Source: a virus (taxonomy: Duplodnaviria; Heunggongvirae; Uroviricota; Caudoviricetes). From it: a DNA stretch of 64,000 nucleotides. This document shows positions 1 to 64,000 of the stretch, one piece after another (positions within the stretch are counted from its first letter, which is position 1; the number at the start of each line of letters is the position of its first letter). Location: IMG/VR virus record IMGVR_UViG_2974588491_000001, positions 314,380-378,379 of that record, one strand, 5' to 3'. The translations under genes were made by a program, and so were the position numbers. The notes beneath the pieces are model-generated. The model was not told where the DNA came from. It was given only the letters and a program-made list of their open reading frames with translations, and made no database searches.

Positions 1-3
1 ACG

Positions 4-522
4 ATGACTTTTGAAATGACAGTAGAACAAATTCCGGTATCAATTGGTAGCTCATCCTTAGTTGGGGTTTCATCTGAATTTCCACGTGGTCATGGTAACT
101 ATATTAGTACTTTCAAACGTAGTAATGTAGCTACGACATATGAAATAGTAAATCTATCATATGAAGATTTGGTAGATGCCATTCATAAAGGTATCATCGA
201 CACTAACACAATGGAAGCTGAAGTTTATCACATTTCAGAAACCATGAAAGTTGCTTTTGTTATCGATAAACGTTTTCCTCCAATCTGCTTAACTCCTGAA
301 TGGTTTTATGGTAATCGTTCAAAAGTTAAAGTTGATATTGTGCGGCGGAAATATAATGTACCAGAATTGGTATGTTCGTGTGAATATGAAGATTCACGCA
401 ATGCAGCTATTATGTACAATTATTTTAGCTATAATATCCCTGATTGTATTGATATGAATGGTAAATGTATCGAATGTGGAACTTCCTATCGTTTAGTAAG
501 GAAAAAGAATTATGAAGCCTGA
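4..522 (+). CDS. hypothetical protein (possibly 5'-truncated by window edge)
   Basis: 172-aa ORF in the dominant coding orientation; Cys-rich C-terminus. Confidence 0.5.
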   Translation: MTFEMTVEQIPVSIGSSSLVGVSSEFPRGHGNYISTFKRSNVATTYEIVNLSYEDLVDAIHKGIIDTNTMEAEVYHISETMKVAFVIDKRFPPICLTPEWFYGNRSKVKVDIVRRKYNVPELVCSCEYEDSRNAAIMYNYFSYNIPDCIDMNGKCIECGTSYRLVRKKNYEA

Positions 523-640
523 ACAATGGATAATTGATGATATGCGAGCGATGCGAGCTATCAAAGAACGCACATATGAACAACAAGCGTACCTTGATTT
601 GCTTCAATGGTACTGCTCAGTACTGAACGGGAAAGCATAA
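512..640 (+). CDS. small hypothetical protein (42 aa)
   Basis: ATGA/TAATG overlaps with neighbours; AAGGA RBS. Confidence 0.3.
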   Translation: MKPEQWIIDDMRAMRAIKERTYEQQAYLDLLQWYCSVLNGKA

Positions 641-954
641 TGAGTACTAATATCGTTTTACTTATCGTTTCGGGTATGCTGGTATTTGCTGCACTTCGTG
701 TGTACTTCGGTCATAAGAAGATCGTCAATGAACTGTACGCCCGACTTGTTGAAGATTCAGCAACTGCTGGTACAAAGAAAAGTCCATACACTATTCGCCG
801 CCAACATAGTTCTTATTCTGGACGTGATTACTATTACATCTATGAAGGTGATAATGTAGTTCAGACAAAGAACTTCTACACTGCAAAAGAAGCCCAAGTA
901 TCTATGAACGAATTAGAACAATTGGGTGGATACCAGAAGACGAAGGTGGTATAA
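640..954 (+). CDS. membrane-anchored small protein, 'KSPY' paralog 1
   Basis: N-terminal TM helix; shares the motif SPY...G.W.G(Y/F)C.TK.GE..Y...LEGY with the next three genes. Confidence 0.6.
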   Translation: MSTNIVLLIVSGMLVFAALRVYFGHKKIVNELYARLVEDSATAGTKKSPYTIRRQHSSYSGRDYYYIYEGDNVVQTKNFYTAKEAQVSMNELEQLGGYQKTKVV

Positions 955-1292
955 TGACAGACATTCAAATATTAATGTTTTGTACTATAGTGGTTAGTAT
1001 CTGTGCTTGTGTAATTCATAACAGTACTAAAACAATTGCTGCACGTTTACATTGTCGTGCAATGGGTATTGAGTATGAAGCACCAAAATCTCTACCACAT
1101 AGCCCCTATGGTGTAATTCACACTAATGCTAATGATGGTTCATGGGGATTTTGTGTTACAAAGAATGGAGAAATTTATCGTTCAAGTAAATATGCTTCTG
1201 CTCCAGTGTATAGCAACATTAAAAGTGCTATCACTGTAATGAACACATATGAAAAACTCGAAGGGTACAAAATAACTGTACTGGAGGATTAA
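954..1292 (+). CDS. membrane-anchored small protein, 'KSPY' paralog 2
   Basis: tandem paralog; TAATG-coupled start. Confidence 0.65.
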   Translation: MTDIQILMFCTIVVSICACVIHNSTKTIAARLHCRAMGIEYEAPKSLPHSPYGVIHTNANDGSWGFCVTKNGEIYRSSKYASAPVYSNIKSAITVMNTYEKLEGYKITVLED

Positions 1293-1609
1293 TGACAAGT
1301 ACTTTAATTATTTGCTGTACAATAGCTTTTTGTACTATTTGTTTGATGATTTGTAATGTACGAAAAGTAACAGCTAAGGTATATGCACAAGTTGCAACAT
1401 ACGATGCTTTACCAAAAAGCCCGTACAGTTTAATCCGAACAAAAAGTAGTTCAGGTGGTATTGGTTATAGCATTACAAAAAATGGTGAAATAATCTATAT
1501 TCCTAGTACTGATGATAAACAGTATGAAGTGTTTGGTAGTTTATCTAATGCTATTTTTCATATTAATACCCTAGAAAAAATTGAAGGTTATCGTTTAACT
1601 CAAGTTTAA
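1292..1609 (+). CDS. membrane-anchored small protein, 'KSPY' paralog 3
   Basis: tandem paralog; TAATG-coupled start. Confidence 0.65.
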   Translation: MTSTLIICCTIAFCTICLMICNVRKVTAKVYAQVATYDALPKSPYSLIRTKSSSGGIGYSITKNGEIIYIPSTDDKQYEVFGSLSNAIFHINTLEKIEGYRLTQV

Positions 1610-1618
1610 GGTATCATC

Positions 1619-1918
1619 ATGCAAATTATTGCTAGTATTGTGATCGCTGTGATTGTTATTTGTGTTATGGTGTACATGAACAAACGTACTGCTGCTAAAT
1701 TGTATGCAGATTTAGTACTGGATATTGATAAACCTGCAAGCCCATATGGTGTATCTCGTGAAATCTCTGAAGGTGGTTCATGGGGTTACTGTATCACTAA
1801 AGATGGTGAAGTAATGTATAGTGGTTCTAAAGCTAAGGTTTTTGATTCAGTTAATGCTGCTGTACGTGAAATTAATAAACTGGAAGCAGTACAAGGATTT
1901 AGGAAAACTCGTGTCTAA
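1619..1918 (+). CDS. membrane-anchored small protein, 'KSPY' paralog 4
   Basis: tandem paralog. Confidence 0.65.
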   Translation: MQIIASIVIAVIVICVMVYMNKRTAAKLYADLVLDIDKPASPYGVSREISEGGSWGYCITKDGEVMYSGSKAKVFDSVNAAVREINKLEAVQGFRKTRV

Positions 1919-2114
1919 ATTTAAATTTGGAAAATGCCCTCAGTGTGGCTGTACTGGTATTCATGCTTGCATGGGTAAGCCTTTGAAAAAAGGGGTTGAC
2001 ATGTCAGAGCATTCAATGTATAGTACTTTGGAGGAAGCAATTGACCACATAAGAAAGTCAGAAGCTAAACGAAAAGGGGAACGTAAAAATGGCCGAAATG
2101 GTAGTAGTCGTTGA
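1911..2114 (+). CDS. small Cys-rich protein (CPQCGC motif), GTG start
   Basis: AGGA RBS then GTG in frame with ORF 1821..2114. Confidence 0.4.
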   Translation: MSKFKFGKCPQCGCTGIHACMGKPLKKGVDMSEHSMYSTLEEAIDHIRKSEAKRKGERKNGRNGSSR

Positions 2115-2292
2115 GCACTATGAAACACGGTACGGCTATGAAGAAAAACGTATCTTCAAAGCGTTTACCAACATTGCTTCATTTGAAGATTATTGTATCA
2201 AAAACGGCATCCAAATTTTAAAAGGTGCTTTCGGCACTACTTATTATGACGATGATTATAGTTACATTGTAAATCACGTGGAGTGTTTATAA
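2089..2292 (+). CDS. hypothetical protein
   Basis: ORF overlapping the upstream gene. Confidence 0.45.
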   Translation: MAEMVVVVEHYETRYGYEEKRIFKAFTNIASFEDYCIKNGIQILKGAFGTTYYDDDYSYIVNHVECL

Positions 2293-2327
2293 TGAAAGAT
2301 GAATTTCCTGACTACTAAGAGAAAACA

Positions 2328-2813
2328 ATGAAATTGAATCCAAACACCGTTATTAAAAAAGGTTTTGTAGTTGACATTTTTTCGTGGGAAAACGATGCTG
2401 ACGATTATAAGCATACGATCACTACAAGTCTAACTAAAGCCCAGGCTGATTTTCTGATCAACATTGCTCGTGCATTCATTTCTCGCAATGGTTCACGGAT
2501 CAACCGTAATGCAAGTGGTTTTGGTAATAATGAAATCACTCCTGAAGTTGTTGCGTTTTTGGAAGAACAAGTTGAATCACTTGGTGATGAAAAAGATTCT
2601 ATTATGGAACGCTTCGACCTTGAAGGTTATGAAGAATTCGGTGATTATGAATGGTTGGATTTCCTTCACGATTACGTACTTGGTTCACCAGTACAGTACG
2701 ATGATGATTTTTGTCGTGTAGTTGAAACAATTGAACTGAAAGAACTGACAGAAGATTTTGTTGTTCCTGATTTCAATCCACCGTTCAAACGCATTAGTTC
2801 AGAAACTTTGTAA
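2328..2813 (+). CDS. acidic hypothetical protein
   Basis: 161-aa ORF followed by an intrinsic terminator. Confidence 0.6.
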   Translation: MKLNPNTVIKKGFVVDIFSWENDADDYKHTITTSLTKAQADFLINIARAFISRNGSRINRNASGFGNNEITPEVVAFLEEQVESLGDEKDSIMERFDLEGYEEFGDYEWLDFLHDYVLGSPVQYDDDFCRVVETIELKELTEDFVVPDFNPPFKRISSETL

Positions 2814-2822
2814 TTTCTATAG

Positions 2823-2848
2823 TGCTGCATTATGCAGTACTTTTAATT
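2823..2848 (+). terminator. rho-independent terminator
   Basis: hairpin gtgctgca-tta-tgcagtac followed by a T-run. Confidence 0.5.
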
Positions 2849-2853
2849 AAGAG

Positions 2854-3132
2854 ATGGAACACATCATGTATACACCATTGTCTGAAGAACAGATCCAGAA
2901 AGTTAAGAAGTATAATGTAGATTCTGATTATGAAGCATATAAACGTGCTCAATCGATGATTGGTTGTAAAGTAATTAAAAGTTCCAAACGCCCTTTTAAA
3001 AGTACTTTAATTGTTAACACATGTAAAGGTGTTATTCGTAATCCATATACAAATCTTTGGGGAATAAAGTTCGAAGAAGATGATAGTATTGTGGATGTTA
3101 AACAAGTGAAAATTTACACTGAGACTGAATAA
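2854..3132 (+). CDS. hypothetical protein
   Basis: ORF with GAGATGG RBS. Confidence 0.55.
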   Translation: MEHIMYTPLSEEQIQKVKKYNVDSDYEAYKRAQSMIGCKVIKSSKRPFKSTLIVNTCKGVIRNPYTNLWGIKFEEDDSIVDVKQVKIYTETE

Positions 3133-3578
3133 TGAAAAAACTTCTGTTAGTACTTGCAATTTTTACCCTGATTGGTTGTGATCCTTATCCTGCACAATCT
3201 GCACAACCAGAATCATCTCAACCAAGTGAAAGCACTGCTGCAAATACTGAAGCGGCTCAGGTTGAAACTGAGGTTGATGTAGAAGAAGACACTGATGACA
3301 ATGTTATTCAGATAGCACCTCAAACTAAAGAGCAAAAGAAAGAAGCGAAACGTGTTGATTATAAAGCACAAGAAAACATTCGTGTATCTGACAAAGAAGT
3401 TATTGTGTCCAAAGGTCGCAATGATAACGTACAAACCGTAAAACGTGTTGAAGATAAAGACGCTGTTTGTTGGGTCGTTATGAACACACATGAATGGTCT
3501 GGTTCTATTAGTTGTATCCCACGTGCACAACTTGCACCATCACAATCAACTGAACCTGCACCAGTAGCACAACAATAA
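3132..3578 (+). CDS. lipoprotein (signal peptide + LIGC lipobox)
   Basis: MKKLLLVLAIFTLIGC N-terminus; TAATG coupling. Confidence 0.65.
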   Translation: MKKLLLVLAIFTLIGCDPYPAQSAQPESSQPSESTAANTEAAQVETEVDVEEDTDDNVIQIAPQTKEQKKEAKRVDYKAQENIRVSDKEVIVSKGRNDNVQTVKRVEDKDAVCWVVMNTHEWSGSISCIPRAQLAPSQSTEPAPVAQQ

Positions 3579-3625
3579 TCCAAAAGTACTCCTAAATAAT
3601 TAGCATATACAAATAGGAGTACTTT

Positions 3626-3757
3626 ATGATTCTTTTAAGTAAGATTTGGTCTATTCTAAAATCATTTTGGGCGGCTCTATGTGAAGAACCAGCCAACAAT
3701 GTTTTAGGACAGGATCTTCCACCAGATGAACCTTCAGACGAAGACCAATCACATTAA
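3626..3757 (+). CDS. small acidic protein (43 aa)
   Basis: AGGAG RBS 7 nt upstream; followed by a terminator. Confidence 0.4.
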   Translation: MILLSKIWSILKSFWAALCEEPANNVLGQDLPPDEPSDEDQSH

Positions 3758-3758
3758 T

Positions 3759-3790
3759 AAAAGGGAGCGGATTGCTCCCTGTTTTATAAT
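3759..3790 (+). terminator. rho-independent terminator
   Basis: gggagcggattgctccc hairpin followed by a T-run. Confidence 0.55.
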
Positions 3791-3811
3791 GCATAAGGAA
3801 ATGGATAAGAA

Positions 3812-4435
3812 GTGAGTGATTTAATAAACAGACACAATATTGTTGACCGATTTTTTAACAGTACTTCATTATTATCATTAAGTAAAGAAAGTACTGAAGA
3901 TGTTATGATTTTCGAAGTACCTGAGTTTTTAGAAATACGAAGATACCCTAAAGAAAACCGATATGTATTTTCCATGTTAATTAAAGGTACATTTGAAGAA
4001 GAAGAATATGATCATAACTATAGCCATTTTAATCCAGCTTCAAGGGGTAGGATAATGGTTAAGAAAACTCGTTCTAACTTAGTTGAAGTAATGCGTTATA
4101 CTGATGGTAATTTTAAAATGGTCAGTACTTCATCTGATAGTAAATGGATCGAGTTTGCTCGAAGGGCTATAATGGTTCCTGGCGGTGGCCGTCAAGTAAA
4201 AGAAGAATTAGTCAGTACTTTAGATATGGAATATACTAAGCTTCCATTAACTGAAGAATATCATTTTCAAAGGATGACAACCAATGAAGGTTTAATTCTG
4301 GAGTTAGAGTACTGTTTGAAAGTACAACAAATTATTGAATTCATTGATAGCATTGGTAGTATTATTGCTGTTGATTCAAATAACAATTTAACAATACCTC
4401 TATTGTTCACGGAAAGATTAAGCGGGGATGCCTGA
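3812..4435 (+). CDS. hypothetical protein (GTG start); 3' end overlaps tRNA-Cys
   Basis: 207-aa ORF whose last codons overlap the tRNA acceptor stem. Confidence 0.45.
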   Translation: MSDLINRHNIVDRFFNSTSLLSLSKESTEDVMIFEVPEFLEIRRYPKENRYVFSMLIKGTFEEEEYDHNYSHFNPASRGRIMVKKTRSNLVEVMRYTDGNFKMVSTSSDSKWIEFARRAIMVPGGGRQVKEELVSTLDMEYTKLPLTEEYHFQRMTTNEGLILELEYCLKVQQIIEFIDSIGSIIAVDSNNNLTIPLLFTERLSGDA

Positions 4436-4499
4436 GTTGGCTTAAAGGAGCGGATTGCAAATCCGATGTTCGTGGGTTCGAATCCCACTCCCTGCTCCA
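4422..4499 (+). tRNA. tRNA-Cys (anticodon GCA), CCA encoded
   Basis: cloverleaf with 7-bp acceptor stem (one G-U), anticodon arm GCGGA-UUGCAAA-UCCGA identical to the E. coli tRNA-Cys arm, T-loop TTCGAAT. Confidence 0.8.
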
Positions 4500-4512
4500 A
4501 TTTTGATAAGGA

Positions 4513-4878
4513 ATGTATATGCACCATTTTAATAGTTTAAAAGAAATTGCTCAGTTCTTTGATAAGAACTACTATCACTTTCTCAGATATGAAGATCACA
4601 CCATTGAGTATAACGGTATTACATACCTAATGGAACTTGATGAAGACGCACCAGTACCGCTAGTTAAGATTGGGTACTTTGATGATGAAGGTGATTTGAA
4701 TCTTCTTCTATGTGTTGTGGACTTCGGTTTACTAATCAACACGGATATTACCGATGATGAGCGTCCAGACATTTACGAGTACTGTACTATTATTCGTGAT
4801 GAATTGTTTGATTTAAATCTTTACGATCTTGCTCGCTTCAACTTTGTTTTGGAACGTGCAAAAAAAGATATGGGTTAA
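4513..4878 (+). CDS. acidic hypothetical protein
   Basis: ORF directly after the tRNA. Confidence 0.55.
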   Translation: MYMHHFNSLKEIAQFFDKNYYHFLRYEDHTIEYNGITYLMELDEDAPVPLVKIGYFDDEGDLNLLLCVVDFGLLINTDITDDERPDIYEYCTIIRDELFDLNLYDLARFNFVLERAKKDMG

Positions 4879-4930
4879 ACTGGTGTGGTTTTATACAGTG
4901 CTTAAAGTACTGAAATAAAACCACAAAACA
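4877..4930 (+). other. long hairpin (10-bp stem gtggttttat/ataaaaccac, 19-nt loop)
   Basis: inverted repeat between genes; no T-run follows. Confidence 0.4.
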
Positions 4931-4989
4931 CCTTGACAGTGGCATCCTCTCATGGCAAAATATACGCATGTTGAATGAGAGGACGAGCT

Positions 4990-5178
4990 ATGATGATTAC
5001 TCAGGAACGATTAAACGAGATTGAGCAAGAACTCTTGAAAATTCAGCTTGAACTGAATGAGGCGATTGTAACTGACAACAATTCGAAACAGTTTGGTATT
5101 ACTTTGTTTCAACGTGATTCAGTCAATAGTATTAGTCGTGCTCGTCAACACATTGGTAAGCTCTCAGAATTGTTGTGA
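4990..5178 (+). CDS. small coiled-coil protein, paralog A (ERLNEIEQEL)
   Basis: GAGAGGA RBS; paralogous to the next gene. Confidence 0.5.
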   Translation: MMITQERLNEIEQELLKIQLELNEAIVTDNNSKQFGITLFQRDSVNSISRARQHIGKLSELL

Positions 5179-5185
5179 GGATTAT

Positions 5186-5383
5186 ATGTCAAAAATAACA
5201 CCGGAACGGTTGAATGAACTCGAACAGCAGTTGATGCAAATTCAACATGAATTGCAAACCGTTGTTAGCCCTGTCAATTCAGATAATAATGTATTACTGA
5301 AGTACGCACAGGATCAGGCTGTTGGTCATGCACATAATACTCGTGTATGGGTAGAAGTACTGAAAGGTTATTTGGTCAGTTAG
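5186..5383 (+). CDS. small coiled-coil protein, paralog B (ERLNELEQQL)
   Basis: GAGGA RBS; stop codon abuts tRNA-Met. Confidence 0.5.
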   Translation: MSKITPERLNELEQQLMQIQHELQTVVSPVNSDNNVLLKYAQDQAVGHAHNTRVWVEVLKGYLVS

Positions 5384-5449
5384 TTCAGTTGGTAGAACGC
5401 TGCACTCATAATGCAGAAGTCACTGGATCGTAGCCAGTACTGACCACCA
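5374..5449 (+). tRNA. tRNA with CAU anticodon (Met or Ile-lysidine), CCA encoded
   Basis: perfect 7-bp acceptor stem GGTCAGT/ACTGACC, D-arm gttc/gaac, anticodon loop CUCAUAA; atypical T-loop. Confidence 0.7.
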
Positions 5450-5467
5450 ATTTGACGGAGTGATTAT

Positions 5468-5689
5468 ATGTTTAAAAGTTTATTTTGCAAACATCAATAT
5501 CATATCAATCTAATTTCTGTTAAAAACCACAAAAGTGCTTTTGATGCAGACATTAAGTACAAGATAACGTACAATGCAATATGCACTATATGCAACAAAG
5601 TAAAAATCAATTCATTTAATATCAAAAGTGATGAAGAATTGGTCAACTGTGCTCAATTATCTGACGAACATTTACACGGAGTTAATTAA
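5468..5689 (+). CDS. small Cys-rich protein
   Basis: 73-aa ORF. Confidence 0.45.
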   Translation: MFKSLFCKHQYHINLISVKNHKSAFDADIKYKITYNAICTICNKVKINSFNIKSDEELVNCAQLSDEHLHGVN

Positions 5690-5884
5690 ATGTCTGTATT
5701 CTTAGCAATACTGTTCATGATTATCTGTTGGGTAATTGGTTTACTTGTTTTTGCCAACTTTGGTATTGCTGCACCGCAGTACGGTTCGGATAAGTTTAAA
5801 CGCAATTATTACATAAAGTTTGTTTTGGGTTTGGTAGTACTGTTTATCGGGCTTCCTGGTCTTGGGTTTTATATTGCCCTGTAA
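5690..5884 (+). CDS. small membrane protein
   Basis: hydrophobic 64-aa ORF; TAAATG coupling. Confidence 0.45.
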   Translation: MSVFLAILFMIICWVIGLLVFANFGIAAPQYGSDKFKRNYYIKFVLGLVVLFIGLPGLGFYIAL

Positions 5885-5954
5885 TTAAATTAAAAAATAT
5901 AAAAATAAATGAAACGATAGAAAAAAATGTGGTATAATAATCACATAAAGGAAA

Positions 5955-6032
5955 TGCGGAGTAGAGCAGTCTGGTTAGCTTGCAAGGCTCATAACCTTGA
6001 GGTCGGTGGTTCAAATCCATCCTCCGCATCCA
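5955..6032 (+). tRNA. second tRNA with CAU anticodon (Met/fMet/Ile2), CCA encoded
   Basis: acceptor stem TGCGGAG/CTCCGCA, anticodon arm caagg-CUCAUAA-ccuug, T-loop TTCAAAT. Confidence 0.7.
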
Positions 6033-6098
6033 ATTATTGAGAATCAAGTAGTAGCAATCGACCACTGTATTAACGCAACTCGATGCTTGATTCGATTA

Positions 6099-6171
6099 GG
6101 GGCTATAGCTCAGTTGGGAGAGCGTCTGCCTTGCACGTAGAAGGTCAACGGTTCGAACCCGTTTAGCTCCA
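6099..6171 (+). tRNA. tRNA-Ala (anticodon UGC)
   Basis: near-identical to E. coli tRNA-Ala(UGC) (GGGGCUAUAGCUCAG...), retains the G3:U70 identity pair; 3' CCA not encoded. Confidence 0.85.
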
Positions 6172-6365
6172 CAAAGTACTATATACTTATCGTCTAAAGT
6201 TTAACTTGCATAACAGACAGCACTTGTTGTAATAGTTGAATAGGATACTGATTCGCTCGCAGGAGGTTTCGGGGATACAAGTGAAAGTCTTGTTGAGTAT
6301 ACCAATTTTAAGTAACACAAAAGTAAGTAACTAAGAAACTCAATCAAAAACCAATGAGGTATATC

Positions 6366-7052
6366 ATGCAAGTAGAATTTAAAAACGCACTTTTCGGTCT
6401 GGAAGATTACGATTTCGCAGTAGTATCTGGTGACACTCTTATCATCGCACTGAAAACTCGCGAAATTCATCTGGAATTCGAATCTGAAGAAGAAGCATTT
6501 GATGCTAAATCAGAACTCGCAGTTGTAATTGAAGCTGCAAAAGCCGATTCCATTTCGATCACTGATGTACTGGAAGAAGCAGCAAGCGTAGTAACTGGTC
6601 TGTTCGGTGGTCTGGTTAGCTCTGTAAAAGCTAAAGCTACTAAAGCATCTTCTACTGTAGAAGCTCGTGCTGCTAAAGTTGTTGCGGATCTGGAAGAAGT
6701 ACTGGATACCGTTGCACGTTCTAAAGCTGAACCACGCAATACCGCTAAAGATTCTGCTGATGCAGAAAGCGTATTCGGTACTACTCGCACTGCACGTAAC
6801 TCTGCTGCTGATACTGTAGTATCTGAACTGTCTGATAATGCACTTCGTGTTGCAATTTCTGACAAAGCTGATCATCTGGTAGAAAACGATACTCGCGTTA
6901 AAGCACTTGTTGCACAGCTTCGCACTTTCCACAGCGATGAAGAAGTTGATGACGTGATTCAGCAACATAAAGACCAGATCTTCCGTATTGCTCGTGCAAA
7001 CGACCATCTGACTGTTAACGAAGTCTTTGTTGAACTGCTTCGCGGTCTGTAA
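6366..7052 (+). CDS. Ala/Glu/Val-rich alpha-helical protein with host-optimal codon usage (likely highly expressed)
   Basis: GAGG RBS; codon usage CTG/CGT/GGT/GAA unlike the AT-rich neighbours; strong terminator downstream. Confidence 0.7.
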   Translation: MQVEFKNALFGLEDYDFAVVSGDTLIIALKTREIHLEFESEEEAFDAKSELAVVIEAAKADSISITDVLEEAASVVTGLFGGLVSSVKAKATKASSTVEARAAKVVADLEEVLDTVARSKAEPRNTAKDSADAESVFGTTRTARNSAADTVVSELSDNALRVAISDKADHLVENDTRVKALVAQLRTFHSDEEVDDVIQQHKDQIFRIARANDHLTVNEVFVELLRGL

Positions 7053-7068
7053 TCTGAATTAAAAATAC

Positions 7069-7094
7069 AAGGCAGCCATTGGCTGCCTTTTTTC
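7069..7094 (+). terminator. rho-independent terminator
   Basis: aaggcagcc-att-ggctgcctt followed by a T-run. Confidence 0.7.
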
Positions 7095-7107
7095 GTTTAA
7101 GGACTAT

Positions 7108-7647
7108 ATGAAAATAACAGAACAATATAGAAGTGTTGGTGTACAAGAGTACTATCAAAATGAAGAAACACAACGCACATATGAAAACCCACACGCTGAA
7201 TTCGTAACCAAAAGCTTCCTGACAGCCTTTCATGAGTACTTTACCGAAGATGCTACAGTACTTGATCTATGCTCCGGTAATGGCATTATAAGCTCTGTAC
7301 TGAAGTCCTGTGGAGTACAGAATATAGAGGGTGCAGACAAATATATGTATGAACGGTACACAGAAGAAACTGGTTTCGTTTGTCATCCATATTCGTTTGA
7401 AGATATAGCAGATTTCAATGTGCAATTCGAGAAGTATTATGATGTTATAGTATGTAGTTATGCATTTGATATTGTACCTGATTCATACAGGAATAAACTT
7501 CTGTACGCATTAAGTACTTATGCTGATGCATTGATCCTGATTAGGCCGAACTCACATATTCTAGAATCCGATATGTGGGAATTAAATTTTCGTACAAAAG
7601 TACATAAAAGCACTACCACTGTATACAAGAAAAAAAGGCACTCATAA
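7108..7647 (+). CDS. class I SAM-dependent methyltransferase-like protein
   Basis: motif I VLDLCSGNG; motif II-like DVIVCSYAF. Confidence 0.55.
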   Translation: MKITEQYRSVGVQEYYQNEETQRTYENPHAEFVTKSFLTAFHEYFTEDATVLDLCSGNGIISSVLKSCGVQNIEGADKYMYERYTEETGFVCHPYSFEDIADFNVQFEKYYDVIVCSYAFDIVPDSYRNKLLYALSTYADALILIRPNSHILESDMWELNFRTKVHKSTTTVYKKKRHS

Positions 7648-7664
7648 AGAGTGCCTTTTGTTTT
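7631..7664. terminator. bidirectional intrinsic terminator between convergent genes
   Basis: aaaggcactc-ataaa-gagtgccttt flanked by A-run and T-run. Confidence 0.6.
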
Positions 7665-8796
7665 ACGCTTTACCTGCAATTACAACTTTACCAGTAAAGT
7701 TATCATTACTGATTAGAGTTATATTGTCAGAATCATCAATTTCAATGGTAATAGCAACAAGTTTAGTTCCATCATACACAGACAAAGACGGTGTTGGTTT
7801 GTTGTGAGTACTGAACGGTATTACCATTTCATATTCACTTCCATTTGCAACCCATACTAATGAAGTACTGTAAACTGTAGTTTGGTCAGTTGGTCCAATA
7901 ATTACAACGTCTAAATCTTGTGCAACATCCTGTGTAATTGTAACGTTACCATTTGCATCCACTGATACATCTGGATTATAAATTACACCATTAGGACTTT
8001 GAATTTGAAGTACTAAGTCAGTACCACGATTATGTTCACTTTCATTCAATACATAACTGAATGTACCATCTCCATTATCAACAAACTGACTTGCTGCTAC
8101 TGGAACATGTGTTGTGAAATCTGAATCTGCACCACTAGGTAATACTTCAAATGGAACAGTTGCAGTATTATAATGTGGTGAAGTAACCGTAATCGTACCC
8201 ATTCCTGGAGAAACGAACTGAACATTATCAAATGTAAAGACACGATTATGTACTGTAGTAGTATACTCAACTCCTTCTGGAGTAGTTAATGTCACAATCA
8301 TACCATCTTCATTTAGAGTTCCACTTGCAGCACTTATTGAACCAGTAACAGTTGTACTGTCAACGGTTACGGTATTAACTACAATAGAACCTAAGTCTGG
8401 AGTTGGAATACTACATTCAGGTGTGTACATATCGAATAGATATATACCATTACTTAATACAACTTTATTATACAAGAAACGGATTACAAATCCGTACTGA
8501 GACATAGAATCATTATAACCACGAACAAAGAATGAGTTTACTGGAATAAGATCCAGCAACTGATCATCTGTTAAACTATAGTCAAGAACTCTATTATTTG
8601 TGTTATAACCAGTTAATTGTACTTTTTGATACACCACTTCTGATACTGGATCAATCAAATCAAATACATTAATAGAACGTTGCTTGTAAATCCTTACATT
8701 TTTCAGCTTAGTTCCATTTTTAAGTAATGCACCATCAACAATAAATCCACATATACCATATGGGTAATCATTTATACCAGCGATAGGTTTAGCCAT
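7663..8796 (-). CDS. beta-rich Thr/Ser/Val/Asn-rich protein, putative virion structural or fibre-like protein
   Basis: 377-aa ORF, lone - strand gene among + strand genes; composition typical of Ig-like or fibre domains. Confidence 0.6.
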   Translation of the reverse strand: MAKPIAGINDYPYGICGFIVDGALLKNGTKLKNVRIYKQRSINVFDLIDPVSEVVYQKVQLTGYNTNNRVLDYSLTDDQLLDLIPVNSFFVRGYNDSMSQYGFVIRFLYNKVVLSNGIYLFDMYTPECSIPTPDLGSIVVNTVTVDSTTVTGSISAASGTLNEDGMIVTLTTPEGVEYTTTVHNRVFTFDNVQFVSPGMGTITVTSPHYNTATVPFEVLPSGADSDFTTHVPVAASQFVDNGDGTFSYVLNESEHNRGTDLVLQIQSPNGVIYNPDVSVDANGNVTITQDVAQDLDVVIIGPTDQTTVYSTSLVWVANGSEYEMVIPFSTHNKPTPSLSVYDGTKLVAITIEIDDSDNITLISNDNFTGKVVIAGKA

Positions 8797-8914
8797 ATAT
8801 CACTCCCTAGTTATTATAAAGTATTTATTTTATATGACCTGTTTTTCTTGACATTTTCACCCCCTTCTAGTACTATAAAAACCAAAGAAAACATGTATTA
8901 ACGACAGATTTTGC

Positions 8915-8943
8915 TTGACAAGACGGCATTTTTTGTTTATAAT
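8915..8943 (+). promoter_or_regulatory. sigma70-type promoter (TTGACA-17-TATAAT)
   Basis: consensus hexamers with 17-bp spacer. Confidence 0.6.
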
Positions 8944-8970
8944 ATATGGACATTAATTGAGGTAACATTT

Positions 8971-9546
8971 ATGACACGTTTGATTATTCGTGAAAACAAA
9001 ATGAAGATTCGTTTGCACCAGGATGAAGCAGAATCTTTCATGGCAAAGGCAGCAGCAAAAGCTGACAAGTACAATAAACTTGCACCAGCAGGAAAGTCGC
9101 CATACGGCTTTAACCACGCACATTCACACTTAGTTGGAATGGCAGCAGAACATGCTTCGTGGATTCTGTTCAATGAGGTTGAGGCTCTGGCGGGTATTAA
9201 CCTAAACATCGATCCTGCGTTTCAGGATGACCGCCGTGAAGGTGAATGCGACATTTACGTAGCAGGTAAACGCATTGAAGTAAAGGGTATTAAGTACGGT
9301 TCTTGGTTACGTTTCGGTCCATGTATCAGTGCACGTCAGTTACCTAAAATTCAAAAGAAAGCTGACATTGTTCTTTGGGCGTTGTATAATGAACGTTGTC
9401 AGGAATTCACTTTCGAGGGTTTCAACTACGTTGATGAGATTGCAACCTTAGAAACTGTTATGACAGGTGCAGAAGGTCGTCCACTGATAGAAAACTATCC
9501 AGTACTACCTATCATCAAACCAATGCAATCGCTTAGTTTACATTAA
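8971..9546 (+). CDS. hypothetical protein, weak PD-(D/E)xK nuclease-like motif (D..EVK)
   Basis: GAGG RBS then ATG in frame with ORF 8911..9546. Confidence 0.55.
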   Translation: MTRLIIRENKMKIRLHQDEAESFMAKAAAKADKYNKLAPAGKSPYGFNHAHSHLVGMAAEHASWILFNEVEALAGINLNIDPAFQDDRREGECDIYVAGKRIEVKGIKYGSWLRFGPCISARQLPKIQKKADIVLWALYNERCQEFTFEGFNYVDEIATLETVMTGAEGRPLIENYPVLPIIKPMQSLSLH

Positions 9547-9557
9547 GAGGTCTTAAA

Positions 9558-9863
9558 ATGAAAGTGTTCGGTATTTTGTTTCTCGCGGTAGTAGCGTATA
9601 TTGCTTTTATTCGTTTCGCAGATGCAAGTACTTTACCAACAAACAAATATGCTTTTTGTTCAGGTTACGCAAGTAAAATGCACGAAGTATATCGTTTGAA
9701 ACATTACCAAAAAATGCAAGAATTTTTCGAAGCACTCATTGGTAACAAAACAGATGAATTTACATCAGAGTACTATCAGTCAGGTTCAGAAGTAGTTAAA
9801 ACTGGTCTTTCCATTAAACTGAACGTCAATGATAAGTGCGAGGTGCTTTTCCATAAAGGGTAA
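9558..9863 (+). CDS. small protein with N-terminal signal or TM segment
   Basis: ORF with GAGG RBS. Confidence 0.5.
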   Translation: MKVFGILFLAVVAYIAFIRFADASTLPTNKYAFCSGYASKMHEVYRLKHYQKMQEFFEALIGNKTDEFTSEYYQSGSEVVKTGLSIKLNVNDKCEVLFHKG

Positions 9864-9866
9864 CAC

Positions 9867-10349
9867 ATGACAGAAGGTATTATATTTTTCTTTGCGTTTC
9901 AGGTTTTATTTGCAATTGCCAGTGGTGGCCTTGCACCTCGAATCATGTACGCATTGACAGTAAGTAATGGGTTCTGGAACTTCTTACAGAACTATGCTTT
10001 ATCTTATCAGGTATCATACGATCAGATACATAGTACTGAGAAGTTTCTACCTGAAGTTAATTCTAAGTTAGAGAAACTTTTAACTTTAGCATTAATTAAT
10101 GAAGCAGGTGTCGGTATAAGTACTGACTATCGCCGTGATAATGGTATAATACTTCGCATTGAAAAACCACATACGTTCACTGGTTCTGGATATGGCAATA
10201 CCGTCCATTTTTATATGGACAATGGTATGATTGATGAAGAAAAATATGCACTATCACCAACTGTTTTTATTCTTGCACAAAAAGTGTACAAGCGTGTACT
10301 TGCCGCTAAAGAGCAGGAAAAAATTGAAAAGAAACGAAGTAAAATCTAA
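9867..10349 (+). CDS. hypothetical protein
   Basis: 160-aa ORF. Confidence 0.55.
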   Translation: MTEGIIFFFAFQVLFAIASGGLAPRIMYALTVSNGFWNFLQNYALSYQVSYDQIHSTEKFLPEVNSKLEKLLTLALINEAGVGISTDYRRDNGIILRIEKPHTFTGSGYGNTVHFYMDNGMIDEEKYALSPTVFILAQKVYKRVLAAKEQEKIEKKRSKI

Positions 10350-10408
10350 TTGACTTCAGTTTTAAATTAAGTATAATATTTTAAAATCAAATTGTGCGAG
10401 GATTTAAT

Positions 10409-10930
10409 ATGTCATCTGTACTAGCAACTAAAATCACCAAAGGTATGATCAATCGTGCTGGTTATATTCCGATTGAAACAACGATGGATAATGGTGGTTT
10501 TCTCAGCATCATGGATGATGACTTTATGTATTATACTTTCAAAGATTGTTTGAAGGTTGACCGTACCGATTTCCACAAATGGGTATGTTATTGGGATTCT
10601 TACCCATTTGCAATTGTCTGTGATGTTAAAGCTGACAAACTCGCAAACGGATATACCAAAGTTGCCATTCTCAATAAACAAATTGTTCCGGTTTCTGAAG
10701 TTGGTGAATTCCCTTCTAAACGTAATATTTGTTTTGGTTCGATGATAAAAGGCAAATTCGTAACCAACAAAGGTGTTGAGCAGTACGTTACTGACAACTT
10801 CGGCAATGTTCAGGTTAGCACACGCACCAATGTAAGTACTGGTAAAAAAGAAAAAACTGTACTTTCAAATGATGAAATCAAAAATCTAAAAGAAGAAATG
10901 CAACGCAATTGGGGTTGTACTCTAAAATAA
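10409..10930 (+). CDS. hypothetical protein
   Basis: GAGGA RBS then ATG in frame with ORF 10394..10930. Confidence 0.55.
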   Translation: MSSVLATKITKGMINRAGYIPIETTMDNGGFLSIMDDDFMYYTFKDCLKVDRTDFHKWVCYWDSYPFAIVCDVKADKLANGYTKVAILNKQIVPVSEVGEFPSKRNICFGSMIKGKFVTNKGVEQYVTDNFGNVQVSTRTNVSTGKKEKTVLSNDEIKNLKEEMQRNWGCTLK

Positions 10931-10931
10931 T

Positions 10932-10962
10932 AAATTCGGGGATTAACTATCCCCGAAACTTT
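10932..10962 (+). terminator. rho-independent terminator
   Basis: cggggat-taacta-tccccg followed by aaactttt. Confidence 0.55.
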
Positions 10963-10974
10963 TAATGGTGAAAT

Positions 10975-11445
10975 ATGAAACGTTCAACTTTTCTTGGTAT
11001 TACCTTAGCATTAATTGCAGTTGAAATTGCATATACTACTGCAAGCCTGAATGAAACATATCAATTCATGAATGGTGTACTACAAAATAAGTACTACGCT
11101 CTGTTTGCAATTTCATATATCGGGTTCGTATTATTCTCAGGATGGTTCTTTACTTTTTCAGTACCAACACTTGAGTATAAACGCCAAGTACATGGGTACT
11201 TTGAAGAAGTATTCGGACAAGAGAAATATAGTTTCCTGTATACTTATCACTTCCTTGCATTCGCGGTAGCAACATTTTATCTCAGTGCCTGGCCGTACTT
11301 TATTATGAGTACTGTTATGTGGCTATTCTGGACATGGGTACGTTCTAAGCAGAATGAATATGCGGAAGAATACGAACTCGAACGTAAGAAGGAAGAAGCT
11401 AAACATAAACCAACTGTAGTACTTGATCGTACTGATTTACTATAA
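10975..11445 (+). CDS. membrane protein
   Basis: multiple hydrophobic helices. Confidence 0.55.
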   Translation: MKRSTFLGITLALIAVEIAYTTASLNETYQFMNGVLQNKYYALFAISYIGFVLFSGWFFTFSVPTLEYKRQVHGYFEEVFGQEKYSFLYTYHFLAFAVATFYLSAWPYFIMSTVMWLFWTWVRSKQNEYAEEYELERKKEEAKHKPTVVLDRTDLL

Positions 11446-11454
11446 GAGGGAACT

Positions 11455-11904
11455 ATGTATTCACAAATGTTAACTAAGTTCTTGTTTGGATTCTTTGCTC
11501 TGTACCTTATTGCATTGTACGGTTCAGTAGCAATAACTTACAAAAGCTTACCACTAATCATTGCTTCACAATGGTATACTTTAGCATCAGTCATTGTAGT
11601 ACTTACCGCATTCTGTGCGTTATGTGCAACAGTTTTAAATGTAGGAATTATTTTTGAAGTTGATAATGATTGTAAACGCTTTAAGCTCAAGATATATGAA
11701 ATACTGAACGATAAAGTTATTAGTCCTGTATGGCATTGGATACTTGCAATCAGTATGATTGGTTTATTCCAAATTGGTCATTACGGTGATTCATTAGTAA
11801 CGCTTTGTTTATTTTCATGTATTCTAACTTTCCGTATCGCACATCAAAGTGTTGTGCGAAAAGCGAAAATACAAGTACTGAACGCAGCTATAACTAAAAA
11901 ATAA
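11455..11904 (+). CDS. membrane protein
   Basis: multiple hydrophobic helices; GAGGGA RBS. Confidence 0.55.
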   Translation: MYSQMLTKFLFGFFALYLIALYGSVAITYKSLPLIIASQWYTLASVIVVLTAFCALCATVLNVGIIFEVDNDCKRFKLKIYEILNDKVISPVWHWILAISMIGLFQIGHYGDSLVTLCLFSCILTFRIAHQSVVRKAKIQVLNAAITKK

Positions 11905-11909
11905 ATCAA

Positions 11910-11948
11910 ATACCAGTTGACTCAACGTGGGTTAACTGGTATACTTTT
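11910..11948 (+). promoter_or_regulatory. terminator hairpin carrying a promoter (TTGACT-17-TATACT), PeSL-like
   Basis: taccagtt...aactggta stem, T-run, -35 inside the stem and -10 just downstream. Confidence 0.5.
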
Positions 11949-11975
11949 CAGTATATTAAGTGATGGAGAAATAAA

Positions 11976-12221
11976 ATGAACCAGCAAGAAATTGTACAAA
12001 GCGTCAAGGAAAAAGAAGTACTGATCAACGATCATCATGTTCGCATCAAAGCGTTGTATGAAGAAATCAATACTGGTCTTCAGCAATCCGGTGGTGTACG
12101 TACTTCAGAAGTAGATGAGAAGTATAAAAAGATCGATGCTGCCTTTGGTGCTAAATCAAAACTCGAAGGTGAAGTTCGTAATCTGAAAAAGCAATTGCTA
12201 GAGATGGTACTGAGTGAATAA
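11976..12221 (+). CDS. hypothetical protein
   Basis: 81-aa ORF with GGAG RBS. Confidence 0.5.
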   Translation: MNQQEIVQSVKEKEVLINDHHVRIKALYEEINTGLQQSGGVRTSEVDEKYKKIDAAFGAKSKLEGEVRNLKKQLLEMVLSE

Positions 12222-12939
12222 ATCAAACATTGAAACCTTGATCTATAATCTCAGTGCAGTGAAGTATCAATTTGCAATTGTATGTGAAACTGCACTAGAC
12301 CAGTTGAGCCATTATTTTTGTACAATTGGTAATGCAATTAACTACGATCCTGTTCGTGGTATGATAGACTGTGATCGTTCTGGTAATTATTTTTGTATTA
12401 TCGAAAATCACATCTTCAGTTTCGATGATATTCAGGCACAACGTAAAAAATCATGCGAAGAATTGGAAGTACAGTACAATCGCTTGAAAGAAATTTTTGG
12501 CGATGAAGTACCTGAAAACATGAAGCGTTTGTACGTTGATGAAATTGAAAAACTGAAAAAACCGTTTGAAGTACTAGACGAATCATACTTTTTCAGTTAT
12601 AATGATATTGCACGTGAGATGATAGATGCCGTGCAAAAACGTTTTGAAGAAGATCGTCATCTGCGTTTACAGATTAACACTCCTGTAATCGATGAACAGT
12701 GCTCTATCATCTTTAAAGTAAAGAATACTGACAATCCACTAATTGTTAAATTGGCTATTACTACGTGTAAAGCTTGGATTGAAGTACTGGAGTATTATGT
12801 ACAAGCTGAATGGTACTTTACTGAAGAAGAAATTCAGAAGTATCAGGGAGCATCGCATTACTTTTCGTTAAGTTACATCAATACATGTATTGATAAATTC
12901 AAACAGATTGTTGAAAACCTGGAGAATCAAAATGCTTAA
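12214..12939 (+). CDS. hypothetical protein
   Basis: 241-aa ORF. Confidence 0.6.
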   Translation: MNKSNIETLIYNLSAVKYQFAIVCETALDQLSHYFCTIGNAINYDPVRGMIDCDRSGNYFCIIENHIFSFDDIQAQRKKSCEELEVQYNRLKEIFGDEVPENMKRLYVDEIEKLKKPFEVLDESYFFSYNDIAREMIDAVQKRFEEDRHLRLQINTPVIDEQCSIIFKVKNTDNPLIVKLAITTCKAWIEVLEYYVQAEWYFTEEEIQKYQGASHYFSLSYINTCIDKFKQIVENLENQNA

Positions 12940-13053
12940 ACCAATTATTCTGCTGATCGTTGTTCTCGGTATTGGTGCTGCTGGTGGTTATACTTATGGC
13001 ACAAAACATCCTACAATGGGTGATTGTGTAAATTCGGTTATTGGGAGTTAAAA

Positions 13054-13488
13054 ATGGAAATCAGTCGTAAATCCTGGCATTATCGCATGACTGCATGGTG
13101 CTGGGATCATTTTGGGAAAACACCATCTAATTCACTGTGTGGTTATTTCTGGCAGATGGTGTTTTCCCCATTTGTAGTAATTGGTATGTATGCTGCAATT
13201 CTGGTCGTAGCACTTATCATGCTAAGTTGGGGTTTGTATTTCTCTGGTGCAATGCTTTGTAATGTTCTGCACTGGATTAATGTACTTCCTGATTCTTTTG
13301 ATATGGTTCCTGGTGTATTCAACTGGCGACACATGGTAGTTTCAGTACTGATTACATCTGGTATCGCTGCAAAAGTTGCATATTCAATCTATAAAGAAGA
13401 TCATCCAAACAAAGAGCCAAACGTTATATTCGAATTTATTAAAGCGAAGAAACGTAAAATCTGCCCACTGATCGAATTTAAAGATTAA
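13054..13488 (+). CDS. membrane protein
   Basis: GGGAG RBS then ATG in frame with ORF 13024..13488. Confidence 0.5.
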   Translation: MEISRKSWHYRMTAWCWDHFGKTPSNSLCGYFWQMVFSPFVVIGMYAAILVVALIMLSWGLYFSGAMLCNVLHWINVLPDSFDMVPGVFNWRHMVVSVLITSGIAAKVAYSIYKEDHPNKEPNVIFEFIKAKKRKICPLIEFKD

Positions 13489-13494
13489 GTTTTA

Positions 13495-13530
13495 ATGTAC
13501 TACCCATTTAGAGTAGTACATTTTATTTTA
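13495..13530 (+). terminator. rho-independent terminator
   Basis: atgtactac...tagtacat hairpin followed by a T-run. Confidence 0.5.
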
Positions 13531-13541
13531 AGGAAGTTATT

Positions 13542-14069
13542 ATGTTCAAAGTTGGTAATTGGATAGTTCTTACGCTCGAAGATGCATTTAACAGGTGTCA
13601 TGCACAAAATAGGGATATTACTAATATCATTCGTGATACTCCCATTAAAGTACTGCGACTTGATAGTGATGGTGATATACGTGAATGGTGTACTCCTAGT
13701 GGTGTACGTCACTCCATGACAATTACCACACGTGAACAACTTTTTTTCACGTTACATGATAGCAGTTCAGAATATGGTTCTTTCAAAATTATCCTGACTT
13801 ATATCGAAGATGGTAAAACGATTGAAGAAGAAGGTGTAACATTTGTCTCTATGGATCACAATTCCATTGAGTACAAATACAATCGTAAGAAACTTGGCTT
13901 TATCAAATATAAAGGTGAAGTTAAGTTAAACATCGATGAACTAAAACAAATTACGATTAGTACTCCTGAAAACGAACGAGTATATCATATCGAAAATGGC
14001 GTGATTGTGCGTGAACATATTATGTATGATCATGAACGTAAATTTAAACGTTTCAAGCTGGGGAATTAA
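13542..14069 (+). CDS. hypothetical protein
   Basis: 175-aa ORF with AGGAAG RBS. Confidence 0.55.
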   Translation: MFKVGNWIVLTLEDAFNRCHAQNRDITNIIRDTPIKVLRLDSDGDIREWCTPSGVRHSMTITTREQLFFTLHDSSSEYGSFKIILTYIEDGKTIEEEGVTFVSMDHNSIEYKYNRKKLGFIKYKGEVKLNIDELKQITISTPENERVYHIENGVIVREHIMYDHERKFKRFKLGN

Positions 14070-14070
14070 A

Positions 14071-14394
14071 ATGCAAAACAATAATACGATTGGAACACCA
14101 CTGTGGATGCGAAGTCCAATGCATGAGTACTATGTAGTACAGAATGGTGCTAAGTACATTGCTATCGACCAACATAGTGGTGGTTATCCATATGACACTA
14201 ATTTTTCTTCTGCTGAACGTTATTCAACATTAGAACTAGCAGTACAATCAATGAAACGTAATTCAGGTACTGCTGTTGTTCATTGTAAAATTTACGGTGA
14301 AGTTGTTCAGCAATGTGAAATTGATCACCAGTTGCGTTTATCTGCAATTGCAAAACTTACACCTGAAGAAATTCGTGCATTGGGGTTAGGTTAA
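14071..14394 (+). CDS. hypothetical protein
   Basis: ATG after GGGGAA, in frame with ORF 14005..14394. Confidence 0.5.
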   Translation: MQNNNTIGTPLWMRSPMHEYYVVQNGAKYIAIDQHSGGYPYDTNFSSAERYSTLELAVQSMKRNSGTAVVHCKIYGEVVQQCEIDHQLRLSAIAKLTPEEIRALGLG

Positions 14395-14777
14395 TGTTGG
14401 GTTCATTGGGATTGTTCTGGAGTGAAGAAGATGGTACTATGATTCTTTCTCCATGTGATGAATCATTCCAGGAACCTAAAGTGGCGTATTTTTACATTCA
14501 AGTTGAAACTGAATCGGAATATAAGCATATTCGCATAGACAAGTGGAATACTCCTGTGCGAACCAATGACCATTTCGAATGTACCCGCTTCGATACGTAT
14601 GAAGAAGCGTTGGAAGTAGTAAAGACATTTAACCTTGTCAGTACTTCTCATGTACATAAGATTCGTCTTGCTCGTGTAACTGGTACGTACATGTGGGATG
14701 ATATAGTGTACGCTCATTGCTCCTTGAAAAATCTAGGAAATGGTAAATTTGGCCTTGCAATCAGCGAACGCATGTGA
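14394..14777 (+). CDS. hypothetical protein
   Basis: TTAATG coupling. Confidence 0.5.
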   Translation: MLGSLGLFWSEEDGTMILSPCDESFQEPKVAYFYIQVETESEYKHIRIDKWNTPVRTNDHFECTRFDTYEEALEVVKTFNLVSTSHVHKIRLARVTGTYMWDDIVYAHCSLKNLGNGKFGLAISERM

Positions 14778-14834
14778 TATATTATTTTACATCGAGGGGA
14801 GATAACCTTCCCTCCCTATTAAGTGAGAATTCAA

Positions 14835-15026
14835 ATGACAGCATATGAAATGTGTATTGCGAACATTGCTCGTAAAGTCCGTTCTACCAACCATAACACC
14901 GCTGAAGGTGTACAAATGCCATCTGCATTTGAGTATTCAGTCGGTATTGCTGCTGGCTTTTGTAAAGATCCGAAAGAAGTTGTGATGGACATTTTCAACT
15001 TCAGCGAAGATAATCATAATTCCTGA
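14835..15026 (+). CDS. small hypothetical protein
   Basis: ATG 9 nt after the conserved TTAAGTGAGA motif. Confidence 0.4.
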   Translation: MTAYEMCIANIARKVRSTNHNTAEGVQMPSAFEYSVGIAAGFCKDPKEVVMDIFNFSEDNHNS

Positions 15027-15058
15027 AGGTACATTCTAGAGAAATTTAAAAAAAATCC

Positions 15059-15086
15059 TTGACAGTACTAAACAATGTGCTATACT
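15059..15086 (+). promoter_or_regulatory. sigma70-type promoter (TTGACA-16-TATACT) at the start of the 1.2-kb non-coding block
   Basis: hexamer match. Confidence 0.5.
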
Positions 15087-16099
15087 GATAAGGTTCAAGC
15101 GGAAAGACAAGTTTTAAAAATCTTCTCGCTAAAAAGTTTAAAAAAGTACTTGACAACCACTTCGTTAGATAGTACAATGTAGTCTCTGATAAGGAACAAA
15201 GTGTTCCGAAGCTGATAAAGAGTTCAGCGTGTTAAATCTAAAAAGAGGATTGAACGCAAATGTAACAGTTAAATATTAAATTTTATAATATTGATGACTA
15301 GGAACTTTTTTGATTTTTAAATCTGGGCGAATGGTTCCCCCGATAACCGGAAAACTTTGAGGATCGCAATCATGAAGTAATTAACACTAATTGAATCTGA
15401 TCATTTAAAATATTGCCGAGTTATTAGTGGTACGGGGCGGTGTCCAGGCAAAAAACGCCGCTACCTATTATCCACGAATGAATGACATTTTGCAAAGAAC
15501 GAGTACTGCGTAAAGAGTACAAGCTGAGAGGAAACCGATACTCTTGAAATTATCAGTTATCGGCAGAGAATCTATGAAGGCTGTTCTTGTCTGACTTCGC
15601 CGTAGAAAAGTAACGGTACAAGGGTTATGTGAGATGTGTGAATCTTGCTGTAATGATGGATAACGAGTTAAGGCGTTTGATGGCTTACAGTCGGGTGATC
15701 CGGTCACAAATTAGGAGTAGAAACACAACTAACTGATCATGGTTAGATGAAGCTAAGGCAGAGCTTTCTCGTAAGTATTTGGTACGGGTACGGTGAGATG
15801 CATACCGTGAGTGTTTCAAACATGTGCGAACTGTATAGCGTAGATACAGTAACTCTTTCGAGAGTTGTTTGATTAACCGCATATGTCGAACTTTCCGAAC
15901 AAAGTTCAAAACAGAATTGAAGTACTACGAAGTTGCGTGTTATAATCAGTTCGGTGAGGACTAACACGCAGCGATTTAATTACTGTACTGAATTGTATCA
16001 TTCACAGTTTCGAGTTTGTGATGCAATAAGGTGATAGTAATAAGTTCGAGCAAAACATAGGTTGTCTGAGCAGTGAAGCTGTTAACTTCATGATAAGCC

Positions 16100-16129
16100 T
16101 TGACAATTAGGGAATAGCCGACTATAATG
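16100..16129 (+). promoter_or_regulatory. sigma70-type promoter (TTGACA-18-TATAAT) upstream of the XRE gene
   Basis: hexamer match. Confidence 0.55.
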
Positions 16130-16251
16130 TGTTTATAGATTCCCCACTACCTGTAAATGGTTAGCCCAAGTGCAGTAAAGATGTTTCGGTACGGGAGTTC
16201 ACACAAAAAGGACTCCCACCTTTTAAGTTAGCTGATTAAGTGAGAATAATA

Positions 16252-16482
16252 ATGAAAAACGCACTCAAAACCCAATTGTTCAAAATGATTAAGAGCACTG
16301 CATCTGAACGCAATATGTCTCAGCGTGACCTGGGGAAAGCGTTGCAGGTTTCTCAACCACGTATTTCTAACCTTCTTGACGAGCGTCAAGATCTGTTCAG
16401 TATCGATAAACTGCTTGAATTCGTTGATACGTTAGGGTATCATGTAGAAATCAAAGCAGTGGAAAAGGAGACAGTACAATGA
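16252..16482 (+). CDS. XRE-family helix-turn-helix DNA-binding protein
   Basis: SQRDLGKALQVSQPRISNLL HTH; TTAAGTGAGA pre-start motif. Confidence 0.65.
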   Translation: MKNALKTQLFKMIKSTASERNMSQRDLGKALQVSQPRISNLLDERQDLFSIDKLLEFVDTLGYHVEIKAVEKETVQ

Positions 16483-16628
16483 AAGAATATATTGTAGAGT
16501 ACTTCCAGAAAGGCGGTTCTAACCCGTTAGCTACTCGCCAGTTCGCACATAACGAAGCAATGGCTCGTACTAATGCGAAGAACGAAAAAGGCCAGGATAT
16601 TATTATCCGCAGCGTAAAACCTGCATAA
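16479..16628 (+). CDS. small protein (49 aa)
   Basis: ATGA-coupled; host-like codons; terminator follows. Confidence 0.4.
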   Translation: MKEYIVEYFQKGGSNPLATRQFAHNEAMARTNAKNEKGQDIIIRSVKPA

Positions 16629-16654
16629 CAAAAGCCAGTTACCCCACATTCAGA

Positions 16655-16682
16655 AAAGCCAGCTTAGCTCTGGCTTTTTTTA
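16655..16682 (+). terminator. rho-independent terminator
   Basis: aaagccagc-ttagct-ctggcttt followed by a T-run. Confidence 0.65.
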
Positions 16683-16723
16683 TTGGATAATTTTAGTTGT
16701 TGCTATTTTGTACGGAGATAAAA

Positions 16724-17716
16724 GTGAGTCCAAAAAAATTAAACTTAGATGATATTCAGGAAGATATCCTTGACGAATGTTTTGAAAAAGAAGAATTAAC
16801 TTTAGAATCACTTGTGGTAGATGATTCTGACGAGGATACAACTTCTGATGCTGATGATGTACATCACGGTTTAACAATGGATCAGATTAAAACACAAATT
16901 AAAGCTGACCAGTACATTAGCAACGAAGATCTAGTACGAAAAGTACAATCCGGCGTAGATGTAGAAGAATCAAAGAAACTACTTGTTATGTTCAACAGTG
17001 GTTTAGTGTACAACGAAGCGAAAAATTGTACTTGTAATATTCCATTCCAGGATAAAGTACAATATGGTTTCGAAGGTTTAATGAAAGCTATCTATGGTTT
17101 CAATACAACTTTCCGTACAATGTTTAGTACTTATGCAACAACTACGATCCGTCAACATATGTATCGTAACGGCAATAACGATGTTCGTATGGTAGCTCTA
17201 CCTGAACATCTGTCGGTTAACAACATTCGTATACAATCTTTTATCGAACGTTATATGAATGATAATACTGGCTATCCAACTAATGAGCAAATTGCTGAAA
17301 GTACTGGAATTGATATTCGTTCAGTAAAACGTATCATGAACTATAACAGTAATACTTTTAGTATTGATACGCCAATGAACAAAGGCGACGAAGGTTCAGA
17401 ACAAACACTAAAAGATATTATCCCTGGTGAAAGTGCTGATTATGTGGTTGATGAACGTTGTGTTGCAAAAGACTTTGTAAGTACAATGGAAGAAATCATG
17501 AATGAACTTGAAGAACATGAACGTGTTCTACTTGGATTAGTTCACGGTTTAGATGGTTATCGTATCCATACGTTTGATGAAATTATTAACACTGGATACA
17601 TTGATGGTAAAGGAAAGTTCGTAACTTCTAAAGCTACACTATCTCGTCGTTACAATGATATGATGGATAAAGTACGTCGTATTGTTGAACGTAAACAAAT
17701 CAACTTTGATCTTTAA
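16724..17716 (+). CDS. sigma-70 family RNA polymerase sigma factor (phage-encoded)
   Basis: region 2 FSTYATTTIRQ (cf. RpoD FSTYATWWIRQ); region-4-like HTH near the C-terminus; GGAGA RBS then GTG. Confidence 0.8.
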   Translation: MSPKKLNLDDIQEDILDECFEKEELTLESLVVDDSDEDTTSDADDVHHGLTMDQIKTQIKADQYISNEDLVRKVQSGVDVEESKKLLVMFNSGLVYNEAKNCTCNIPFQDKVQYGFEGLMKAIYGFNTTFRTMFSTYATTTIRQHMYRNGNNDVRMVALPEHLSVNNIRIQSFIERYMNDNTGYPTNEQIAESTGIDIRSVKRIMNYNSNTFSIDTPMNKGDEGSEQTLKDIIPGESADYVVDERCVAKDFVSTMEEIMNELEEHERVLLGLVHGLDGYRIHTFDEIINTGYIDGKGKFVTSKATLSRRYNDMMDKVRRIVERKQINFDL

Positions 17717-17728
17717 AGGTACTATTTA

Positions 17729-18439
17729 ATGACACATAAAGATAAACGTTCAGTTAGTACTGATGCACTTGATACGCTCGGTACTATCCATACTCGCGAA
17801 GAACATCGGGATGCAATTCACTTAGGTGTAGAACCAGTTATTGCTGGTGAAGATATTGCTGTAGGTGCAAACATTGGTATTGGTAAAGATGGTTTTGCAT
17901 ATGCTACCGATTACCGTTCTGATATTAAAGCAGTTGGTATTGCAGATCCATTTCTTGCGAATCGTATTCAAAAAGGTGAATCTTTCTGGCTCGTAGTATA
18001 TCCACGTAAGATTACTTCGCTACGCCATGTTTGGACTCATCCTGATTTTGATTCTGAAGAAGATCAGAAAGTACTTGACATTGCAGAAGTCTCAAGCGAT
18101 GATTTAATGGTAGAGATCCAACGCCGTTTAGCTACTAATAACATTGTACAAACGGTTCAGGAGCCGCAGCAGAAAGCCGCTGACAGCGATGAAAAGGCTA
18201 AGGCATGGGCTTGGATTAACGAATACGCAGACGGCTTAGGGCTTGATACAGACGAACTGATGGACTACGCCGATATGTGGGTTTCCTCTGAACGTCGCGG
18301 AACCTGGGGTGATTACCTTTGCAAAGGTGGTGATCTCGAAGGTGAATATGTCTCTGACGAATTTTGGGATAACTACGATATTGTCCGTGATGAAAGTACT
18401 GATACCGAACGTGGTTCCTTCTTCACGTGTTCTTGTTAA
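17729..18439 (+). CDS. acidic hypothetical protein ending FFTCSC
   Basis: 236-aa ORF immediately after the sigma gene. Confidence 0.6.
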   Translation: MTHKDKRSVSTDALDTLGTIHTREEHRDAIHLGVEPVIAGEDIAVGANIGIGKDGFAYATDYRSDIKAVGIADPFLANRIQKGESFWLVVYPRKITSLRHVWTHPDFDSEEDQKVLDIAEVSSDDLMVEIQRRLATNNIVQTVQEPQQKAADSDEKAKAWAWINEYADGLGLDTDELMDYADMWVSSERRGTWGDYLCKGGDLEGEYVSDEFWDNYDIVRDESTDTERGSFFTCSC

Positions 18440-18447
18440 GGTGTTAA

Positions 18448-18639
18448 ATGAAAGAAGAACACAAAGGAATCATTTCTGTTGGTAAAATTTTAAATCGTAA
18501 TCTGTTTGGTTTAAAAGGAAGTCGTCAGGGTTTTGGTAGTTTAGGTTTAGAGAATTTCAAAACTGAAACTATTGTTGATACTACAAAGATGACACCAGAA
18601 GAAAAGAAAGAATATTTGAAGAATTTCAACAAACAATAA
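18448..18639 (+). CDS. small hypothetical protein
   Basis: 63-aa ORF. Confidence 0.4.
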   Translation: MKEEHKGIISVGKILNRNLFGLKGSRQGFGSLGLENFKTETIVDTTKMTPEEKKEYLKNFNKQ

Positions 18640-18645
18640 TTCATA

Positions 18646-18690
18646 GGGTTGACTTCGGTCAGCCCTTTATTTTAATTAAATTTTATAATT
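18646..18690 (+). promoter_or_regulatory. PeSL-like cassette (GGGTTGACTTCGGTCAGCCC hairpin, T-run, -10)
   Basis: UUCG-tetraloop hairpin containing the -35 TTGACT. Confidence 0.55.
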
Positions 18691-18693
18691 ATT

Positions 18694-19668
18694 ATGGTTG
18701 CTAAGTTAACACAAAAAGAAGTTGAAAAGAAAGTCCAAAATAAATGCAAAAAACTGAATTATAAAGTTGAAAAGTTTGTATATACAACTGCTAAAAAAAC
18801 TAAACTATTACTTACATGCGATAATGGACATACATGGAATAGTACTTCGGTTGAAAACTTTTTAAGACTTTCTACTGGATGCCCCAAATGCAGTGGTACT
18901 AAGAAGCTGTCTCAGACTGAAGCAGAAGAAAATGTCAAATTAAAATGTTTAGAACTTAACTATACATGTGAACCATTCGATTACATATCTTCTAGAAAAA
19001 CTTTATTGACACTGACTTGTAATAACGGGCATACATGGAATACTACTACATATCACAAATTACTACAGGCAAACATAAATTATGGTTGTTGTAAAAAATG
19101 TGGTTCAATGAAATCTTCTGAAAAAATGAGGTTTGATAAAAATGATGTTCTACAAAAAATTAATTTAAGGTGTAAAGAATTAAATTATAAATGTGGTGAA
19201 TTTGAATACATTAGTAGTGTTAAAACTAAACTTCCATTAACGTGCAATAAAGGACATTCATGGAATACTACTATTTGTAGAGATTTTTTAAATGGTTCAT
19301 TATGTCCTATATGTAAAGGGCATTCACAAAAGATTGCATACATTAATTTAATAAGTGATGGTGATATTTCTATAGGATTAAAATATGGAATTGAAAGCAC
19401 TAAAGGTAGGAGATGTAAACAACAAAATTACAGTAGTTCTTTTAACATAAAAAGGATCAAAAGTTTTGAATTCGAAACTGTCGATCTTTGCAAAAATGCC
19501 GAAAGCGAATGTAAAAAAATGTTCCAAGCAGAAAACATACGTCTTATTAAGAAAAAAGGAATTTTTACAAAAAAAGAATTACCTGATGGCTATACTGAAA
19601 CTACTTATATTAAAAATATAGACAAAATAATAGAAATTTATAAAAAATACGGCGGTGTTGAAATATGA
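18694..19668 (+). CDS. protein with three tandem ~70-aa repeats, each (L/F)TC(D/N)NGH(T/S)WN...C(P/K)(K/I)C
   Basis: internal triplication visible in the translation; Cys spacing suggests zinc-ribbon units. Confidence 0.6.
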   Translation: MVAKLTQKEVEKKVQNKCKKLNYKVEKFVYTTAKKTKLLLTCDNGHTWNSTSVENFLRLSTGCPKCSGTKKLSQTEAEENVKLKCLELNYTCEPFDYISSRKTLLTLTCNNGHTWNTTTYHKLLQANINYGCCKKCGSMKSSEKMRFDKNDVLQKINLRCKELNYKCGEFEYISSVKTKLPLTCNKGHSWNTTICRDFLNGSLCPICKGHSQKIAYINLISDGDISIGLKYGIESTKGRRCKQQNYSSSFNIKRIKSFEFETVDLCKNAESECKKMFQAENIRLIKKKGIFTKKELPDGYTETTYIKNIDKIIEIYKKYGGVEI

Positions 19669-19723
19669 AATACAGTTATGATTCATTGGATTTTAATAAC
19701 GACCTTAAAAATGTATGATAAAA

Positions 19724-19756
19724 ATATTGACTTCGGTCAGCCCTTTTTGTTATAAT
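19724..19756 (+). promoter_or_regulatory. degenerate PeSL (TTGACTTCGGTCAGCCC, T-run, TATAAT)
   Basis: 18-bp spacer promoter. Confidence 0.5.
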
Positions 19757-19783
19757 GAACCTATCATATATAGAGATACAATT

Positions 19784-20080
19784 ATGTTAGATGAAATTTA
19801 TTTAAAACTGTTGAAGAATCCACAAAATGGATTAAACATTGATATTCATTTTCAAAATGGAAACAATGTTAATATTCTGTTTATCGATAACCTGTATCAT
19901 ATTTTCAGTACTAATGGTATTGTTATGTTGGATCATTGGTATAGCCGTCGATTATTGAATATCAAAAAACGATTAGAAAAACTTTATAATGAGTTTGGTG
20001 AATCGGGTGCAGTAATTACTAAAATCAATAATGATGTACTAGCCAGTTATTATCAAATAAAAGAACAAGTTGGAGTTTAA
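19784..20080 (+). CDS. hypothetical protein
   Basis: ATG downstream of the PeSL; the ORF-track N-terminus LTSVSPF is just the translated PeSL. Confidence 0.5.
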   Translation: MLDEIYLKLLKNPQNGLNIDIHFQNGNNVNILFIDNLYHIFSTNGIVMLDHWYSRRLLNIKKRLEKLYNEFGESGAVITKINNDVLASYYQIKEQVGV

Positions 20081-20255
20081 TATGAAAGATGAAAATGTTA
20101 AGAAAGGTTTAGTAGTTTCCTATAGTGTTGTTACTAAAATGAATCCTATTGAAACAAAAGTAGAGACGCTACTCTTTGAAGATATTGAAGAAGGTCGTGA
20201 GTTCGCAAAGAACCACACTACTATCAGTAAAGAAATTGTTCAGTTCGTTAAATGA
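20070..20255 (+). CDS. small hypothetical protein
   Basis: 61-aa ORF. Confidence 0.4.
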
Positions 20256-20257
20256 AA

Positions 20258-20293
20258 AAAGGGTTGACTTCGGTCAGCCCTTTTTTGTATAAT
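20258..20293 (+). promoter_or_regulatory. PeSL cassette (hairpin/terminator + TTGACT-18-TATAAT)
   Basis: GGGTTGACTTCGGTCAGCCC TTTTTTG TATAAT. Confidence 0.65.
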
Positions 20294-20320
20294 ACGGCAA
20301 TGAAATCAGGGAGTTCCACA

Positions 20321-20755
20321 ATGACACGTATTAATTTAGTTCCAGTACAAGAATTAGCCGATCAACATTTGATGGCCGAATATCGTGAATTGCCACGTGT
20401 GTTCGGTGCAGTTCAAAAGCATATTGATGCTGGTAAGAAAATTAAAGATTTTAAAATCAACCAAACTTATATTCTTGGTACTGGTCATGTAACATTCTTC
20501 TATGATAAATTGCTATTCTTATCTTTACGACATGAACAAATAGTACTTGAATGTTTAAAACGTGGAATAAAAATTAGTAATATCGATAAGTATGATGTTT
20601 CTAGTTTTCCTTCTGTGTGGTGTAATGATTATATTCCAACAGAAGCAGAAATAAGTATTTCACGTACTCGTTTGATTGAAAAGTTAAAAATTAAACCTTC
20701 TTGGTACAGGTTCAGTACTGATTCAGTTCCTAAGTATTTTGAAGAAATGCTATAA
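20321..20755 (+). CDS. denV: pyrimidine-dimer DNA glycosylase / endonuclease V
   Basis: N-terminus [34 protein letters not shown] nearly identical to T4 endonuclease V ([34 protein letters not shown]); [10 protein letters not shown] also conserved. Confidence 0.85.
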
Positions 20756-20818
20756 CTTTGACTTTTTCTCAGCACTGTCTACTATATTAATTCCTTGCAG
20801 AAAAACAGTAGGTATATT

Positions 20819-21004
20819 ATGATAAGTCAATATCTAGTAGATCGCCTGAAAGAAAAAGGTTTTAAAATTGTCAGCCAGGATGATAGTGAAGTTGTGGTGA
20901 AAGGTACACTTCATGGTTCATCCGTAGGAAACTGGACAACTGAAGAAGACGTACCACTGTACAACGACCGTGAAATTCGTAAGTTTCTGGAAGTTCACGG
21001 ATAA
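20819..21004 (+). CDS. small hypothetical protein
   Basis: ATG after AGGTA, in frame with ORF 20795..21004. Confidence 0.45.
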   Translation: MISQYLVDRLKEKGFKIVSQDDSEVVVKGTLHGSSVGNWTTEEDVPLYNDREIRKFLEVHG

Positions 21005-21014
21005 TTTTAAGAAA

Positions 21015-21049
21015 AGGGTTGACTTCGGTCAGCCCTTTTTGCTATACTC
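21015..21049 (+). promoter_or_regulatory. PeSL cassette
   Basis: GGGTTGACTTCGGTCAGCCC TTTTTGC TATACT. Confidence 0.6.
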
Positions 21050-21078
21050 TCTGTACTGTATAGTCAGAGGAAAATAAG

Positions 21079-21474
21079 ATGATTAGTACTTCTATCAATC
21101 ATGAATCGGCAATGCGTGTTCACGGTGTATTGAAAGGTAAACCAAATCTATTCATCAACGAAGAATTGCTTTTTGAAATATCAGAAGCAACTAAAATTTT
21201 AATTGAGGCTTATGCGAATCGCAACAACTCGCGTAAAGAGTACGATTACTATATCAGTATGGTAGAAACTTATCTGGTAGATTATCATCGTACTACACCA
21301 GAAGCATTCGTACATTTCATTCGTTCGATCACCGATAATAACATTTGTATTCGGTACGATGATGTACCATATTTTCGTGAAATTGTTCGGATGTATGGTC
21401 CGTTAATTCGTTATGCTCGTTGTATCAAATGGGATGAATATGAAAGTTTTGAAATGGGAGTACTAGGAGCATGA
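21079..21474 (+). CDS. hypothetical protein
   Basis: 131-aa ORF with GAGGAAAA RBS. Confidence 0.55.
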   Translation: MISTSINHESAMRVHGVLKGKPNLFINEELLFEISEATKILIEAYANRNNSRKEYDYYISMVETYLVDYHRTTPEAFVHFIRSITDNNICIRYDDVPYFREIVRMYGPLIRYARCIKWDEYESFEMGVLGA

Positions 21475-21665
21475 CTTCATTTCGTCGATTTACTATAGCC
21501 TTTTGGGGCGGTCATGTTATCGGTGCAGTTGGGTTAATCGTTGGTATGATTCTGATGGTGCAACATCAAGATTTTACATACTTAATTGGTTCAGCGATAT
21601 GTGGATTGATTGTTGCATTCTCATACGTACAACTTATGTTTAAATTCGTAAAGGTGAAATCATGA
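21471..21665 (+). CDS. small membrane protein
   Basis: two hydrophobic helices; ATGA coupling. Confidence 0.45.
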   Translation: MTSFRRFTIAFWGGHVIGAVGLIVGMILMVQHQDFTYLIGSAICGLIVAFSYVQLMFKFVKVKS

Positions 21666-21895
21666 TTTATCAATATGCTATCGTCGATGAAGAATCAGAA
21701 GAAGTAATTGGTAAGTATGTTAATACTGTTAAACCTTTTAAAATGCGTAACGTGATTTATACCCTGAAATCGCCCGATGGTGAAGTACTGTCACAAGGTA
21801 AAGCATTTCTTTCCAGGGCTGAAAAGTTTTGGGATCAGGTGAAAGATCCTCTGTACAGTGCGAATCAGAAAAACAATCTGATTATCGGTGGTTAA
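21662..21895 (+). CDS. small hypothetical protein
   Basis: ATGA coupling. Confidence 0.45.
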   Translation: MIYQYAIVDEESEEVIGKYVNTVKPFKMRNVIYTLKSPDGEVLSQGKAFLSRAEKFWDQVKDPLYSANQKNNLIIGG

Positions 21896-22569
21896 TTAAA
21901 TGAAACCACGGATTTTTTTATGGTATAATCATATAGACAATCCTGCTTGATAGGGAGAGAAATCTTCCTAATGATTGAATCCCTACTTCGATGAAAATGT
22001 AATTGGAGAGTTGAGAAGTTCAGGCAGTTCGGAGAGCAAAAGAAACCCGTTAGGAGATGGCATAGTTTGTACCACCCACGGCAATGCGGCTCTATAAAGA
22101 AGTACATCTAATCGTTACCAGTACTTCCTCGATAGACATATAAGTGCAACCTTACCAAAAACGATAAGGGAGAATATGCACCAATTTTGTACAATATAGA
22201 TCCGTCCAAAATTTGTGAATCATATTCAAGTACTTTGTTTGATTGTATAGACAAGTATTAAGTGAGCTAAGACCTCGACCGTTGTTAGAACTGAAATAGG
22301 AAGAAACAGGACAACCCGCTTCCGTGCTGAAAAGTAATTTTCAATACAATTGCCGACGACTATCATCGTCAGTTTTCATCCTCCTGCGGGGGGATGAAAT
22401 TGCCTCTACAAATCTCGTCAGTAATAAATGTGTTGAACAGTACAACGATTGAATTTTAAATATGATTTTCTTGCAGCGAAGCGTAAGAAAATCCTTGACT
22501 TGCTTCAGCAAGGCGAGTACACTACTCGAATTGAAGCATAAACAAATCATAAAATATGAGGTACATCTG

Positions 22570-23373
22570 ATGGGTACAATCCTGATGAAAGCAGAACTGC
22601 AAGATGTTTCGGTTGATAATATTAAGCAGTACTGCTTCGATCATTTAAATGGTCGTGAAGTTGAATTCTTTGCAACTCGCCCACAATTGCGTGAAGCTTT
22701 GGTCAAAGCTGACATTAGTCCATCTTTGCAGCATAGCTTGAATAGTTATAAAACTCTCACACGTGATGAGTGTATTTCTATTTTGGAAAATAGCTCGCAA
22801 ATCTGGAATTCGATTGTAACTGATTACCAGTACGATCTCGATCTTCTGTATAAAGTTGCAAATAAAATCAATTTGTCATACGTGGATTGTCAGGAAAGTC
22901 TTGACGTTGCATTTGTTAAACAATACGCAGATTCAATGGACATTTCTGATTTTGTTTCTCGCCGTATTAATAACGGCACGATTGAACAATTCTTTGAAGT
23001 TCCACAAGTAATGAACCGTTATATGCGTACTGCGGTTCGTTGGAGCATTAGCCGTCCTGAACTGGTAAGTTTTATTGCTCGTCATAAAACTGATATTCAG
23101 CGTACAGAAATTGAAAAATTTGTTGATGAACTGTATAATAAGCCGGTTAGTGAAGAAACATTGACTGCTGCATATTCAGATCATCGCCGTGCTTCTCACA
23201 GTGTTGATACTGTAGTTAGCTACTTCAAACGTAATCGTACTAAAGTTGAATACGCTACGTGGGATGATTATGTACTGGATTGTCAACGTACTGGTGATGA
23301 TGGCCTGGCTGATTGCTGGTTCCGTGATTTCTTCCGTCCAGAAATTTGTGAGTACGCTGGCATCCAAATTTAA
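22570..23373 (+). CDS. acidic protein, member 1 of a four-gene paralog family
   Basis: GAGG RBS; shares ESLDVAFVKQYADSMDISDFVSRR-type motif with 24520..25044. Confidence 0.6.
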   Translation: MGTILMKAELQDVSVDNIKQYCFDHLNGREVEFFATRPQLREALVKADISPSLQHSLNSYKTLTRDECISILENSSQIWNSIVTDYQYDLDLLYKVANKINLSYVDCQESLDVAFVKQYADSMDISDFVSRRINNGTIEQFFEVPQVMNRYMRTAVRWSISRPELVSFIARHKTDIQRTEIEKFVDELYNKPVSEETLTAAYSDHRRASHSVDTVVSYFKRNRTKVEYATWDDYVLDCQRTGDDGLADCWFRDFFRPEICEYAGIQI

Positions 23374-23382
23374 AAAATACAT

Positions 23383-23410
23383 TGACGTGGCACATTTTTT
23401 GTGCCATAAT
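23383..23410 (+). promoter_or_regulatory. promoter with hairpin in the spacer (TTGACG...CATAAT)
   Basis: gtggcacattttttgtgccat stem-loop between -35 and -10. Confidence 0.45.
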
Positions 23411-23442
23411 ATCGGTACTTTCTTAGAACAAGGCAAAAAAAC

Positions 23443-24453
23443 ATGTTAACCATTAAGTCCGAAAAAACTTCTCTCATGGATCTGAGCATCAATGAACTTT
23501 CAAATGTTGCATGGGAATATCTTGAAGTTGAAGAATTCGTTGATGATTTGAATAATCCGAACTTCCTCGCACGTATGATGTACGGCAAAAATAAAGAAGT
23601 ACTTGCATCTTTGACGAAGTGCGACAACTTCATTGCTTATGTACCAGAAGCATTTCTGGCGAAAATGATCGATGCCCGTAAAATTCAAACTGAACATTTT
23701 AAAATCGGTTCATCGATGTTCTATGATGGAAAACAATACTCAATCGAATTTCTCAATAAGTACGGTGCACACATTGACATGTACCATGTTGAAAATCAGA
23801 AAAGTATTACTCCTGAATTCCTTGAGAAATACCATGATGAAATCGATGTAAGTTCATTCTGGTCACGTTTTGATCGTACCTTTGGTATCGAAAATTTGAA
23901 ACATTTCGCTACTTATAAAAATGGTATGTTCCTTGAAGAAATTCAAGAATCTGAAGCAATTCGTTATTTGACTATTAGCGATCTCGAAAGTCTCGATATG
24001 CCAGTACCGGATTATTACCATAACGTAATGACTGAACAGCGTGTCATGAGTGGTGATCCATGTAATGATGGTCAACGTTCATTCAGTATTTGGTTGCGTA
24101 AGTATCGCCGTGTTTCAAATAATCCAACTGGATTCCCAACATGGAATGATCTTCTGGAACTTTATAAAAAGTACCCACGAATGAATCAGCACAACTATGT
24201 TGATTGGCTTCATGATCGTGCAGTAACTAATCGCGAAGATTACGTTAACGAATATCCAGAACATTTGTCCTATTCACCAAGTAATATTTCGTTCGGTGAG
24301 TATCGTGATATTGCGGGTGAAGATCATAAAGAAGAAGATTATGCCATTGAGTTTTCTGACGTACTTCAACCGGAAATTACACCGGATGTACAAGTTGCTC
24401 GCCGTGTTCCTGCACGTGATCCGGTAACTGGTCGCTTTGTTTCAGCAAACTAA
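23443..24453 (+). CDS. acidic protein, paralog family member 2
   Basis: 336-aa ORF; IDVSSFWSRFDRT motif. Confidence 0.6.
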   Translation: MLTIKSEKTSLMDLSINELSNVAWEYLEVEEFVDDLNNPNFLARMMYGKNKEVLASLTKCDNFIAYVPEAFLAKMIDARKIQTEHFKIGSSMFYDGKQYSIEFLNKYGAHIDMYHVENQKSITPEFLEKYHDEIDVSSFWSRFDRTFGIENLKHFATYKNGMFLEEIQESEAIRYLTISDLESLDMPVPDYYHNVMTEQRVMSGDPCNDGQRSFSIWLRKYRRVSNNPTGFPTWNDLLELYKKYPRMNQHNYVDWLHDRAVTNREDYVNEYPEHLSYSPSNISFGEYRDIAGEDHKEEDYAIEFSDVLQPEITPDVQVARRVPARDPVTGRFVSAN

Positions 24454-24473
24454 AAAACTAACTTAGTACTATA

Positions 24474-24503
24474 TAATGCCAAACATCGTGTTTGGCATTT
24501 TTT
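24474..24503 (+). terminator. rho-independent terminator
   Basis: atgccaaacatcgtgtttggcat followed by a T-run. Confidence 0.6.
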
Positions 24504-24519
24504 ATTAAAAGGTATTTGT

Positions 24520-25044
24520 ATGTCAACAATTACAGCAACAAAACATGTTTCAATCGATACACTCAGTGAATTACTGAATGCAATCAAAACTTATGGTAAA
24601 GATAAGGTAAGTGCTGATAATATGTATGAACTGTTTCGTGCAAGCATTAACAACATTAACACTGCCGAATGGTATGAACTAATTGAAATCGGTAGCGATG
24701 ATTTAGTTGCCAGTACTATCAGTGAACTCTTTGCACATAATCATTTCCGTACACCATTCGTAAATGCTTTTGGTGTAACTGAAGAAGAATTTACTTCTCG
24801 TCTAATCAATATTGCATTAGAACGTGATCTACATTTGTCTCGTGTTCCACCTTGCACTACAATTGAACAGCTTAATGATTTGGCTGAGCGTGACTTAGTA
24901 TCTTTGTATTTTGTTGAACATGTTGAATCAATTGATCTTGACTTTGTTCGCAAATATGCTGATGGTCTAGATTTGGGTGCTGTTGCTCGCCATTCTAATA
25001 AGCAAGATGTACGTGAATTTGCACAAGAACTATATTACAATTAA
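24520..25044 (+). CDS. acidic protein, paralog family member 3
   Basis: ESIDLDFVRKYADGLDLGAVARHS motif. Confidence 0.6.
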   Translation: MSTITATKHVSIDTLSELLNAIKTYGKDKVSADNMYELFRASINNINTAEWYELIEIGSDDLVASTISELFAHNHFRTPFVNAFGVTEEEFTSRLINIALERDLHLSRVPPCTTIEQLNDLAERDLVSLYFVEHVESIDLDFVRKYADGLDLGAVARHSNKQDVREFAQELYYN

Positions 25045-25053
25045 GGATTACTG

Positions 25054-25848
25054 ATGTATATTGAAATTACACACGATTACGATGTTAAAGAAGTTGCAAA
25101 GGATATTCGTAGTTTCTGCTTCCGTGATGATATTACAGTAAAAGATTTCATTGCTTTAGTGGAAGAACTGGAACCAGAACGTTATCTTGAATTGTTTTAT
25201 CGCAATGTTCTTGAGAATGTTAAAGGTGAGCTTCCAGATGATTTGGTTGAACTACTACTAACGTCACAACTTACTGTGGGTCATATTATTGGTTCATGTA
25301 AAGTATCCGATGCTATGGTTCAAAACATCATTGATAACCGTCTACGTGAAGTTGATAGCGAAAAACTTATCAGTACTCAAAATCTAACTTTCGAACAGTT
25401 TGAAACTGTTCTCAAAAATGGTTCAGACATTTATACTAGTTCACTTGGTTCTATGCTTGGTGATCTACGTAATGTAGAATATGCATTGTATGTAATTGAT
25501 AATTGGGATCAAATTCCATCTATTGCAGATGAAGATATTGCTGAATTCCGTTATTATCTTTTCAATGGCTTTGGTTCAGTACTGCTTTCTGATGAAGAAT
25601 GTCTGAAACTATTTGGATTTGTGCGTCCAGCATTTAGCTCCGAAGAACTTCGTGAACATGAACCATGTACAGAAGGCTGGAAACGTGCATACAAATGGGC
25701 TGGTCGTAGTGATACGAAGTACACATGGAACGAATTTATCGCCCGTCATATTCTTGCGAACCAGAATAACGTTGAAGGTGCAAAATCAGATCTAGAGTGG
25801 TTAGCTGAATCTTTATCTGATGAGCAGGATTATTTTGATCACTGGTAA
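25054..25848 (+). CDS. acidic protein, probable paralog family member 4
   Basis: 264-aa ORF in the same array. Confidence 0.55.
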   Translation: MYIEITHDYDVKEVAKDIRSFCFRDDITVKDFIALVEELEPERYLELFYRNVLENVKGELPDDLVELLLTSQLTVGHIIGSCKVSDAMVQNIIDNRLREVDSEKLISTQNLTFEQFETVLKNGSDIYTSSLGSMLGDLRNVEYALYVIDNWDQIPSIADEDIAEFRYYLFNGFGSVLLSDEECLKLFGFVRPAFSSEELREHEPCTEGWKRAYKWAGRSDTKYTWNEFIARHILANQNNVEGAKSDLEWLAESLSDEQDYFDHW

Positions 25849-25914
25849 AAGTACTTGACTTAGGTCATAAGATTTGATAGACTGGATTCCTATAATTGAA
25901 AGGAGTCCAGTTTA

Positions 25915-26481
25915 ATGTTTAAGTTAGATAATGTGTACAAAAACACATGTTGTATGTGTTGTGGTATTCCACAGGAAAGTCCACGTTTTTTTGTAAAAGA
26001 AGATGGAACTAAAGTTCGTGTAACAGTAGATCATGTTCTTTTGCGTTCACTTGATGGACCAAATACAGCAGACAACTTAGTACTTATGTGTCATGATTGT
26101 AATCAGATGCGTGGTAACTTGTTCGCTGAACTTTCGGAATTCATTGATTGGTACTGGAGCGATACTCCTTTGCCTAAAGAAAAGAACTTTTCATATTTGC
26201 GTGGTAAACATCGTGTGAATAGTAAGTTCGATAGGTATACGTTTAAAGGTAATAACTTTGTAAAATCATCTACTCGTATCTTAGATGAAAATGATAATAC
26301 TATTCGTATACAACAAAAGAATATAAATTCTAAACAAGTAATTCCAGTACTTAAACCAAAATCATCTTCGTCAGTTCTTATAGGAACGATTGAACTCAAT
26401 GGTTATGTGTACGAACAATATAAACATCCTTTATTCGGAACAAGTCTGGTGAAAGTAGAATCTCACCAACAGGAACAATAA
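25915..26481 (+). CDS. HNH endonuclease-like protein (paralog of 29038..29958)
   Basis: TVDHVLLRSLDGPNTADNLVLMCHDCNQMRGN HNH core; Cys cluster CCMCCG. Confidence 0.65.
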   Translation: MFKLDNVYKNTCCMCCGIPQESPRFFVKEDGTKVRVTVDHVLLRSLDGPNTADNLVLMCHDCNQMRGNLFAELSEFIDWYWSDTPLPKEKNFSYLRGKHRVNSKFDRYTFKGNNFVKSSTRILDENDNTIRIQQKNINSKQVIPVLKPKSSSSVLIGTIELNGYVYEQYKHPLFGTSLVKVESHQQEQ

Positions 26482-26482
26482 T

Positions 26483-26803
26483 ATGAACGCATTTGGATTT
26501 ATGGTTGGAACAGTACTGGTTAATACCTTATTCGTATTTGATGTATTCATTTCCAAATACCAACGTCGCTGGTCACTTTGGGGTTCAACAATGACTGTTA
26601 TTGTTGAGAGCTATAATGTATTCCTCGTTACTCCAATATGGACACTAATTAGTTTATGGTTCAGTGGTTTGATCTTTGGTGATTCGGTAAACATTGTGCA
26701 AGTATGTGTGAGTGTAATGTTTTGGGTATACATTGTAGTACTGTACGGTTTTAGTACTCACAAATATTACGAATGGAAAGTACCGGAGATGAAAAAAGAG
26801 TAA
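26483..26803 (+). CDS. membrane protein
   Basis: three hydrophobic helices. Confidence 0.45.
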   Translation: MNAFGFMVGTVLVNTLFVFDVFISKYQRRWSLWGSTMTVIVESYNVFLVTPIWTLISLWFSGLIFGDSVNIVQVCVSVMFWVYIVVLYGFSTHKYYEWKVPEMKKE

Positions 26804-27990
26804 TGACTTATAAAATATGGCAACCCAGGATAACCTCAATTGAAGTTCTTGGTAGCATAACTACAACAAATCATACAACAACTGATACAACACCAATACC
26901 TGTTATTAAAAGGAATAATATGATCGCGATTACCGATCCAGTTCGTTTGCAAGTAGAAGATATTCTACGTGCAAGTTTGAAATACGCTTCAAATCTACGT
27001 GTTAAAGATGTAGTACGTTATAAACTTGCCGAGAAGTTTATGAATACTCACAGCGATACTGAGTATTATGTGAATGAAAATGAAAAAGAAGGTAAGAGTA
27101 CTTTCAAACAAGTAGTTAGTACATTTTGTGAGAAACACAATTTGGGTACTATTAGTATGGGATACCAAGAACTTGTATTCAATGAAGAACAAGTAATTGG
27201 TTCAATTTCATTTGTATTCTATACTGATAAAACCTTCGGGTTTGATTACATTATGGATGAAACTCTTGTTGATGATTTCAAACTTTGCATCAAGAATCGT
27301 GAGAACTGTAATAACACTCCTATTCTTAATCGTTTGAGTCTGGACAACATGGGTCGTATGAACGAGAATAACATTCTGTTCAATCCACCTAAGATCAATA
27401 TGCCATCAGAGATCATGTATCCGTGGTTTGATTTTACACCTGAAGAACTTGCAAAAAACTTCATGGATAGTACTGCGAATGTTCTAGTACTATACGGTGA
27501 TCCAGGTACAGGTAAGACTACGTTTATTAAACGTATGTTGCAGGGTGTTGGTTTTGAAGAGAACCGTTCTATTACGGTCGTTGATACACCAGCAGTAATG
27601 CAATCACCAGAACTGGTTAATAATATCTATACGTCTAAACACAAAGATATTTTCATCTTTGAAGATGTTGACCGTCACCTTTATTCACGTGAAGAAGGTA
27701 ATGATATTATGGCTGGTCTATTGAACGCAGCAGAAGGTTTAGCATCACCTGATGTTAAGATCATTATCAGTACTAACATTAAGAATCTTAATGATATTGA
27801 TAGTGCATTGATTCGTCCAGGTCGTTGTTTCAAAACTCTTGAGTTCTTGAAACTACAAAAAGAAGAACAGATTAATGTTCGTAACTTCTTAGGTCTTGAT
27901 GTAGAAGTATGTACTTCTGCAACACAATCTCTTGCAGAAGTAATGAATGAACGTGCAACTACCGGAATGGTTGGTTCAGGTTTTCTGTAA
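26803..27990 (+). CDS. AAA+ ATPase, classic clade
   Basis: Walker A GDPGTGKTT, Walker B IFIFEDVD, second region of homology ending ALIRPGRCF (BCS1/FtsH-like). Confidence 0.7.
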   Translation: MTYKIWQPRITSIEVLGSITTTNHTTTDTTPIPVIKRNNMIAITDPVRLQVEDILRASLKYASNLRVKDVVRYKLAEKFMNTHSDTEYYVNENEKEGKSTFKQVVSTFCEKHNLGTISMGYQELVFNEEQVIGSISFVFYTDKTFGFDYIMDETLVDDFKLCIKNRENCNNTPILNRLSLDNMGRMNENNILFNPPKINMPSEIMYPWFDFTPEELAKNFMDSTANVLVLYGDPGTGKTTFIKRMLQGVGFEENRSITVVDTPAVMQSPELVNNIYTSKHKDIFIFEDVDRHLYSREEGNDIMAGLLNAAEGLASPDVKIIISTNIKNLNDIDSALIRPGRCFKTLEFLKLQKEEQINVRNFLGLDVEVCTSATQSLAEVMNERATTGMVGSGFL

Positions 27991-28001
27991 TTAATTTGGG
28001 A

Positions 28002-28026
28002 TGCTTCGGCATCCCTTTTTTCGTTT
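28002..28026 (+). terminator. rho-independent terminator (UUCG tetraloop)
   Basis: gggatgc-ttcg-gcatccc followed by a T-run. Confidence 0.65.
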
Positions 28027-28044
28027 GACATTTGGGAGTATTTC

Positions 28045-28233
28045 ATGTTATCATATGATGTAGTACTGAAAGGATTAAAAGATGGTGAAGACGTATATGA
28101 AACTATCGAACTCAAAATTGAAGCCGAAACCGAAGTTGAAGTAGATGCATTGATCGCAGATGCTATCTATCAGGTTCGTTTAGATAATATGTATTATAAA
28201 ATGAAATATGTATCTAAGGTAAAATGTGAATGA
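28045..28233 (+). CDS. small acidic protein
   Basis: 62-aa ORF. Confidence 0.45.
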   Translation: MLSYDVVLKGLKDGEDVYETIELKIEAETEVEVDALIADAIYQVRLDNMYYKMKYVSKVKCE

Positions 28234-28487
28234 CCCGAAGTGTACAATCCTATATCAATCGTTATAAAGCATCCTGGAAAACTCGTCGGGATGTAAACAG
28301 TACTATCAAACAATTGCAAGATAAATTGAACTGTCTGATGAAAACACGCTCGAAAGATTTAAGGAACTCTAAGAATCTGGATGAGAAAGTAGCAGTACGC
28401 AATCGTTATGATAACGATATTAAATTTTATGATTACCTTCTGTACATTATTAAGTTAGACTATTATGAGATTGTGAGTGAGTTATGA
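28230..28487 (+). CDS. small basic protein
   Basis: ATGA coupling. Confidence 0.45.
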   Translation: MTRSVQSYINRYKASWKTRRDVNSTIKQLQDKLNCLMKTRSKDLRNSKNLDEKVAVRNRYDNDIKFYDYLLYIIKLDYYEIVSEL

Positions 28488-28651
28488 TTTATCAAATGAT
28501 TGTAAAAGCATTGAAAGAGCTACAGGCATCCGGTACTGACATTGGAAATGCAGTTAAGTACTGTTCAGATAACGCATTCGACCTTGTGCAAAAATATGAG
28601 GAAGGAACAACTATTGATGAATTGTTAATGATTTGTATGAATCATAAATAA
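28484..28651 (+). CDS. small protein (55 aa)
   Basis: ATGA coupling. Confidence 0.4.
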   Translation: MIYQMIVKALKELQASGTDIGNAVKYCSDNAFDLVQKYEEGTTIDELLMICMNHK

Positions 28652-28683
28652 ATGAAAGGAAATCATTTATAAGGATATAAACC

Positions 28684-28956
28684 ATGATTCATCCAGATAT
28701 GAACGTCATTAAGAAATGGAATACAGTTAAAATTTCCCAGCTTGGCGACTTGCTTAAATCACAAGGTTTTCACTTTGTTAAATCATTCAGTACTGATGAG
28801 CACCGTATTTTCGTTAGCGAAGACAATTCACTAATGATTATATTTGAGCGTAATGTTGGTAAAGTGTACAATACAAAAGACCGTAAAACTGCTTTACATT
28901 CTTTTAGTGCCGTTCCTGACATGCCAAAATTAAATGACGTTAAGCGTCCACAATAA
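28684..28956 (+). CDS. hypothetical protein
   Basis: 90-aa ORF. Confidence 0.5.
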   Translation: MIHPDMNVIKKWNTVKISQLGDLLKSQGFHFVKSFSTDEHRIFVSEDNSLMIIFERNVGKVYNTKDRKTALHSFSAVPDMPKLNDVKRPQ

Positions 28957-28962
28957 CCAAAA

Positions 28963-28996
28963 AGGGGTTGACTTCGGTCAGCCCCTTTGCTATTAT
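28963..28996 (+). promoter_or_regulatory. PeSL cassette
   Basis: GGGGTTGACTTCGGTCAGCCCC TTTGC TATTAT. Confidence 0.6.
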
Positions 28997-29037
28997 GGCG
29001 GTACTGAAGCGAAAAACAACTTTTAAGAGAGAAGAAA

Positions 29038-29958
29038 ATGGAAGTACGTAACTGCCGTAACGTTAAATTCAATGGTCAATTCGTTCTTAAAAACCTGCAA
29101 GTATTACGTAAACAATATAAATTCAAATCTGGAGTTTTAACTTTAATTTCAGTTGCAACTCGTGATGGATTAAAATGCGATACTTGTCAGAATGATAAGA
29201 TTCATTTCGAATTGCACCCTGAATACGGTATGGCAATGTATGCTGGGTCAGTACGCATGACTAAGGATCATGATCTTCTTAATTCACTCGAAGGTTCAGA
29301 TGGTGCAGATAACCAGCATCTTCTTTGTGAAACTTGCAATACTTTGCGTGGGAATCGTTTTGCTGAATATAAAGAATTTAAAGATTGGTACGATTCAGTA
29401 CTGGCAAAAGGTCTTAATCCACATACTGCAATTAATAAAGTAAAACGTAATTTCTCTTATATGGATTTCCATAAGAACGGATATTCAGAATCACAACTTC
29501 CAGAAATTTTAGGTACTATTGATATAATTCCTGTTGATGTTAAAAATTCTTTAACTGAACATTTCCTAAAACACCAGGCATTCAAAGCAATTAAAGGTAT
29601 GTTTAGTTTTCACACATTACTATCATATTCTGAGAAAGCATGGAATGATTACCTTAATGAACTGATGGTTATTTTGGTAAAAACTCGTACTAAACAAGAT
29701 ATTCAAATGCGTAATACCAATTTTAATATCTACAAATACAAAAAAAGTAAAAAGAAAATTACAACATTCTTCGTTCATATTAATGAAACTATTAAAGTCG
29801 AATATCAAAAAGTTAAAAAAGACGCACACAAAGTTGGTATTCAAAAACAAATTAAAGAAGTACTGAACAACCAAGAACAATCATTTAAAGTTATTCCTGT
29901 TCGTCCGAACTTCTTCCAGCGTTTGAAGAATGCATTTCAAGTACTGGTAGCAGCATAA
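29038..29958 (+). CDS. HNH endonuclease-like protein (paralog of 25915..26481)
   Basis: MTKDHDLLNSLEGSDGADNQHLLCETCNTLRGN. Confidence 0.65.
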   Translation: MEVRNCRNVKFNGQFVLKNLQVLRKQYKFKSGVLTLISVATRDGLKCDTCQNDKIHFELHPEYGMAMYAGSVRMTKDHDLLNSLEGSDGADNQHLLCETCNTLRGNRFAEYKEFKDWYDSVLAKGLNPHTAINKVKRNFSYMDFHKNGYSESQLPEILGTIDIIPVDVKNSLTEHFLKHQAFKAIKGMFSFHTLLSYSEKAWNDYLNELMVILVKTRTKQDIQMRNTNFNIYKYKKSKKKITTFFVHINETIKVEYQKVKKDAHKVGIQKQIKEVLNNQEQSFKVIPVRPNFFQRLKNAFQVLVAA

Positions 29959-29988
29959 ATCAAAAGGGAGCCAATTGCTCCCTTTCTA

Positions 29989-30648
29989 TTATAGTAATTG
30001 TCTAACTTCGAACTCATAAATTTTGCCGTTAAAGAATGGTGTAGCAGCAGTTCCACTAAAAGCATTCTTACCTACAGTGTAGTTTTGTAGGGTATTGATA
30101 TTAAAAACTTGTGAACTTGATTGAAAAAGAACATCGTTGATGTAAACAAATGAACCTGTACTCAAAAGTTGAATTCTAATTTCCATTGGAGTATTGGCAT
30201 CATTTGTGAATGTTGATGTACTGTAGTTGTCACCTGTATTATTAATACTCATATATGTTTTAAATGGGGCTACTGCGTTTGATGTGTACCCAAATAAAAA
30301 ATAATTTCCGTTGGTTTGTATCGGTCTAGTATCCATTAGAAGTGTAAGATATTGTCCACCTCTATATACTAACCCTGATATTTTATAATAAATTTCCATA
30401 TTAGTTCCAATGGCTAATTTATTATCCTTGAAGTTAAAGTATGAAGAAGCACTCCCGTTAAAATTCATATATGTTCCATATTGGTTTAGACCAACTGTAA
30501 CATCGGCTCCACGGTTTATAGTTATATTATTATCACTTTTGTCTTTAATGTCAGAAATAGTATTAAACTCATGCATACTAAGAAGTACTTTATAGTTCGG
30601 TGGTATGATTACGTTTGCGTATTCAAATAATCTTGGGAATGGTAACAT
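29989..30648 (-). CDS. MLPF-family protein (MLPFPRLFEYAN...), jelly-roll/lectin-like body
   Basis: AAGGA RBS; conserved N-terminal dodecapeptide. Confidence 0.75.
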   Translation of the reverse strand: MLPFPRLFEYANVIIPPNYKVLLSMHEFNTISDIKDKSDNNITINRGADVTVGLNQYGTYMNFNGSASSYFNFKDNKLAIGTNMEIYYKISGLVYRGGQYLTLLMDTRPIQTNGNYFLFGYTSNAVAPFKTYMSINNTGDNYSTSTFTNDANTPMEIRIQLLSTGSFVYINDVLFQSSSQVFNINTLQNYTVGKNAFSGTAATPFFNGKIYEFEVRQLL

Positions 30649-30662
30649 GTGAATAGTTTTCC

Positions 30663-31310
30663 TTATGTTGGTCTACGAATTTCAAAACGGTAAATTTTAC
30701 CATATAAGTACGGTGCTGATGGTGCACCATTGTTAACCCACGCATTCTTACCAATTTTATATTGTTGGTTAACCATACTTATTGCTGCGGTAGTGCTAAA
30801 AAATAATGAGTCATTAACAAATAATTGTGTACCAGTACTCCTTATTTTAAATAGCATTTCAATTGGCTCAGCAGATGTGTCAGGGAATGTATTAGTACTT
30901 TGTAATTCACCAGCACTTTGATAATACATCCAAAGAGTATAAGGTGCTGGGGCGTTAGATGAATATCCAGCAACAAAATATTGCCCATTAGTACCTGCTG
31001 GTCTACAATCTATGATTTGATTTGAATATATTCCACTTCTATATGTGAAGTTGCTTATTTTAATATAAATGTCAAGTTCTCCTAAATCCAACAAACTAGA
31101 GTTAAACTCTACCCATTGTGCTTGACCAGTGAAGTTCATATAAGTACCGTATGCATCAACACCAACAGGCAAATAACCAAAAGCAGATACTGGAATTTTA
31201 TTAGGACTTCTATCAACTATGTCAGACGTACTAATAAAATCATATAAAGCAAAAACTGGAACAGAACTAAGATCATTTCCATATTGAAGCATTCTTGTAA
31301 ATGGAAGCAT
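30663..31310 (-). CDS. MLPF-family protein (MLPFTRMLQYGN...), jelly-roll/lectin-like body
   Basis: paralogous to 29989..30648 over the whole length. Confidence 0.75.
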   Translation of the reverse strand: MLPFTRMLQYGNDLSSVPVFALYDFISTSDIVDRSPNKIPVSAFGYLPVGVDAYGTYMNFTGQAQWVEFNSSLLDLGELDIYIKISNFTYRSGIYSNQIIDCRPAGTNGQYFVAGYSSNAPAPYTLWMYYQSAGELQSTNTFPDTSAEPIEMLFKIRSTGTQLFVNDSLFFSTTAAISMVNQQYKIGKNAWVNNGAPSAPYLYGKIYRFEIRRPT

Positions 31311-31353
31311 ATTATAATAACCTCATATTTTTAAAATTATTAATTATTTAGGC

Positions 31354-31382
31354 TTGACACGATGTTAAATCTTTGATATAAT
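31354..31382 (+). promoter_or_regulatory. sigma70-type promoter (TTGACA-17-TATAAT)
   Basis: consensus hexamers. Confidence 0.6.
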
Positions 31383-31409
31383 GTCAGTATTAAGTGCGAG
31401 AGGTAGAAA

Positions 31410-32192
31410 ATGATTAGTCGTCGCGAAGTACTGAAACTGCGTATCGCTGAGAATTTTGATGCGATGATGGATACGCTTGAGTGCATCCTGAATCCGTTGA
31501 ACCCAATCAAGGCTATGACCGTGACTGGAGCGAGTGGTATTGGTAAATCTTATAACCTGATTAAACGGTTAGAAGATGCTCATGATCATGGTTATTGTAA
31601 CTTCCACTATCTTAACGGTAAATGTACTGGACTTGGTTTGTATCAGGCATTATATAATGCTCGTCACTTAGGTTCAGTACTGCTGATGGATGACGTTGAC
31701 GTATTTGATACAGAAGATAAGTTGAACCTTCTGAAAGCATCTCTTGAATCTGATGATAATCGAATCATCACTTACATGAGTTCTTCACGTCACTTAGCTG
31801 ATAACGGAATTCCTACTCAGTTCGAGTTCTGTGGTAAGGTTATCTTTATCACGAACAAAGACCTAGTGAAAATTTCCGAAGCTAACTCAGCATTGTCTCC
31901 ACATGTTGAGGCATTGATGACTCGTGGTGCATTCATTGACCTTGAGATCCATGATAACGAAAGTGTTATGGTTCACATTGAGAACATCATGCGTAGTACT
32001 AACATTGTTAAAGGTCTTGGTGTTAGCAGCGATGGTGCAGAGAAGATACTGAACTTCATGTTGAAGAACAGTGCTAATCTCCGTAAGCCATCATTGCGTA
32101 TGCCAGTTCAATTGGCAGGGCTGTACTTGCAGTTCCCTGATAAATGGGAGCAACATGCAATGAAAGTATGTGTTAAATCTGTAAAGGTGTAG
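31410..32192 (+). CDS. P-loop NTPase
   Basis: Walker A TGASGIGKS, Walker B LLMDDVD. Confidence 0.65.
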   Translation: MISRREVLKLRIAENFDAMMDTLECILNPLNPIKAMTVTGASGIGKSYNLIKRLEDAHDHGYCNFHYLNGKCTGLGLYQALYNARHLGSVLLMDDVDVFDTEDKLNLLKASLESDDNRIITYMSSSRHLADNGIPTQFEFCGKVIFITNKDLVKISEANSALSPHVEALMTRGAFIDLEIHDNESVMVHIENIMRSTNIVKGLGVSSDGAEKILNFMLKNSANLRKPSLRMPVQLAGLYLQFPDKWEQHAMKVCVKSVKV

Positions 32193-32199
32193 TGTAACG

Positions 32200-32523
32200 A
32201 TGGAAATCATAGCAGTACTATCAATTATAGTTTTTATTATCATGTTCGTCGGGTACTGGACATATGCTGATTACTATACTAATTTAAAAATAGATATACG
32301 CCGAATGTATTGGGTGACTCATGTAATTATGTACGGCATTGCTGCTGAATGTATATTACTTTCAATGGGTGAACCTGAACCACTTAAAGCTGCGATAAAA
32401 GCGTGTTCCGCAGTTATAGGTTATGGTACTATTATAATTGTTGCGTCCAGTTTTGGTGCTGCACTTATTTTGTTTTTTGGTGAATCTCGTAAGTACTTTG
32501 GTCGCAAAAGAAATAAACTTTAG
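32200..32523 (+). CDS. small membrane protein, C-terminal YFGRKRNKL family
   Basis: two TM helices; conserved C-terminal motif. Confidence 0.55.
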   Translation: MEIIAVLSIIVFIIMFVGYWTYADYYTNLKIDIRRMYWVTHVIMYGIAAECILLSMGEPEPLKAAIKACSAVIGYGTIIIVASSFGAALILFFGESRKYFGRKRNKL

Positions 32524-32531
32524 GTGGTGTA

Positions 32532-32884
32532 ATGTTTCATGATTTTATGTACATCAATGGTGTATTGTGGGCTGTAGTTGGTATTATCATGATAATCGGA
32601 AATTTAACTTATGCCGATTATTATACAAAGTTGAATGAAAAATTCGTATCAAACTTTTGGGGTACTTATGCTATTTGTATGGGTGCAGCAATAGTTAACT
32701 TCGTTTTACTTTTGTTATAACGTTGGCGGTTGGTAAAACTGATGGACCAGAACCATTGAATTATGGATTAGGTTGGCTTGCAGTACTGTCCATTATAGTG
32801 TATAGTATCGGTGTTATTTGGGCTATCTGTATCGGATTTTGTAATTTAAAACAATATTTCGGTCGTAAACGTAATAAAATTTAA
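32532..32884 (+). pseudogene. frameshifted paralog of 32200..32523 (or two tiny genes)
   Basis: first ORF ends at TAA 32718-32720 and homology (DGPEPLN...QYFGRKRNKI) resumes in the -1 frame. Confidence 0.4.
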
Positions 32885-32897
32885 GGTATCAATTAAA

Positions 32898-33668
32898 ATG
32901 ATTAAACTTTGTATTGAAGATATTACACTGAATCAGTTAGAACCTAAACTGCTTCCTTTTGTTCAATGGAAATCTCTGAAAGTTTCCGATCTCGAAGGTG
33001 TCAGTGACGAAATCATTTCGAAGTACATCTTCCAAATGGCACGTCCAGTTATCAAATCTATGATCAAAAATAAGAATATAGATTTTAGTCATCTTACTGA
33101 CGATCAATGGGTTGACCTGGTACATGAAGCATACAACGATGACTATTCATTGTTTGACTACTTCCAGCTTCCGTACAGTGCATTGATGAAATTACTGGAA
33201 TCGGATCGTAATGTTAATCGCTATGCTAGTGCAATGGCAAAAACACAAAAGAATATGCCAGTACAAGAAGCATTACGTCATGCTAGTAATAGTTTCTTAA
33301 ACCATATTCTTCTGACGAATAGCAATCCTGCTCTTATGGATTATATGTTCTCTGAAGAAGGTATTGCACAACTGAAAGAGAAACGCCATTCACAGTATCT
33401 TCAGTATTTGACTTCAGAAGAAGCAAAAAAGATCGGTGCACGTAATATTAAGAACCGTCGCATTAGTCCTGAGCTTCTTCGTCGTGCTGGTGCTTGCCAT
33501 AATGGTGTTTCGTACTGTTCTAAAATGCTTAAAGAACTGAATCTGGAACAGATTACATGGGATGAAGCAATTCATACAATCCGTAATAATCCTAAACTTC
33601 AGAAACGTTCTTCACTTCTGGACTATATGGAATGGATCTATCAACGTAGCTCACACCTTCCAGAATAA
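32898..33668 (+). CDS. hypothetical protein
   Basis: 256-aa ORF. Confidence 0.6.
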   Translation: MIKLCIEDITLNQLEPKLLPFVQWKSLKVSDLEGVSDEIISKYIFQMARPVIKSMIKNKNIDFSHLTDDQWVDLVHEAYNDDYSLFDYFQLPYSALMKLLESDRNVNRYASAMAKTQKNMPVQEALRHASNSFLNHILLTNSNPALMDYMFSEEGIAQLKEKRHSQYLQYLTSEEAKKIGARNIKNRRISPELLRRAGACHNGVSYCSKMLKELNLEQITWDEAIHTIRNNPKLQKRSSLLDYMEWIYQRSSHLPE

Positions 33669-33714
33669 ATTATAAATTAAAACTCCCTACGGGGAGTTTT
33701 TTATTGAGGCTCTT

Positions 33715-34065
33715 ATGGTTCTACCTAACGTATTATATAATATTGCAGTACTTCTATTTGTACTTAATCTTTCAACATTAGTAGTACTCTTTGTTGGTTG
33801 GTTAACTCACGCTAATTACTACTATAAACTTTACGAAACTGTTGATGACGTTGCAATTTTTGTACATAGTTTATTCACTGCAATCTTTGGCTTTATTGGA
33901 ATTATTGGTTATCTAGTTGATGATAGCAAACCTCGTCTATTTGATGCAATCATTTCATTAAATGGGTTGTATGTAGCTGCTATACTATTGGTTATAGTAC
34001 TAGGCTATCTTCAAGGTTATATAATGAAGGTGCATAATTACTTCGGTAATAAAAGGGGAAGGTAA
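33715..34065 (+). CDS. small membrane protein, C-terminal YFGNKRGR family
   Basis: TM helices plus motif. Confidence 0.55.
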   Translation: MVLPNVLYNIAVLLFVLNLSTLVVLFVGWLTHANYYYKLYETVDDVAIFVHSLFTAIFGFIGIIGYLVDDSKPRLFDAIISLNGLYVAAILLVIVLGYLQGYIMKVHNYFGNKRGR

Positions 34066-34403
34066 TGGAAGCGTTACTAAGTATATCTGAATATGTTGTG
34101 TATCCATCATTAATATACATGGCACTGTATGTGTTCATCTTTGTTATGTGGTTGTTCGCAACGGACTTTTACGATGTTGTAGAAGATGTAATCGGTGATG
34201 GTAAAGCATTCTTCACTACGATGTTTGTAATAAGTATACTGAACTATATTATTGGTAAGTTCATATGGTCATGGGCTAACCCAATAAACTACTTGTTTAA
34301 CGGCATTCTCTGCATTATCCTATTGCTCATTATCGGTATTCTGTTTCTAACATTTTGTGAATCATTCAACCAGTACTGCCGAGAAAAACGAGGAAAAGAT
34401 TAA
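34065..34403 (+). CDS. small membrane protein (same family, ends CREKRGKD)
   Basis: TAATG coupling. Confidence 0.5.
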   Translation: MEALLSISEYVVYPSLIYMALYVFIFVMWLFATDFYDVVEDVIGDGKAFFTTMFVISILNYIIGKFIWSWANPINYLFNGILCIILLLIIGILFLTFCESFNQYCREKRGKD

Positions 34404-34753
34404 TGTTATATATTTTTATTAACGGTTACACAATAGTATTTTTAACATTTATTATTGTTACAGTACTGGATTGGGTTTTGGGTATTGATAAACTTAACCC
34501 ATATTTGAATGAAAAGCTTGAAGGTGTAAGTAAGAAAAACGCAGAAGTATTCTTTCCTACAATTGCTTTAACTTTATTGGGTATATTTTCTGCACTCATG
34601 TATTTGTGTACTGGATTTATATTCTTCCACGTTATATACTTCTTTGTAGTCTTTTGTGGCTTAGTGATTTTGGGAATAATAATTGCAGTTTGGGCGATCT
34701 TTAAAGTACTGTCCAGTATTCGGAACTTTATTATTTCCAAGAAAAAACAGTAA
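34403..34753 (+). CDS. small membrane protein
   Basis: TAATG coupling; several TM helices. Confidence 0.5.
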   Translation: MLYIFINGYTIVFLTFIIVTVLDWVLGIDKLNPYLNEKLEGVSKKNAEVFFPTIALTLLGIFSALMYLCTGFIFFHVIYFFVVFCGLVILGIIIAVWAIFKVLSSIRNFIISKKKQ

Positions 34754-34759
34754 TTTGGC

Positions 34760-34788
34760 TTGACTTAGGCTTTCGAACTCCGTATAAT
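34760..34788 (+). promoter_or_regulatory. sigma70-type promoter (TTGACT-17-TATAAT)
   Basis: consensus hexamers. Confidence 0.6.
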
Positions 34789-34819
34789 AGCTCCATCAAA
34801 TGATGACGAGGATTTAGAA

Positions 34820-35116
34820 ATGAACAAAGAAGATATGATTGTTGAAGCTGCAAAACGTACTCTTGTTGAACTTAAAAAACAAGTTAAGTCTACACCTCCG
34901 ATGGTTGTACCATTTGCTGTAGTCGGTCTGATTGTAGGCCATTGGTGGGCTACTGTAGTTGTGATCATTCTTATGCTTGTATGGGAAGGTTATGAGCACT
35001 ACAACGATGTAGTTGCAGAAGAAGTTGCAGGTATCAAATCTGCTTCTAAAGAAGCAGCAGACTCTGCCAACAATGTACAGTCTGAAGAAGTCAGTACTGA
35101 AAACAAAGAACAATAA
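34820..35116 (+). CDS. membrane protein
   Basis: 98-aa ORF with central TM hairpin; terminator follows. Confidence 0.55.
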   Translation: MNKEDMIVEAAKRTLVELKKQVKSTPPMVVPFAVVGLIVGHWWATVVVIILMLVWEGYEHYNDVVAEEVAGIKSASKEAADSANNVQSEEVSTENKEQ

Positions 35117-35124
35117 TAATTATA

Positions 35125-35150
35125 CCCGCCAGCATTGTTGGCGGTTTTTT
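35125..35150 (+). terminator. rho-independent terminator
   Basis: ccgcca-gcattgt-tggcgg followed by a T-run. Confidence 0.6.
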
Positions 35151-35167
35151 AATTGCGAGGAAAACAA

Positions 35168-35791
35168 ATGAAACGTACTAAAAATATTAATAAAGACCGT
35201 TTCCGTAAAGTTCATACATTCTGGAAATATAGTGCATTATTCCTGGCTATCTCAGGTAGTACTTTATTTCTGACAGGTTGCGACGATACTGAAAACGTAT
35301 CAGTTTATCAAACGATTCAGGACTGTGAACGTTCTGCTGCGAATGATAAAGCTAAAGAACAATGTGCTTTGGATTACCAAAATGCATTAGCACAAAATAA
35401 AAGTACTGCACCTAAGTACAGTTCACAACGTGATTGTGAAGATGAATTCGGTGCGAATCAGTGTACTACCACGAATAGTACTCATAGTTCTATGATGTGG
35501 TTCCCATTAATGAGCGGTTATAGTTCTTCTCATGCGAACTATCCGAGCCAGCCATTATATTCAAGTACACGTTATAGTTCACCAATGCACGGAAAATTTG
35601 TAGATGCAAAAGGTAATTCATTTGGTTCCTTTAAACCATCTGGTACTTCTTCTGTATCTCGATCAGCACTGTCAAGCAAACCAGCGGTAACAACTACAAC
35701 AACTCGTGGTGGATTTGGTAGTACTGTTTCAACTCATGCTGCACGTGCATCATCATCACATTCTTCCGGTGGTCACAGTTTCGGTGGATAA
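35168..35791 (+). CDS. lipoprotein (LTGC lipobox), Ser/Thr-rich C-terminus
   Basis: GAGGAAAA RBS then ATG in frame with ORF 35153..35791. Confidence 0.6.
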   Translation: MKRTKNINKDRFRKVHTFWKYSALFLAISGSTLFLTGCDDTENVSVYQTIQDCERSAANDKAKEQCALDYQNALAQNKSTAPKYSSQRDCEDEFGANQCTTTNSTHSSMMWFPLMSGYSSSHANYPSQPLYSSTRYSSPMHGKFVDAKGNSFGSFKPSGTSSVSRSALSSKPAVTTTTTRGGFGSTVSTHAARASSSHSSGGHSFGG

Positions 35792-35794
35792 AAG

Positions 35795-35818
35795 AAAAGC
35801 CCCAAAAGGGGCTTTTTT
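35795..35818. terminator. bidirectional terminator between convergent genes
   Basis: aaaagcccc-aaaa-ggggctttt. Confidence 0.65.
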
Positions 35819-36470
35819 AATTTGTGAGATTTAATGGTGGTGTCGGAACTGTAATAGTACTGCCACCATTATATAATGCTTTATTTGTAATCCGTATTTG
35901 ATCATAGTACGCAAGTGAATTTGTTTCATATCCACCAATGCGTAACGGAGTATTATTATCTCCCCAAATATCAGATGTTAAAGTAATTTTAAGTATACCA
36001 TTGATGTACAAATAAACATTACCTGAATGTTGAAGGATACAGAAATGTGTCCATGTGTTTAATGGTATGTTAGCACTTGACGAAACTGAACCACCTTTTG
36101 CTCTACCTTGTAGGTATAGACTTCCACTGTATATTTTCAAACCACTAGTGGTTCCTGTTCCTGAACTCATGTACCAGTTGTTTGATGTATTGTTTGTGCA
36201 ATACGCATACCATTCAAGTGTGAAATCCTGACCAGTACCAATAGTTGTATCAGCACGATCCACAGCACTGATTGTATAGTACCCGTAACGAAAATCATAG
36301 CTGTTCCCAATAATAGCGGGTGTTGTTGGTACAGGAACAGAGCCAACAGTATTAATAACCCTTGTTGGTTTAGCAATATCAATTTTGCCGTTGTTTGCAT
36401 GTAATAGGAATTTTGTAGCGTATTCAACTATTACATTTGCATATTTTATGATTCTTGCGAATGGTAACAT
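35817..36470 (-). CDS. MLPF-family protein (MLPFARIIKYAN...), ConA/LamG-like
   Basis: WTHFCILQHSGNVYLYINGILK-type laminin-G motif. Confidence 0.75.
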   Translation of the reverse strand: MLPFARIIKYANVIVEYATKFLLHANNGKIDIAKPTRVINTVGSVPVPTTPAIIGNSYDFRYGYYTISAVDRADTTIGTGQDFTLEWYAYCTNNTSNNWYMSSGTGTTSGLKIYSGSLYLQGRAKGGSVSSSANIPLNTWTHFCILQHSGNVYLYINGILKITLTSDIWGDNNTPLRIGGYETNSLAYYDQIRITNKALYNGGSTITVPTPPLNLTN

Positions 36471-36479
36471 AATAGTTCC

Positions 36480-37151
36480 TTATTTTATCTCTGTTATTTT
36501 TAATTTAGCAAGTGAACCACCAAAATAATATGGTTGCCCACCAACTTCAGCACTAACATATGATCCACCAATAGATAGCTTATATCCAATTCCGTATGGA
36601 TATAGAGGAAATGTTTGTGTATTATTGTAATAAGAACTTTTCACCGTAATACCAGAATTCTTTATATATGTGAATGTCATAGTTTCCCACGACATATGGT
36701 TAGTTCCATTCATTAAAACTCTATTATATGTTTCCCCGCTATCTAAAAAGTACTGGAAATATGTTGATGGAAATTGGTTTAATGCACATGTGATTCCTGG
36801 AATTCTTTGTGAGCTATAATTACCAGTTTCCCATAAACCTTCCATCACTGAAGTTCTGTTAGTTTTAAACTGTATTACTACCTCAAAACTTCTATTAGTA
36901 AGATCTAGTTTTGAACCACTTATAATTGGTGGTGTTACATAATATCCTGCACCACTAAATTTAAAAACGTTTTGTCCTAATTGTGGATCGTATTGGACAG
37001 AGCCAGCAGTTCCAATTGTACTAAATTGTGCTCCTGCATTATCTCTGATAAAATTGTCACCAATTGTTTGTGTACTGAAATCAATATCTAACAGTACTGT
37101 ATTTGGAGGTAAAATATTTGCATATTCTACCAATCTTGGAAATGGTAACAT
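36480..37151 (-). CDS. MLPF-family protein (MLPFPRLVEYAN...), jelly-roll-like
   Basis: conserved N-terminus. Confidence 0.75.
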   Translation of the reverse strand: MLPFPRLVEYANILPPNTVLLDIDFSTQTIGDNFIRDNAGAQFSTIGTAGSVQYDPQLGQNVFKFSGAGYYVTPPIISGSKLDLTNRSFEVVIQFKTNRTSVMEGLWETGNYSSQRIPGITCALNQFPSTYFQYFLDSGETYNRVLMNGTNHMSWETMTFTYIKNSGITVKSSYYNNTQTFPLYPYGIGYKLSIGGSYVSAEVGGQPYYFGGSLAKLKITEIK

Positions 37152-37159
37152 AATATCCT

Positions 37160-38017
37160 CTATTGAAATCTATATTGTGAATTTATTGGTGAAGTTGAAT
37201 ATCCATACATACTATATACTTTAACGCCATCTAATGATGTATATAATGCTCCGCGAGATATACCAACTGAAGTGTTAAAACCGACTTGCGACCAAGTATT
37301 AGTACTAATACTATATTTGTACAATCTTTCAGCATTAACACAGTAGATGGCATCATTATATTCATTATAAGTCATTCTACCTTGCATTGATGCCATAGAA
37401 CTCCATGTTCCAGTAGAAATTAAAAATTTCTGACCACTAGAACCTTGACAGTACAAATAATTTCCATCAGTTGTCATATCACCAGCCAACGAATTAGTAA
37501 TACTAGAACTTGTTAGTGTAGTCCATGCATTAGATGCAATGTCATATGAAAATAATTGTGAACCGCCGTCACTACCCCATAGATATAGCTTTCCATTATT
37601 TGTACTTACAAACCTACAATGGTGTCTAGCTGATGGCTTATTAGTACTCGTTGTATTTTCAGACCAAGTATTAGATGATATATCGTATATAAAAAATCTG
37701 TTTTGCATGGAACCAGTATATCCACCAAACATATATATTTTTCCATTATATCCAGCTAAACCTGAACCATGCATTGCTAATGTTCCATTAGCTAATGGTT
37801 CCCATGTTTCAGTACGAGTGTCAAATCTCCAAAATTCATTATTATAATCACTGCCAACTACTGCACCACCATACATATAACCATAGTTATCTAAACTAGT
37901 ATATCCAAAAGAAAATCGTGCACTAGGGGAAATAGTAGGTGAAATTTGGATTCTTGTTCCGGTATTATTTTCTTTTCTGATATTTCCATATTCTATCAAT
38001 CTTGGGAATGGTAACAT
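37160..38017 (-). CDS. MLPF-family protein (MLPFPRLIEYGN...), Kelch-type beta-propeller
   Basis: repeated YMYGG / IYMFGG / LYLWGS blades. Confidence 0.75.
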   Translation of the reverse strand: MLPFPRLIEYGNIRKENNTGTRIQISPTISPSARFSFGYTSLDNYGYMYGGAVVGSDYNNEFWRFDTRTETWEPLANGTLAMHGSGLAGYNGKIYMFGGYTGSMQNRFFIYDISSNTWSENTTSTNKPSARHHCRFVSTNNGKLYLWGSDGGSQLFSYDIASNAWTTLTSSSITNSLAGDMTTDGNYLYCQGSSGQKFLISTGTWSSMASMQGRMTYNEYNDAIYCVNAERLYKYSISTNTWSQVGFNTSVGISRGALYTSLDGVKVYSMYGYSTSPINSQYRFQ

Positions 38018-38721
38018 TATACTTCTCCGCTTAATTCATGTGTATATATTTTTGCAATTGTCGCATTATCTAATAGATAATCATACATCCTGTGTCCAGC
38101 AATTCCCCCAGCTAACGGTGTAGCGGTTGGGTTACTTGGATAGTACCCTAAACCAACACTACGTGCTGTTGTTGTACCAGTACCGTAACCAGTAAATGTA
38201 GGACTTACTGACTGAGTTTTTATCAATACTCCATCAGCATAAAAACGTAAAGTATTAGTACTCCTATCATAAGAATATACAGCATGTACCCATGTATTAA
38301 CAGGCATTGAGTACTGACCAAAATAAGAATTAGTAGTACTCGCAGTATTCACACAATAAAAATTCCGTACTAACGATGGAGAACCACCAGTATTGTAACT
38401 GAACCCAATATTACCAGATGCATTTATGTATGCCTTTGCAGCAGTACTAGTAGTGTATACCCAATTCATTGCAGTCCATGATGAATTTGCATAAACTATT
38501 TCATCATAGTATAATCTCTGTGCTCCATTACATACAAGAGCTTGTTTACCACCAACTGTACCTATTGTACCAGATGTATAAGTGAAGTTCGCTTGTGTAA
38601 ATTTAGGATTTGTGGTATCACCATGATTAGCAATATCAGCACGTAAGGGTAAGTACACCAATGGTGCTGGAAGAATATTTGCAGCATTTCCATATTCTAA
38701 CATTCTTGAAAAAGGTAACAT
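38017..38721 (-). CDS. MLPF-family protein (MLPFSRMLEYGN...), ConA/LamG-like
   Basis: NTWVHAVYSYDRSTNTLRFYADGVLIK motif. Confidence 0.75.
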   Translation of the reverse strand: MLPFSRMLEYGNAANILPAPLVYLPLRADIANHGDTTNPKFTQANFTYTSGTIGTVGGKQALVCNGAQRLYYDEIVYANSSWTAMNWVYTTSTAAKAYINASGNIGFSYNTGGSPSLVRNFYCVNTASTTNSYFGQYSMPVNTWVHAVYSYDRSTNTLRFYADGVLIKTQSVSPTFTGYGTGTTTARSVGLGYYPSNPTATPLAGGIAGHRMYDYLLDNATIAKIYTHELSGEV

Positions 38722-38730
38722 AATATCTCC

Positions 38731-39573
38731 CTATTTGATTTTGTAAAATTTAGTTCCGTTTACTGTCCAACCTGTATCATATGAACATGCTATAGCAACT
38801 TCATTTCCACCAGCAGGAGCAGTATTGTTAATTTTTGTCCATACATTAGTGTTTATACTGTACTGCCATAAACCCGCCGTTGGCCCAACTGCATAAATGT
38901 AATTACCCATTCTACTTATTTTATTACGTGTTCCAATTCCTGCACATGATGCAAGGGTTTGCCATGTATTACTTTCTATATGATAACGTGCAAATGAAGT
39001 ACTGTACATCATATACAAATAACCAGAACTATAAATTAAACCTACCTCATCACCATTACTGCTACCAAAAGGTAAAGTTGCTAAACCTGTGGTACTCCAT
39101 GTATTTTGTAACACACTATATCTCCACATAGCTGAACCTTTAACTGCATAAACATAATCACTATTATCATAGTTCATCGCAATACTTAAATCATACGTGC
39201 TTTGTGGTAGTACTGCCATCTGACTCCAAGTATTCAAGATTGTATCATATCTGTCAAATCTGTTCGTACTACTATATCCACCAGCACAATAGATATATCT
39301 GCTATCAGCACATATTCCAATGTTTCTAACATTTATTGGTCTTGTTGTAAGTAAGGTGACTGCACCTGAAACTGGATTCAGTTTATATATTTGGCTTGTC
39401 TGGTTAATGAAATATATATTGTCTCTGTATGTACAAGATCTTGACCCATATGTTCCAAAGGTTGAAACGGTGGTATATTCTTGTACTGTTCCTGATAATT
39501 TATTTGGGTTTGAATCATCATAATTAAACACTACTGTATTTCCGTACTCATTGATTATAGAAAAAGGTAACAT
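38731..39573 (-). CDS. MLPF-family protein (MLPFSIINEYGN...), beta-propeller-like
   Basis: repeated IYxxGG blades. Confidence 0.75.
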   Translation of the reverse strand: MLPFSIINEYGNTVVFNYDDSNPNKLSGTVQEYTTVSTFGTYGSRSCTYRDNIYFINQTSQIYKLNPVSGAVTLLTTRPINVRNIGICADSRYIYCAGGYSSTNRFDRYDTILNTWSQMAVLPQSTYDLSIAMNYDNSDYVYAVKGSAMWRYSVLQNTWSTTGLATLPFGSSNGDEVGLIYSSGYLYMMYSTSFARYHIESNTWQTLASCAGIGTRNKISRMGNYIYAVGPTAGLWQYSINTNVWTKINNTAPAGGNEVAIACSYDTGWTVNGTKFYKIK

Positions 39574-39619
39574 TTCAATCCCTCAAATTTATTAATATTA
39601 TGTATTTACTTACAAAAAC

Positions 39620-39647
39620 AGAAAAAGCCCAACCTAAGTTGAGCTTA
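39620..39647 (-). terminator. intrinsic terminator inside the MLPF array (- strand)
   Basis: agctcaac-tta-ggttgggct followed by a T-run on the - strand. Confidence 0.55.
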
Positions 39648-39650
39648 TAA

Positions 39651-40322
39651 TTAACTTATAATCTTTAATTTTAAATACTTCATGTACCCATAAAAATTAG
39701 TTGCCGTAGGAGTTTTGAAATAACCACCTACACCAAAAGACTGTCCATTAGAACATTCAAATGCAGTATACGTGGACTGATTGGCAATAACACCATTTAC
39801 ATATCTGGTAATAGTTACATTTGAATCAACTTTTCTGTACACAACTCTTTGCCAATCACTTACTAACTGACCATCAACAAAATGTCGAACAAATGTACTA
39901 GCGTTCTGTAGAAAGTACTGATCATTTCCTGCGTACTGTAATATCTGATGAGCAAATCCAGGTATGTTATTCGTTACATCTGGATAATATCCTGTACCAT
40001 AAAGTAATTGAATTGCGTTAACCGCAGAGTTTCTTTTGTACATAACATCGAACTCATAATTCTTCCCGTTCAATGAGATAGATGCATCTAGCGGGGTACT
40101 GAAAACTGCACCATTGAAATACATAACATTTGCATTCAACATATTATCCAGTACGATTTTACCCTCCAAAGAATTTAACTTAGTGAAAAGTCTATTCTTA
40201 TAACTATAATCAATTATATTAGTATCACCCAATGCTTGTCGAGAAAAATCTAAATTTATTTCATACTCATTGGAAACTACTTTTTTATTACCGTACTGTA
40301 ATAATCTTGGAAATGGTAACAT
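39651..40322 (-). CDS. MLPF-family protein (MLPFPRLLQYGN...), jelly-roll-like
   Basis: conserved N-terminus. Confidence 0.75.
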   Translation of the reverse strand: MLPFPRLLQYGNKKVVSNEYEINLDFSRQALGDTNIIDYSYKNRLFTKLNSLEGKIVLDNMLNANVMYFNGAVFSTPLDASISLNGKNYEFDVMYKRNSAVNAIQLLYGTGYYPDVTNNIPGFAHQILQYAGNDQYFLQNASTFVRHFVDGQLVSDWQRVVYRKVDSNVTITRYVNGVIANQSTYTAFECSNGQSFGVGGYFKTPTATNFYGYMKYLKLKIIS

Positions 40323-41085
40323 ATAAATTCCCCTCTATATCTTTTAATATCCTGTATTTACCATTGTTATAACTATATAAATATCTACTATCCGCACATA
40401 ACATAGAATTGTTTAATTCAGATGTTCCTAATGATGCAGTACTCCATGTGTCACTTAACATATCATATATGTACAGATTACTATTACCTATACCATATAA
40501 CTTGTAATTGTTATACGCCGTGCCAGTACTATAACTCAACTTCAACGGAGGAAATGTAAGTTCTTCCCAGGTCCACGTACTTATATCTATCCGATACATA
40601 CCATTGTATAAATCAGCAGCCCATATGTAAAAGTAATTAGTCTCACCAATATTAACAAAATATATCATCGCTTGTGATAATTTTCCTGGAGAATTCGTAG
40701 TAACAATAACATCCCATGTGTCAGATTCAATACTATATCTATACAACTTATCACTTACCTGTGTGCCATTACTATCCTTTACACCACCGTACAAGTATAT
40801 GTGAGAATTATAATACGTACTCGTTGTACCATATAAAACTTCAGGCATAGATGATAATTGATGCATGGTATTATCTATAGTACTGTACCTGTACAAATTA
40901 TTAGTTACCTGTGTACCATTCCATCCACCACATATGTATATGTCTGACTGTACTGAACATACCATATGACCATATAATTGTGTGCCACCTAGTGTAATTC
41001 CTTGCGGTTCTACAACTTCCATATCTCCATCAATAATACCAGGTGCTGAATTTCCATAAGCACTTACTATACTAAACGGTAACAT
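40288..41085 (-). CDS. MLPF-family protein (MLPFSIVSAYGN...), beta-propeller-like
   Basis: IYICGG / IYLYGG repeats; 35-nt overlap with the downstream gene. Confidence 0.7.
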   Translation of the reverse strand: MLPFSIVSAYGNSAPGIIDGDMEVVEPQGITLGGTQLYGHMVCSVQSDIYICGGWNGTQVTNNLYRYSTIDNTMHQLSSMPEVLYGTTSTYYNSHIYLYGGVKDSNGTQVSDKLYRYSIESDTWDVIVTTNSPGKLSQAMIYFVNIGETNYFYIWAADLYNGMYRIDISTWTWEELTFPPLKLSYSTGTAYNNYKLYGIGNSNLYIYDMLSDTWSTASLGTSELNNSMLCADSRYLYSYNNGKYRILKDIEGNLYVTISKIITVR

Positions 41086-41151
41086 TTTAAATCTCCTATT
41101 GATTATTTGTTAATGTATTAGGGAATGAACGATCATCTCCATAAATTATTC

Positions 41152-41184
41152 TTACAGCACCACCAATTGCGGAAAAGGTAACAT
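41152..41184 (-). pseudogene. 10-codon remnant of an MLPF-family gene (MLPFPQLVVL*)
   Basis: AAGGAGAT RBS, ATG and 10 codons of the family N-terminus, then TAA. Confidence 0.45.
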
Positions 41185-42214
41185 ACTTTTATCTCCTTCT
41201 TATTTTTTTATACGTCTCTATTATACTATGATAGAAACTAATATAGGTATTTACCCACTTTATCATTCCTAGACACTCCTTAGAACACATGCTATAATCC
41301 CCCTAGAAGCTCGTAGAACGCTCTACAACGCACGTGTTTGATTCCTGTAGTATCGCTATTGCGATATCGAAAGGATTCAAACTAGCTAAAATAGCGTTCA
41401 CGATATTCTATGTATTAATATACAGTACTGTAATAATACACAATATGGATAAGTTATCAGTACTATATGTTTGTACAGGAAAAGATAGGTTCTATCTTAT
41501 AGTACTATAGAAGTACAGTTCAGTACTGTTGACCCCTTCCGCTATATCCGTTCCTGAAGTCGAATGCGAATAGCACAAAAAGTACAGCAACCTTTTTTCA
41601 AAAATGATAACATGAGGTTGGGAAAAATCTGGAGTGATCGTGAAATCAAATACGAATCAAGGAAATTTTGGAGTACCCTTCAGACTTTTTCTGAGATCTC
41701 GAAAGTACACCAAAGTAAAGACGCATCGTAGAAATTACGTTCAATACTATAATACAAATACAAAGTACTGAAAATTTATACAGTACTGTTATTATGCACA
41801 GTGCAATATAAATTTTAAAATCAGATGAAAAAAGTACTTGACGAGGGATGATGGAATTGATACTATAGCTACAAGTTAAGGAGACAGGCAACGGTCAAGC
41901 CTCTCAGCCACGTAGCCTGGAACCTTAACAGTACTGCAATGATGGTTGCCCCCTGATTTGCAGTCCTCTTACCAGAGGTGTTCTCTTCATTGCTTAGGAA
42001 ACATTAAGTACTAAGCGTGTTAAAAATTTGAAGTACTTTATAGTACTATGCAGTGTACATTCTACTAAGTCATCCTGCCAATAACTTTTGAATGTATAGT
42101 GCTAGTACTATATCTTTTTAAGTGAGAATATTAGTACTGTATAAGTACTGATGAATTACCAAAGTACAGATACAATGAGGGTATATGTTGTCTGAATTTT
42201 GGGTGTACTATCCC

Positions 42215-42360
42215 TATCTGCTATCTTCAGATGGATAGACTTCTGGCGGTGTAGATGGCTGGATGTTTAAACGTCTAGACTGCTATCCTTCTGGATGGCT
42301 AAAAGGCTAGATGGCTATCCGTATAGATGGATAGACGTTTAGACGGCTAAATGATTTTTT
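42215..42360. repeat. iteron-like cluster (AGATGG(A/C)TA(G/T)AC and inverted variants, at least 6 copies)
   Basis: e.g. agatggatagac x2, agatggctgga, ctagatggctatcc in the 2.2-kb non-coding region. Confidence 0.55.
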
Positions 42361-42530
42361 CTGTCAAAATTCCATTAGCTCCCCTTCCGCGACTGGATAG
42401 AACCAGGCAGAATCGAAAGTCGTCTTTTCGTGTTGACAGGGATATAATACCACACTGAAAAACAATTGCAAGGGATTTTTTGCAGAAAAATAAATTTGAC
42501 AAGTGAACCAGGATTATAGTACTATATAAG

Positions 42531-42643
42531 CAAGCCAGAGAAATGGCCTAGCCCACAGGGTGCGGAGATCCGTCTATTGCTTTTTATTTGAATTTTGGAC
42601 ACAATTCCGCACCCTGTGGGTCAAGGAGTTTCGCCTCCATGTA
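42531..42643 (+). repeat. inverted-repeat element copy A (CCCACAGGGTGCGGAG...CTCCGCACCCTGTGGG), ends AAGGAG-N8-ATGTAA start-stop
   Basis: 16-bp arms with ~38-bp spacer. Confidence 0.6.
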
Positions 42644-43254
42644 AAGTATTATGCCAGTACTGCGAACATAATGCAAGGACTTTTTACGATTTTCTTTAAA
42701 AAAGTTTCCCCTTCTATATACGTATAAAGGAAGCGTTTAGAGCGTGTCAGATCCTGGGGCTTACAGTTTTGTACTTTATACTTTATAAAGCCGTGTAAAG
42801 CGTCCTATGCGTTCCTTGTACGTGTATACGTATATAGAGAAGGAAAAGCCTGTTAGAAAGAATCTTATAAAAACTTATATAAAGTACTTGCAAAGGTTTT
42901 TTGGTGTGATAGTATTAATCCCGTCGAACAGGACAACGCTCTTTAAAAACTTGCTGGTGAATACTTAAACATGCCTCCAGGTACTTTGAAAAAAGAATCT
43001 GAGAGAATGAAAAAGTACTTGACAGCAAGAATAGAAAGTGTAGAATGTTCAATATCGAAAGGCGGTAAGGTTCGCCGGATGGTAGGAAGCGGTAGCAGGG
43101 CGATAAAGTACTGCTACAGTGATAAGCCGGAAGTGCTATCACAGCGTTATAAAGGTTAACATAACTGTTAACGTCCTATCTACTGCCTTTTGATTCTTTC
43201 AGTACGGTAAAAGGTACGAAAGAATAAAGATTCAGAAAGTTATCAAAAAGTACT

Positions 43255-43282
43255 TGACGGACTGAATCGCACGATGTAAGAT
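43255..43282 (+). promoter_or_regulatory. promoter (TTGACG-16-TAAGAT) for 43344..44021
   Basis: hexamers plus upstream AAAAGTACT. Confidence 0.5.
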
Positions 43283-43343
43283 GTTAAGTAAGCCGAGTGG
43301 CTAACCCAAAATTCAAAATTTAACTTTTAAGAAGGTATATATC

Positions 43344-44021
43344 ATGACTACTACTAACAACGCTAAAGCTACCAAAGTTACCCTGAACTCTATCGTTTTC
43401 GCTCCGGCTCCGGTACTGCGTGAACTGAAAGAAGGTGAAAACTACACCAAAACCGAACTGAAAGCCCACGAAAAAGAAATGGGCGAATATCTCCGCACCA
43501 CGTCGCACGATTTGGCGATGTACCTGGTAAACAAAACCGACAATACTGATACCATTGTCAAACTGTTTGCCGCTACCGCCGAAGCGATCCCTACAGTACT
43601 GGCCGAAGTACTGAAACAGCGTGAAGAAGAAGAAGCCGCTAAACAGGCTGAACGCGAAAAAGCGGAAGAAGAAAAACGTCGCCTCGCTGAACAGGAAGAA
43701 AAAGAACTGCAAGCGAAGAAAGATGAAATGCTTAAACACATGACCGATGTTCTGGGGCTGGATCTGGATGTTGCGAAAGCTGCGGTTGAAACGGTGGCGA
43801 AAAAGCTGAACGTTGGCAACCATACTAAAAACTCTTATGAGCGTGTAACCTGCACCATTGAAGGCAATCAGTACGATGTTCCGGTGCGTGGTAATATGTC
43901 TCAGGCACTGAAAGATCTGGCGGCGAAATATGGTTTCGCTGATGACCGCGATGGATTCATCGAAAAATTCCGCGATGAACCTGCAACTGCTGATGCTGAC
44001 AAAGATACCGCCGAAGCGTAA
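43344..44021 (+). CDS. abundant-type protein of unknown function (host-optimal codons, central charged coiled coil)
   Basis: AAGG RBS; codon usage CTG/CGT/GGT/AAA/GAA; EEEAAKQAEREKAEEEKRRLAEQEEKEL segment. Confidence 0.75.
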   Translation: MTTTNNAKATKVTLNSIVFAPAPVLRELKEGENYTKTELKAHEKEMGEYLRTTSHDLAMYLVNKTDNTDTIVKLFAATAEAIPTVLAEVLKQREEEEAAKQAEREKAEEEKRRLAEQEEKELQAKKDEMLKHMTDVLGLDLDVAKAAVETVAKKLNVGNHTKNSYERVTCTIEGNQYDVPVRGNMSQALKDLAAKYGFADDRDGFIEKFRDEPATADADKDTAEA

Positions 44022-44170
44022 TATCAAAAGTAATGCGGCAAGGGGGCTAGAAAGCCCCCTGAGCCTTTCTAACAGTACTGTAATACCTTTCCTCAAAGTA
44101 CTATTAGAAACGCTTAGAATCAATCCTACAGCGTTTTAAGATGTATACTTATTAAGTGAGAATAAACGCT

Positions 44171-44440
44171 ATGGAACTAAAACCACTTTCTGAACTCCGC
44201 GATAAAAAAACCATTGTCGCCAGGACAATGATCCACACTTCCCCACGTCAAAAGGTTTTATCTGGCTATCTGGTTTTTGTGCTGGATGGTAAACTAATAC
44301 AACGTCGGATCTATGATATGGCCTATAATAGTACTTTTATGAGTGCTATGTATATAGTTTACAAAGGCGTTAACTATGCCGTAGATCTTGCATGTAAGAC
44401 GATTAGCGGGGCTTTCAGCGTCGAAACGTTGAAAGTATAA
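44171..44440 (+). CDS. hypothetical protein
   Basis: ATG after TTAAGTGAGA motif, in frame with ORF 44156..44440. Confidence 0.5.
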   Translation: MELKPLSELRDKKTIVARTMIHTSPRQKVLSGYLVFVLDGKLIQRRIYDMAYNSTFMSAMYIVYKGVNYAVDLACKTISGAFSVETLKV

Positions 44441-44449
44441 GCCTACAAT

Positions 44450-44485
44450 CAAAAGCCCTTAGAAACGTTTCTAGGGGCTTTATAT
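44450..44485 (+). terminator. rho-independent terminator
   Basis: agcccttagaaacg/cgtttctaggggct stem followed by a T-rich tail. Confidence 0.55.
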
Positions 44486-44575
44486 TTGATTTTAAAAAGT
44501 ACTAAGAAAGTACTTGCAATTTATTTTTGAATCTGTAGAATACTCGTTATTGAAACACGTAACGAGATTTAAGAA

Positions 44576-44860
44576 ATGCAAGTAACACTGAACGGATTTA
44601 CTTTTACAAAGAATGTTGATGGTACTGATAACATTCAGTCAGTACTTAAAAACAAAGATAATAAAGCATTAGGCGGGATTGTCAAAGATGCTAAGAAGAT
44701 GGCAAACTTACAACGCCTGAAACGTTCGCCTGATGTTCTGGTATTCCTGGCTAAAGTACAGGAAGAAACTGAAAAAGTTTACTTTGAACAAAAGAAACCA
44801 AAACCTTACAATAAGTACAAAAGGAAATTTAATCCTTGCATTCATTCTATAAATGTGTAG
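44576..44860 (+). CDS. hypothetical protein
   Basis: 94-aa ORF after promoter AGTACTTGCAA...TAGAAT. Confidence 0.5.
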   Translation: MQVTLNGFTFTKNVDGTDNIQSVLKNKDNKALGGIVKDAKKMANLQRLKRSPDVLVFLAKVQEETEKVYFEQKKPKPYNKYKRKFNPCIHSINV

Positions 44861-44895
44861 AATGTCTTATATCGAAACGCGACGGAGTAAACAAG

Positions 44896-45285
44896 ATGGA
44901 AAGTAAAGCGAAGTTAGAACAATACAGATTAGTACTTGATGTACTGATTCAAATGAAAGATTGTATTGACAAAGATGATACTTATACTACAGTACTGAAT
45001 AAGTCATTCAATCTTTCTCGCTCCCTGGGTATCTGCTGGCATGTATATGTTCACACTCCACCAGCGGAGATCACTGGTATCGGATCGGACTATCTTGAAC
45101 CTGCATTCATTGCGTTAGGGCTTGATCGTGAATATCCGGTTGAATGCCAGGTTGATACTGATTCGCCGCGAATCCTGCACTTTACACAACGTAACCTTTA
45201 CGATCCTGATAACGAGTGCGGAAAGTTGCGGATCAAGTTGGTTAATGATTTGATTCAGTACTTTGAACAAAAGTTATCGCAGTAA
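44896..45285 (+). CDS. hypothetical protein
   Basis: GGAG RBS then ATG in frame with ORF 44836..45285. Confidence 0.5.
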   Translation: MESKAKLEQYRLVLDVLIQMKDCIDKDDTYTTVLNKSFNLSRSLGICWHVYVHTPPAEITGIGSDYLEPAFIALGLDREYPVECQVDTDSPRILHFTQRNLYDPDNECGKLRIKLVNDLIQYFEQKLSQ

Positions 45286-45300
45286 AAATCTTTACAAAAA

Positions 45301-45339
45301 AGAGGTTGACTTCGGTTGGCCTCTTATAGTACTATATTA
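45301..45339 (+). promoter_or_regulatory. PeSL cassette variant
   Basis: GAGGTTGACTTCGGTTGGCCTC hairpin followed by TATAGTACTATATTA. Confidence 0.5.
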
Positions 45340-45340
45340 A

Positions 45341-45451
45341 TAAGCCAGAACAAAGGCGTGACCCACAGGGTGCGGAGATCCGTTCAGTGAAAAGATAATG
45401 AATTTTAGATATAACTCCGCACCCTGTGGGTTAAGGAATTTCGCTTCCATG
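45341..45451 (+). repeat. inverted-repeat element copy B, ends AAGGAATTTCGCTTCC-ATG
   Basis: arms 45362-45377 and 45415-45430. Confidence 0.6.
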
Positions 45452-45661
45452 AATAATAATATACCACTGCTGGAAAGTACTGTCAAGGAAAAAAACAGGG
45501 GAACTTTCATGTTCCCCCTAAATGCGACAAAGGCATATATCGGACTTTGTGCGAGCTTCGTTGATCGCATGAGTACTATATCACAACGGCCAGGCGAGTG
45601 CAACTATTTGATCTGTGATAAAAATATACTTTCAAACGTGAAAAGTACTTGCAAAGAATGA
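45449..45661 (+). CDS. hypothetical protein starting at the ATG built into the IR element
   Basis: ATG in frame with ORF 45398..45661. Confidence 0.35.
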   Translation: MNNNIPLLESTVKEKNRGTFMFPLNATKAYIGLCASFVDRMSTISQRPGECNYLICDKNILSNVKSTCKE

Positions 45662-45708
45662 TTAAAGGAGTATACTTAACTTATCGAAACGAACAAGAGG
45701 ATTTAAAA

Positions 45709-45981
45709 ATGGCTAGTTACAGTGCGTCAATGATTGTTAAGGATTTAGCAGGAAAGCCGTGTTTAGCTTGCGGTTCCTTTGGTAACATTGCGATAGATGG
45801 TAGATTATCTATTTCCAGGGCGATAGAGATAGCGGAGGAAAGTTTTAAGAAAGAATCCAAATTTCAAAACAGCGAATACTTGGGATTTGTAATTGAGAAA
45901 ACTTCTCGATTCGTTGAATATCGTAATCCGAGTATTATCGGTAATAAAGAAGTAAAAACTTTTAAAGAACTTGAACGATAA
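45709..45981 (+). CDS. hypothetical protein
   Basis: GAGGA RBS then ATG in frame with ORF 45649..45981. Confidence 0.5.
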   Translation: MASYSASMIVKDLAGKPCLACGSFGNIAIDGRLSISRAIEIAEESFKKESKFQNSEYLGFVIEKTSRFVEYRNPSIIGNKEVKTFKELER

Positions 45982-46044
45982 TACTTGCAAAGTGGGTAAT
46001 GGTTTAGTACTATTACCCTATCGAAACGAACTGAGGATTTAAAG

Positions 46045-46491
46045 ATGGGAACTCCAGCATGTATCGCAGTAATGAACGACAATAAAGAAGTTACTTGGAC
46101 TTATGTTAACTATGACGGTTATTTAAACGGCGTAGGTAGAATGTTGATCGAGCATTACAACGATCTGTCAATAGCTAAAAAATTAATTTCAATGGGTGAT
46201 ATTTCAACATTGAAGCGAACGATGGATTGCCCCGTTGGTCACTCATTCGCTACACCTGCACCAAATTGCACAGTATTCTATGAGCGGGATCGTGGTGAAG
46301 ATAATGTAAAACCACGTCACGGCGATTATGCTATGTTCCTGCGTTGTAATAAAGGTACAATTAGTTATATCTACACGGATGGACAATGGCACATAGTACG
46401 GGAAACAAGTAAACGCGGTGCAATTTTAGACCGTCATAAATTGTTAGTACTTGGCGAAGTGTTATCCGGTTTATATGATTTTTCGCGTTAA
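46045..46491 (+). CDS. hypothetical protein
   Basis: 148-aa ORF. Confidence 0.55.
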   Translation: MGTPACIAVMNDNKEVTWTYVNYDGYLNGVGRMLIEHYNDLSIAKKLISMGDISTLKRTMDCPVGHSFATPAPNCTVFYERDRGEDNVKPRHGDYAMFLRCNKGTISYIYTDGQWHIVRETSKRGAILDRHKLLVLGEVLSGLYDFSR

Positions 46492-46509
46492 TTAAATTGT
46501 ATATAGTAC

Positions 46510-46537
46510 TTGCAAAATTCTGCGAGTACTATATAAT
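46510..46537 (+). promoter_or_regulatory. early promoter cassette (AGTACTTGCAA-N-GAGTACTATATAAT)
   Basis: conserved extended promoter family. Confidence 0.55.
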
Positions 46538-46567
46538 TACTTATATCTTAAACGGGAGAACAAAGAA

Positions 46568-47023
46568 ATGAAAGCTATCGAATTTGAACAGAAAGTAAGA
46601 GAATCCTTTTTGAAGTACTTCCCGAACGGGCATATTCGTTTATCTAAACTTGCTTTAGGTGGCGGCTTACATATTGCTTGCGGCCTGATTGCAAACGTTA
46701 AAGAGATCACCGCAACGATCAGACAAAACGACCCGTTAAACGTTTCTATCTTTATTCATGATAACTATGTATTCAATGATTCAGAAACGGATCTTGATAA
46801 TGTAGTACTTGAATTTGATAATTCTCATGTATCGGTTATTCCTGATAATCCGCACATGTACAGCCAATCGCACAAGATCGCAGCACGTAAAATTAACGCT
46901 GCACCAGAAAAAGCACTGGTAAACCTGGATAAGTATTTTAAACGTGTTAAAGATGTTGTCACAGAGCAAGCGGCATTAAACCGGATTATCAAACAAGATA
47001 CAATCGATCCTAAGTATCTGTAA
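46568..47023 (+). CDS. hypothetical protein
   Basis: 151-aa ORF with GGGAGAA RBS. Confidence 0.55.
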   Translation: MKAIEFEQKVRESFLKYFPNGHIRLSKLALGGGLHIACGLIANVKEITATIRQNDPLNVSIFIHDNYVFNDSETDLDNVVLEFDNSHVSVIPDNPHMYSQSHKIAARKINAAPEKALVNLDKYFKRVKDVVTEQAALNRIIKQDTIDPKYL

Positions 47024-47103
47024 AATTATTATCAAAAGTACTTGCAAAATGAATGCGAGTACTTTATAATAAAGTTACATTATTAATCAAGAGGAAGTAA
47101 CAA

Positions 47104-47229
47104 ATGGTCACTATCGAAAAAGTAAAAGAAATGCTGGAAGAACTCCGCGATCAGGGTTTTGTTGTTGCTGATACTGATGACGAATTAGAAGCAGCGGCAG
47201 AAATAGCATTGACCGTTTTAAATAGCTAA
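47104..47229 (+). CDS. small acidic protein (41 aa)
   Basis: AGAGGAAG RBS with own promoter cassette upstream. Confidence 0.4.
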   Translation: MVTIEKVKEMLEELRDQGFVVADTDDELEAAAEIALTVLNS

Positions 47230-47301
47230 TTAAAAATAGTACTTGCATTAATTTGTGAGTACTATATAATTACTTATATCGAAACAGCGGAGTAACTTGC
47301 A

Positions 47302-47529
47302 ATGATTGAATTTCGCAGAACTATGGAAATGTCTATCACTATCACTGACCCACGTTATACTGAGAAAGAGATCGCGGAAGGGTTATCTGACGGCTCAATG
47401 AATATGGGCGAAGAAGATGGCGAAGATGCAGGAAAGATTTTTAATAGTGCATGGGATGAAATCGCTACTATTGATGATCTTCATGTATCGGATGTTATGA
47501 CGCCGGATGTTCAATTTTCAGTGATTTAA
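47302..47529 (+). CDS. small acidic protein
   Basis: 75-aa ORF. Confidence 0.5.
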   Translation: MIEFRRTMEMSITITDPRYTEKEIAEGLSDGSMNMGEEDGEDAGKIFNSAWDEIATIDDLHVSDVMTPDVQFSVI

Positions 47530-47543
47530 TTATCAAAAGTACT

Positions 47544-47572
47544 TTGACAATTTTGTTAGAGTACTTTATAAT
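47544..47572 (+). promoter_or_regulatory. early promoter cassette (AAAAGTACTTTGACAA-N-GAGTACTTTATAAT)
   Basis: TTGACA-17-TATAAT. Confidence 0.6.
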
Positions 47573-47602
47573 TAACTTACATTAAGCGAGAGGATTTTAA
47601 AA

Positions 47603-48025
47603 ATGTTACAAGTCAGAGGTTATGCGGAAGGTGGTTTCTGTTTCATGTTGGATGATAAAGCGGTATCAGTACATGAAGCATTATTAGCGAATGGGGGTAA
47701 GTTTCATAAGAGAACCATTAACGCTCTTAATCGTAATAACCTGGCGAACGAACAAGATCTGGCAGAGTTTGAAAAGCTGGTAAAGGTTTTACATACTGGC
47801 TTAGATGCCTTTAATGCTCGTAAAGTACTGCGTGATCATTTCAATATTGATGTATTGAAGATTGAGAACTATTATATTTTAACTAGTTCTGAAATTTATG
47901 ATCTCATGAAAGTATATGAGATCTGTAAGTACAAAGTAAGTGTAAAAAGTCCTGCACACTCAACGATGTACTATTTCTTTGAGTACTTAAACCGGAAAGA
48001 TGTTCGCCGCCTGGAAAGAACATAA
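47603..48025 (+). CDS. hypothetical protein
   Basis: 140-aa ORF after TTAAGCGAGA motif. Confidence 0.55.
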   Translation: MLQVRGYAEGGFCFMLDDKAVSVHEALLANGGKFHKRTINALNRNNLANEQDLAEFEKLVKVLHTGLDAFNARKVLRDHFNIDVLKIENYYILTSSEIYDLMKVYEICKYKVSVKSPAHSTMYYFFEYLNRKDVRRLERT

Positions 48026-48033
48026 TTCAAGAA

Positions 48034-48067
48034 AGGGGTTGACTTCGGTTAGCCCCTTCTGTATACT
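48034..48067 (+). promoter_or_regulatory. PeSL cassette
   Basis: GGGGTTGACTTCGGTTAGCCCC followed by TATACT at 17 bp. Confidence 0.6.
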
Positions 48068-48074
48068 GTATTCA

Positions 48075-48112
48075 TTGGCAGATAAAGCCGCAAGCCCATA
48101 GGGTGCGGAGGT
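48075..48112 (+). repeat. IR-element half copy (GCCGCAAGCCCATAGGGTGCGGAG)
   Basis: left arm only. Confidence 0.5.
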
Positions 48113-48206
48113 ATGTCTGTAAGAATATAAATTTGAATAAAGTACTTGCAATCTATTTTAAAAGGCGTATACTTATCTATATCGAAACAACACAGAGGAA
48201 AACGAA

Positions 48207-48542
48207 ATGGAACAGACTACCCTGGTAAATGAAGATGCAATCATTGATTGTCTCCTGAATGTAATCCTTAACGCTGGCTATTGTGTAAGCGTGAATGATG
48301 GGGAATGTACTGTTATTAATCGCAGTACTGACAAAGAAGAGATTATGTCTGAGCTTCGCGGTACAGACAGCGATTGGATCAGAATTTATAAACCTGGTGA
48401 AGCCTACCATGTTGGATCTGTTGAACTGATTTACAACAATGGATCGGACGGATTAGATCTTATCAGTAATACAGCGGCAAGTGATTTAGAAGCCCTGGAT
48501 GAATTACTTATTCCAGTATATGAATTGATTGATACGCTGTAA
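48207..48542 (+). CDS. acidic hypothetical protein
   Basis: 111-aa ORF. Confidence 0.55.
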   Translation: MEQTTLVNEDAIIDCLLNVILNAGYCVSVNDGECTVINRSTDKEEIMSELRGTDSDWIRIYKPGEAYHVGSVELIYNNGSDGLDLISNTAASDLEALDELLIPVYELIDTL

Positions 48543-48558
48543 ACATTATCAAAAGTAC

Positions 48559-48587
48559 TTGCAATTAGAAAGCGAGTACTTTATAAT
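48559..48587 (+). promoter_or_regulatory. early promoter cassette (TTGCAA-17-TATAAT)
   Basis: ACATTATCAAAAGTACTTGCAA...GAGTACTTTATAAT. Confidence 0.6.
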
Positions 48588-48611
48588 GATTATATTAAAT
48601 CAGGAGGATAT

Positions 48612-48779
48612 ATGGACGAACTTTTAAAACTCTGGCAACAATTCAGTACTGTATCAGTTAACGATGATGATGAAATTGAAGAATCATTTTTGCACTTTGA
48701 AAAGGGAACAGACAGATTAGAAGTGTGGAAATGGTTTGAGAATCAGAATCCTGATTTTAAAGTATCTGATTTAGTTTAA
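48612..48779 (+). CDS. small acidic protein (55 aa)
   Basis: AGGAGGA RBS. Confidence 0.45.
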   Translation: MDELLKLWQQFSTVSVNDDDEIEESFLHFEKGTDRLEVWKWFENQNPDFKVSDLV

Positions 48780-48862
48780 TGTAAACATTATCAAAAGTAC
48801 TTTACTTATTTTGTAGAGTACTTTATAATGATTATAGTTAATTAAGAGAGAGGGTTTAAGAA

Positions 48863-49042
48863 ATGAAATTATATGCTTATGCGTCTAATAGTGGTGAAGC
48901 TATTGCAGTTGGTAGATCTGAGCGTGGTGCTAAATCTACTGCTACTAAAAACAAAAGTACTGAAATAGGTTATATCAGTACTATTAACAATATGTACATT
49001 CCTACTCATAAAAAAATTAATAATAAGTGGGTATCAATTTAA
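48863..49042 (+). CDS. small protein (59 aa)
   Basis: GAGAGGG RBS with own promoter cassette. Confidence 0.4.
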   Translation: MKLYAYASNSGEAIAVGRSERGAKSTATKNKSTEIGYISTINNMYIPTHKKINNKWVSI

Positions 49043-49114
49043 TGTATATAAGTACTTGCAAGTTATTTGTGAGTACTATATAATGATTGTACTTTAAGTG
49101 AGAGGAAAGAAAAC

Positions 49115-49486
49115 ATGAATCCAGTATATGAAATCCAGGCAGATATTTTCAACACGTTCTCTGAGATCGTTACACGTGGTCATGATGAGGAATCATACAA
49201 AAGAGAACAGGCCAGAATCCAGAATGATATTAACCGCCTTAAATTAGTGCGGGATCGTTATGCCTGTAATACTCTTATGACTAGCATGTTTTGCAATGTC
49301 ATGTTGCGTAAAATGTGCCTGGCTTATCGTTATGAGGGTATTCTTTATTGTACGGCTAATAATGTCCCTGGCCGTCCAAATACTGACTACTTACATACAT
49401 TAAACTTAACATCGGATCAATGGGATAGTTTAAAACAATTCCATGTATGGATCAGTACTGGCGATGTATACGCTCCAGTGCCTTAA
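49115..49486 (+). CDS. hypothetical protein
   Basis: TTAAGTGAGAGGAAAG pre-start; terminator follows. Confidence 0.55.
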   Translation: MNPVYEIQADIFNTFSEIVTRGHDEESYKREQARIQNDINRLKLVRDRYACNTLMTSMFCNVMLRKMCLAYRYEGILYCTANNVPGRPNTDYLHTLNLTSDQWDSLKQFHVWISTGDVYAPVP

Positions 49487-49493
49487 TTAACTA

Positions 49494-49518
49494 TAGGGGA
49501 ACATTGTTCCCCTTTTTA
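49494..49518 (+). terminator. rho-independent terminator
   Basis: agggaacattgttcccct followed by a T-run. Confidence 0.6.
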
Positions 49519-49532
49519 AGTGAGATCCGCCT

Positions 49533-49787
49533 ATGAATATTTTTTATCAAACTAACAGGTTATGCGTTGCATTTGATTGTGATTCTGATAAAATACAATG
49601 CGTAATCTACCGGAAAGGAACGGCGGTATATGATAACTGGAAAGTACTACAATCATATACAATGCGGCGTAAAGGTTTTAAACGCCTGGATAATCGAACA
49701 CAGAAAGCGGCCTTGCGACAAATGATCAAAGCAATGCGGAACCGTCAAACAATGGCTTTAAACATTGCACTTAACAGTAAGGAATGA
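49533..49787 (+). CDS. small basic protein
   Basis: 84-aa ORF. Confidence 0.45.
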   Translation: MNIFYQTNRLCVAFDCDSDKIQCVIYRKGTAVYDNWKVLQSYTMRRKGFKRLDNRTQKAALRQMIKAMRNRQTMALNIALNSKE

Positions 49788-49791
49788 TACA

Positions 49792-49950
49792 ATGATTCAT
49801 GATGTGGTTATTACTCTGACAGTACAATCTGATAATGAAGTACTGACTAACGACGAAATTATAAAGGCGATGGAAGAAAAACTATCCCTGATGAAAGCCG
49901 AACCGCAAATGGTTAAAGAGCTTGCGGAATCCGCAGAAGTGTTTGATTAA
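49792..49950 (+). CDS. small acidic protein (52 aa)
   Basis: AAGGAATG RBS then ATG in frame with ORF 49765..49950. Confidence 0.4.
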   Translation: MIHDVVITLTVQSDNEVLTNDEIIKAMEEKLSLMKAEPQMVKELAESAEVFD

Positions 49951-49957
49951 TTAAAAA

Positions 49958-49991
49958 AGGGGTTGACATATGTTAGCCCCTTCTGTATACT
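49958..49991 (+). promoter_or_regulatory. PeSL cassette
   Basis: GGGGTTGACATATGTTAGCCCC followed by TATACT at 17 bp. Confidence 0.6.
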
Positions 49992-50002
49992 GTATTCATT
50001 GA

Positions 50003-50031
50003 AATAAATTAGCCCACAGGGTGCGGAGATG
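50003..50031 (+). repeat. IR-element half copy
   Basis: AGCCCACAGGGTGCGGAG. Confidence 0.5.
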
Positions 50032-50239
50032 TATCTATTAAAAAAGTACTGTATACTTAACCAGTACCTATCAAATATAAATTCAAACGAAAAAAGTACT
50101 TGCAATGGATGATAAAAGGAGTATAATTGTTTACATGGAAGGGCAAGAGGTGAAAGGTAATGAGTCGCAGTACTGAAATAGTTCTGTTTATCTTTGTACT
50201 AGTAGCACTATCTATTAATTTTAATTGAGAGGATTCAAA

Positions 50240-50473
50240 ATGTCTTTATATGATGTAACTGTAAACAGTACTGGTATTGGTCGTTCTGGTACTACTAAGA
50301 TGCTGGCTGTTGCTTTCTTTCCTCATATGAATGAAGCAAGACAAGGTATCAATGAGTGGGTATCAGAGAACTTTGTTGCTCCGGTAACTGTGAGTGTTGA
50401 ATTAAAATCTCACTCAAATATTATCTATCCATCAGAAGTCCAGGGATATGAGCGTATTGTAATTATTGAATAA
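50240..50473 (+). CDS. small hypothetical protein
   Basis: GAGAGGA RBS then ATG in frame with ORF 50225..50473. Confidence 0.5.
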   Translation: MSLYDVTVNSTGIGRSGTTKMLAVAFFPHMNEARQGINEWVSENFVAPVTVSVELKSHSNIIYPSEVQGYERIVIIE

Positions 50474-50488
50474 TTCATTAAAAGTACT

Positions 50489-50517
50489 TTGACAAAATGG
50501 TTAGAGTACTTTATAAT
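50489..50517 (+). promoter_or_regulatory. early promoter cassette (TTGACA-17-TATAAT)
   Basis: AAAAGTACTTTGACAAAATGGTTAGAGTACTTTATAAT. Confidence 0.6.
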
Positions 50518-50544
50518 GTAGTTATTGAGTGGGGAGGAAACAAA

Positions 50545-50655
50545 ATGCAATTTGTTTTCGGTGCAATTAGTGGTGTACTGATTTATCTGAATTGGGATGT
50601 TATCAGTCCCTGGATTGAATCAGTACTGAAATTTACATTAACCTTTTTTAATTGA
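50545..50655 (+). CDS. tiny hydrophobic peptide (36 aa)
   Basis: GGGGAGGA RBS. Confidence 0.35.
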   Translation: MQFVFGAISGVLIYLNWDVISPWIESVLKFTLTFFN

Positions 50656-50666
50656 GAGAAACAAAA

Positions 50667-50870
50667 ATGGCACAGAAAGATCGTCGTTATGCTATCGCTG
50701 CTGAGTTCACTGGTCACGCTTCTGGTAAGAAACGTTTTGTACTGCGTTTTGAAGGTACTCGCGTATCCGATCATGGTTCCCGTTATGAAGCGGAACAGGA
50801 GATCGCGAAGTACAAGAAAGCGGGTACTATCCCTAACGTGAATGGTTCACGTTTGCTGGTGGAGGCGTAA
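50667..50870 (+). CDS. small basic protein
   Basis: GAGAGAAA RBS then ATG in frame with ORF 50652..50870. Confidence 0.5.
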   Translation: MAQKDRRYAIAAEFTGHASGKKRFVLRFEGTRVSDHGSRYEAEQEIAKYKKAGTIPNVNGSRLLVEA

Positions 50871-51046
50871 TGCGGGAGTTTGCATTGTATGACAAGGTAC
50901 ACATGGAAAGGGAATATCCGTTAAGTACTAAGAAAGTACTTGATACTGTACCCGATATTTCTGATCATGAAGTTGAACGTATTATCAACATGAATGTATC
51001 AGAAAGTATTGAGATTGATAATACTATTATCATTCGTACACTGTAA
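50870..51046 (+). CDS. small protein (58 aa)
   Basis: TAATG coupling. Confidence 0.4.
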   Translation: MREFALYDKVHMEREYPLSTKKVLDTVPDISDHEVERIINMNVSESIEIDNTIIIRTL

Positions 51047-51065
51047 AAAAACATTATCAAAAGTA

Positions 51066-51095
51066 CTTGCTAATAGAATGCGAGTACTTTATAAT
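51066..51095 (+). promoter_or_regulatory. early promoter cassette (TTGCTA-18-TATAAT), copy 1 of an exact ~50-bp duplicate
   Basis: ATTATCAAAAGTACTTGCTAATAGAATGCGAGTACTTTATAATGTA. Confidence 0.55.
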
Positions 51096-51124
51096 GTACT
51101 TATATTAAGCGAGAGAATAAAGAA

Positions 51125-51328
51125 ATGAAAAGACTTCAAATTGACGTATCGGAACAAGCATTCAATCAATTGAAAGAATTGAAGGGTAAATGTGAAAGTG
51201 CTAGTTACGCAGATGTTACCCAAAAAGCATATAAAGTACTCGACTTCTTTATGAATGCAAAAGCTGATGGCAAATCTATAATTGTCGTAGATAAAGATGG
51301 TAAAGAAACGATAGTAGAAATGCTTTAA
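51125..51328 (+). CDS. small hypothetical protein
   Basis: 67-aa ORF after TTAAGCGAGA. Confidence 0.5.
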   Translation: MKRLQIDVSEQAFNQLKELKGKCESASYADVTQKAYKVLDFFMNAKADGKSIIVVDKDGKETIVEML

Positions 51329-51378
51329 CTATATTATCAAAAGTACTTGCTAATAGAATGCGAGTACTTTATAATGTA
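51329..51378 (+). repeat. exact duplicate of promoter cassette 51048-51097
   Basis: identical ~50-bp string 280 bp apart. Confidence 0.6.
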
Positions 51379-51405
51379 GTTATTGAATCAAACAGAGATA
51401 AAGAA

Positions 51406-51708
51406 ATGAAAACTCCACATCATAAAGCGTATGAATATCATTATTACTTTGTTGGTAAAGATGGTATTCCTTATGTAGCAAAAAACTATCTCGCTGTAGT
51501 TCCTGGCGTTAATGTTGAAATGCTGATTAAACGCTGGAACCTTGCTGCTGGTCATGGTCGGAAGTATGTTCTTAAAGGTGAGGTGGATCTTAAAACAGCT
51601 TTATATACTCGCGGCAGTACTGGAACTATGATTGCGAATGATTGGAAGTTACTCGATCATATGCAATTCCACGGTATTGAATTTGAAGTAAAACAAATCG
51701 CAGCATAA
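51406..51708 (+). CDS. hypothetical protein
   Basis: ATG in frame with ORF 51358..51708. Confidence 0.5.
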   Translation: MKTPHHKAYEYHYYFVGKDGIPYVAKNYLAVVPGVNVEMLIKRWNLAAGHGRKYVLKGEVDLKTALYTRGSTGTMIANDWKLLDHMQFHGIEFEVKQIAA

Positions 51709-51770
51709 TTACAAAGTACTGGTGAAATATCCAGTACTGTTTTTATGTACAGTACTATATCCATTGAATA

Positions 51771-51790
51771 CATCTCCGCACCCTGTGGGC
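51771..51790 (+). repeat. IR-element right-arm copy (CTCCGCACCCTGTGGG)
   Basis: isolated arm. Confidence 0.45.
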
Positions 51791-51934
51791 TGTAGCATTG
51801 TTCTTGCTATGTGATAATAATATACTAGTACTTATATAATGTCAAGGAAATAATTATACTTTCAAACGTGAATTTGTCCTTGCATTTATTAATTAGTACT
51901 GTATAATACTTGTATTGAATCGGGAGAACGAACA

Positions 51935-52186
51935 ATGAACAAAGATTTAGTACTGTATTCGATTGCAATGATACTGTCAAGCATAGTAGTATACGTTGGT
52001 ATCGATGAAGCAAGATCCGGTATCTTCTGGCAAGCTACGGTCATTGCAGAAAACATCAACGATACATGGTTTAACTTTATAACTCATGGTATCAATTCGT
52101 TGTTCTTTATGGTGGTATGGATCGGCGTTGGTTCAATGATTGCATTTGTTTTTCATTTAGTGTTTGACAACGAGCAAGAGTCCTGA
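51935..52186 (+). CDS. small membrane protein
   Basis: two TM helices. Confidence 0.45.
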   Translation: MNKDLVLYSIAMILSSIVVYVGIDEARSGIFWQATVIAENINDTWFNFITHGINSLFFMVVWIGVGSMIAFVFHLVFDNEQES

Positions 52187-52217
52187 TATAGTACACGAAT
52201 TGAAACGGAGAGATACT

Positions 52218-52376
52218 ATGAGAGTTCAACCGATTGCACCAATTTTTAAGTTAGCCAGCAGTACTGTTAAAGATGAATATCCGAAACATATTGTTGACAA
52301 TCCTTGTAGTACTGTAGTATCTTTGGGTCAGAAAACTTTTGCACAGTTATATGACAAACAATGTAAAATCAAATGA
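52218..52376 (+). CDS. small protein (52 aa)
   Basis: GGAGAGA RBS. Confidence 0.4.
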   Translation: MRVQPIAPIFKLASSTVKDEYPKHIVDNPCSTVVSLGQKTFAQLYDKQCKIK

Positions 52377-52384
52377 GGTTTTAA

Positions 52385-53260
52385 ATGGGTAAGTATATTT
52401 CGTGGGGTATCTTTGGGGTTATCGCCCTTGCAGTAATGGCAGCGGTATTTGGTGCATCATTCACAGTAAAAGAAACTGAGCGTACTGTACTGTTGCGTAA
52501 TGGTAAGTTCGTGGAAGTAGCACAGCCGGGTTTTCACCTTAAAATGCCTTTCATTACTGACACAAAAGCAATTCAGGTAACAGGCGAATCCCGCCGTTGG
52601 GAAAAGCTACAAGCATATTCACGCGATCAACAACCTGCGGATATGGCTGTATCTGTATCTTTCAACGTACAGCCTGGACAAGTCGAACAGTTATATAAAA
52701 AGTATAACAGCATTGACGCGATGATTTCACGTGTAATTGATCGCCAGGTGCCGCAAGCACTGGAAAACGTTTTCGGCAAGTACACAGCAATTTCAGCAGT
52801 ACAAGATCGTACTAAGCTGGTGGCTGATGTTAATAAAGCCGTTAAAGAAGCAATGGCTGATGAACCGGTAACAGTATCGAGCGTACAGATCGAAGGTCTA
52901 TCCTTCTCTGATGCATACGATAAAGCAGTTGAAGATCGTATGACTGCACAGGTTGCGGTTGAACAATCCCAGCAAGATCTGGAAAAAGCTAAGATCACTT
53001 CACAGATTGCACTGACTAACGCTAAAGCCGAAGCTGATGCAAACTTTGCGAAGTTAGACGCCGAAGCGAAAGGTATCAAAGCAAAAGGTGACGCCGAAGC
53101 ATCTGCGATTAAAGCGAAAGGTGAAGCCCTTAAACAAGCTGGTGATACTTTAGTAGCATATATTTACGCTACTACGTGGAAAGGTAATTCACCTACTACC
53201 GTAGTGCCTAATACCTCCATCACTGGCTTGAGTCTGCCAGGGCAGCAAAAGCCGCAATAA
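52385..53260 (+). CDS. SPFH/band-7 (HflK/HflC/prohibitin-like) membrane protein
   Basis: N-terminal TM anchor, SPFH core (ERTVLLRNGKF...QVPQALENVFG), C-terminal Ala/Lys coiled coil; GC-richer codon usage than neighbours. Confidence 0.75.
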   Translation: MGKYISWGIFGVIALAVMAAVFGASFTVKETERTVLLRNGKFVEVAQPGFHLKMPFITDTKAIQVTGESRRWEKLQAYSRDQQPADMAVSVSFNVQPGQVEQLYKKYNSIDAMISRVIDRQVPQALENVFGKYTAISAVQDRTKLVADVNKAVKEAMADEPVTVSSVQIEGLSFSDAYDKAVEDRMTAQVAVEQSQQDLEKAKITSQIALTNAKAEADANFAKLDAEAKGIKAKGDAEASAIKAKGEALKQAGDTLVAYIYATTWKGNSPTTVVPNTSITGLSLPGQQKPQ

Positions 53261-53275
53261 GTACTGAATACTACA

Positions 53276-53302
53276 AAAGCCTAGCAATGTCTAGGCTTTT
53301 TT
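53276..53302 (+). terminator. rho-independent terminator
   Basis: aagcctagcaatgtctaggctt followed by a T-run. Confidence 0.65.
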
Positions 53303-53399
53303 ATATTTCGAAAAATATACTTTCAAACGTGAAAAGTACTTGCACAAAATGATCTGATGTAGTATTATCTTTATATCGACAACGAACAAGGAGAAACAA

Positions 53400-53597
53400 A
53401 TGGAACAACATTATGTACATATCCCTAGCCCTCTGTTGTTTTCGAGAGAAGCTAGATTGTCTCGCATTAAGTACTTGAGCAAGGCAAAGGCAAGTACTGA
53501 GAAAGAAGATCGTGAATGGAACTTGATTATGGCGAAGATGATGAAGCGTCATGAAAAGCAATGGATGGAAGTTTACAAAGAAGACTTTCTGAAGTAA
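53400..53597 (+). CDS. small basic protein
   Basis: 65-aa ORF with AAGGAGAA RBS. Confidence 0.45.
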   Translation: MEQHYVHIPSPLLFSREARLSRIKYLSKAKASTEKEDREWNLIMAKMMKRHEKQWMEVYKEDFLK

Positions 53598-53614
53598 ACA
53601 TTATCAAAAGTACT

Positions 53615-53643
53615 TTGACAAAATGGTTAGAGTACTTTATAAT
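53615..53643 (+). promoter_or_regulatory. early promoter cassette (TTGACA-17-TATAAT)
   Basis: conserved cassette. Confidence 0.6.
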
Positions 53644-53675
53644 GATTACATCAACCACTAAGAAGGAATGTACAA

Positions 53676-53870
53676 ATGACTACTGAAGAATGGCGTAAAC
53701 TTTCTCTGCAAACATCAATAACTGAGAAAGAAAAACAGCAGAAGACTATGTTTAATAGACGTTTGAAGTATCCCCCAAGAAGTGAATTACGTCGCTTGTG
53801 CGTTCAATATTCATGGTGGTTTCGTCACGAATTAAATGATTTTCGTGTACGTTTGGCAAAAATTCAGTAA
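53676..53870 (+). CDS. small basic protein
   Basis: 64-aa ORF. Confidence 0.45.
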   Translation: MTTEEWRKLSLQTSITEKEKQQKTMFNRRLKYPPRSELRRLCVQYSWWFRHELNDFRVRLAKIQ

Positions 53871-53943
53871 ACATTATCAAAAGTACTTTACTTAATTGAT
53901 AGAGTACTTTATAATGATTACATCAAATAATGAGGAAATTGAA

Positions 53944-54267
53944 ATGAGAAATTTATTATTAGTACTGGCGGCATTTGGTACAGGTTTAATGTGTGGGAAG
54001 TTTATCTACAAAGAGAATATCTCGTTTGACTTGTTTAGTGAAACAAAGTATACTTGTTCATACAAAGCTTACAGTGAAGAATTACTTCCAATATCAGACA
54101 GTAATACTTATACTGAAAAAGAGTTGAAGAAGTATCAAGAAGGTGATAGTATTATGGGAATGAAGATTGTTAGATTGTTTCCATTCCCTGATGCGTACAG
54201 TATGTTTGTACAATCAAATACGAATCCTGAACACAGTATTTTAATTAAGTGCGAGAAGAAAAAATGA
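53944..54267 (+). CDS. secreted or membrane-anchored small protein
   Basis: signal-like N-terminus MRNLLLVLAAFGTGLMCG. Confidence 0.5.
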   Translation: MRNLLLVLAAFGTGLMCGKFIYKENISFDLFSETKYTCSYKAYSEELLPISDSNTYTEKELKKYQEGDSIMGMKIVRLFPFPDAYSMFVQSNTNPEHSILIKCEKKK

Positions 54268-54653
54268 AAACTTACGAACAACTGAAAGGTGTAGCTGGTA
54301 AGATTGTTGACAACATTCAAAAGAACAGAATCAATGAAGCAGTATTCACTACTGTAACAGGCCGCAAAACTAAAGCTATAGAGTTGGGTACTTTGGTCGG
54401 TATGGTATCTGCGGCATGTTGTGAACGCAAGATTGATACTGCGATCTTGGAATTGTACTTGCGTAATGTTCATGGGTTTGAATATCGCGGTGTCCGTAAC
54501 ATGAGCAATGCAATGTTGGACGCATACGCAATTAAAGTACTTTCACATTGTGGTGATAAAGTTTTACGGTCTGGACACTTCAAAAAGATTGAAGAACTCG
54601 CCGCACAAAATACACCAGTAGATGAAGCAGCAAAAATCATCTTAGCAATGTAA
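54264..54653 (+). CDS. hypothetical protein
   Basis: ATGA coupling. Confidence 0.55.
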   Translation: MKTYEQLKGVAGKIVDNIQKNRINEAVFTTVTGRKTKAIELGTLVGMVSAACCERKIDTAILELYLRNVHGFEYRGVRNMSNAMLDAYAIKVLSHCGDKVLRSGHFKKIEELAAQNTPVDEAAKIILAM

Positions 54654-54670
54654 TTATTATCAAAAGTACT

Positions 54671-54699
54671 TTGACAAATAAGTTAGAGTACTTTATAAT
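54671..54699 (+). promoter_or_regulatory. early promoter cassette (TTGACA-17-TATAAT)
   Basis: conserved cassette. Confidence 0.6.
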
Positions 54700-54724
54700 G
54701 ATTATATTCAACGAGGGGAATATA

Positions 54725-54916
54725 ATGAGCAAACAATTTACTCATGCACCAAAAGCTGGTGGTGGTTATGAAATCATGTTCGGTAATAATGTGATCGATA
54801 GTGCTGATACTTTAAAAGAAGCACGTAATAAAATTGCAAAGTTCAAACGTGAAATGAAATTTTCTAATCTGGTGAATAAGTACTTTAATTATTCAGACAA
54901 CTTAAAGAAAAAATAG
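54725..54916 (+). CDS. small basic protein
   Basis: GAGGGGAA RBS. Confidence 0.45.
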   Translation: MSKQFTHAPKAGGGYEIMFGNNVIDSADTLKEARNKIAKFKREMKFSNLVNKYFNYSDNLKKK

Positions 54917-54978
54917 CTTGCATCACTCGTAATTATGAAGTATAATCTTTACATCAACCACTAAGAAGGAACAACAAA

Positions 54979-55365
54979 ATGTTTACTACTCATTACTTTG
55001 AAACAAGAACCCTGGCTCGTAACAACGTTGCTGTACTGAACGGTAAATTCAAAGACTTCGGTACTGATGCACCGAAAGGCCAGCGTTGGGCTGTATTGGT
55101 TGAAGCACAAGAAGCACAACCAGTGCCGGAAGTCAAAGAAGAAATTAAAATCGAACAAGCAACAACTGATAATTCTTCTGTCAGTACTTCCATCAAAGAT
55201 CTGCATGTTGCCGCCATTGCAAATGCTATGCCAAACGTATCCTTTACGCCAGGTATGAAACGCCGCGACGATCTGAAAACGCCTAATGGTAAGCCTGTAC
55301 GCCTCATGGTACGTCGTTCGATGGTGGCTGTACGGTTGGCTCAACATATGGCTAACTACGCTTAA
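54979..55365 (+). CDS. hypothetical protein (host-like codon usage)
   Basis: 128-aa ORF with AAGGAACAA RBS. Confidence 0.55.
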   Translation: MFTTHYFETRTLARNNVAVLNGKFKDFGTDAPKGQRWAVLVEAQEAQPVPEVKEEIKIEQATTDNSSVSTSIKDLHVAAIANAMPNVSFTPGMKRRDDLKTPNGKPVRLMVRRSMVAVRLAQHMANYA

Positions 55366-55484
55366 AATTCGATTGGGGGCTTATATGCCCCCATAATTAA
55401 GTAAGGATAATACCATATGCCAATTACTCCAGTTGTTTTGTTAATTGTGGTGTGTATAATAATTTTTATATTGTTGAGGCCGCG

Positions 55485-55727
55485 ATGAAAAAGATGGTAA
55501 TTGATAATACACAATTACGCATACACTTTAAAGCAAGTACTAAAGTACTGGACAAAGCATTAAGGGTTGTGCGAGAATATACAAAAGGTGAAGTTAGACC
55601 GAGGCGATTAGGTTGTGGATTGTTTGAAGTACTGGACGTTTCGCATAATGAGCGAATCGTAATTCAAAACAGTAAACTTAACTTAATGACTCATGAACAA
55701 TATAATAAGTTCGTTGAACGCCGTTGA
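55485..55727 (+). CDS. small hypothetical protein
   Basis: GAGG RBS then ATG in frame with ORF 55452..55727. Confidence 0.45.
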   Translation: MKKMVIDNTQLRIHFKASTKVLDKALRVVREYTKGEVRPRRLGCGLFEVLDVSHNERIVIQNSKLNLMTHEQYNKFVERR

Positions 55728-55739
55728 CATAATCCCCTA

Positions 55740-55783
55740 AATATGATTATAATAAATTTATAGTCATTAGGGGATTTTTTATT
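55740..55783 (+). terminator. intrinsic terminator (long-loop hairpin aatcccctaa...ttaggggatt followed by a T-run)
   Basis: 10-bp stem. Confidence 0.5.
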
Positions 55784-56302
55784 ATGCCAGGAACATTCCG
55801 CAGTAAAAATAGTGCTACCCTAGCAGGTCACTCTGATAAATGGAGTAACTCTAATCGTAGTGCGTCAAGTCATGATGCTGGTCAAGGTAGTAGAGGAAGC
55901 CGAAACCAGGGAACAGGTATTCAAGGGAAACTAAACACTATGCCATCACAAGGCGTAGACACTTCCAAAATGAAACCAGAAGAAAAGTTAAAGTACTTTA
56001 AATCGTTGGGGTTAATGCCTGGTGCAGAACCTACACCAGAACCAGAAGTACAACCTGAACCAAAACCAGAACGTAACAAAGTACAAGCATTAACGCAAGA
56101 CCTACAGAAAGTATTTGCTAACACTCCAAACTATCTGCATAGTATTGTACAGCAGCTTAAAGAAGTGCCACCAGCACAATTTAAAAAAGCTGTATTCGCG
56201 GCGTATCGTGCAATGCAAGAAGCTACAGCACAAGCAAACGTAGATCCTAAAGCAGTACTTAAACATATAGAAGATGCAATTAACCAAAGTATCTACGATT
56301 AA
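55784..56302 (+). CDS. Pro/Glu-rich low-complexity protein
   Basis: 172-aa ORF. Confidence 0.5.
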   Translation: MPGTFRSKNSATLAGHSDKWSNSNRSASSHDAGQGSRGSRNQGTGIQGKLNTMPSQGVDTSKMKPEEKLKYFKSLGLMPGAEPTPEPEVQPEPKPERNKVQALTQDLQKVFANTPNYLHSIVQQLKEVPPAQFKKAVFAAYRAMQEATAQANVDPKAVLKHIEDAINQSIYD

Positions 56303-56365
56303 TATTTGACAGTACTCAATTCATCTGATAGTATTAAGTTATTCCAAACAACAAGGTACTATCAA

Positions 56366-56704
56366 ATGAAAAGAATTTTATTAGTCGGACTTCTGTTTGC
56401 AAGTACTGTTAACGCTCAAATGTTAACTTGCTCTAACAGTACTCTTTCTTTTCGTAATAACGATGGAAGTTATAGCGAAAAGGTAGCAACAAAACTTTCA
56501 AACATCAACGTAGAAGTACTGGAACAAGCTATAACGTTCTATGCTGGTGGAATTGATAAACTGGAATTTTGGAAAGATTACAATGAGTATCGTAATGATA
56601 CTGGTAAGGTAGTTCGCTCAGGTGATACTTTTTCATTGTATACCACTATTCCAACTGATACAAATAAAATGCAGCCTGTTAAAGTTGATTATGTCTGCAA
56701 ATAA
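56366..56704 (+). CDS. secreted small protein (signal peptide MKRILLVGLLFASTVNA)
   Basis: ATG in frame with ORF 56306..56704. Confidence 0.5.
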   Translation: MKRILLVGLLFASTVNAQMLTCSNSTLSFRNNDGSYSEKVATKLSNINVEVLEQAITFYAGGIDKLEFWKDYNEYRNDTGKVVRSGDTFSLYTTIPTDTNKMQPVKVDYVCK

Positions 56705-56714
56705 ATTCAAATAA

Positions 56715-56749
56715 AAGGTTGACTTCGGTCGGCCTTTTTTGTTATACTT
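56715..56749 (+). promoter_or_regulatory. PeSL cassette
   Basis: AGGTTGACTTCGGTCGGCCTTTTTTGTTATACT. Confidence 0.6.
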
Positions 56750-56762
56750 ACTTTATTGGCAG

Positions 56763-56792
56763 ATAAGCCGTTAGCCCATTGGGTGCGGAGTT
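56763..56792 (+). repeat. IR-element half copy (GCCGTTAGCCCATTGGGTGCGGAG)
   Basis: left arm only. Confidence 0.5.
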
Positions 56793-56946
56793 ATGTCATT
56801 TTTAAGTACTTTCTATTTTGAAAATATTATACAAAAACTTATAAAAAGTCCTTGCAGATAATTCTGATTCTGCTATTATAACCACATCAAGACGGGGCAA
56901 CGTCTTAGAAAACAAAATTCAAATATTAAGTGAGAGGCAGTACAAA

Positions 56947-57294
56947 ATGACTAAATCAATCAAAGTTAAAGCTACTAAATCAGTTCAGGCAAACAACGTA
57001 GAAAACATTAAAAGACTGCCTATTGGTACTGTAGTAGTTCATAACTATGGTGAGTTTACCCACGGTGTAATTGTAGGTCATGCAGAACATGCTTACCAGG
57101 TTTATTTTAGTGCTGATATGTCACCGATGCTTCCAAAGTATCAGGCTAATACCGATGAAGCAATTAAAGCACGTATGCGTACTATTACCCTGGGCAAAGG
57201 ATTCTTTGTAAGTCGCTTCAAAACAATTGAAGCAGTTCGTGAAGCACAACGCAAATATAAAAATCGTGGTCTGGATCTCGAATCAGCAGCGTAA
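56947..57294 (+). CDS. hypothetical protein
   Basis: TTAAGTGAGAGG pre-start. Confidence 0.55.
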   Translation: MTKSIKVKATKSVQANNVENIKRLPIGTVVVHNYGEFTHGVIVGHAEHAYQVYFSADMSPMLPKYQANTDEAIKARMRTITLGKGFFVSRFKTIEAVREAQRKYKNRGLDLESAA

Positions 57295-57306
57295 TTGAAT
57301 TTAAAA

Positions 57307-57340
57307 AGGAGTTGACAACAGTTGGCTCCTTTGCTATACT
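57307..57340 (+). promoter_or_regulatory. PeSL cassette variant (TTGACA-17-TATACT)
   Basis: AGGAGTTGACAACAGTTGGCTCCT hairpin. Confidence 0.55.
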
Positions 57341-57384
57341 ACCCATAAGAACTTAATTGAAGTACTTTTTAAAGGCATATCATC

Positions 57385-57603
57385 ATGAGAAACATTTTAG
57401 AAGAACTCCTTAAAGAACCAACCGAAGAAGAAATGCAAGCCAGTGCAGTACTGCGTGATCTCTGTATTCAAAATGAGCTTGAGTTTCCTGAACAATTGTT
57501 CATGTTGCAGTATTTTGCAGGTATTGAACCAGGTCTGATCGTTTCAAAGGTGAACGCATTAAACACGCCTTTGATTGAAAATGCAATACACGTAATGCAC
57601 TAA
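57385..57603 (+). CDS. small acidic protein
   Basis: 72-aa ORF. Confidence 0.45.
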   Translation: MRNILEELLKEPTEEEMQASAVLRDLCIQNELEFPEQLFMLQYFAGIEPGLIVSKVNALNTPLIENAIHVMH

Positions 57604-57611
57604 TTAATTCT

Positions 57612-57649
57612 ACAAAGTACTTGACTCCGGTTGAGTACTTTAGTATTAT
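57612..57649 (+). promoter_or_regulatory. PeSL variant with AGTACT in the stem (TTGACT-17-TATTAT)
   Basis: AGTACTTGACTCCGGTTGAGTACT. Confidence 0.55.
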
Positions 57650-57811
57650 ATATTCATTGGCAGATAAGCCGTTACCTACAAGGTGCATAATTGTATCTGT
57701 ATAAAAGAAAATATAAATTCAAATAAAAAACTTGCATTTATCCGTCAGTACTGTATAATGATTTACATGGATTAGGGAATGGCCTTAATCATTTTAAGTG
57801 AGAATACTATC

Positions 57812-58381
57812 ATGAAATTTGAAGAACTGAACGAGCAACAAAAAGCTAGAGCACTTGACAAACATCGTTATATTAACGTTGATTATGACGAATGGCATGA
57901 TTTTGTCAAAGACGATCATCATTCGAAACTGGAAGCCGTTGGTTTTGAAGGCGTAGAGTCGCGTTACAGTGGTTTTTGTTCCCAGGGCGACGGGGCAAGT
58001 TTTCTTGCAAGTAACGTTGACATTGAGAAGTTTCTGCGTTCACAAAAACGTTGGACGCATTATCGTGCCTTGCATGAGTTTATTCGTATCAATGAGATCA
58101 CGGCGAAAGTAGTTGCGTTACCTTCTCATTACGTACACTACAATACAACTCAAGCGGAGTTATCAGGCGATTGGTATATTGATTTTACTCCTAAGCAGGA
58201 AGCACTATATAAAGAACTCGAAGAAGAGATCGACGCATATATCACACAAGCGGGTAAAGATTATTACGCTGATCTTGAAACTGCGTACTACGATCTTACC
58301 AGTGACGAACAAGTAGAACAAACAATCATCGCGAATGATTTAGATTTTGAAGAAACAGATCATTCAGTAACTTATCTTTGA
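57812..58381 (+). CDS. hypothetical protein
   Basis: ATG after TTAAGTGAGA, in frame with ORF 57779..58381. Confidence 0.55.
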   Translation: MKFEELNEQQKARALDKHRYINVDYDEWHDFVKDDHHSKLEAVGFEGVESRYSGFCSQGDGASFLASNVDIEKFLRSQKRWTHYRALHEFIRINEITAKVVALPSHYVHYNTTQAELSGDWYIDFTPKQEALYKELEEEIDAYITQAGKDYYADLETAYYDLTSDEQVEQTIIANDLDFEETDHSVTYL

Positions 58382-58585
58382 CAAGTACTAAAACTTTATG
58401 ATATAGTACTCGCATAGAAAAAAACACGAGCAAACAACTATGCGAGTACTTAAATCACATAACGATATAATTTTCGCTACTTATGGCGATTGTTATATGG
58501 TTAAAAAAGGGAGGATGAAAATAGTTTGTAATAATCCCGTAATTGCTTTATACTATTACTGTAAACTTTTAAGTGAGAATATAAA

Positions 58586-58918
58586 ATGAGAAAACCTAAC
58601 GTAGAAATTCTTTGTGATTCGCATCATGGTGTACATATCCCGTCCATCATGATTCAACGTCTGGTAGATGCAGGTTGGCGAAACATTCCCGCCGATGCCG
58701 TAGAAGTACTTTCTTCCGTAGACAATGAAGGTTATTGGGATTGTTGGGAAGAAGTACTTAACAATGCAGAATGGCATGATGCAAGTACTGGTCAAGTATT
58801 CAAGTTGCACCAGGACGGCGATCTGTTTGCTTATTGCAAGGATAGTATGACTCCGCAAGAGTATCATCATATGTTTGGTGAATATCCAGACTGGTACAAT
58901 CAGGAAGAAGAAGCATAA
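58586..58918 (+). CDS. hypothetical protein
   Basis: TTTTAAGTGAGAATATAAAATG. Confidence 0.5.
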   Translation: MRKPNVEILCDSHHGVHIPSIMIQRLVDAGWRNIPADAVEVLSSVDNEGYWDCWEEVLNNAEWHDASTGQVFKLHQDGDLFAYCKDSMTPQEYHHMFGEYPDWYNQEEEA

Positions 58919-58930
58919 TTAAATTTAAAA

Positions 58931-58964
58931 AGTACTTGACTCCGGTCAGGTACTTTGCTATTAT
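58931..58964 (+). promoter_or_regulatory. PeSL variant (AGTACTTGACTCCGGTCAGGTACT, TATTAT at 17 bp)
   Basis: hairpin plus hexamers. Confidence 0.55.
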
Positions 58965-58975
58965 GTATACATAGC

Positions 58976-59006
58976 AAGAACAATGCTTTAGCCCATAGGG
59001 TGCAGG
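58976..59006 (+). repeat. IR-element half copy (GCTTTAGCCCATAGGGTGCAGGAG)
   Basis: degenerate left arm. Confidence 0.45.
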
Positions 59007-59127
59007 AGTGTAGTTATAGTATAAGGATGTAGTACTGAAAGAAATATAAAGTTAAATGAAAAATTCCCTTGCTTTCTTTCTTTCGTGTGGTATACTTTAG
59101 TTATTGAAACAGAGCGGAGTTTGAAAA

Positions 59128-59370
59128 ATGTCTAAATCAGGAATCGAATTTAAAGTGCGGAAATGGTCTGAGCATGGTGCAAGACGCCCATTCGATGTAG
59201 TAGCACTGGATCACGACAACAACAAACAGCACTACCAGCCAGGCTGCACTTTCAGTACTGAGGATGGGGCAGAGCGTCACGCTCAAGTACTGGCACAGCG
59301 TATTAAAGACAATGCAAACACTATTAAGTTTATTCGTGATTGCTGGCCTGTAGACGGCGGGATCGAATAA
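59128..59370 (+). CDS. small hypothetical protein
   Basis: 80-aa ORF with GGAG RBS. Confidence 0.5.
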   Translation: MSKSGIEFKVRKWSEHGARRPFDVVALDHDNNKQHYQPGCTFSTEDGAERHAQVLAQRIKDNANTIKFIRDCWPVDGGIE

Positions 59371-59449
59371 AAATTCAAATGAAAAAGTACTGGACAATCT
59401 AAGTTTAGTACTTTATAATTTAAATACAAAACGAATTGAGGAACTGATT

Positions 59450-60337
59450 ATGTTGAAAATGTATAAAGGTATCAATGGCTTGGCACTGAAAGCTAACCGT
59501 CCACTGAACAGAACTGAACTGTTAGAAGTTGTACCTTCAATTTTCGCTATCGAAGGGCATTCTTCACGTAGTTCACGTTTTGCACCAGTTGCTACTATCG
59601 ACGTGGTAGACCGCCTGGCACAAGAAAACTACTTCCCGATGTACGCGATTCAATCGCAGACTCGCGATGTATCTAAACGTGATTATACTAAACATATGAT
59701 CCGTTTTCGTAAGCCTGGCGATCGTGAAGGTGAAGCAAATGAAATCATCCTGGTTAACGCCAACGATGGTACAAGTGCGTATCAGTTAATGGCAGGTCAA
59801 TTCCGTTTTGTTTGTTCGAACGGTTTAGTTATGGGTGAAATGTCTCATAACACTAAGATCTACCATAAAGGTACTGACATTATGGATGATGTTATTGAAG
59901 GCGTTTATACAGTAGTTAAAGACTTTGACGAAATCGAACGTTATAAAAAGGAAATGAAACAGATCCAGTTAAGTACTGCACAACGTGATTCATTCGCAAT
60001 GACGGCGTACATCATGAAAGAAGGTTTACCAGAAAACGGTGATTGGGCGAATGCTGTATATCAACCACGTTTGTTACTTTCTGGTAAAGATCTTAACACG
60101 GATGATCGTTATGATAACAGTCTGTATAGTACTTTTAACACTGTACAGCAACACATGATGGCTGGTGGTCAGCGTGGATATAACCCGCAAACTGGTCGCC
60201 GTCGCTCAAGCCGTGAAGTAACTAACATCGATAAAAACATCGAACTGAATAGTAACTTATGGAAAGCTGCAATGAACATGGTTGACCAGTACGATTTACT
60301 GAAAAACGCAGATCCAGAAGAGATTCTGCAATTTTAA
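59450..60337 (+). CDS. hypothetical protein (295 aa, host-like codon usage)
   Basis: GAGGAA RBS. Confidence 0.65.
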   Translation: MLKMYKGINGLALKANRPLNRTELLEVVPSIFAIEGHSSRSSRFAPVATIDVVDRLAQENYFPMYAIQSQTRDVSKRDYTKHMIRFRKPGDREGEANEIILVNANDGTSAYQLMAGQFRFVCSNGLVMGEMSHNTKIYHKGTDIMDDVIEGVYTVVKDFDEIERYKKEMKQIQLSTAQRDSFAMTAYIMKEGLPENGDWANAVYQPRLLLSGKDLNTDDRYDNSLYSTFNTVQQHMMAGGQRGYNPQTGRRRSSREVTNIDKNIELNSNLWKAAMNMVDQYDLLKNADPEEILQF

Positions 60338-60345
60338 AAGCTAAA

Positions 60346-60380
60346 AGGGGTTGACAATTGGTTAGCCCCTAAGCTATACT
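60346..60380 (+). promoter_or_regulatory. PeSL cassette (TTGACA-18-TATACT)
   Basis: GGGGTTGACAATTGGTTAGCCCCT. Confidence 0.55.
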
Positions 60381-60412
60381 CATATCTGACAAGTAAACGG
60401 AGTAACGGAACC

Positions 60413-60751
60413 ATGAGCATGAATTTTTTCATCATGACCAATACAACGAAAGACGGTCACACAGAGTACGGCAATACTGAGTATGTAATTGTAGGGCAGG
60501 ATCGTTTAGGTCGCCGTTACCGTCTGGATTCATCAGCATTGACGAACGCAGATAAAACTGATCGTGAATGCCGTGATATACAGAACCGTCGCATTATGCG
60601 TATGCTTCAAAGTATCGCGTATGGTCAGAAGGTCGATCTTAATAACTGGACTGAGATCGAACCAGCATACGAATCTGAGGCTTTCTATAAGTTAGATACT
60701 AAGAAGCGTATCACGCTGGAACAAAAACACGTTGAGATGTACGGTGTTTAA
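60413..60751 (+). CDS. hypothetical protein, paralog of 61269..61616
   Basis: TEYVIVGQDRLGRRYRLDS ~ TEYYIIAESETGQRLRLES. Confidence 0.5.
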   Translation: MSMNFFIMTNTTKDGHTEYGNTEYVIVGQDRLGRRYRLDSSALTNADKTDRECRDIQNRRIMRMLQSIAYGQKVDLNNWTEIEPAYESEAFYKLDTKKRITLEQKHVEMYGV

Positions 60752-60775
60752 CTTATAGTACTGCAAGATCCATGC

Positions 60776-60798
60776 CAGGGCAACCAAATAACGGTTGC
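60776..60798 (+). terminator. rho-independent terminator
   Basis: gggcaaccaaataacggttgccc followed by a T-run. Confidence 0.65.
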
Positions 60799-60954
60799 CC
60801 TTTTTTGTATTCAGCGTATAATAAATTTCGGTTAAATGTTGATTTATATCAAGTTTCTTATTGCAGGTTTTGTAAATCATGCTACGGTGCTATTGACAGA
60901 TTAGGAGTAGTCTGAGATAATAGCCCTACGTTGAGCGAAGCGAGTAATAATAAT

Positions 60955-61185
60955 ATGATCAGTGTTGGCAGCAGTGAATTAGAAGCATTAAAGATCCGTT
61001 GGTATCAATTAGCCATTGACGGCAAGCCAGTTATCGGAGAAGATAAGAAGTTGTTCGACTCTTTAAACTGTTACGTACAGGACGAATTAAAAAAGGCATA
61101 TCTCTTAGGCGTTGGCGACGAACAAGAAACCTGGATGATACCACAAAATCAATCCAGTACTAATAAAGTTAGTCAAAAACAATAA
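60955..61185 (+). CDS. small protein, paralog of 62077..62253
   Basis: SSELEALKIRWYQLAIDGKPVIGEDKKLFDSL ~ LSELRTKWYNLGKAGTAIAGTDAELFNSL. Confidence 0.4.
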   Translation: MISVGSSELEALKIRWYQLAIDGKPVIGEDKKLFDSLNCYVQDELKKAYLLGVGDEQETWMIPQNQSSTNKVSQKQ

Positions 61186-61202
61186 TCCAAATTCTTCTAA
61201 AA

Positions 61203-61236
61203 AGGGTTGACTTAGGTTAGCCCTTTTTGCTATACT
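61203..61236 (+). promoter_or_regulatory. PeSL cassette (TTGACT-18-TATACT)
   Basis: AGGGTTGACTTAGGTTAGCCCT. Confidence 0.6.
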
Positions 61237-61268
61237 CTTTTTACACCAACAAATAAGAGTACTTGACA

Positions 61269-61616
61269 ATGTTAGACATTTATATCAGAAGTGACTTAGT
61301 GCCAGATGGTTGTGATGAATGCGGTACTCCAAAAGAAAAAACAGAGTACTACATTATTGCTGAATCAGAAACCGGCCAGCGTCTTAGATTAGAAAGTGTT
61401 TCCATTGTGAACCGCGATTATACGGATGAACAATGTGAAGCGTATCTTCAACCAACTGTAGATAAAATTAAAAATCATTTAGCTGGTGGCGGTAAACTTA
61501 ATCCTGATTATTGGTGCGAGATCGATCCACGTTACGGATCTAAACGTTACCAGGATTTAGATAGTACTGGCTTCTTCTATCAACGCGAGAAACGCGAAGA
61601 TACTTATCGCGATTAA
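61269..61616 (+). CDS. hypothetical protein, paralog of 60413..60751
   Basis: ATG in frame with ORF 61263..61616. Confidence 0.5.
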   Translation: MLDIYIRSDLVPDGCDECGTPKEKTEYYIIAESETGQRLRLESVSIVNRDYTDEQCEAYLQPTVDKIKNHLAGGGKLNPDYWCEIDPRYGSKRYQDLDSTGFFYQREKREDTYRD

Positions 61617-61629
61617 GTAAACACCAATT

Positions 61630-61675
61630 CAAGATAATTTCGAGTACTTGACAAATCAAATACCAGTACTCGAAA
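61630..61675 (+). promoter_or_regulatory. hairpin with embedded TTGACA (CGAGTACTTGACAAATCAAATACCAGTACTCG)
   Basis: AGTACT-containing inverted repeat followed by a T-run. Confidence 0.45.
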
Positions 61676-61815
61676 TTTTCATTTAGTGATCAGCAGTTGT
61701 CTAAATTTTCGTGAGTGCGTGAACGTGTATACGAATGCGTATGATATGTGCGTTATATACTTGCATATGTATCTGTATACGTGTATACTATCTATAATGA
61801 ATAAGGAGATACAAC

Positions 61816-62007
61816 ATGACCAAAGCACAGTTTGAAAGTAAAGTCGATGATGTTATCAACTTAGTAACTCATTCCAGTATCACAATACCAGCAGCAGTTG
61901 AAAAGGTATGCGGCGAACCCATCAATAAAGAGAATAGCGAACTGCAATTCTCATTACAAGATGCAGTTGAAAAAGAATTGCATCCTGAATGGTGGATTAA
62001 ACAATAA
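61816..62007 (+). CDS. small acidic protein
   Basis: AAGGAGAT RBS. Confidence 0.5.
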   Translation: MTKAQFESKVDDVINLVTHSSITIPAAVEKVCGEPINKENSELQFSLQDAVEKELHPEWWIKQ

Positions 62008-62076
62008 ACTTTGTACTTGACAACTATATATCAGTACTGATATACTAACCACACATTAAGCGAGAAAGGAAACATC

Positions 62077-62253
62077 ATGGTACAGGTAGATTTGTCAGAA
62101 CTCAGAACGAAATGGTACAACCTGGGGAAAGCGGGTACTGCAATTGCTGGTACTGATGCAGAACTGTTTAACTCACTCGATCCGTGGCAAAAACGGGAAC
62201 TCCGCAACGCCTACGTTGAAGGAACTACGGAAGCCCTTTCAACCGTAGCATAA
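62077..62253 (+). CDS. small protein (58 aa), paralog of 60955..61185
   Basis: TTAAGCGAGAAAGGAAAC pre-start. Confidence 0.4.
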   Translation: MVQVDLSELRTKWYNLGKAGTAIAGTDAELFNSLDPWQKRELRNAYVEGTTEALSTVA

Positions 62254-62276
62254 CTCTAACAGGCTATCTTATCATA

Positions 62277-62305
62277 AAAGTGTTGGCAAAGTCCAGCACT
62301 TTTTT
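62277..62305 (+). terminator. rho-independent terminator
   Basis: agtgttgg-caaagt-ccagcact followed by a T-run. Confidence 0.6.
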
Positions 62306-62364
62306 TCGTTTTGAAGCAAAAAAATTCCTTGACCTTCCCTGCGATATTTGAGAGAATACCTACA

Positions 62365-62465
62365 AGCCAGAACAAAGGCGTAGCCCACCGGGTGCATAGG
62401 CACGTCCAAAATTCAGTACTCAAATTTTAGATAGATCTCCGCACCCTGTGGGTCAGACCGTTACA
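62365..62465 (+). repeat. inverted-repeat element copy C (degenerate left arm, perfect right arm)
   Basis: CCCACCGGGTGCATAG ... CTCCGCACCCTGTGGG. Confidence 0.55.
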
Positions 62466-62656
62466 CCGGTTTATGTACTTATTATACATCAACCACGAAT
62501 CAATGCAATACCCTAGAGAAAATAAAATTATAAATTCAAACGAAAAAATACTTGTATTTGTTTGCTGGTGGAGTTAATATCTATTCATCGAAACAAACAA
62601 CGGCAAGACGAAACAGCCGATAACGTCAAGCCCAACTACGCCTAGAGGAATTCATC

Positions 62657-62926
62657 ATGAGAGTAACAACACTGATTAAAAAACTGTTTGGTGAAGATTC
62701 AATTGCTGATTACATGGAAACGCTTGATTCAGAGGACAAAGAATCAGTACTGGAGTTTTATACTATCCAGCGTGAAGAAGATGCAAGTGAACCAGATTAC
62801 TTTGTAAAACTTTTCACCGATGGTCTGTACCAGGTTAAAGATCTTAAAGGTAATACTATCGTTCACACTTATGATGTGAAAGAATTAAAAAAACAATTAA
62901 AAGTACTTGCACAATCTTCTAACTAA
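62657..62926 (+). CDS. hypothetical protein
   Basis: GAGG RBS. Confidence 0.5.
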   Translation: MRVTTLIKKLFGEDSIADYMETLDSEDKESVLEFYTIQREEDASEPDYFVKLFTDGLYQVKDLKGNTIVHTYDVKELKKQLKVLAQSSN

Positions 62927-62995
62927 TAGTATCTTATCTGTGTCGGACGGGAACAGGGTTACATAGTGTAACCCGCTCGCTCCAGGAGATTCATC

Positions 62996-63553
62996 ATGAC
63001 CATCATCGCCCTTCTTTCTTCTGTTGCTGCTGTTGCTAACCTAGCTGATGTTGATTCCGTTATTATCATGGACGGTGAAAACAACTACTATGATGATTCC
63101 GATTTTTACTATGTTGGTGTTAACATCAAAACAGGTGAATACTTCAAACACTATCATAGTACTACACGTGCTTACGGTTTCAGAGATCTCCCAAAAAGTG
63201 TTTGCATTAATGCCCTGGCTGACAATGTACAGGAAGACGTTAGAGCTATGTATAAACAGGCTTGCATCAATGAAGCACGTCGCCTGATGGATACTGATTA
63301 CGATTATATTATCAGTACTGGTGATACTGTTAAAGTAACAAACACTCGTGCCAGAAAGCACAAAGGAGAAACTTTTGTGGTTACTCATACCAGTACGTAT
63401 GAAGATAACTATGGTCGTACACAGACTGTTTACCTTCACGGCGGTGATGATGTTAAGACTAGCCGCACTAACTGCACTCGTATTGCAGTAGGCGATGCAG
63501 TCATTAACAAAGTAGCAGAACGCTTAGCGGTAGGGCTGGCGATTAAATTCTAA
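62996..63553 (+). CDS. hypothetical protein
   Basis: 185-aa ORF with GGAG RBS. Confidence 0.55.
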   Translation: MTIIALLSSVAAVANLADVDSVIIMDGENNYYDDSDFYYVGVNIKTGEYFKHYHSTTRAYGFRDLPKSVCINALADNVQEDVRAMYKQACINEARRLMDTDYDYIISTGDTVKVTNTRARKHKGETFVVTHTSTYEDNYGRTQTVYLHGGDDVKTSRTNCTRIAVGDAVINKVAERLAVGLAIKF

Positions 63554-63574
63554 AAGTACTAAGTACAATAGTAC

Positions 63575-63604
63575 TTGACAAATACGAAAGGCCGCTGTCA
63601 TAAT
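63575..63604 (+). promoter_or_regulatory. promoter with hairpin in the spacer (TTGACA-18-CATAAT)
   Basis: ggccgctgtcataatgacggcggc stem-loop. Confidence 0.45.
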
Positions 63605-63634
63605 GACGGCGGCTTACTTTATGGGATTAACTTT

Positions 63635-63835
63635 ATGTTTAATGTGATTGGATGTTTAGGCGTCAGTGTTGGACAGGCTGACAGTATTGATATGGCTACG
63701 CTGTTAGTACTGCGACAGATAGCAATAGGAGCTAAGAAGGTACGCACCATGCGTAACGCTCTCTCACGCCTTACCACAGGGCAGGAATACCACGTGGAAT
63801 ACGGTGGCTCAGGCTGTACCATACGCCGCTTATAA
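63635..63835 (+). CDS. small protein (GC-richer codon usage)
   Basis: ATG in frame with ORF 63575..63835. Confidence 0.35.
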   Translation: MFNVIGCLGVSVGQADSIDMATLLVLRQIAIGAKKVRTMRNALSRLTTGQEYHVEYGGSGCTIRRL

Positions 63836-64000
63836 GTGCTTACAGAAAGGATTTAAGTACTTTTATCTAAGGTCAAAAAATATTTGATTCAAAATAAAAG
63901 TACTTGACTTTTAAAATGCATAGGTAATCCCTTCATATTTCTATATGTAACATTGTTGCACTATGAAATAAATTTTTGCTTACTAAAGGCCAGTAACGCT

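Follow-up and report, generated by a model that had tools for sequence, protein, structure and literature searches.

The repeated object in the terminal repeat of vB_PcaM_CBB is a unit of ~85 bp that consists of a strong host-type promoter and a short structured non-coding RNA leader. The window, i.e., the whole stretch of 64,000 nucleotides analyzed here, is the final 64 kb of the record of this Pectobacterium jumbo phage, and its positions 41545-64000 are the 22.5-kb direct terminal repeat (DTR) of CBB. The original prediction had described an element of ~110 bp bounded by 16-bp inverted repeats, present as full copies and as copies of a single arm. We have found that the "full copies" are two modules placed face to face and that the "half copies" are solo modules. 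The module is an RNA motif not described before and represents a variant on the theme of the PeSL (promoter-early stem-loop) promoter cassettes. Overall, the best explanation is probably that these promoter-leader modules act as early non-coding RNAs or leaders; the RNAs inferred would be stable and structured and would bind a factor through one of their hairpins.

The 5' part of the module contains an A-rich upstream stretch and then a near-consensus sigma70 -35 box, which usually lies within a G/C or AGTACT hairpin that is also terminator-like, as in the PeSL type. Seven bases past the -10 box there is an invariant A, the predicted +1 (82/82). A hairpin of 3-5 bp (P1) starts from +3/+4, with a freely covarying stem and a purine-rich loop (GNGAAA, AGAACAA or AGATAA), and a linker of 3-5 nt separates it from P2, a second hairpin that is nearly invariant (RCCC-AYA-GGGU). 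GC and four variable bases follow P2, and after them comes a semi-conserved box, (A/G)TGTATCTAT or ATCCGTCY. P1 occurs with at least 12 different stems, including GCC/GGC, GGC/GCC, AGC/GCT, GTC/GAC, AGAC/GTCT, CCAC/GTGG, GAA/TTC, GCA/TGC, CCA/TGG, and CCTG/CAGG. The possibility that the box is a three-codon ORF (NTG TAT CTA TAG) was discarded, since the GGAG abuts the NTG and the second allele, ATCCGTC, has no start codon. RegB (GGAG) sites are also improbable, as the GGAG tail is too variable (GGAR, ATAG, ATAA, CGAG, CAAG), and CRISPR-repeat mimicry was likewise set aside.

The DTR of CBB contains 12 modules, eight on the gene-sense strand and four antisense. Their predicted starts lie near 42532, 45342, 48074, 49998, 56755, 57656, 58971, and 62364 on the plus strand and near 42640, 45450, 51810, and 62472 on the minus strand, and the modules are arranged as follows (bit scores are those of the covariance model):

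42496..42581, plus strand: module A+; -35 TTGACA at 42496, -10 TACTAT at 42520-42525, predicted +1 near 42532, promoter 10/12; RNA with P1 GCCA/TGGC, P2 GCCC-ACA-GGGT, GCGGAG and the box ATCCGTCTAT, with a predicted 5' hairpin; model match at 42528-42581, 70.7 bits.
42591..42676, minus strand: module A-, convergent with A+; -35 TTGCAT at 42676-42671, -10 CATAAT at 42653-42648; P1 GGAG-GCGAAA-CTCC, which on the plus strand reads AAGGAG...ATG TAA; model match at 42591-42644, 69.8 bits.
45306..45391, plus strand: module B+, left half of the element originally flagged; TTGACT-18-TACTAT at 45306-45335, with the -35 within the hairpin AGAGGTTGACTTCGGTTGGCCTCT; +1 A at 45342, P1 at 45344-46/45355-57, P2 at 45361-64/45368-71; 63.9 bits.
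45401..45486, minus strand: module B-, right half of the flagged element; TTGACA-17-TATATT (TG-extended) at 45486-45458; +1 A at 45450, P1 at 45445-48/45435-38, P2 at 45428-31/45421-24; 70.2 bits.
45497..45518, minus strand: terminator-like hairpin and T-run just upstream of the B- promoter, a PeSL-type arrangement.
48039..48124, plus strand: solo sense module; TTGACT-17-TATACT; P1 TGGC-AGATAAA-GCCG; 30.5 bits; downstream, a second promoter (48146-48173) and then gp015 (ATG at 48207).
49963..50042, plus strand: solo sense module; TTGACA-17-TATACT; short AT-only P1; 44 bits; adjoined by the LexA-box-like sequence TACTGTATACTTAACCAGTA at 50047.
51715..51738, both strands: bidirectional intrinsic terminator AGTACTGG...CCAGTACT, from the terminator scan.
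51760..51845, minus strand: solo antisense module; TTGACA-17-TATTAT at 51845-51817, +1 near 51810; P1 TAGCA/TGCTA; 45.5 bits; RNA fold z = -3.0.
56719..56804, plus strand: solo sense module; P1 TGGC-AGATAA-GCCG; core GCCCATTGGGTGC; hairpin of 11 bp around the -35 (56713-56738, TTCG loop).
57621..57704, plus strand: solo sense module with a compensated P2, ACCT-ACA-AGGT; 22.5 bits.
58936..59021, plus strand: solo sense module; P1 AGCA-AGAACAA-TGCT; degenerate 16-mer tail; 37.5 bits.
62329..62413, plus strand: module C+; TTGACC-17-GAGAAT; arm CCCACCGGGTGCATAG; 57.3 bits.
62423..62508, minus strand: module C-; -35 TTGCAT at 62508-62503, -10 TATAAT at 62486-62481; P1 ACCG-GTGTAA-CGGT; 66.8 bits.

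The recurring 16-bp inverted repeat is real. A pattern search with CCCACAGGGTGCGGAG allowing up to three mismatches yielded 10 matches versus 0.07 expected, with at most one in any of 100 shuffles, and all of them fall within 42552-62452, i.e., inside the DTR. Three full copies had been proposed, and they correspond to the inverted pairs 42552/42605, 45362/45415, and 62384/62437, with 37 nt between the arms in each. The left-arm-only copies were recovered as solo arms at 48095, 50013, and 56775 and as degenerate ones at 57675 (CCTACAAGGTGCATAA) and 58992, and the right-arm-only copy as a solo right arm at 51774. The conserved ATTGGCAGATAAGCCG segment noticed beside the arms is also present and constitutes the P1 hairpin of one paralogue type. 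The claimed linkage to PeSL promoters holds as well, since a sigma70-type promoter precedes every arm, with the -35 mostly within a hairpin. What had been missed is that the right arms have their own promoters on the minus strand (TTGACA-17-TATATT at 45486-45458; TTGACA-17-TATTAT at 51845-51817). In fact, a TTGAC(A) promoter and a P1 hairpin accompany each arm in the arm's own orientation, whichever strand it is on.

A promoter scoring at least 9/12 is found at the right distance from 82% of 104 core motifs versus 7% of random positions. In the window, 12/12 modules have a sigma70-like promoter; 11 of these score 8-11 of 12, and the twelfth, that of the module at 50012 (TTGACA-17-TATACT, 49963-49991), scores 11/12, as do the promoters of the minus-strand modules. 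Hairpins of 11-12 bp with TTCG/TCCG loops enclose the -35 at 56713-56738, 57614-57641, and 58929-58956, and GGGGTTGAC...CCCC is found at 48036 and 49960; the -35 hairpin is absent at modules A+ and C+. The predicted module transcripts open with P1 and P2, without an SD or ATG, and a second promoter, SD, and ATG are located 60-130 nt further on. The non-module promoter-like sites inspected lead directly into an SD and ATG. Several small CDSs annotated in CBB, gp007 and gp008 among them, overlie promoters and RNA structure and are probably not genes.

The RNA structure is sustained by covariation. On an alignment that was also fitted to the covariance model, P1 shows changes on both sides in 4/4 pairs, with 93.6% of the cells paired, and P2 is 99% paired, with two compensatory CCU/AGG cases. 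The covariation score of P1 is 0.371 versus 0.128 in shuffles (0/500 reach it) and at most 0.04 in slid controls. RNAalifold recovers both P1 and P2, again on the alignment fitted to the model. Many of the P1 variants represent paralogue types that different genera have inherited in common, and thus, the independent covariation events are far fewer than the cell counts. A direct comparison of orthologues, CBB 45430(-) and GAP32 6686(-), reveals three compensated pairs (GGAA/TTCC versus GACG/CGTC). P2 is nearly without covariation, its pairing resting on the two compensated cases, the variable length and sequence of the loop, and an A-U/G-U closing pair. There are 34 G.U cells versus 3 A.C cells, indicating that the pairing is specific to the promoter-sense strand. 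Folded from the predicted starts, the 5' ends of the module transcripts have a mean of -3.5 kcal/mol (75% at or below -3) versus a mean of -0.9 (12% at or below -3) for 69 other promoter-like sites, whose 5' start is unstructured. P1 begins 2-3 nt past the invariant A, which places the stem within ~3 nt of the predicted starts. In the sense solo modules, folding and the terminator scan detected no terminator and, apart from P1 and P2, no significant structure. Two further pairings, of the P1 loop with the box (as a pseudoknot) and of the GCGG tail with the linker, were considered and rejected, as each appeared in single copies only and inconsistently across the alignment. A conserved transcribed 5' leader or small RNA, one of the possibilities raised originally, is therefore the best reading, given the strand-specific covariation, the fixed distance to the -10 box, and the invariant +1 A.

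The covariance model detected 91 matches at E < 0.01 in nine related genome regions. There are 11 in the window, all in the DTR; the twelfth copy (56774) was identified via the core motif only and lies below the E = 0.01 cut. The module is found in every sampled lineage of the clade, i.e., Mimasvirus, Eneladusvirus, Alcyoneusvirus, Asteriusvirus, and unclassified members, and the contigs that carry it are all ~350 kb long, except one of 109 kb. In fENko-Kae01, all matches are inside the DTR (1-19736, defined with PhageTerm). The pairs are syntenic across genera, and orthologous module positions are conserved. The derived pattern had no match in 185,579 bacterial and archaeal species genomes, and blastn, which is insensitive to seeds shorter than ~20 nt, found none in 5,426 E. 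coli genomes. An Rfam scan of the DTR gave only sub-threshold matches to miRNA precursors (29.6 bits versus a gathering score of 107), which are generic hairpins, and ARAGORN found no tRNA or tmRNA genes in 41545-64000. None of the papers with the 12-mer concerns these phages. The CBB paper describes RpoD-like promoters and not the module, and the fENko-Kae01 paper does not mention promoters.

The closest known counterparts are the PeSL cassettes of the T4-type phages RB49/phi1, PST, and nt-1 (Arbiol et al., 2010, PMC2839356; Comeau et al., 2014, PMC4122927). Both share a strong sigma70-like promoter with A/T-rich upstream sequence, a GGGG...CCCC-type stem-loop that is also terminator-like, an arrangement in dense arrays within ORFan-rich early regions, and a conserved stretch of ~100 bp that could act as a recombination linker. 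However, a PeSL runs up to and includes the SD and start codon of the ORFan downstream, and a conserved structure in its transcript has not been described, whereas the module continues into a two-hairpin non-coding leader with an invariant 12-mer and then a second ordinary promoter. Moreover, the module occurs on both strands and in convergent pairs, and it is confined to the terminal repeat of the Rak2-like jumbo phages, a different clade. The promoter half of the module does fit the PeSL recombination-linker concept. The gene order beside pair B is swapped between CBB and GAP32, and a block of six genes lies between the members of the split pair 50012(+)/51790(-).

An alternative, which we regard as unlikely, acts at the DNA level. 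According to it, the 12-16-mer and the box would form an operator at approximately +20 to +50, bound by a phage or host protein for promoter shut-off or Q-like loading, or else a PeSL-like recombination linker whose copies gene conversion keeps uniform, with P1 as a separate matter. The core CCCAYAGGGTGC is indeed invariant in sequence and does not covary, the promoter half matches PeSLs, which have been proposed as recombination linkers (PMC2839356), and the gene order differs beside pair B. In addition, sites resembling those of host repressors adjoin the modules at fixed offsets. LexA-box-like sites lie +35-37 from the core in 12 modules, with candidates at 50047-50066 and 51735-51754 in the window, and Fur-box-like sites are found at the pair dyad in related phages, KP13-7 and Munch among them. 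Nevertheless, the flanks of the P2 loop stay complementary while the loop itself differs between copies in sequence and length (3 or 4 nt), the two CCU/AGG variants are independently compensated, and the excess of G.U over A.C would be meaningless for duplex DNA. The orientation is also always locked to the promoter at a fixed distance. As for gene conversion, the paralogue types are individually conserved across genera, and thus, homogenization by this process must be weak.

A second alternative retains the element as originally conceived, i.e., a single transcript of ~110 nt whose hairpin of 16-20 bp and loop of ~37 nt would be a processing site (e.g., for RNase III), a coupling device or a regulator site, the half copies being decayed; we consider it rather improbable. 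The flagged element 45341-45451 coincides with the facing modules B+ and B-, and predicted starts (here 45342 and 45450) are ~109 bp apart in 3/3 CBB pairs, with the identical 37-nt spacing already mentioned. There are 19 convergent pairs in 11 loci, with quantized spans of 71, 72-73, 82, and 90-91 nt. The RNA of pair B can fold into a hairpin of ~20 bp (-47.7 kcal/mol, z = -7.9), and a perfect RNA duplex of 17-20 bp is a plausible RNase III substrate. So far the predicted stem-loop stands, but not as a 110-nt cassette maintained as a unit. Covariation of the arms had been set as the test, and no compensatory change was found: the arms differ at 3.15 of 17 positions within pairs versus 3.28 between unpaired modules of the same genome, so that the long stem is not kept by compensatory change. 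Besides, the arms are unequal in length in 6/19 pairs, pair C has three uncompensated mismatches in 16, the right arms carry their own promoter and P1 on the other strand, and solo motif matches (66/104) outnumber the paired ones and are equally conserved. The long hairpins of pairs A-C are not among the terminator-scan matches; UUAAGG/UCAAGG follows them, and without a U-tract they are not intrinsic terminators.

The SD-ATG that had been seen at the end of the full copies (AAGGAG/AAGGAA-N8-ATG) exists in pairs A and B but is absent from pair C. It is not conserved in GAP32 either, where the orthologue of pair B reads ...gtcttgatag. The mini-ORF of copy A (ATG-TAA) was rejected as such, being the reverse complement of the minus-strand module's P1 (GGAG-GCGAAA-CTCC) and of its TTACAT start region, and position 45450, the +1 A of B-, is the middle base of the ATG in copy B. 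Since the SD-ATG mirrors the opposite module and is not conserved, the idea of a translational coupling device is not supported. The 70-codon ORF of copy B does open at ATG 45449, but it is an N-terminal extension of the annotated gp008, and it crosses the minus-strand promoter and the terminator-like hairpin. The pairs keep fixed spacings (71, 82, and 90 nt) and are conserved across genera, which suggests a separate function for the convergent arrangement. This arrangement resembles the face-to-face promoter switches, such as pR/pL of coliphage 186, and cis-antisense pairs in having strong convergent promoters ~110 bp apart, which would yield fully complementary RNAs and be expected to interfere, but no lysis-lysogeny decision or toxin ORF is involved, and both partners are the same module.

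Quite unlikely is also a processive antitermination of the nut/put kind, in which RNA polymerase would be modified by the nascent P1 (boxB-like) and P2, with or without a phage protein, and would then read through the DTR terminators. As in lambda nut (boxA-boxB) and HK022 put, there are small promoter-proximal hairpins, two per module, on early phage RNAs; the region is packed with terminators, those at 49495 and 51715 among them, and sense modules are spaced every 0.9-6.8 kb along the DTR. The short stem and purine loop of P1 (GAGAAA, GCGAAA, GAAAAA) recall boxB, whose loops are GNRA-like, although the likeness is in form only. In contrast to those systems, there is no sequence similarity, and boxA or ops motifs are found near 0/104 modules; the boxA consensus (CGCTCTTA / TGCTCTTTA) gave no exact match near them and two or three with one mismatch. 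No N-like protein was found, as Pfam revealed N-, Q- or NusG-like domains in 0/30 DTR proteins. The modules are present in ~12 copies per repeat, one third of them antisense and thus opposed to the genes, and some of these antisense modules point at a bidirectional terminator, so that their simplest product is a short RNA. Finally, nearly every gene has its own promoter, so that read-through is not obviously needed.

That the element is a MITE or a host-derived repeat of the REP/ERIC type, which would account for terminal inverted repeats of 16-17 bp in several intergenic copies, is very improbable, and with it the mobile cassette initially envisaged, since the flanks carry no direct repeats indicative of target-site duplication, every arm is a whole promoter-leader module, the positions are orthologous between genera, and the searches of 185,579 species genomes and, by blastn, of 5,426 E. 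coli genomes gave no match.

Returning to the promoter-leader modules, a working scheme can be proposed. The host RNA polymerase would transcribe them once the terminal repeat enters the cell. In E. coli, 5'-terminal stem-loops of the ompA type stabilize mRNA, and RppH and RNase E need an unpaired 5' end. By analogy, P1, which leaves no more than ~3 unpaired 5' nucleotides, would shield the RNA from RppH/RNase E 5'-end-dependent decay. The ompA-type stabilizers share with P1 the location 2-3 nt from the predicted 5' end and a stem that is free to vary while its pairing is conserved, but the module couples this hairpin to an invariant second one, is multi-copy, and is not joined directly to a CDS. 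P2 and the following GC keep their sequence, not merely their pairing, and thus a conserved trans-acting factor, from the phage or the host, most likely recognizes them. Pfam recognized only Band_7 and DUF932 among the 30 DTR proteins, with no candidate binding protein.

The products of the modules would be abundant non-coding early RNAs. The antisense module 51760..51845 runs into the bidirectional terminator at 51715-51738, which is predicted to end both the gp026 transcripts and the module RNA, so that a stand-alone RNA of ~100 nt (51811->51703) would be its predicted product. The sense modules would yield long and structured leaders that precede the next gene together with its ordinary promoter, SD, and ATG. 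The RNAs of convergent pairs would be complementary, and their long hairpin would be a by-product rather than a selected structure, although RNase III cleavage or mutual interference might make use of it. PA5oct, a distantly related jumbo phage, also encodes non-coding RNAs in its long DTR; these are highly expressed, each accounting for 2-5% of the phage reads, early and throughout infection (PMC7318152). Those RNAs are, however, single-copy and 236-451 nt long and have no sequence or structure match to the module; in the 7-24 kb region of PA5oct, no model match was better than E = 0.27.

A bolder proposal, which we regard as doubtful, is that the modules are clade-specific immediate-early regulatory RNA genes in which P2 captures or reprograms a conserved host component, with LexA/Fur gating in some relatives and the pairs serving as a dsRNA or interference device. 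If this were true, the host component would be RNA polymerase (as for the put RNA), the degradosome or an RNA-sensing defense factor, and the RNAs, encoded by 12 module copies in each terminal repeat and thus 24 in a packaged genome, would be active during the first minutes following entry of the terminal repeat, with host LexA/Fur bound just downstream at fixed positions.

The Rak2-like jumbo phages (CBB, GAP32, RaK2, K64-1, PBECO4-like phages, BF, and others) may serve in therapy and biocontrol, and their terminal repeats of ~20 kb consist almost wholly of ORFans without known regulation. A motif with more than 100 instances and clear covariation, tied strictly to the strongest host-type promoters and restricted to the DTR, makes the first step of infection accessible to concrete tests. 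Should no host factor bind the invariant hairpin, the module would still be a new RNA family for Rfam and would refine the PeSL concept; if it does bind one, it would be a new phage takeover RNA.

The flagged element at 45341-45451 (~110 bp) lies in the terminal repeat of Pectobacterium phage vB_PcaM_CBB (CBB), and it consists of two convergent copies of a promoter-leader module, since its right arm carries promoter-leader features of its own on the minus strand. A search for the 16-mer arm CCCACAGGGTGCGGAG, allowing at most 3 mismatches, gave 10 matches against 0.07 expected, all within 42552-62452, and thus the repeat described in the original prediction is real and far beyond chance. Every arm was laid out with its flanks on the strand reading CCCACAGGG..., and upstream of the right arms, on the minus strand, the same features were found as upstream of the left arms on the plus strand; they are not passive partners. 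From 5' to 3', the module contains an A-rich stretch, a -35 box TTGAC(A) usually placed within a hairpin, a -10 box, the dinucleotide CA, a hairpin (P1), a linker of 3-5 nt, the 16-mer and the box (A/G)TGTATCTAT or ATCCGTCY; we regard this architecture as very likely correct. Its core motif, RCC[CT]-N3-4-RGGTG[CT] (R = A or G), occurs 104 times in eleven genome regions, and a sigma70 promoter of at least 9/12 is found at the right distance from 82% of these occurrences vs 7% of random positions. In the window the promoter is present at 12/12 core-motif copies, that of copy 50012 (49963-49991, 11/12) lying slightly beyond the distance window of this test.

Modules and associated features in the window
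42552/42605, 45362/45415, 62384/62437: arm starts of the inverted pairs A, B and C, arms 37 nt apart in each
48095, 50013, 56775: solo left arms
57675, 58992: degenerate left arms
51774: solo right arm
42551, 45361, 48094, 50012, 56774, 57674, 58991, 62383 (+): the eight plus-strand core copies
42621, 45431, 51790, 62453 (-): the four minus-strand core copies
45486-45458 (-): promoter TTGACA-17-TATATT, 11/12, TG-extended (promoter scan)
51845-51817 (-): promoter TTGACA-17-TATTAT, 11/12 (promoter scan)
51715-51738 (both strands): terminator-like hairpin, from the same scan
56713-56738, 57614-57641, 58929-58956 (+): composite terminator-promoters, -35 TTGAC in the 5' arm of an 11-12 bp TTCG/TCCG hairpin

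The core idea of the original prediction, a conserved leader or small RNA behind promoters of the promoter-early stem-loop (PeSL) type, was right. Its unit, a 110-nt hairpin ending in a Shine-Dalgarno (SD) sequence and ATG, was not: the unit is the module, and the pairs are two facing modules, whose predicted starts in pair B (45342 and 45450) lie ~109 bp apart, as they do in pairs A and C. This layout also explains the supposed AAGGAG/AAGGAA-N8-ATG, which is the reverse complement of the P1 of the minus module (GGAG-GCGAAA-CTCC or GGAA-GCGAAA-TTCC) plus the TTACAT or TTCAT start region; the ATG-TAA of pair A is TTACAT read in reverse. It is missing from pair C, and the orthologue of pair B in phage GAP32 reads ...gtcttgatag.

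A covariance model with P1 and a second hairpin (P2) specified was built on 16 in-register copies and gave 91 matches (E < 0.01) in nine genome regions, from CBB, GAP32, Serratia BF, Klebsiella KP13-7, RaK2, fENko-Kae01, Salmonella Munch, Yersinia fHe-Yen9-04 and Erwinia Hallingskeid; further copies were found in Xanthomonas XbC2 and Escherichia EJP2. In the alignment fitted to this model, from which the covariation was counted, P1 shows changes on both sides at 4/4 pairs (pair 9-59: GC 26, AU 18, UA 14, CG 2; pair 10-58: CG 33, GC 29), and 93.6% of its cells are paired. Its covariation score was 0.371, against 0.128 in shuffled alignments (0/500 reached 0.371) and at most 0.04 in slid controls, and RNAalifold recovered both P1 and P2 from the same model-fitted alignment. 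At least a dozen distinct P1 stems exist, but many P1 types are paralogue lineages common to several genera (e.g., TGGC-AGATAA-GCCG, AGCA-AGAACAA-TGCT), and thus the independent covariation events are far fewer than the cell counts. In the orthologous minus modules of pair B, the P1 stem GGAA/TTCC of CBB corresponds to GACG/CGTC in GAP32, a difference of three compensated pairs. In the CA dinucleotide the A does not vary (82/82 distinct sequences); it falls 7 nt past the -10 box and is therefore the predicted +1, placing the start of P1 at +3/+4. We consider it likely that P1 is an RNA hairpin.

The form of the leader fits a nut/put-like antitermination site. Against this possibility, boxA and ops motifs were not found near the modules, one third of the modules are antisense, and in a Pfam search of 30 DTR proteins (DTR, direct terminal repeat) only Band_7 and DUF932 domains were recognised and no N/Q-like protein was found.

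The second hairpin (R-CCC / AYA / GGG-U) is near-invariant and 99% paired. A DNA operator or a recombination linker would account for such an invariant core, and the analogy with PeSL also favours it, but three features of the leader speak for RNA instead. Two compensated P2 variants, CCU...AGG, exist (CBB 57674 and Yen9-04 4519). The P2 loops differ in sequence and length (ACA, ATA, ATT, ACC, AGA, ACG, TATA, TAGA, TCAA). The wobble pairs are strand-specific: P1 and P2 together contain 34 G.U cells vs 3 A.C cells, and thus the pairing is sensible only on the promoter-sense strand, i.e., as RNA. The pairing of P2 is supported by these variants, by its varied loops and also by its closing pair, for which 49 sequences have A-U and 31 have G-U.

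The original prediction read the element as a single-hairpin processing site, and the RNA of pair B can indeed be folded into a ~20-bp hairpin (-47.7 kcal/mol, z = -7.9). This reading is weakened by arms that lack compensatory changes and by pairs with unequal arms. Among 19 convergent pairs in eleven loci, 6 have arms of unequal length; in the other 13, the arms differ at 3.15/17 positions, no closer than unpaired modules of the same genome (3.28), so that the expected co-variation of the long stem was not found, and in pair C of CBB 3 of 16 positions are mismatched without compensation. The long hairpin was therefore rejected as a selected structure. The position of the convergent layout is nevertheless conserved across genera, with quantised spans of 71, 72-73, 82 and 90-91 nt, and the arrangement may itself be functional, for instance through interference or dsRNA, which the module model does not explain.

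The module is restricted to this phage clade and to the DTR. By megablast, 42000-46000 matched the CBB genome (NC_041878, 378,379 bp) with 100% identity, and by its coordinates the window covers the final 64 kb of that record. A "redundant repeat" of 22,456 bp is annotated at the left end of the record, so that 41545-64000 is its right copy (window coordinate = record coordinate in the left copy + 41544). All model hits in the window fall in this copy, with none in the 41.5 kb upstream. For fENko-Kae01 the DTR was determined by PhageTerm as 1-19736 (PMC11218385), and every hit fell within it in a search reaching 10 kb past its end. The derived pattern CCCAYAGGGTGC-N5-TNTATCTA matched 13 stretches in IMG/VR, on contigs of 345-366 kb except one of 109 kb, and had 0 matches among the 185,579 species genomes of bacteria and archaea; this absence of host copies, and of any detected target-site duplication, speaks against the rival reading as a MITE or host repeat. 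Neither an Rfam family for the motif nor a blastn match of the consensus in the E. coli genome collection was found. The distant relative PA5oct expresses two ncRNAs highly from its 39-kb DTR by RNA-seq (PMC7318152), indicating that DTR-encoded ncRNAs exist in the wider phage group, and no module copy was found in the 17 kb of that DTR searched, which holds both ncRNAs.

PeSLs were described as a strong sigma70 promoter that is AT-rich upstream and carries a GGGG...CCCC stem-loop doubling as terminator; the cassette ends with the SD and ATG of the ORFan that follows, with no conserved transcribed structure in the definition (Arbiol et al., 2010, PMC2839356; Comeau et al., 2014, PMC4122927). 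The promoter half of the module is a PeSL in this sense, its stem-loop often taking the form of a hairpin of 11-12 bp that has a TTCG or TCCG loop and contains the -35 box. In the composite terminator-promoters a T-rich tail containing the -10 box follows the hairpin, and given its G.T pairs the hairpin is strand-specific and would form in plus-strand read-through RNA. Unlike PeSLs, the modules do not end in SD and ATG: sense modules are followed 60-130 nt further on by an ordinary promoter, SD and ATG, whereas the non-module promoter-like sites inspected have SD and ATG directly after the start. We also folded the first 24 nt of the predicted transcripts from all promoter-like sites of at least 10/12 in the window. 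Module promoters (n = 8) gave a mean MFE of -3.5 kcal/mol, with 75% at or below -3, vs -0.9 kcal/mol and 12% for the other sites (n = 69). Together with the SD-ATG at the inspected sites, this fold contrast marks the module promoters as a predicted distinct non-coding class. Lacking the SD-ATG end and having a conserved transcribed structure, the module joins a PeSL-type promoter to a conserved non-coding leader of two hairpins and falls outside the described PeSL classes; it is set apart by its presence on both strands, its convergent pairs and its occurrence in Rak2-like jumbo phages. The CBB genome paper (PMC5259590) describes RpoD-like promoters and does not contain the element.

The DTR holds ~52 small genes, nearly all on the plus strand, and no tRNA-like genes were found in it. 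Two annotated CDSs, gp007 (45337-45510, -) and gp008 (45509-45661, +), overlie pair B together with the promoter on the minus strand and a hairpin resembling a terminator, have no counterpart in the GAP32 annotation and are probably not genes. The two genes adjoining pair B are swapped between CBB (44576-45285) and GAP32 (region L034, 5797-6543): gp005 resembles GAP32_008 and gp006 resembles GAP32_007, the GAP32 order being 007 then 008, which is consistent with module-mediated shuffling. A "split" convergent pair, 50012(+)/51790(-), encloses about six small genes in a block of ~1.7-2.2 kb with a bidirectional terminator at its end; the arrangement is kept also in GAP32 (L034 10707/12884) and BF (L035 6869/9116) and resembles the insertion of a cassette between two modules that face each other. 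In the first ~1.8 kb of the DTR (41545-43344; notable stretches 42205-42350 and 42380-42440), the longest ORF has at most 81 codons on both strands. This region has an iteron-like array (gatggatagac, tagatggct, tagac) and blocks, pair A included, at ~77% DNA identity with Serratia, Erwinia and Yersinia relatives, and it could be an origin or genome-end processing region.

Several other short sites were observed. The palindrome AGTACT occurs 276 times in the window vs 19.5 expected (14-fold), both in the DTR and in the upstream 41 kb (e.g., 45328, 45476, 51716, 51733, 51750). It adjoins -35 (AGTACTTGACA / AGTACTTGCAA) and -10 (CAGTACTGTATAAT) boxes, forms stems in many terminator and promoter hairpins, and may serve as a general self-complementary building block or be bound by a protein. 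Five LexA (SOS) box-like sites TACTG-N10-CAGTA (41766, 48308, 50047, 51717, 51735) are all in the DTR; that at 51735 reads TACTGTACATAAAAACAGTA on the minus strand (17/20 consensus positions) and differs very little from the umuDC operator of E. coli. Such a box lies downstream of 17/104 modules (11 loci), and for 12 of these its distance from the core is fixed at +35-37 nt, against a background expectation of 1.3%. In KP13-7, fENko-Kae01, Munch, Hallingskeid and BF (L036 20053, L039 7309, L040 7434, L037 19378, L035 1034), the convergent pairs of 82 and 90 nt have Fur-box-like 19-mers at their dyad, for example GAGAATGATAATCATTTAC (16/19) and GATAATGATAATCATTTAC (17/19). At up to 4 mismatches, the 11 loci contain 29 Fur-like sites vs 3.2 in shuffles, with none in CBB or GAP32.

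We propose that the module promoters would be fired by host RNA polymerase upon entry of the DTR into the cell. In E. coli RNA decay, 5'-terminal stem-loops block the entry of RppH and RNase E; by analogy, P1, leaving at most ~3 unpaired 5' nucleotides, would stabilise the RNA, a role that we propose tentatively. In P2 the sequence itself is kept, not merely the pairing, and thus the most likely role of P2+GC, put forward with similar caution, is that of a putative binding site for a conserved factor. Upstream of membrane-protein/SPFH genes, antisense solo modules (without a partner) are conserved in CBB, GAP32, BF and Yen9-04; each points towards the upstream gene's terminator, which in CBB was reported on both strands, and would yield an RNA of ~100 nt. 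No terminator was found downstream of sense modules, which would give the following early mRNA a long leader. As an RNA motif the element is undescribed and well supported, and it would be of greater interest if P2 did bind RNA polymerase or a host factor.

Follow-up and report, generated by a model that had tools for sequence, protein, structure and literature searches.

The window, that is, the whole 64,000-nucleotide stretch of viral DNA that was analysed, carries on its plus strand an open reading frame at positions 52385-53260 encoding a protein of 291 aa, exactly where the preliminary description of the locus had placed it. Between positions 51900 and 53700 the sequence matches Pectobacterium phage vB_PcaM_CBB (KU574722, 378,379 bp) at 99.9% in a megablast search. 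The table published by the authors of the CBB genome puts CBB_582 at 366764-367639, so the window corresponds to positions 314380-378379 of that record. CBB_582 is the copy of CBB_29 located in the right-hand terminal repeat (22,456 bp), and the name CBB_29 is used below for the gene and its product. CBB has a single type of SPFH gene, the two places found by tblastn being the two terminal-repeat copies. The features of the locus, in window positions, are the following:

51715..51738, both strands: terminator-like palindromic hairpin with an 8-bp stem after CBB_26, the upstream boundary of the module.
51855..51907, plus strand: promoter-like TTGCAT-16 nt-TG-TATAAT ahead of CBB_27, read from the sequence and preceded by the conserved 18-mer TATACTTTCAAACGTGAA.
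51935..52186, plus strand: CBB_27, 83 aa with two hydrophobic helices (open reading frame; two TM helices in the authors' TMHMM run), first gene of a conserved three-gene module.
52164..52192, plus strand: predicted sigma70-type promoter TTGACA-17 nt-TATAGT with an extended -10 TG (promoter scan, 11/12 matches).
52218..52376, plus strand: CBB_28, 52 aa without a TM helix, with the family pattern M[KR]V[QE]PI..SSTVV.L..YDK.GK[IL]K.
52375..52378, plus strand: GAGG ribosome-binding site of CBB_29, overlapping the TGA stop codon of CBB_28, 6 nt before the ATG.
52385..53260, plus strand: CBB_29 (CBB_582), SPFH protein of 291 aa, prohibitin family (open reading frame call, Pfam, PHROG, AF2, Foldseek).
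52388..52453, plus strand: N-terminal membrane-anchor helix of CBB_29, residues 2-23, without cysteine (AF2, hydrophobicity).
52457..52906, plus strand: alpha/beta SPFH core, residues 25-174 (Pfam, AF2, Foldseek).
52910..53140, plus strand: long Ala/Lys/Glu-rich helix, residues 176-252 (AF2, pLDDT 85-94 over most of its length).
53141..53257, plus strand: low-confidence tail with a W265-x-G267 ... P275 motif, residues 253-291 (invariant columns; AF2 pLDDT <50).
53275..53300, plus strand: intrinsic terminator with a 10-bp stem, AAAAGCCTAG/CTAGGCTTTT, and then a T-run, 15 nt past the CBB_29 stop codon.

The 18-mer TATACTTTCAAACGTGAA occurs in three exact copies in the window against 0.17 expected, and the hexamers that follow it can be regarded as a putative promoter of CBB_27, with a -35 element that falls under the promoter-scan threshold. 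Homologues of CBB_27 occupy the same position in GAP32 (GAP32_023, 60%) and in Serratia phage BF (gp020, 35-42% over part of the protein). The sigma70-type promoter at 52164..52192 falls within the last codons of CBB_27 and is predicted to drive CBB_28 and CBB_29. The overlap of the CBB_29 ribosome-binding site with the CBB_28 stop codon suggests translational coupling of these two genes. Members of the CBB_28 family, among them BF gp021 (65%), GAP32_024, and an open reading frame of a metagenomic phage, always lie 8-9 nt upstream of the SPFH gene; with an HMM built on the family, the reading frame directly upstream of the SPFH gene was recovered in all eight jumbo-phage viral contigs that include upstream sequence, whereas there was no match in about 70 smaller phage contigs with more distant SPFH genes. 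The terminator downstream of CBB_29 has an annotated counterpart at the syntenic place in GAP32.

The CBB authors considered that the terminal repeat possibly continues the early region. In line with the early placement proposed for the gene from the outset, four perfect (12/12) sigma70 promoters are present in the region around CBB_29, and the proposed late motif ATAAATA has no copy between positions 50000 and 56500; a late promoter that could be the cause of virion incorporation was likewise not found there. A ParE-like gene is located among the small early-type genes around CBB_29, and another gene of the region, CBB_38, bears a virion-protein annotation in three phages. None of the eight neighbouring open reading frames, CBB_27 and CBB_28 included, matches NfeD or any other Pfam family (E<=0.1), nor is there an adjacent protease gene; an SPFH-NfeD operon, or an NfeD partner, was rejected for this locus. 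Neither CBB_27, CBB_28, nor CBB_29 has a match in PADLOC-DB 2.0 at E<=0.01, and a component of a defence system was rejected on this ground.

Both the gene and its assignment to the SPFH proteins had been annotated and published before this analysis. The depositors of the CBB sequence labelled CBB_29 'structural protein; PF01145 Band_7', and the supplementary table of the genome paper lists for it an HHpred match to Pyrococcus horikoshii stomatin (4.7e-28), one TM helix by TMHMM, and no LipoP signal. A paper from 2020 noted SPFH proteins in the RaK2-like phages BF, fHe-Yen9-03/04, and GAP32, and described their role as poorly understood.

The architecture initially ascribed to the protein is borne out by Pfam, hydrophobicity, structure prediction, and Foldseek: a TM anchor at the N-terminus, the SPFH core, and then a long helix. 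Sensitive profile searches find the SPFH domain readily: apart from the stomatin match that the genome authors had already obtained with HHpred, the check suggested at the outset, Pfam Band_7 covers residues 27-200 with 110.1 bits against a gathering threshold of 23.6 (E=1.7e-31). PHROG_200 covers the protein from end to end (E=1.3e-52), and the lipoprotein label attached to that family can be set aside for CBB_29, which has no cysteine and is negative by LipoP. The sole strongly hydrophobic stretch is at the N-terminus, where the top 19-residue Kyte-Doolittle value is 2.25 (residues ~8-26). A monomer model predicted by AF2 from an alignment of 56 phage and bacterial sequences has a mean pLDDT of 82.9; in it residues 176-252 form one continuous helix of 77 residues, the counterpart of the wall and cap helices (CC1/CC2) in the cages of HflK/C and PHB, and the tail is modelled as disordered. 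In profile alignments the helix region falls on HflC 196-297, and a prohibitin chain is covered along its entire length. Across the 56 sequences (284-302 aa) 42 columns are invariant, including W265 and G267 of the tail, and P275 is nearly so. In a Foldseek search of the PDB the best match of the model is human PHB1 (8rrh_A, E=2e-16, TMq 0.65), followed by PHB2, HflC, erlin, HflK, stomatin, QmcA, and flotillin; the first 37 matches are all SPFH proteins.

Within the superfamily, the term 'HflK/C-like', used for CBB_29 in the preliminary description, holds for the fold but not for membership. A profile of the CBB_29 family matches HflC (1.4e-16), a full-length prohibitin chain (1.5e-13), HflK (1.8e-13), and PHB2 (4e-13) about equally, and QmcA at 6e-9. 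The NCBIfam equivalogs are far from being reached, HflK (TIGR01933) scoring 42.9 bits against a cut-off of 159.4 and HflC (TIGR01932) 36.2 against 134.4. In blastp comparisons with E. coli, CBB_29 is 24% identical to HflK (E=2e-10), aligns with HflC in pieces and with QmcA at E=0.005, and gives no significant match to YqiK. The proteins named 'prohibitin family protein' by NCBI in Shewanella, Gallaecimonas, and strain HdN1 are 46-50% identical to it over more than 90% of the length (E ~1e-90). Neighbour-joining trees place the phage and bacterial prohibitin-family proteins together and apart from E. coli HflK, HflC, and QmcA in 100% of 300 bootstraps. The genes adjoining CBB_29 are unrelated to SPFH proteins, without a pair of the hflK-hflC type. 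Orthology with HflK, HflC, QmcA, or YqiK is thus ruled out by blastp, by the NCBIfam cut-offs, and by the trees. Judged by its sequence relationships, CBB_29 can be considered a member of the SPFH superfamily belonging to the bacterial 'prohibitin family' branch, and 'HflK/C-like' should be replaced by 'prohibitin-family'.

A further claim concerned composition: the gene was said to be GC-richer than its neighbours and foreign in codon usage. The former is correct, the GC content of CBB_29 being 0.447 compared with 0.361 in the flanks (+/-3 kb) and a mean of 0.368 for the genes of the window, but the latter is unsupported because the excess lies at codon position 1, is common to the phage orthologues, and goes along with phage-like GC3 and synonymous usage. 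At position 1 the GC content reaches 0.584 against a window mean of 0.469, and the amino acids behind it are Ala (13.7%) and Val (9.6%), together with Gly, Asp, and Glu. At position 3 it is 0.361 against a mean of 0.303 (z=0.78, rank 26/113). The synonymous codons of the 62 genes of at least 100 codons were also compared by a leave-one-out likelihood test, with a phage table set against an E. coli proxy table: CBB_29 leans towards the phage table by +0.12 per codon (z=-0.85, rank 11/62), while E. coli hflK, hflC, and the Shewanella homologue score -0.34, -0.26, and -0.16, respectively, in the same test. An offset of about +0.09 from the flanks recurs in GAP32 (0.453 vs 0.356), in Serratia phage BF (0.458 vs 0.363), and in two metagenomic phages, and the GC3 of the phage SPFH orthologues tracks the phage background, being 0.225 in one low-GC phage, compared with 0.52 in Shewanella. 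Host-like codon usage is thus ruled out by the position-specific GC analysis and the likelihood test. The GC offset is a property of the protein family that stems from its amino-acid composition, and the GC-richness of genes of this family is not to be taken as evidence of recent transfer.

Acquisition from a host, as had been proposed, fares no better when the relatives of CBB_29 are considered. A scan of one genome per species from about 186,000 bacterial and archaeal species yielded 481 relatives, none of them more than 50% identical. The top ones come from Cellvibrio, Shewanella, Dokdonella, and Pseudomonas, with a few Enterobacterales at 47-49%, and Pectobacterium is absent from the best 80 loci of this one-genome-per-species scan. 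The jumbo-phage copies form a clade of their own, with bootstrap support of 96% in one tree, 88% in another, and 74% with phage Hallingskeid included; the enterobacterial chromosomal copies constitute a separate clade (99%). Metagenomic members of the phage clade sit in phage-like arrays of small open reading frames. Plasmids carry the family as well (138 records), among them Pseudomonas megaplasmids, pCAR1, and a conjugative plasmid of Kosakonia. The homologue of Shewanella is a stand-alone chromosomal gene without a link to FtsH, that of pCAR1 is located near sppA, and that of the Kosakonia plasmid sits between traB and traV of an F-type tra operon; as functional hints, these neighbourhoods are inconsistent with one another. 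A recent bacterial donor was rejected on the scan, in which identity stays at or below 50% and Pectobacterium is missing from the best 80 loci. With no closer bacterial copy, a separate phage clade, and a stand-alone gene in Shewanella, there is no sign of a recent host donor for CBB_29.

A horizontal event of another kind can be recognised when CBB is compared with GAP32. The identity between CBB_29 and GAP32_025 is 48.6%, the lowest among the 27 genes that the two phages have in common in this region, for which the median is 79%. At the DNA level the phages are 90-100% identical up to about position 51,900 and 50-67% identical from about 52,264 to 53,240, and the identity is back to 93% exactly at the CBB_29 stop codon and the terminator. 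GAP32_025 is 76% identical to the protein of Serratia phage BF, which belongs to another genus, and both are only 49% identical to CBB_29. In the tree, CBB and GAP32 are monophyletic in 0% of the bootstraps, and GAP32, BF, fHe-Yen9, and L005 group together in 94%. The kin of the CBB allele are found in CBB-like metagenomic phages and in Xanthomonas phage XbC2 (75-94% identity), and more loosely in a low-GC phage contig (58% by tblastn, 79% bootstrap). The locus is thus a cassette exchanged among phages, the horizontal event being phage-to-phage and not host-to-phage.

The fold, family, conservation, gene organisation, conserved module, and allele exchange of CBB_29 are established by the analysis; its oligomeric state, topology, time of synthesis, and client are proposals. 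We consider it fairly likely that the protein is a scaffold of the prohibitin type, a cage or ring made early on the inner membrane of the host, where it regulates a membrane client. CBB_29 would be a single-pass protein of the inner membrane and, by homology with PHB1/2 and HflK/C, would assemble there into a ring- or cage-shaped homo-oligomer; to our knowledge all structurally solved SPFH proteins form oligomers of this kind. The SPFH domain probably faces the periplasm because the charge pattern of the N-terminus resembles that of HflC, although charge counting of this sort is suggestive of topology and not decisive. The sigma70-type promoter that the gene has within the terminal repeat would be read by host RNA polymerase, and with such a promoter the protein is probably made from the start of the infection, together with CBB_28, to which it is apparently coupled in translation, the two-TM protein CBB_27 preceding both. 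The scaffold may then corral and regulate its client, altering the turnover or organisation of membrane proteins in the infected cell.

This client may be a co-encoded membrane protein of the phage, a host protease of the FtsH type, or both. FtsH seems the most parsimonious host client, since both of the nearest characterised relatives of CBB_29, HflK/C and PHB1/2, partner with FtsH-type proteases. For PHB this is the m-AAA protease. HflK/HflC are associated with an FtsH-family protease according to the descriptions of entries 7wi3 and 9cz2. Several observations sit uneasily with a scaffold that acts through such a client. There is neither a protease nor an NfeD gene next to CBB_29, and the chromosomal homologue of Shewanella stands alone, without a link to FtsH. 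CBB_28 lacks a signal peptide and a TM helix, so that the membrane would separate it from an SPFH domain in the periplasm. In a P. aeruginosa study SPFH deletions were without phenotype. The literature on phage SPFH proteins was found to hold annotations and speculation, with no experiment and no demonstrated function for any phage SPFH/prohibitin gene, and papers from 2020 and 2026 call their role unclear.

A further objection to a purely intracellular scaffold is that it does not explain the reproducible presence of the protein in purified virions. The CBB authors detected CBB_29 in virions that were PEG-precipitated, chloroform-treated, and banded in CsCl, with eight unique peptides and 29.6% coverage. 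In an independent study of Eneladusvirus the 49%-identical SPFH protein was found in all three phages (8, 15, and 12 peptides; 23-38% coverage), with values comparable to those of the neck protein and other structural proteins, and the SPFH protein of a Vi01-like phage was also retrieved, with three peptides. CBB_29 might therefore be a genuine virion component, carried on or in the particle and acting in the next infection, for instance at the inner membrane during DNA entry or right after it; besides the peptides, the annotation of CBB_38 from the same region as a virion protein speaks for it. We nevertheless regard this as rather unlikely. The structural module of CBB (CBB_201-261) spans 70 kb and CBB_29 is far outside it, under a promoter of the sigma70 type with no late motif, and a membrane-anchored protein that probably faces the periplasm cannot enter a capsid assembled in the cytoplasm. 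In GAP32 and BF, genes in the neighbourhood are annotated as virion proteins, but GAP32_025 and BF gp022 are not. Carry-over does occur, as the mass-spectrometry lists with CBB_29 and its relatives also contain ClpP as well as proteins of nucleotide metabolism and lysis, and large detergent-resistant SPFH oligomers would be plausible sticky contaminants.

The exchange of alleles described above raises the question of a gene engaged in conflict, an early membrane protein that excludes superinfecting phages or neutralises membrane-acting defences of the host. The locus is a hot spot of allele replacement: CBB_29 has the lowest conservation among the shared genes (48.6%, with a median of 79% over all 27), the boundaries of recombination are sharp, and a CBB and GAP32 clade has 0% support. 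This would fit a role in conflict, as would the company of small early-type genes, one of them ParE-like, and the plasmid homologue between traB and traV in the tra operon. Such a role is nevertheless improbable. None of the three proteins of the module has a PADLOC match, and we know of no exclusion or anti-defence protein with an SPFH fold. The 42 invariant positions are common to chromosomal bacterial homologues, indicating a conserved core activity and not diversifying selection, and the divergent alleles may be nothing but old mosaicism. The least tenable explanation, a recently host-derived HflK/C copy with host codon usage that modulates FtsH as HflKC does, can draw on the raw GC content (0.447 against 0.36 in the flanks) and the distant likeness to HflK (24% identity, E=2e-10), but is already contradicted on both origin and membership by phage-like GC3 and synonymous codons, by a position-1 offset common to all phage orthologues, by equivalog cut-offs missed by more than 100 bits for HflK and at 36.2 against 134.4 for HflC, by the lack of any bacterial copy above 50% or of Pectobacterium among the best 80 loci, by a phage clade apart from the enterobacterial copies, and by one SPFH gene in place of an hflK-hflC pair.

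The prohibitin-type scaffold of the inner membrane is the favoured interpretation, and a more far-reaching variant of it, a doubtful speculation, would combine it with the virion data: in RaK2-like jumbo phages the cage and its small partner would be an exchangeable early cassette whose product is truly virion-borne and, as the DNA enters or shortly afterwards, works at the inner membrane of the host. If so, it could provide a platform on which the genome enters, membrane-bound assembly takes place, or rival phages are excluded. What is new here is modest, namely the conserved partner encoded by a small open reading frame, the swap of a cassette between phages, and an early-type organisation that contrasts with the detection of the protein, independently by two laboratories, in purified virions. 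These findings overturn nothing established, and they make experiments tractable.

SPFH genes are widespread in viruses, as 264 phage records match CBB_29 by tblastn, among them jumbo myoviruses, staphylococcal Kayviruses, streptococcal prophages, and haloarchaeal viruses. The SPFH proteins of the RaK2-like phages (GAP32_025, BF gp022, and those of Yersinia phages fHe-Yen9-03/04 and Erwinia phages pEa_SNUABM) are the closest in context: they are syntenic, belong to the same three-gene module, and have a terminator directly downstream, and the Eneladusvirus protein, like CBB_29, was detected by mass spectrometry of virions. The difference concerns the allele: that of CBB has 49% identity to those of GAP32 and BF, and these two share 76%.

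Among cellular proteins, the jumbo-phage copies find their place not with HflK/C but in a little-studied prohibitin family that is also carried by megaplasmids and conjugative plasmids. Its bacterial members, so named by PGAP and known from chromosomes of Shewanella, Cellvibrio, and Dokdonella and from Pseudomonas megaplasmids, pCAR1, and the Kosakonia plasmid, resemble CBB_29 in length (285-305 aa) and architecture, in sequence (46-50% identity at a coverage above 90%), in the 42 invariant columns, and in the C-terminal W-x-G, and they form one clade with it. The phage copies are set apart by a clade of their own (88% bootstrap), by phage codon usage, and by the small open reading frame and the two-TM gene upstream, which are phage-specific and absent from the bacterial loci examined. 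The bacterial family itself is without an established function.

Of the systems that have been characterised, eukaryotic PHB1/PHB2 (8rrh, 9o9z) gives the best structural match, with a similar size, an N-terminal anchor, an SPFH core, and a long helix, but the identity with CBB_29 is only about 20%. In PHB two paralogues combine into a hetero-oligomer of the mitochondrial inner membrane, whereas the phage has a single type of SPFH gene. The HflK/HflC-FtsH complex of E. coli (7vhp, 7wi3, 9cz2) has the same fold and order of domains, matches the family profile at E values of 1e-13 to 1e-16, and has an HflC with a similar N-terminus; CBB_29 differs in scoring under the equivalog thresholds, in lacking the N-terminal extension of HflK, and in having no paired second subunit. 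In QmcA-YbbJ and other SPFH-NfeD operons (8z5g) the SPFH gene is co-transcribed with a gene for a small membrane protein, an arrangement resembling that of CBB, but CBB_27 and CBB_28 have no match to NfeD and QmcA is distant from CBB_29.

A second segment in which DNA identity between phage vB_PcaM_CBB and the related RaK2-like jumbo phage GAP32 collapses lies at about 53640-54300, where it drops to 42-58% with many gaps. This stretch matches the genes CBB_32-34, for which GAP32 counterparts are absent, and so represents another mosaic replacement, adjoining the cassette that contains the SPFH gene CBB_29.

Four promoters on the + strand of the early-type region around the SPFH gene, all inside 6.5 kb, match the sigma70 consensus perfectly (12/12). 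They are listed here together with the copies of an exactly repeated 18-mer and two further genes:

45625-45642, 18-mer TATACTTTCAAACGTGAA, exact match
50489-50517, + strand, perfect sigma70 promoter
51855-51872, 18-mer TATACTTTCAAACGTGAA, exact match
53316-53333, 18-mer TATACTTTCAAACGTGAA, exact match
53615-53643, + strand, perfect sigma70 promoter
54671-54699, + strand, perfect sigma70 promoter
55485-55727, + strand, CBB_37, 80 aa, Pfam ParE_like toxin domain (PF24732)
55724-55753, + strand, perfect sigma70 promoter (TTGACA-18-TATAAT), upstream of CBB_38
55784-56302, + strand, CBB_38, 'structural protein' identified by mass spectrometry (MS)

Spurious ORFs reading through the perfect promoters have the peptide strings MRVLYNVVIE and LEYFIMI in common, and the sequence is therefore conserved beyond the two hexamers. 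The three copies of the 18-mer compare with 0.17 expected in the window. The flanks of the copies at 51855 and 53316 were read, and just downstream of each there is a promoter-like TTGCA(T/C) ... TAT(A/T)AT; these two arrangements stand ahead of CBB_27 and CBB_30, respectively. The 18-mer could serve as a site to which a regulator binds, or as an UP-like element. The heptamer ATAAATA, proposed by the authors of the CBB genome as the core of the late promoter, occurs twice on the + strand of the whole window (1-64000) vs about 24 expected, and TATAAATA once vs about 7, both expectations being based on mononucleotide frequencies only. One possible reason for this scarcity is that late-promoter sequences are avoided in an early region.

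CBB_38 is the second 'structural protein' of the early-type region identified by MS (9 peptides, 56.6% coverage). Its counterparts, GAP32_032 in GAP32 and gp027 in Serratia phage BF, are also annotated as virion structural proteins; a Pfam search with CBB_38 gave no match. CBB_37 matches PF24732 with E=2.7e-11 (43.7 bits, cut-off 24.4).

Two related loci from metagenomic phages likewise have a ParE_like gene a short way beyond the SPFH gene, at 8188-8430 in L005 and at 7036-7275 in L006. L006 is the contig whose SPFH allele is nearest to the CBB type; there the SPFH gene is followed, at a distance of about 2 kb, by a resolvase gene and a gene for an IS605 OrfB/Cas12f-like TnpB (8838-10705). 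Among plasmids, pCAR1 carries a divergently transcribed sppA, encoding signal-peptide peptidase, about 1 kb from its prohibitin-family homologue. Another homologue, of 47% identity, is encoded by pKrDSM107547 of Kosakonia radicincitans (locus L175, 3971-4837), where it is flanked by traB and traV inside an F-type conjugative transfer operon.
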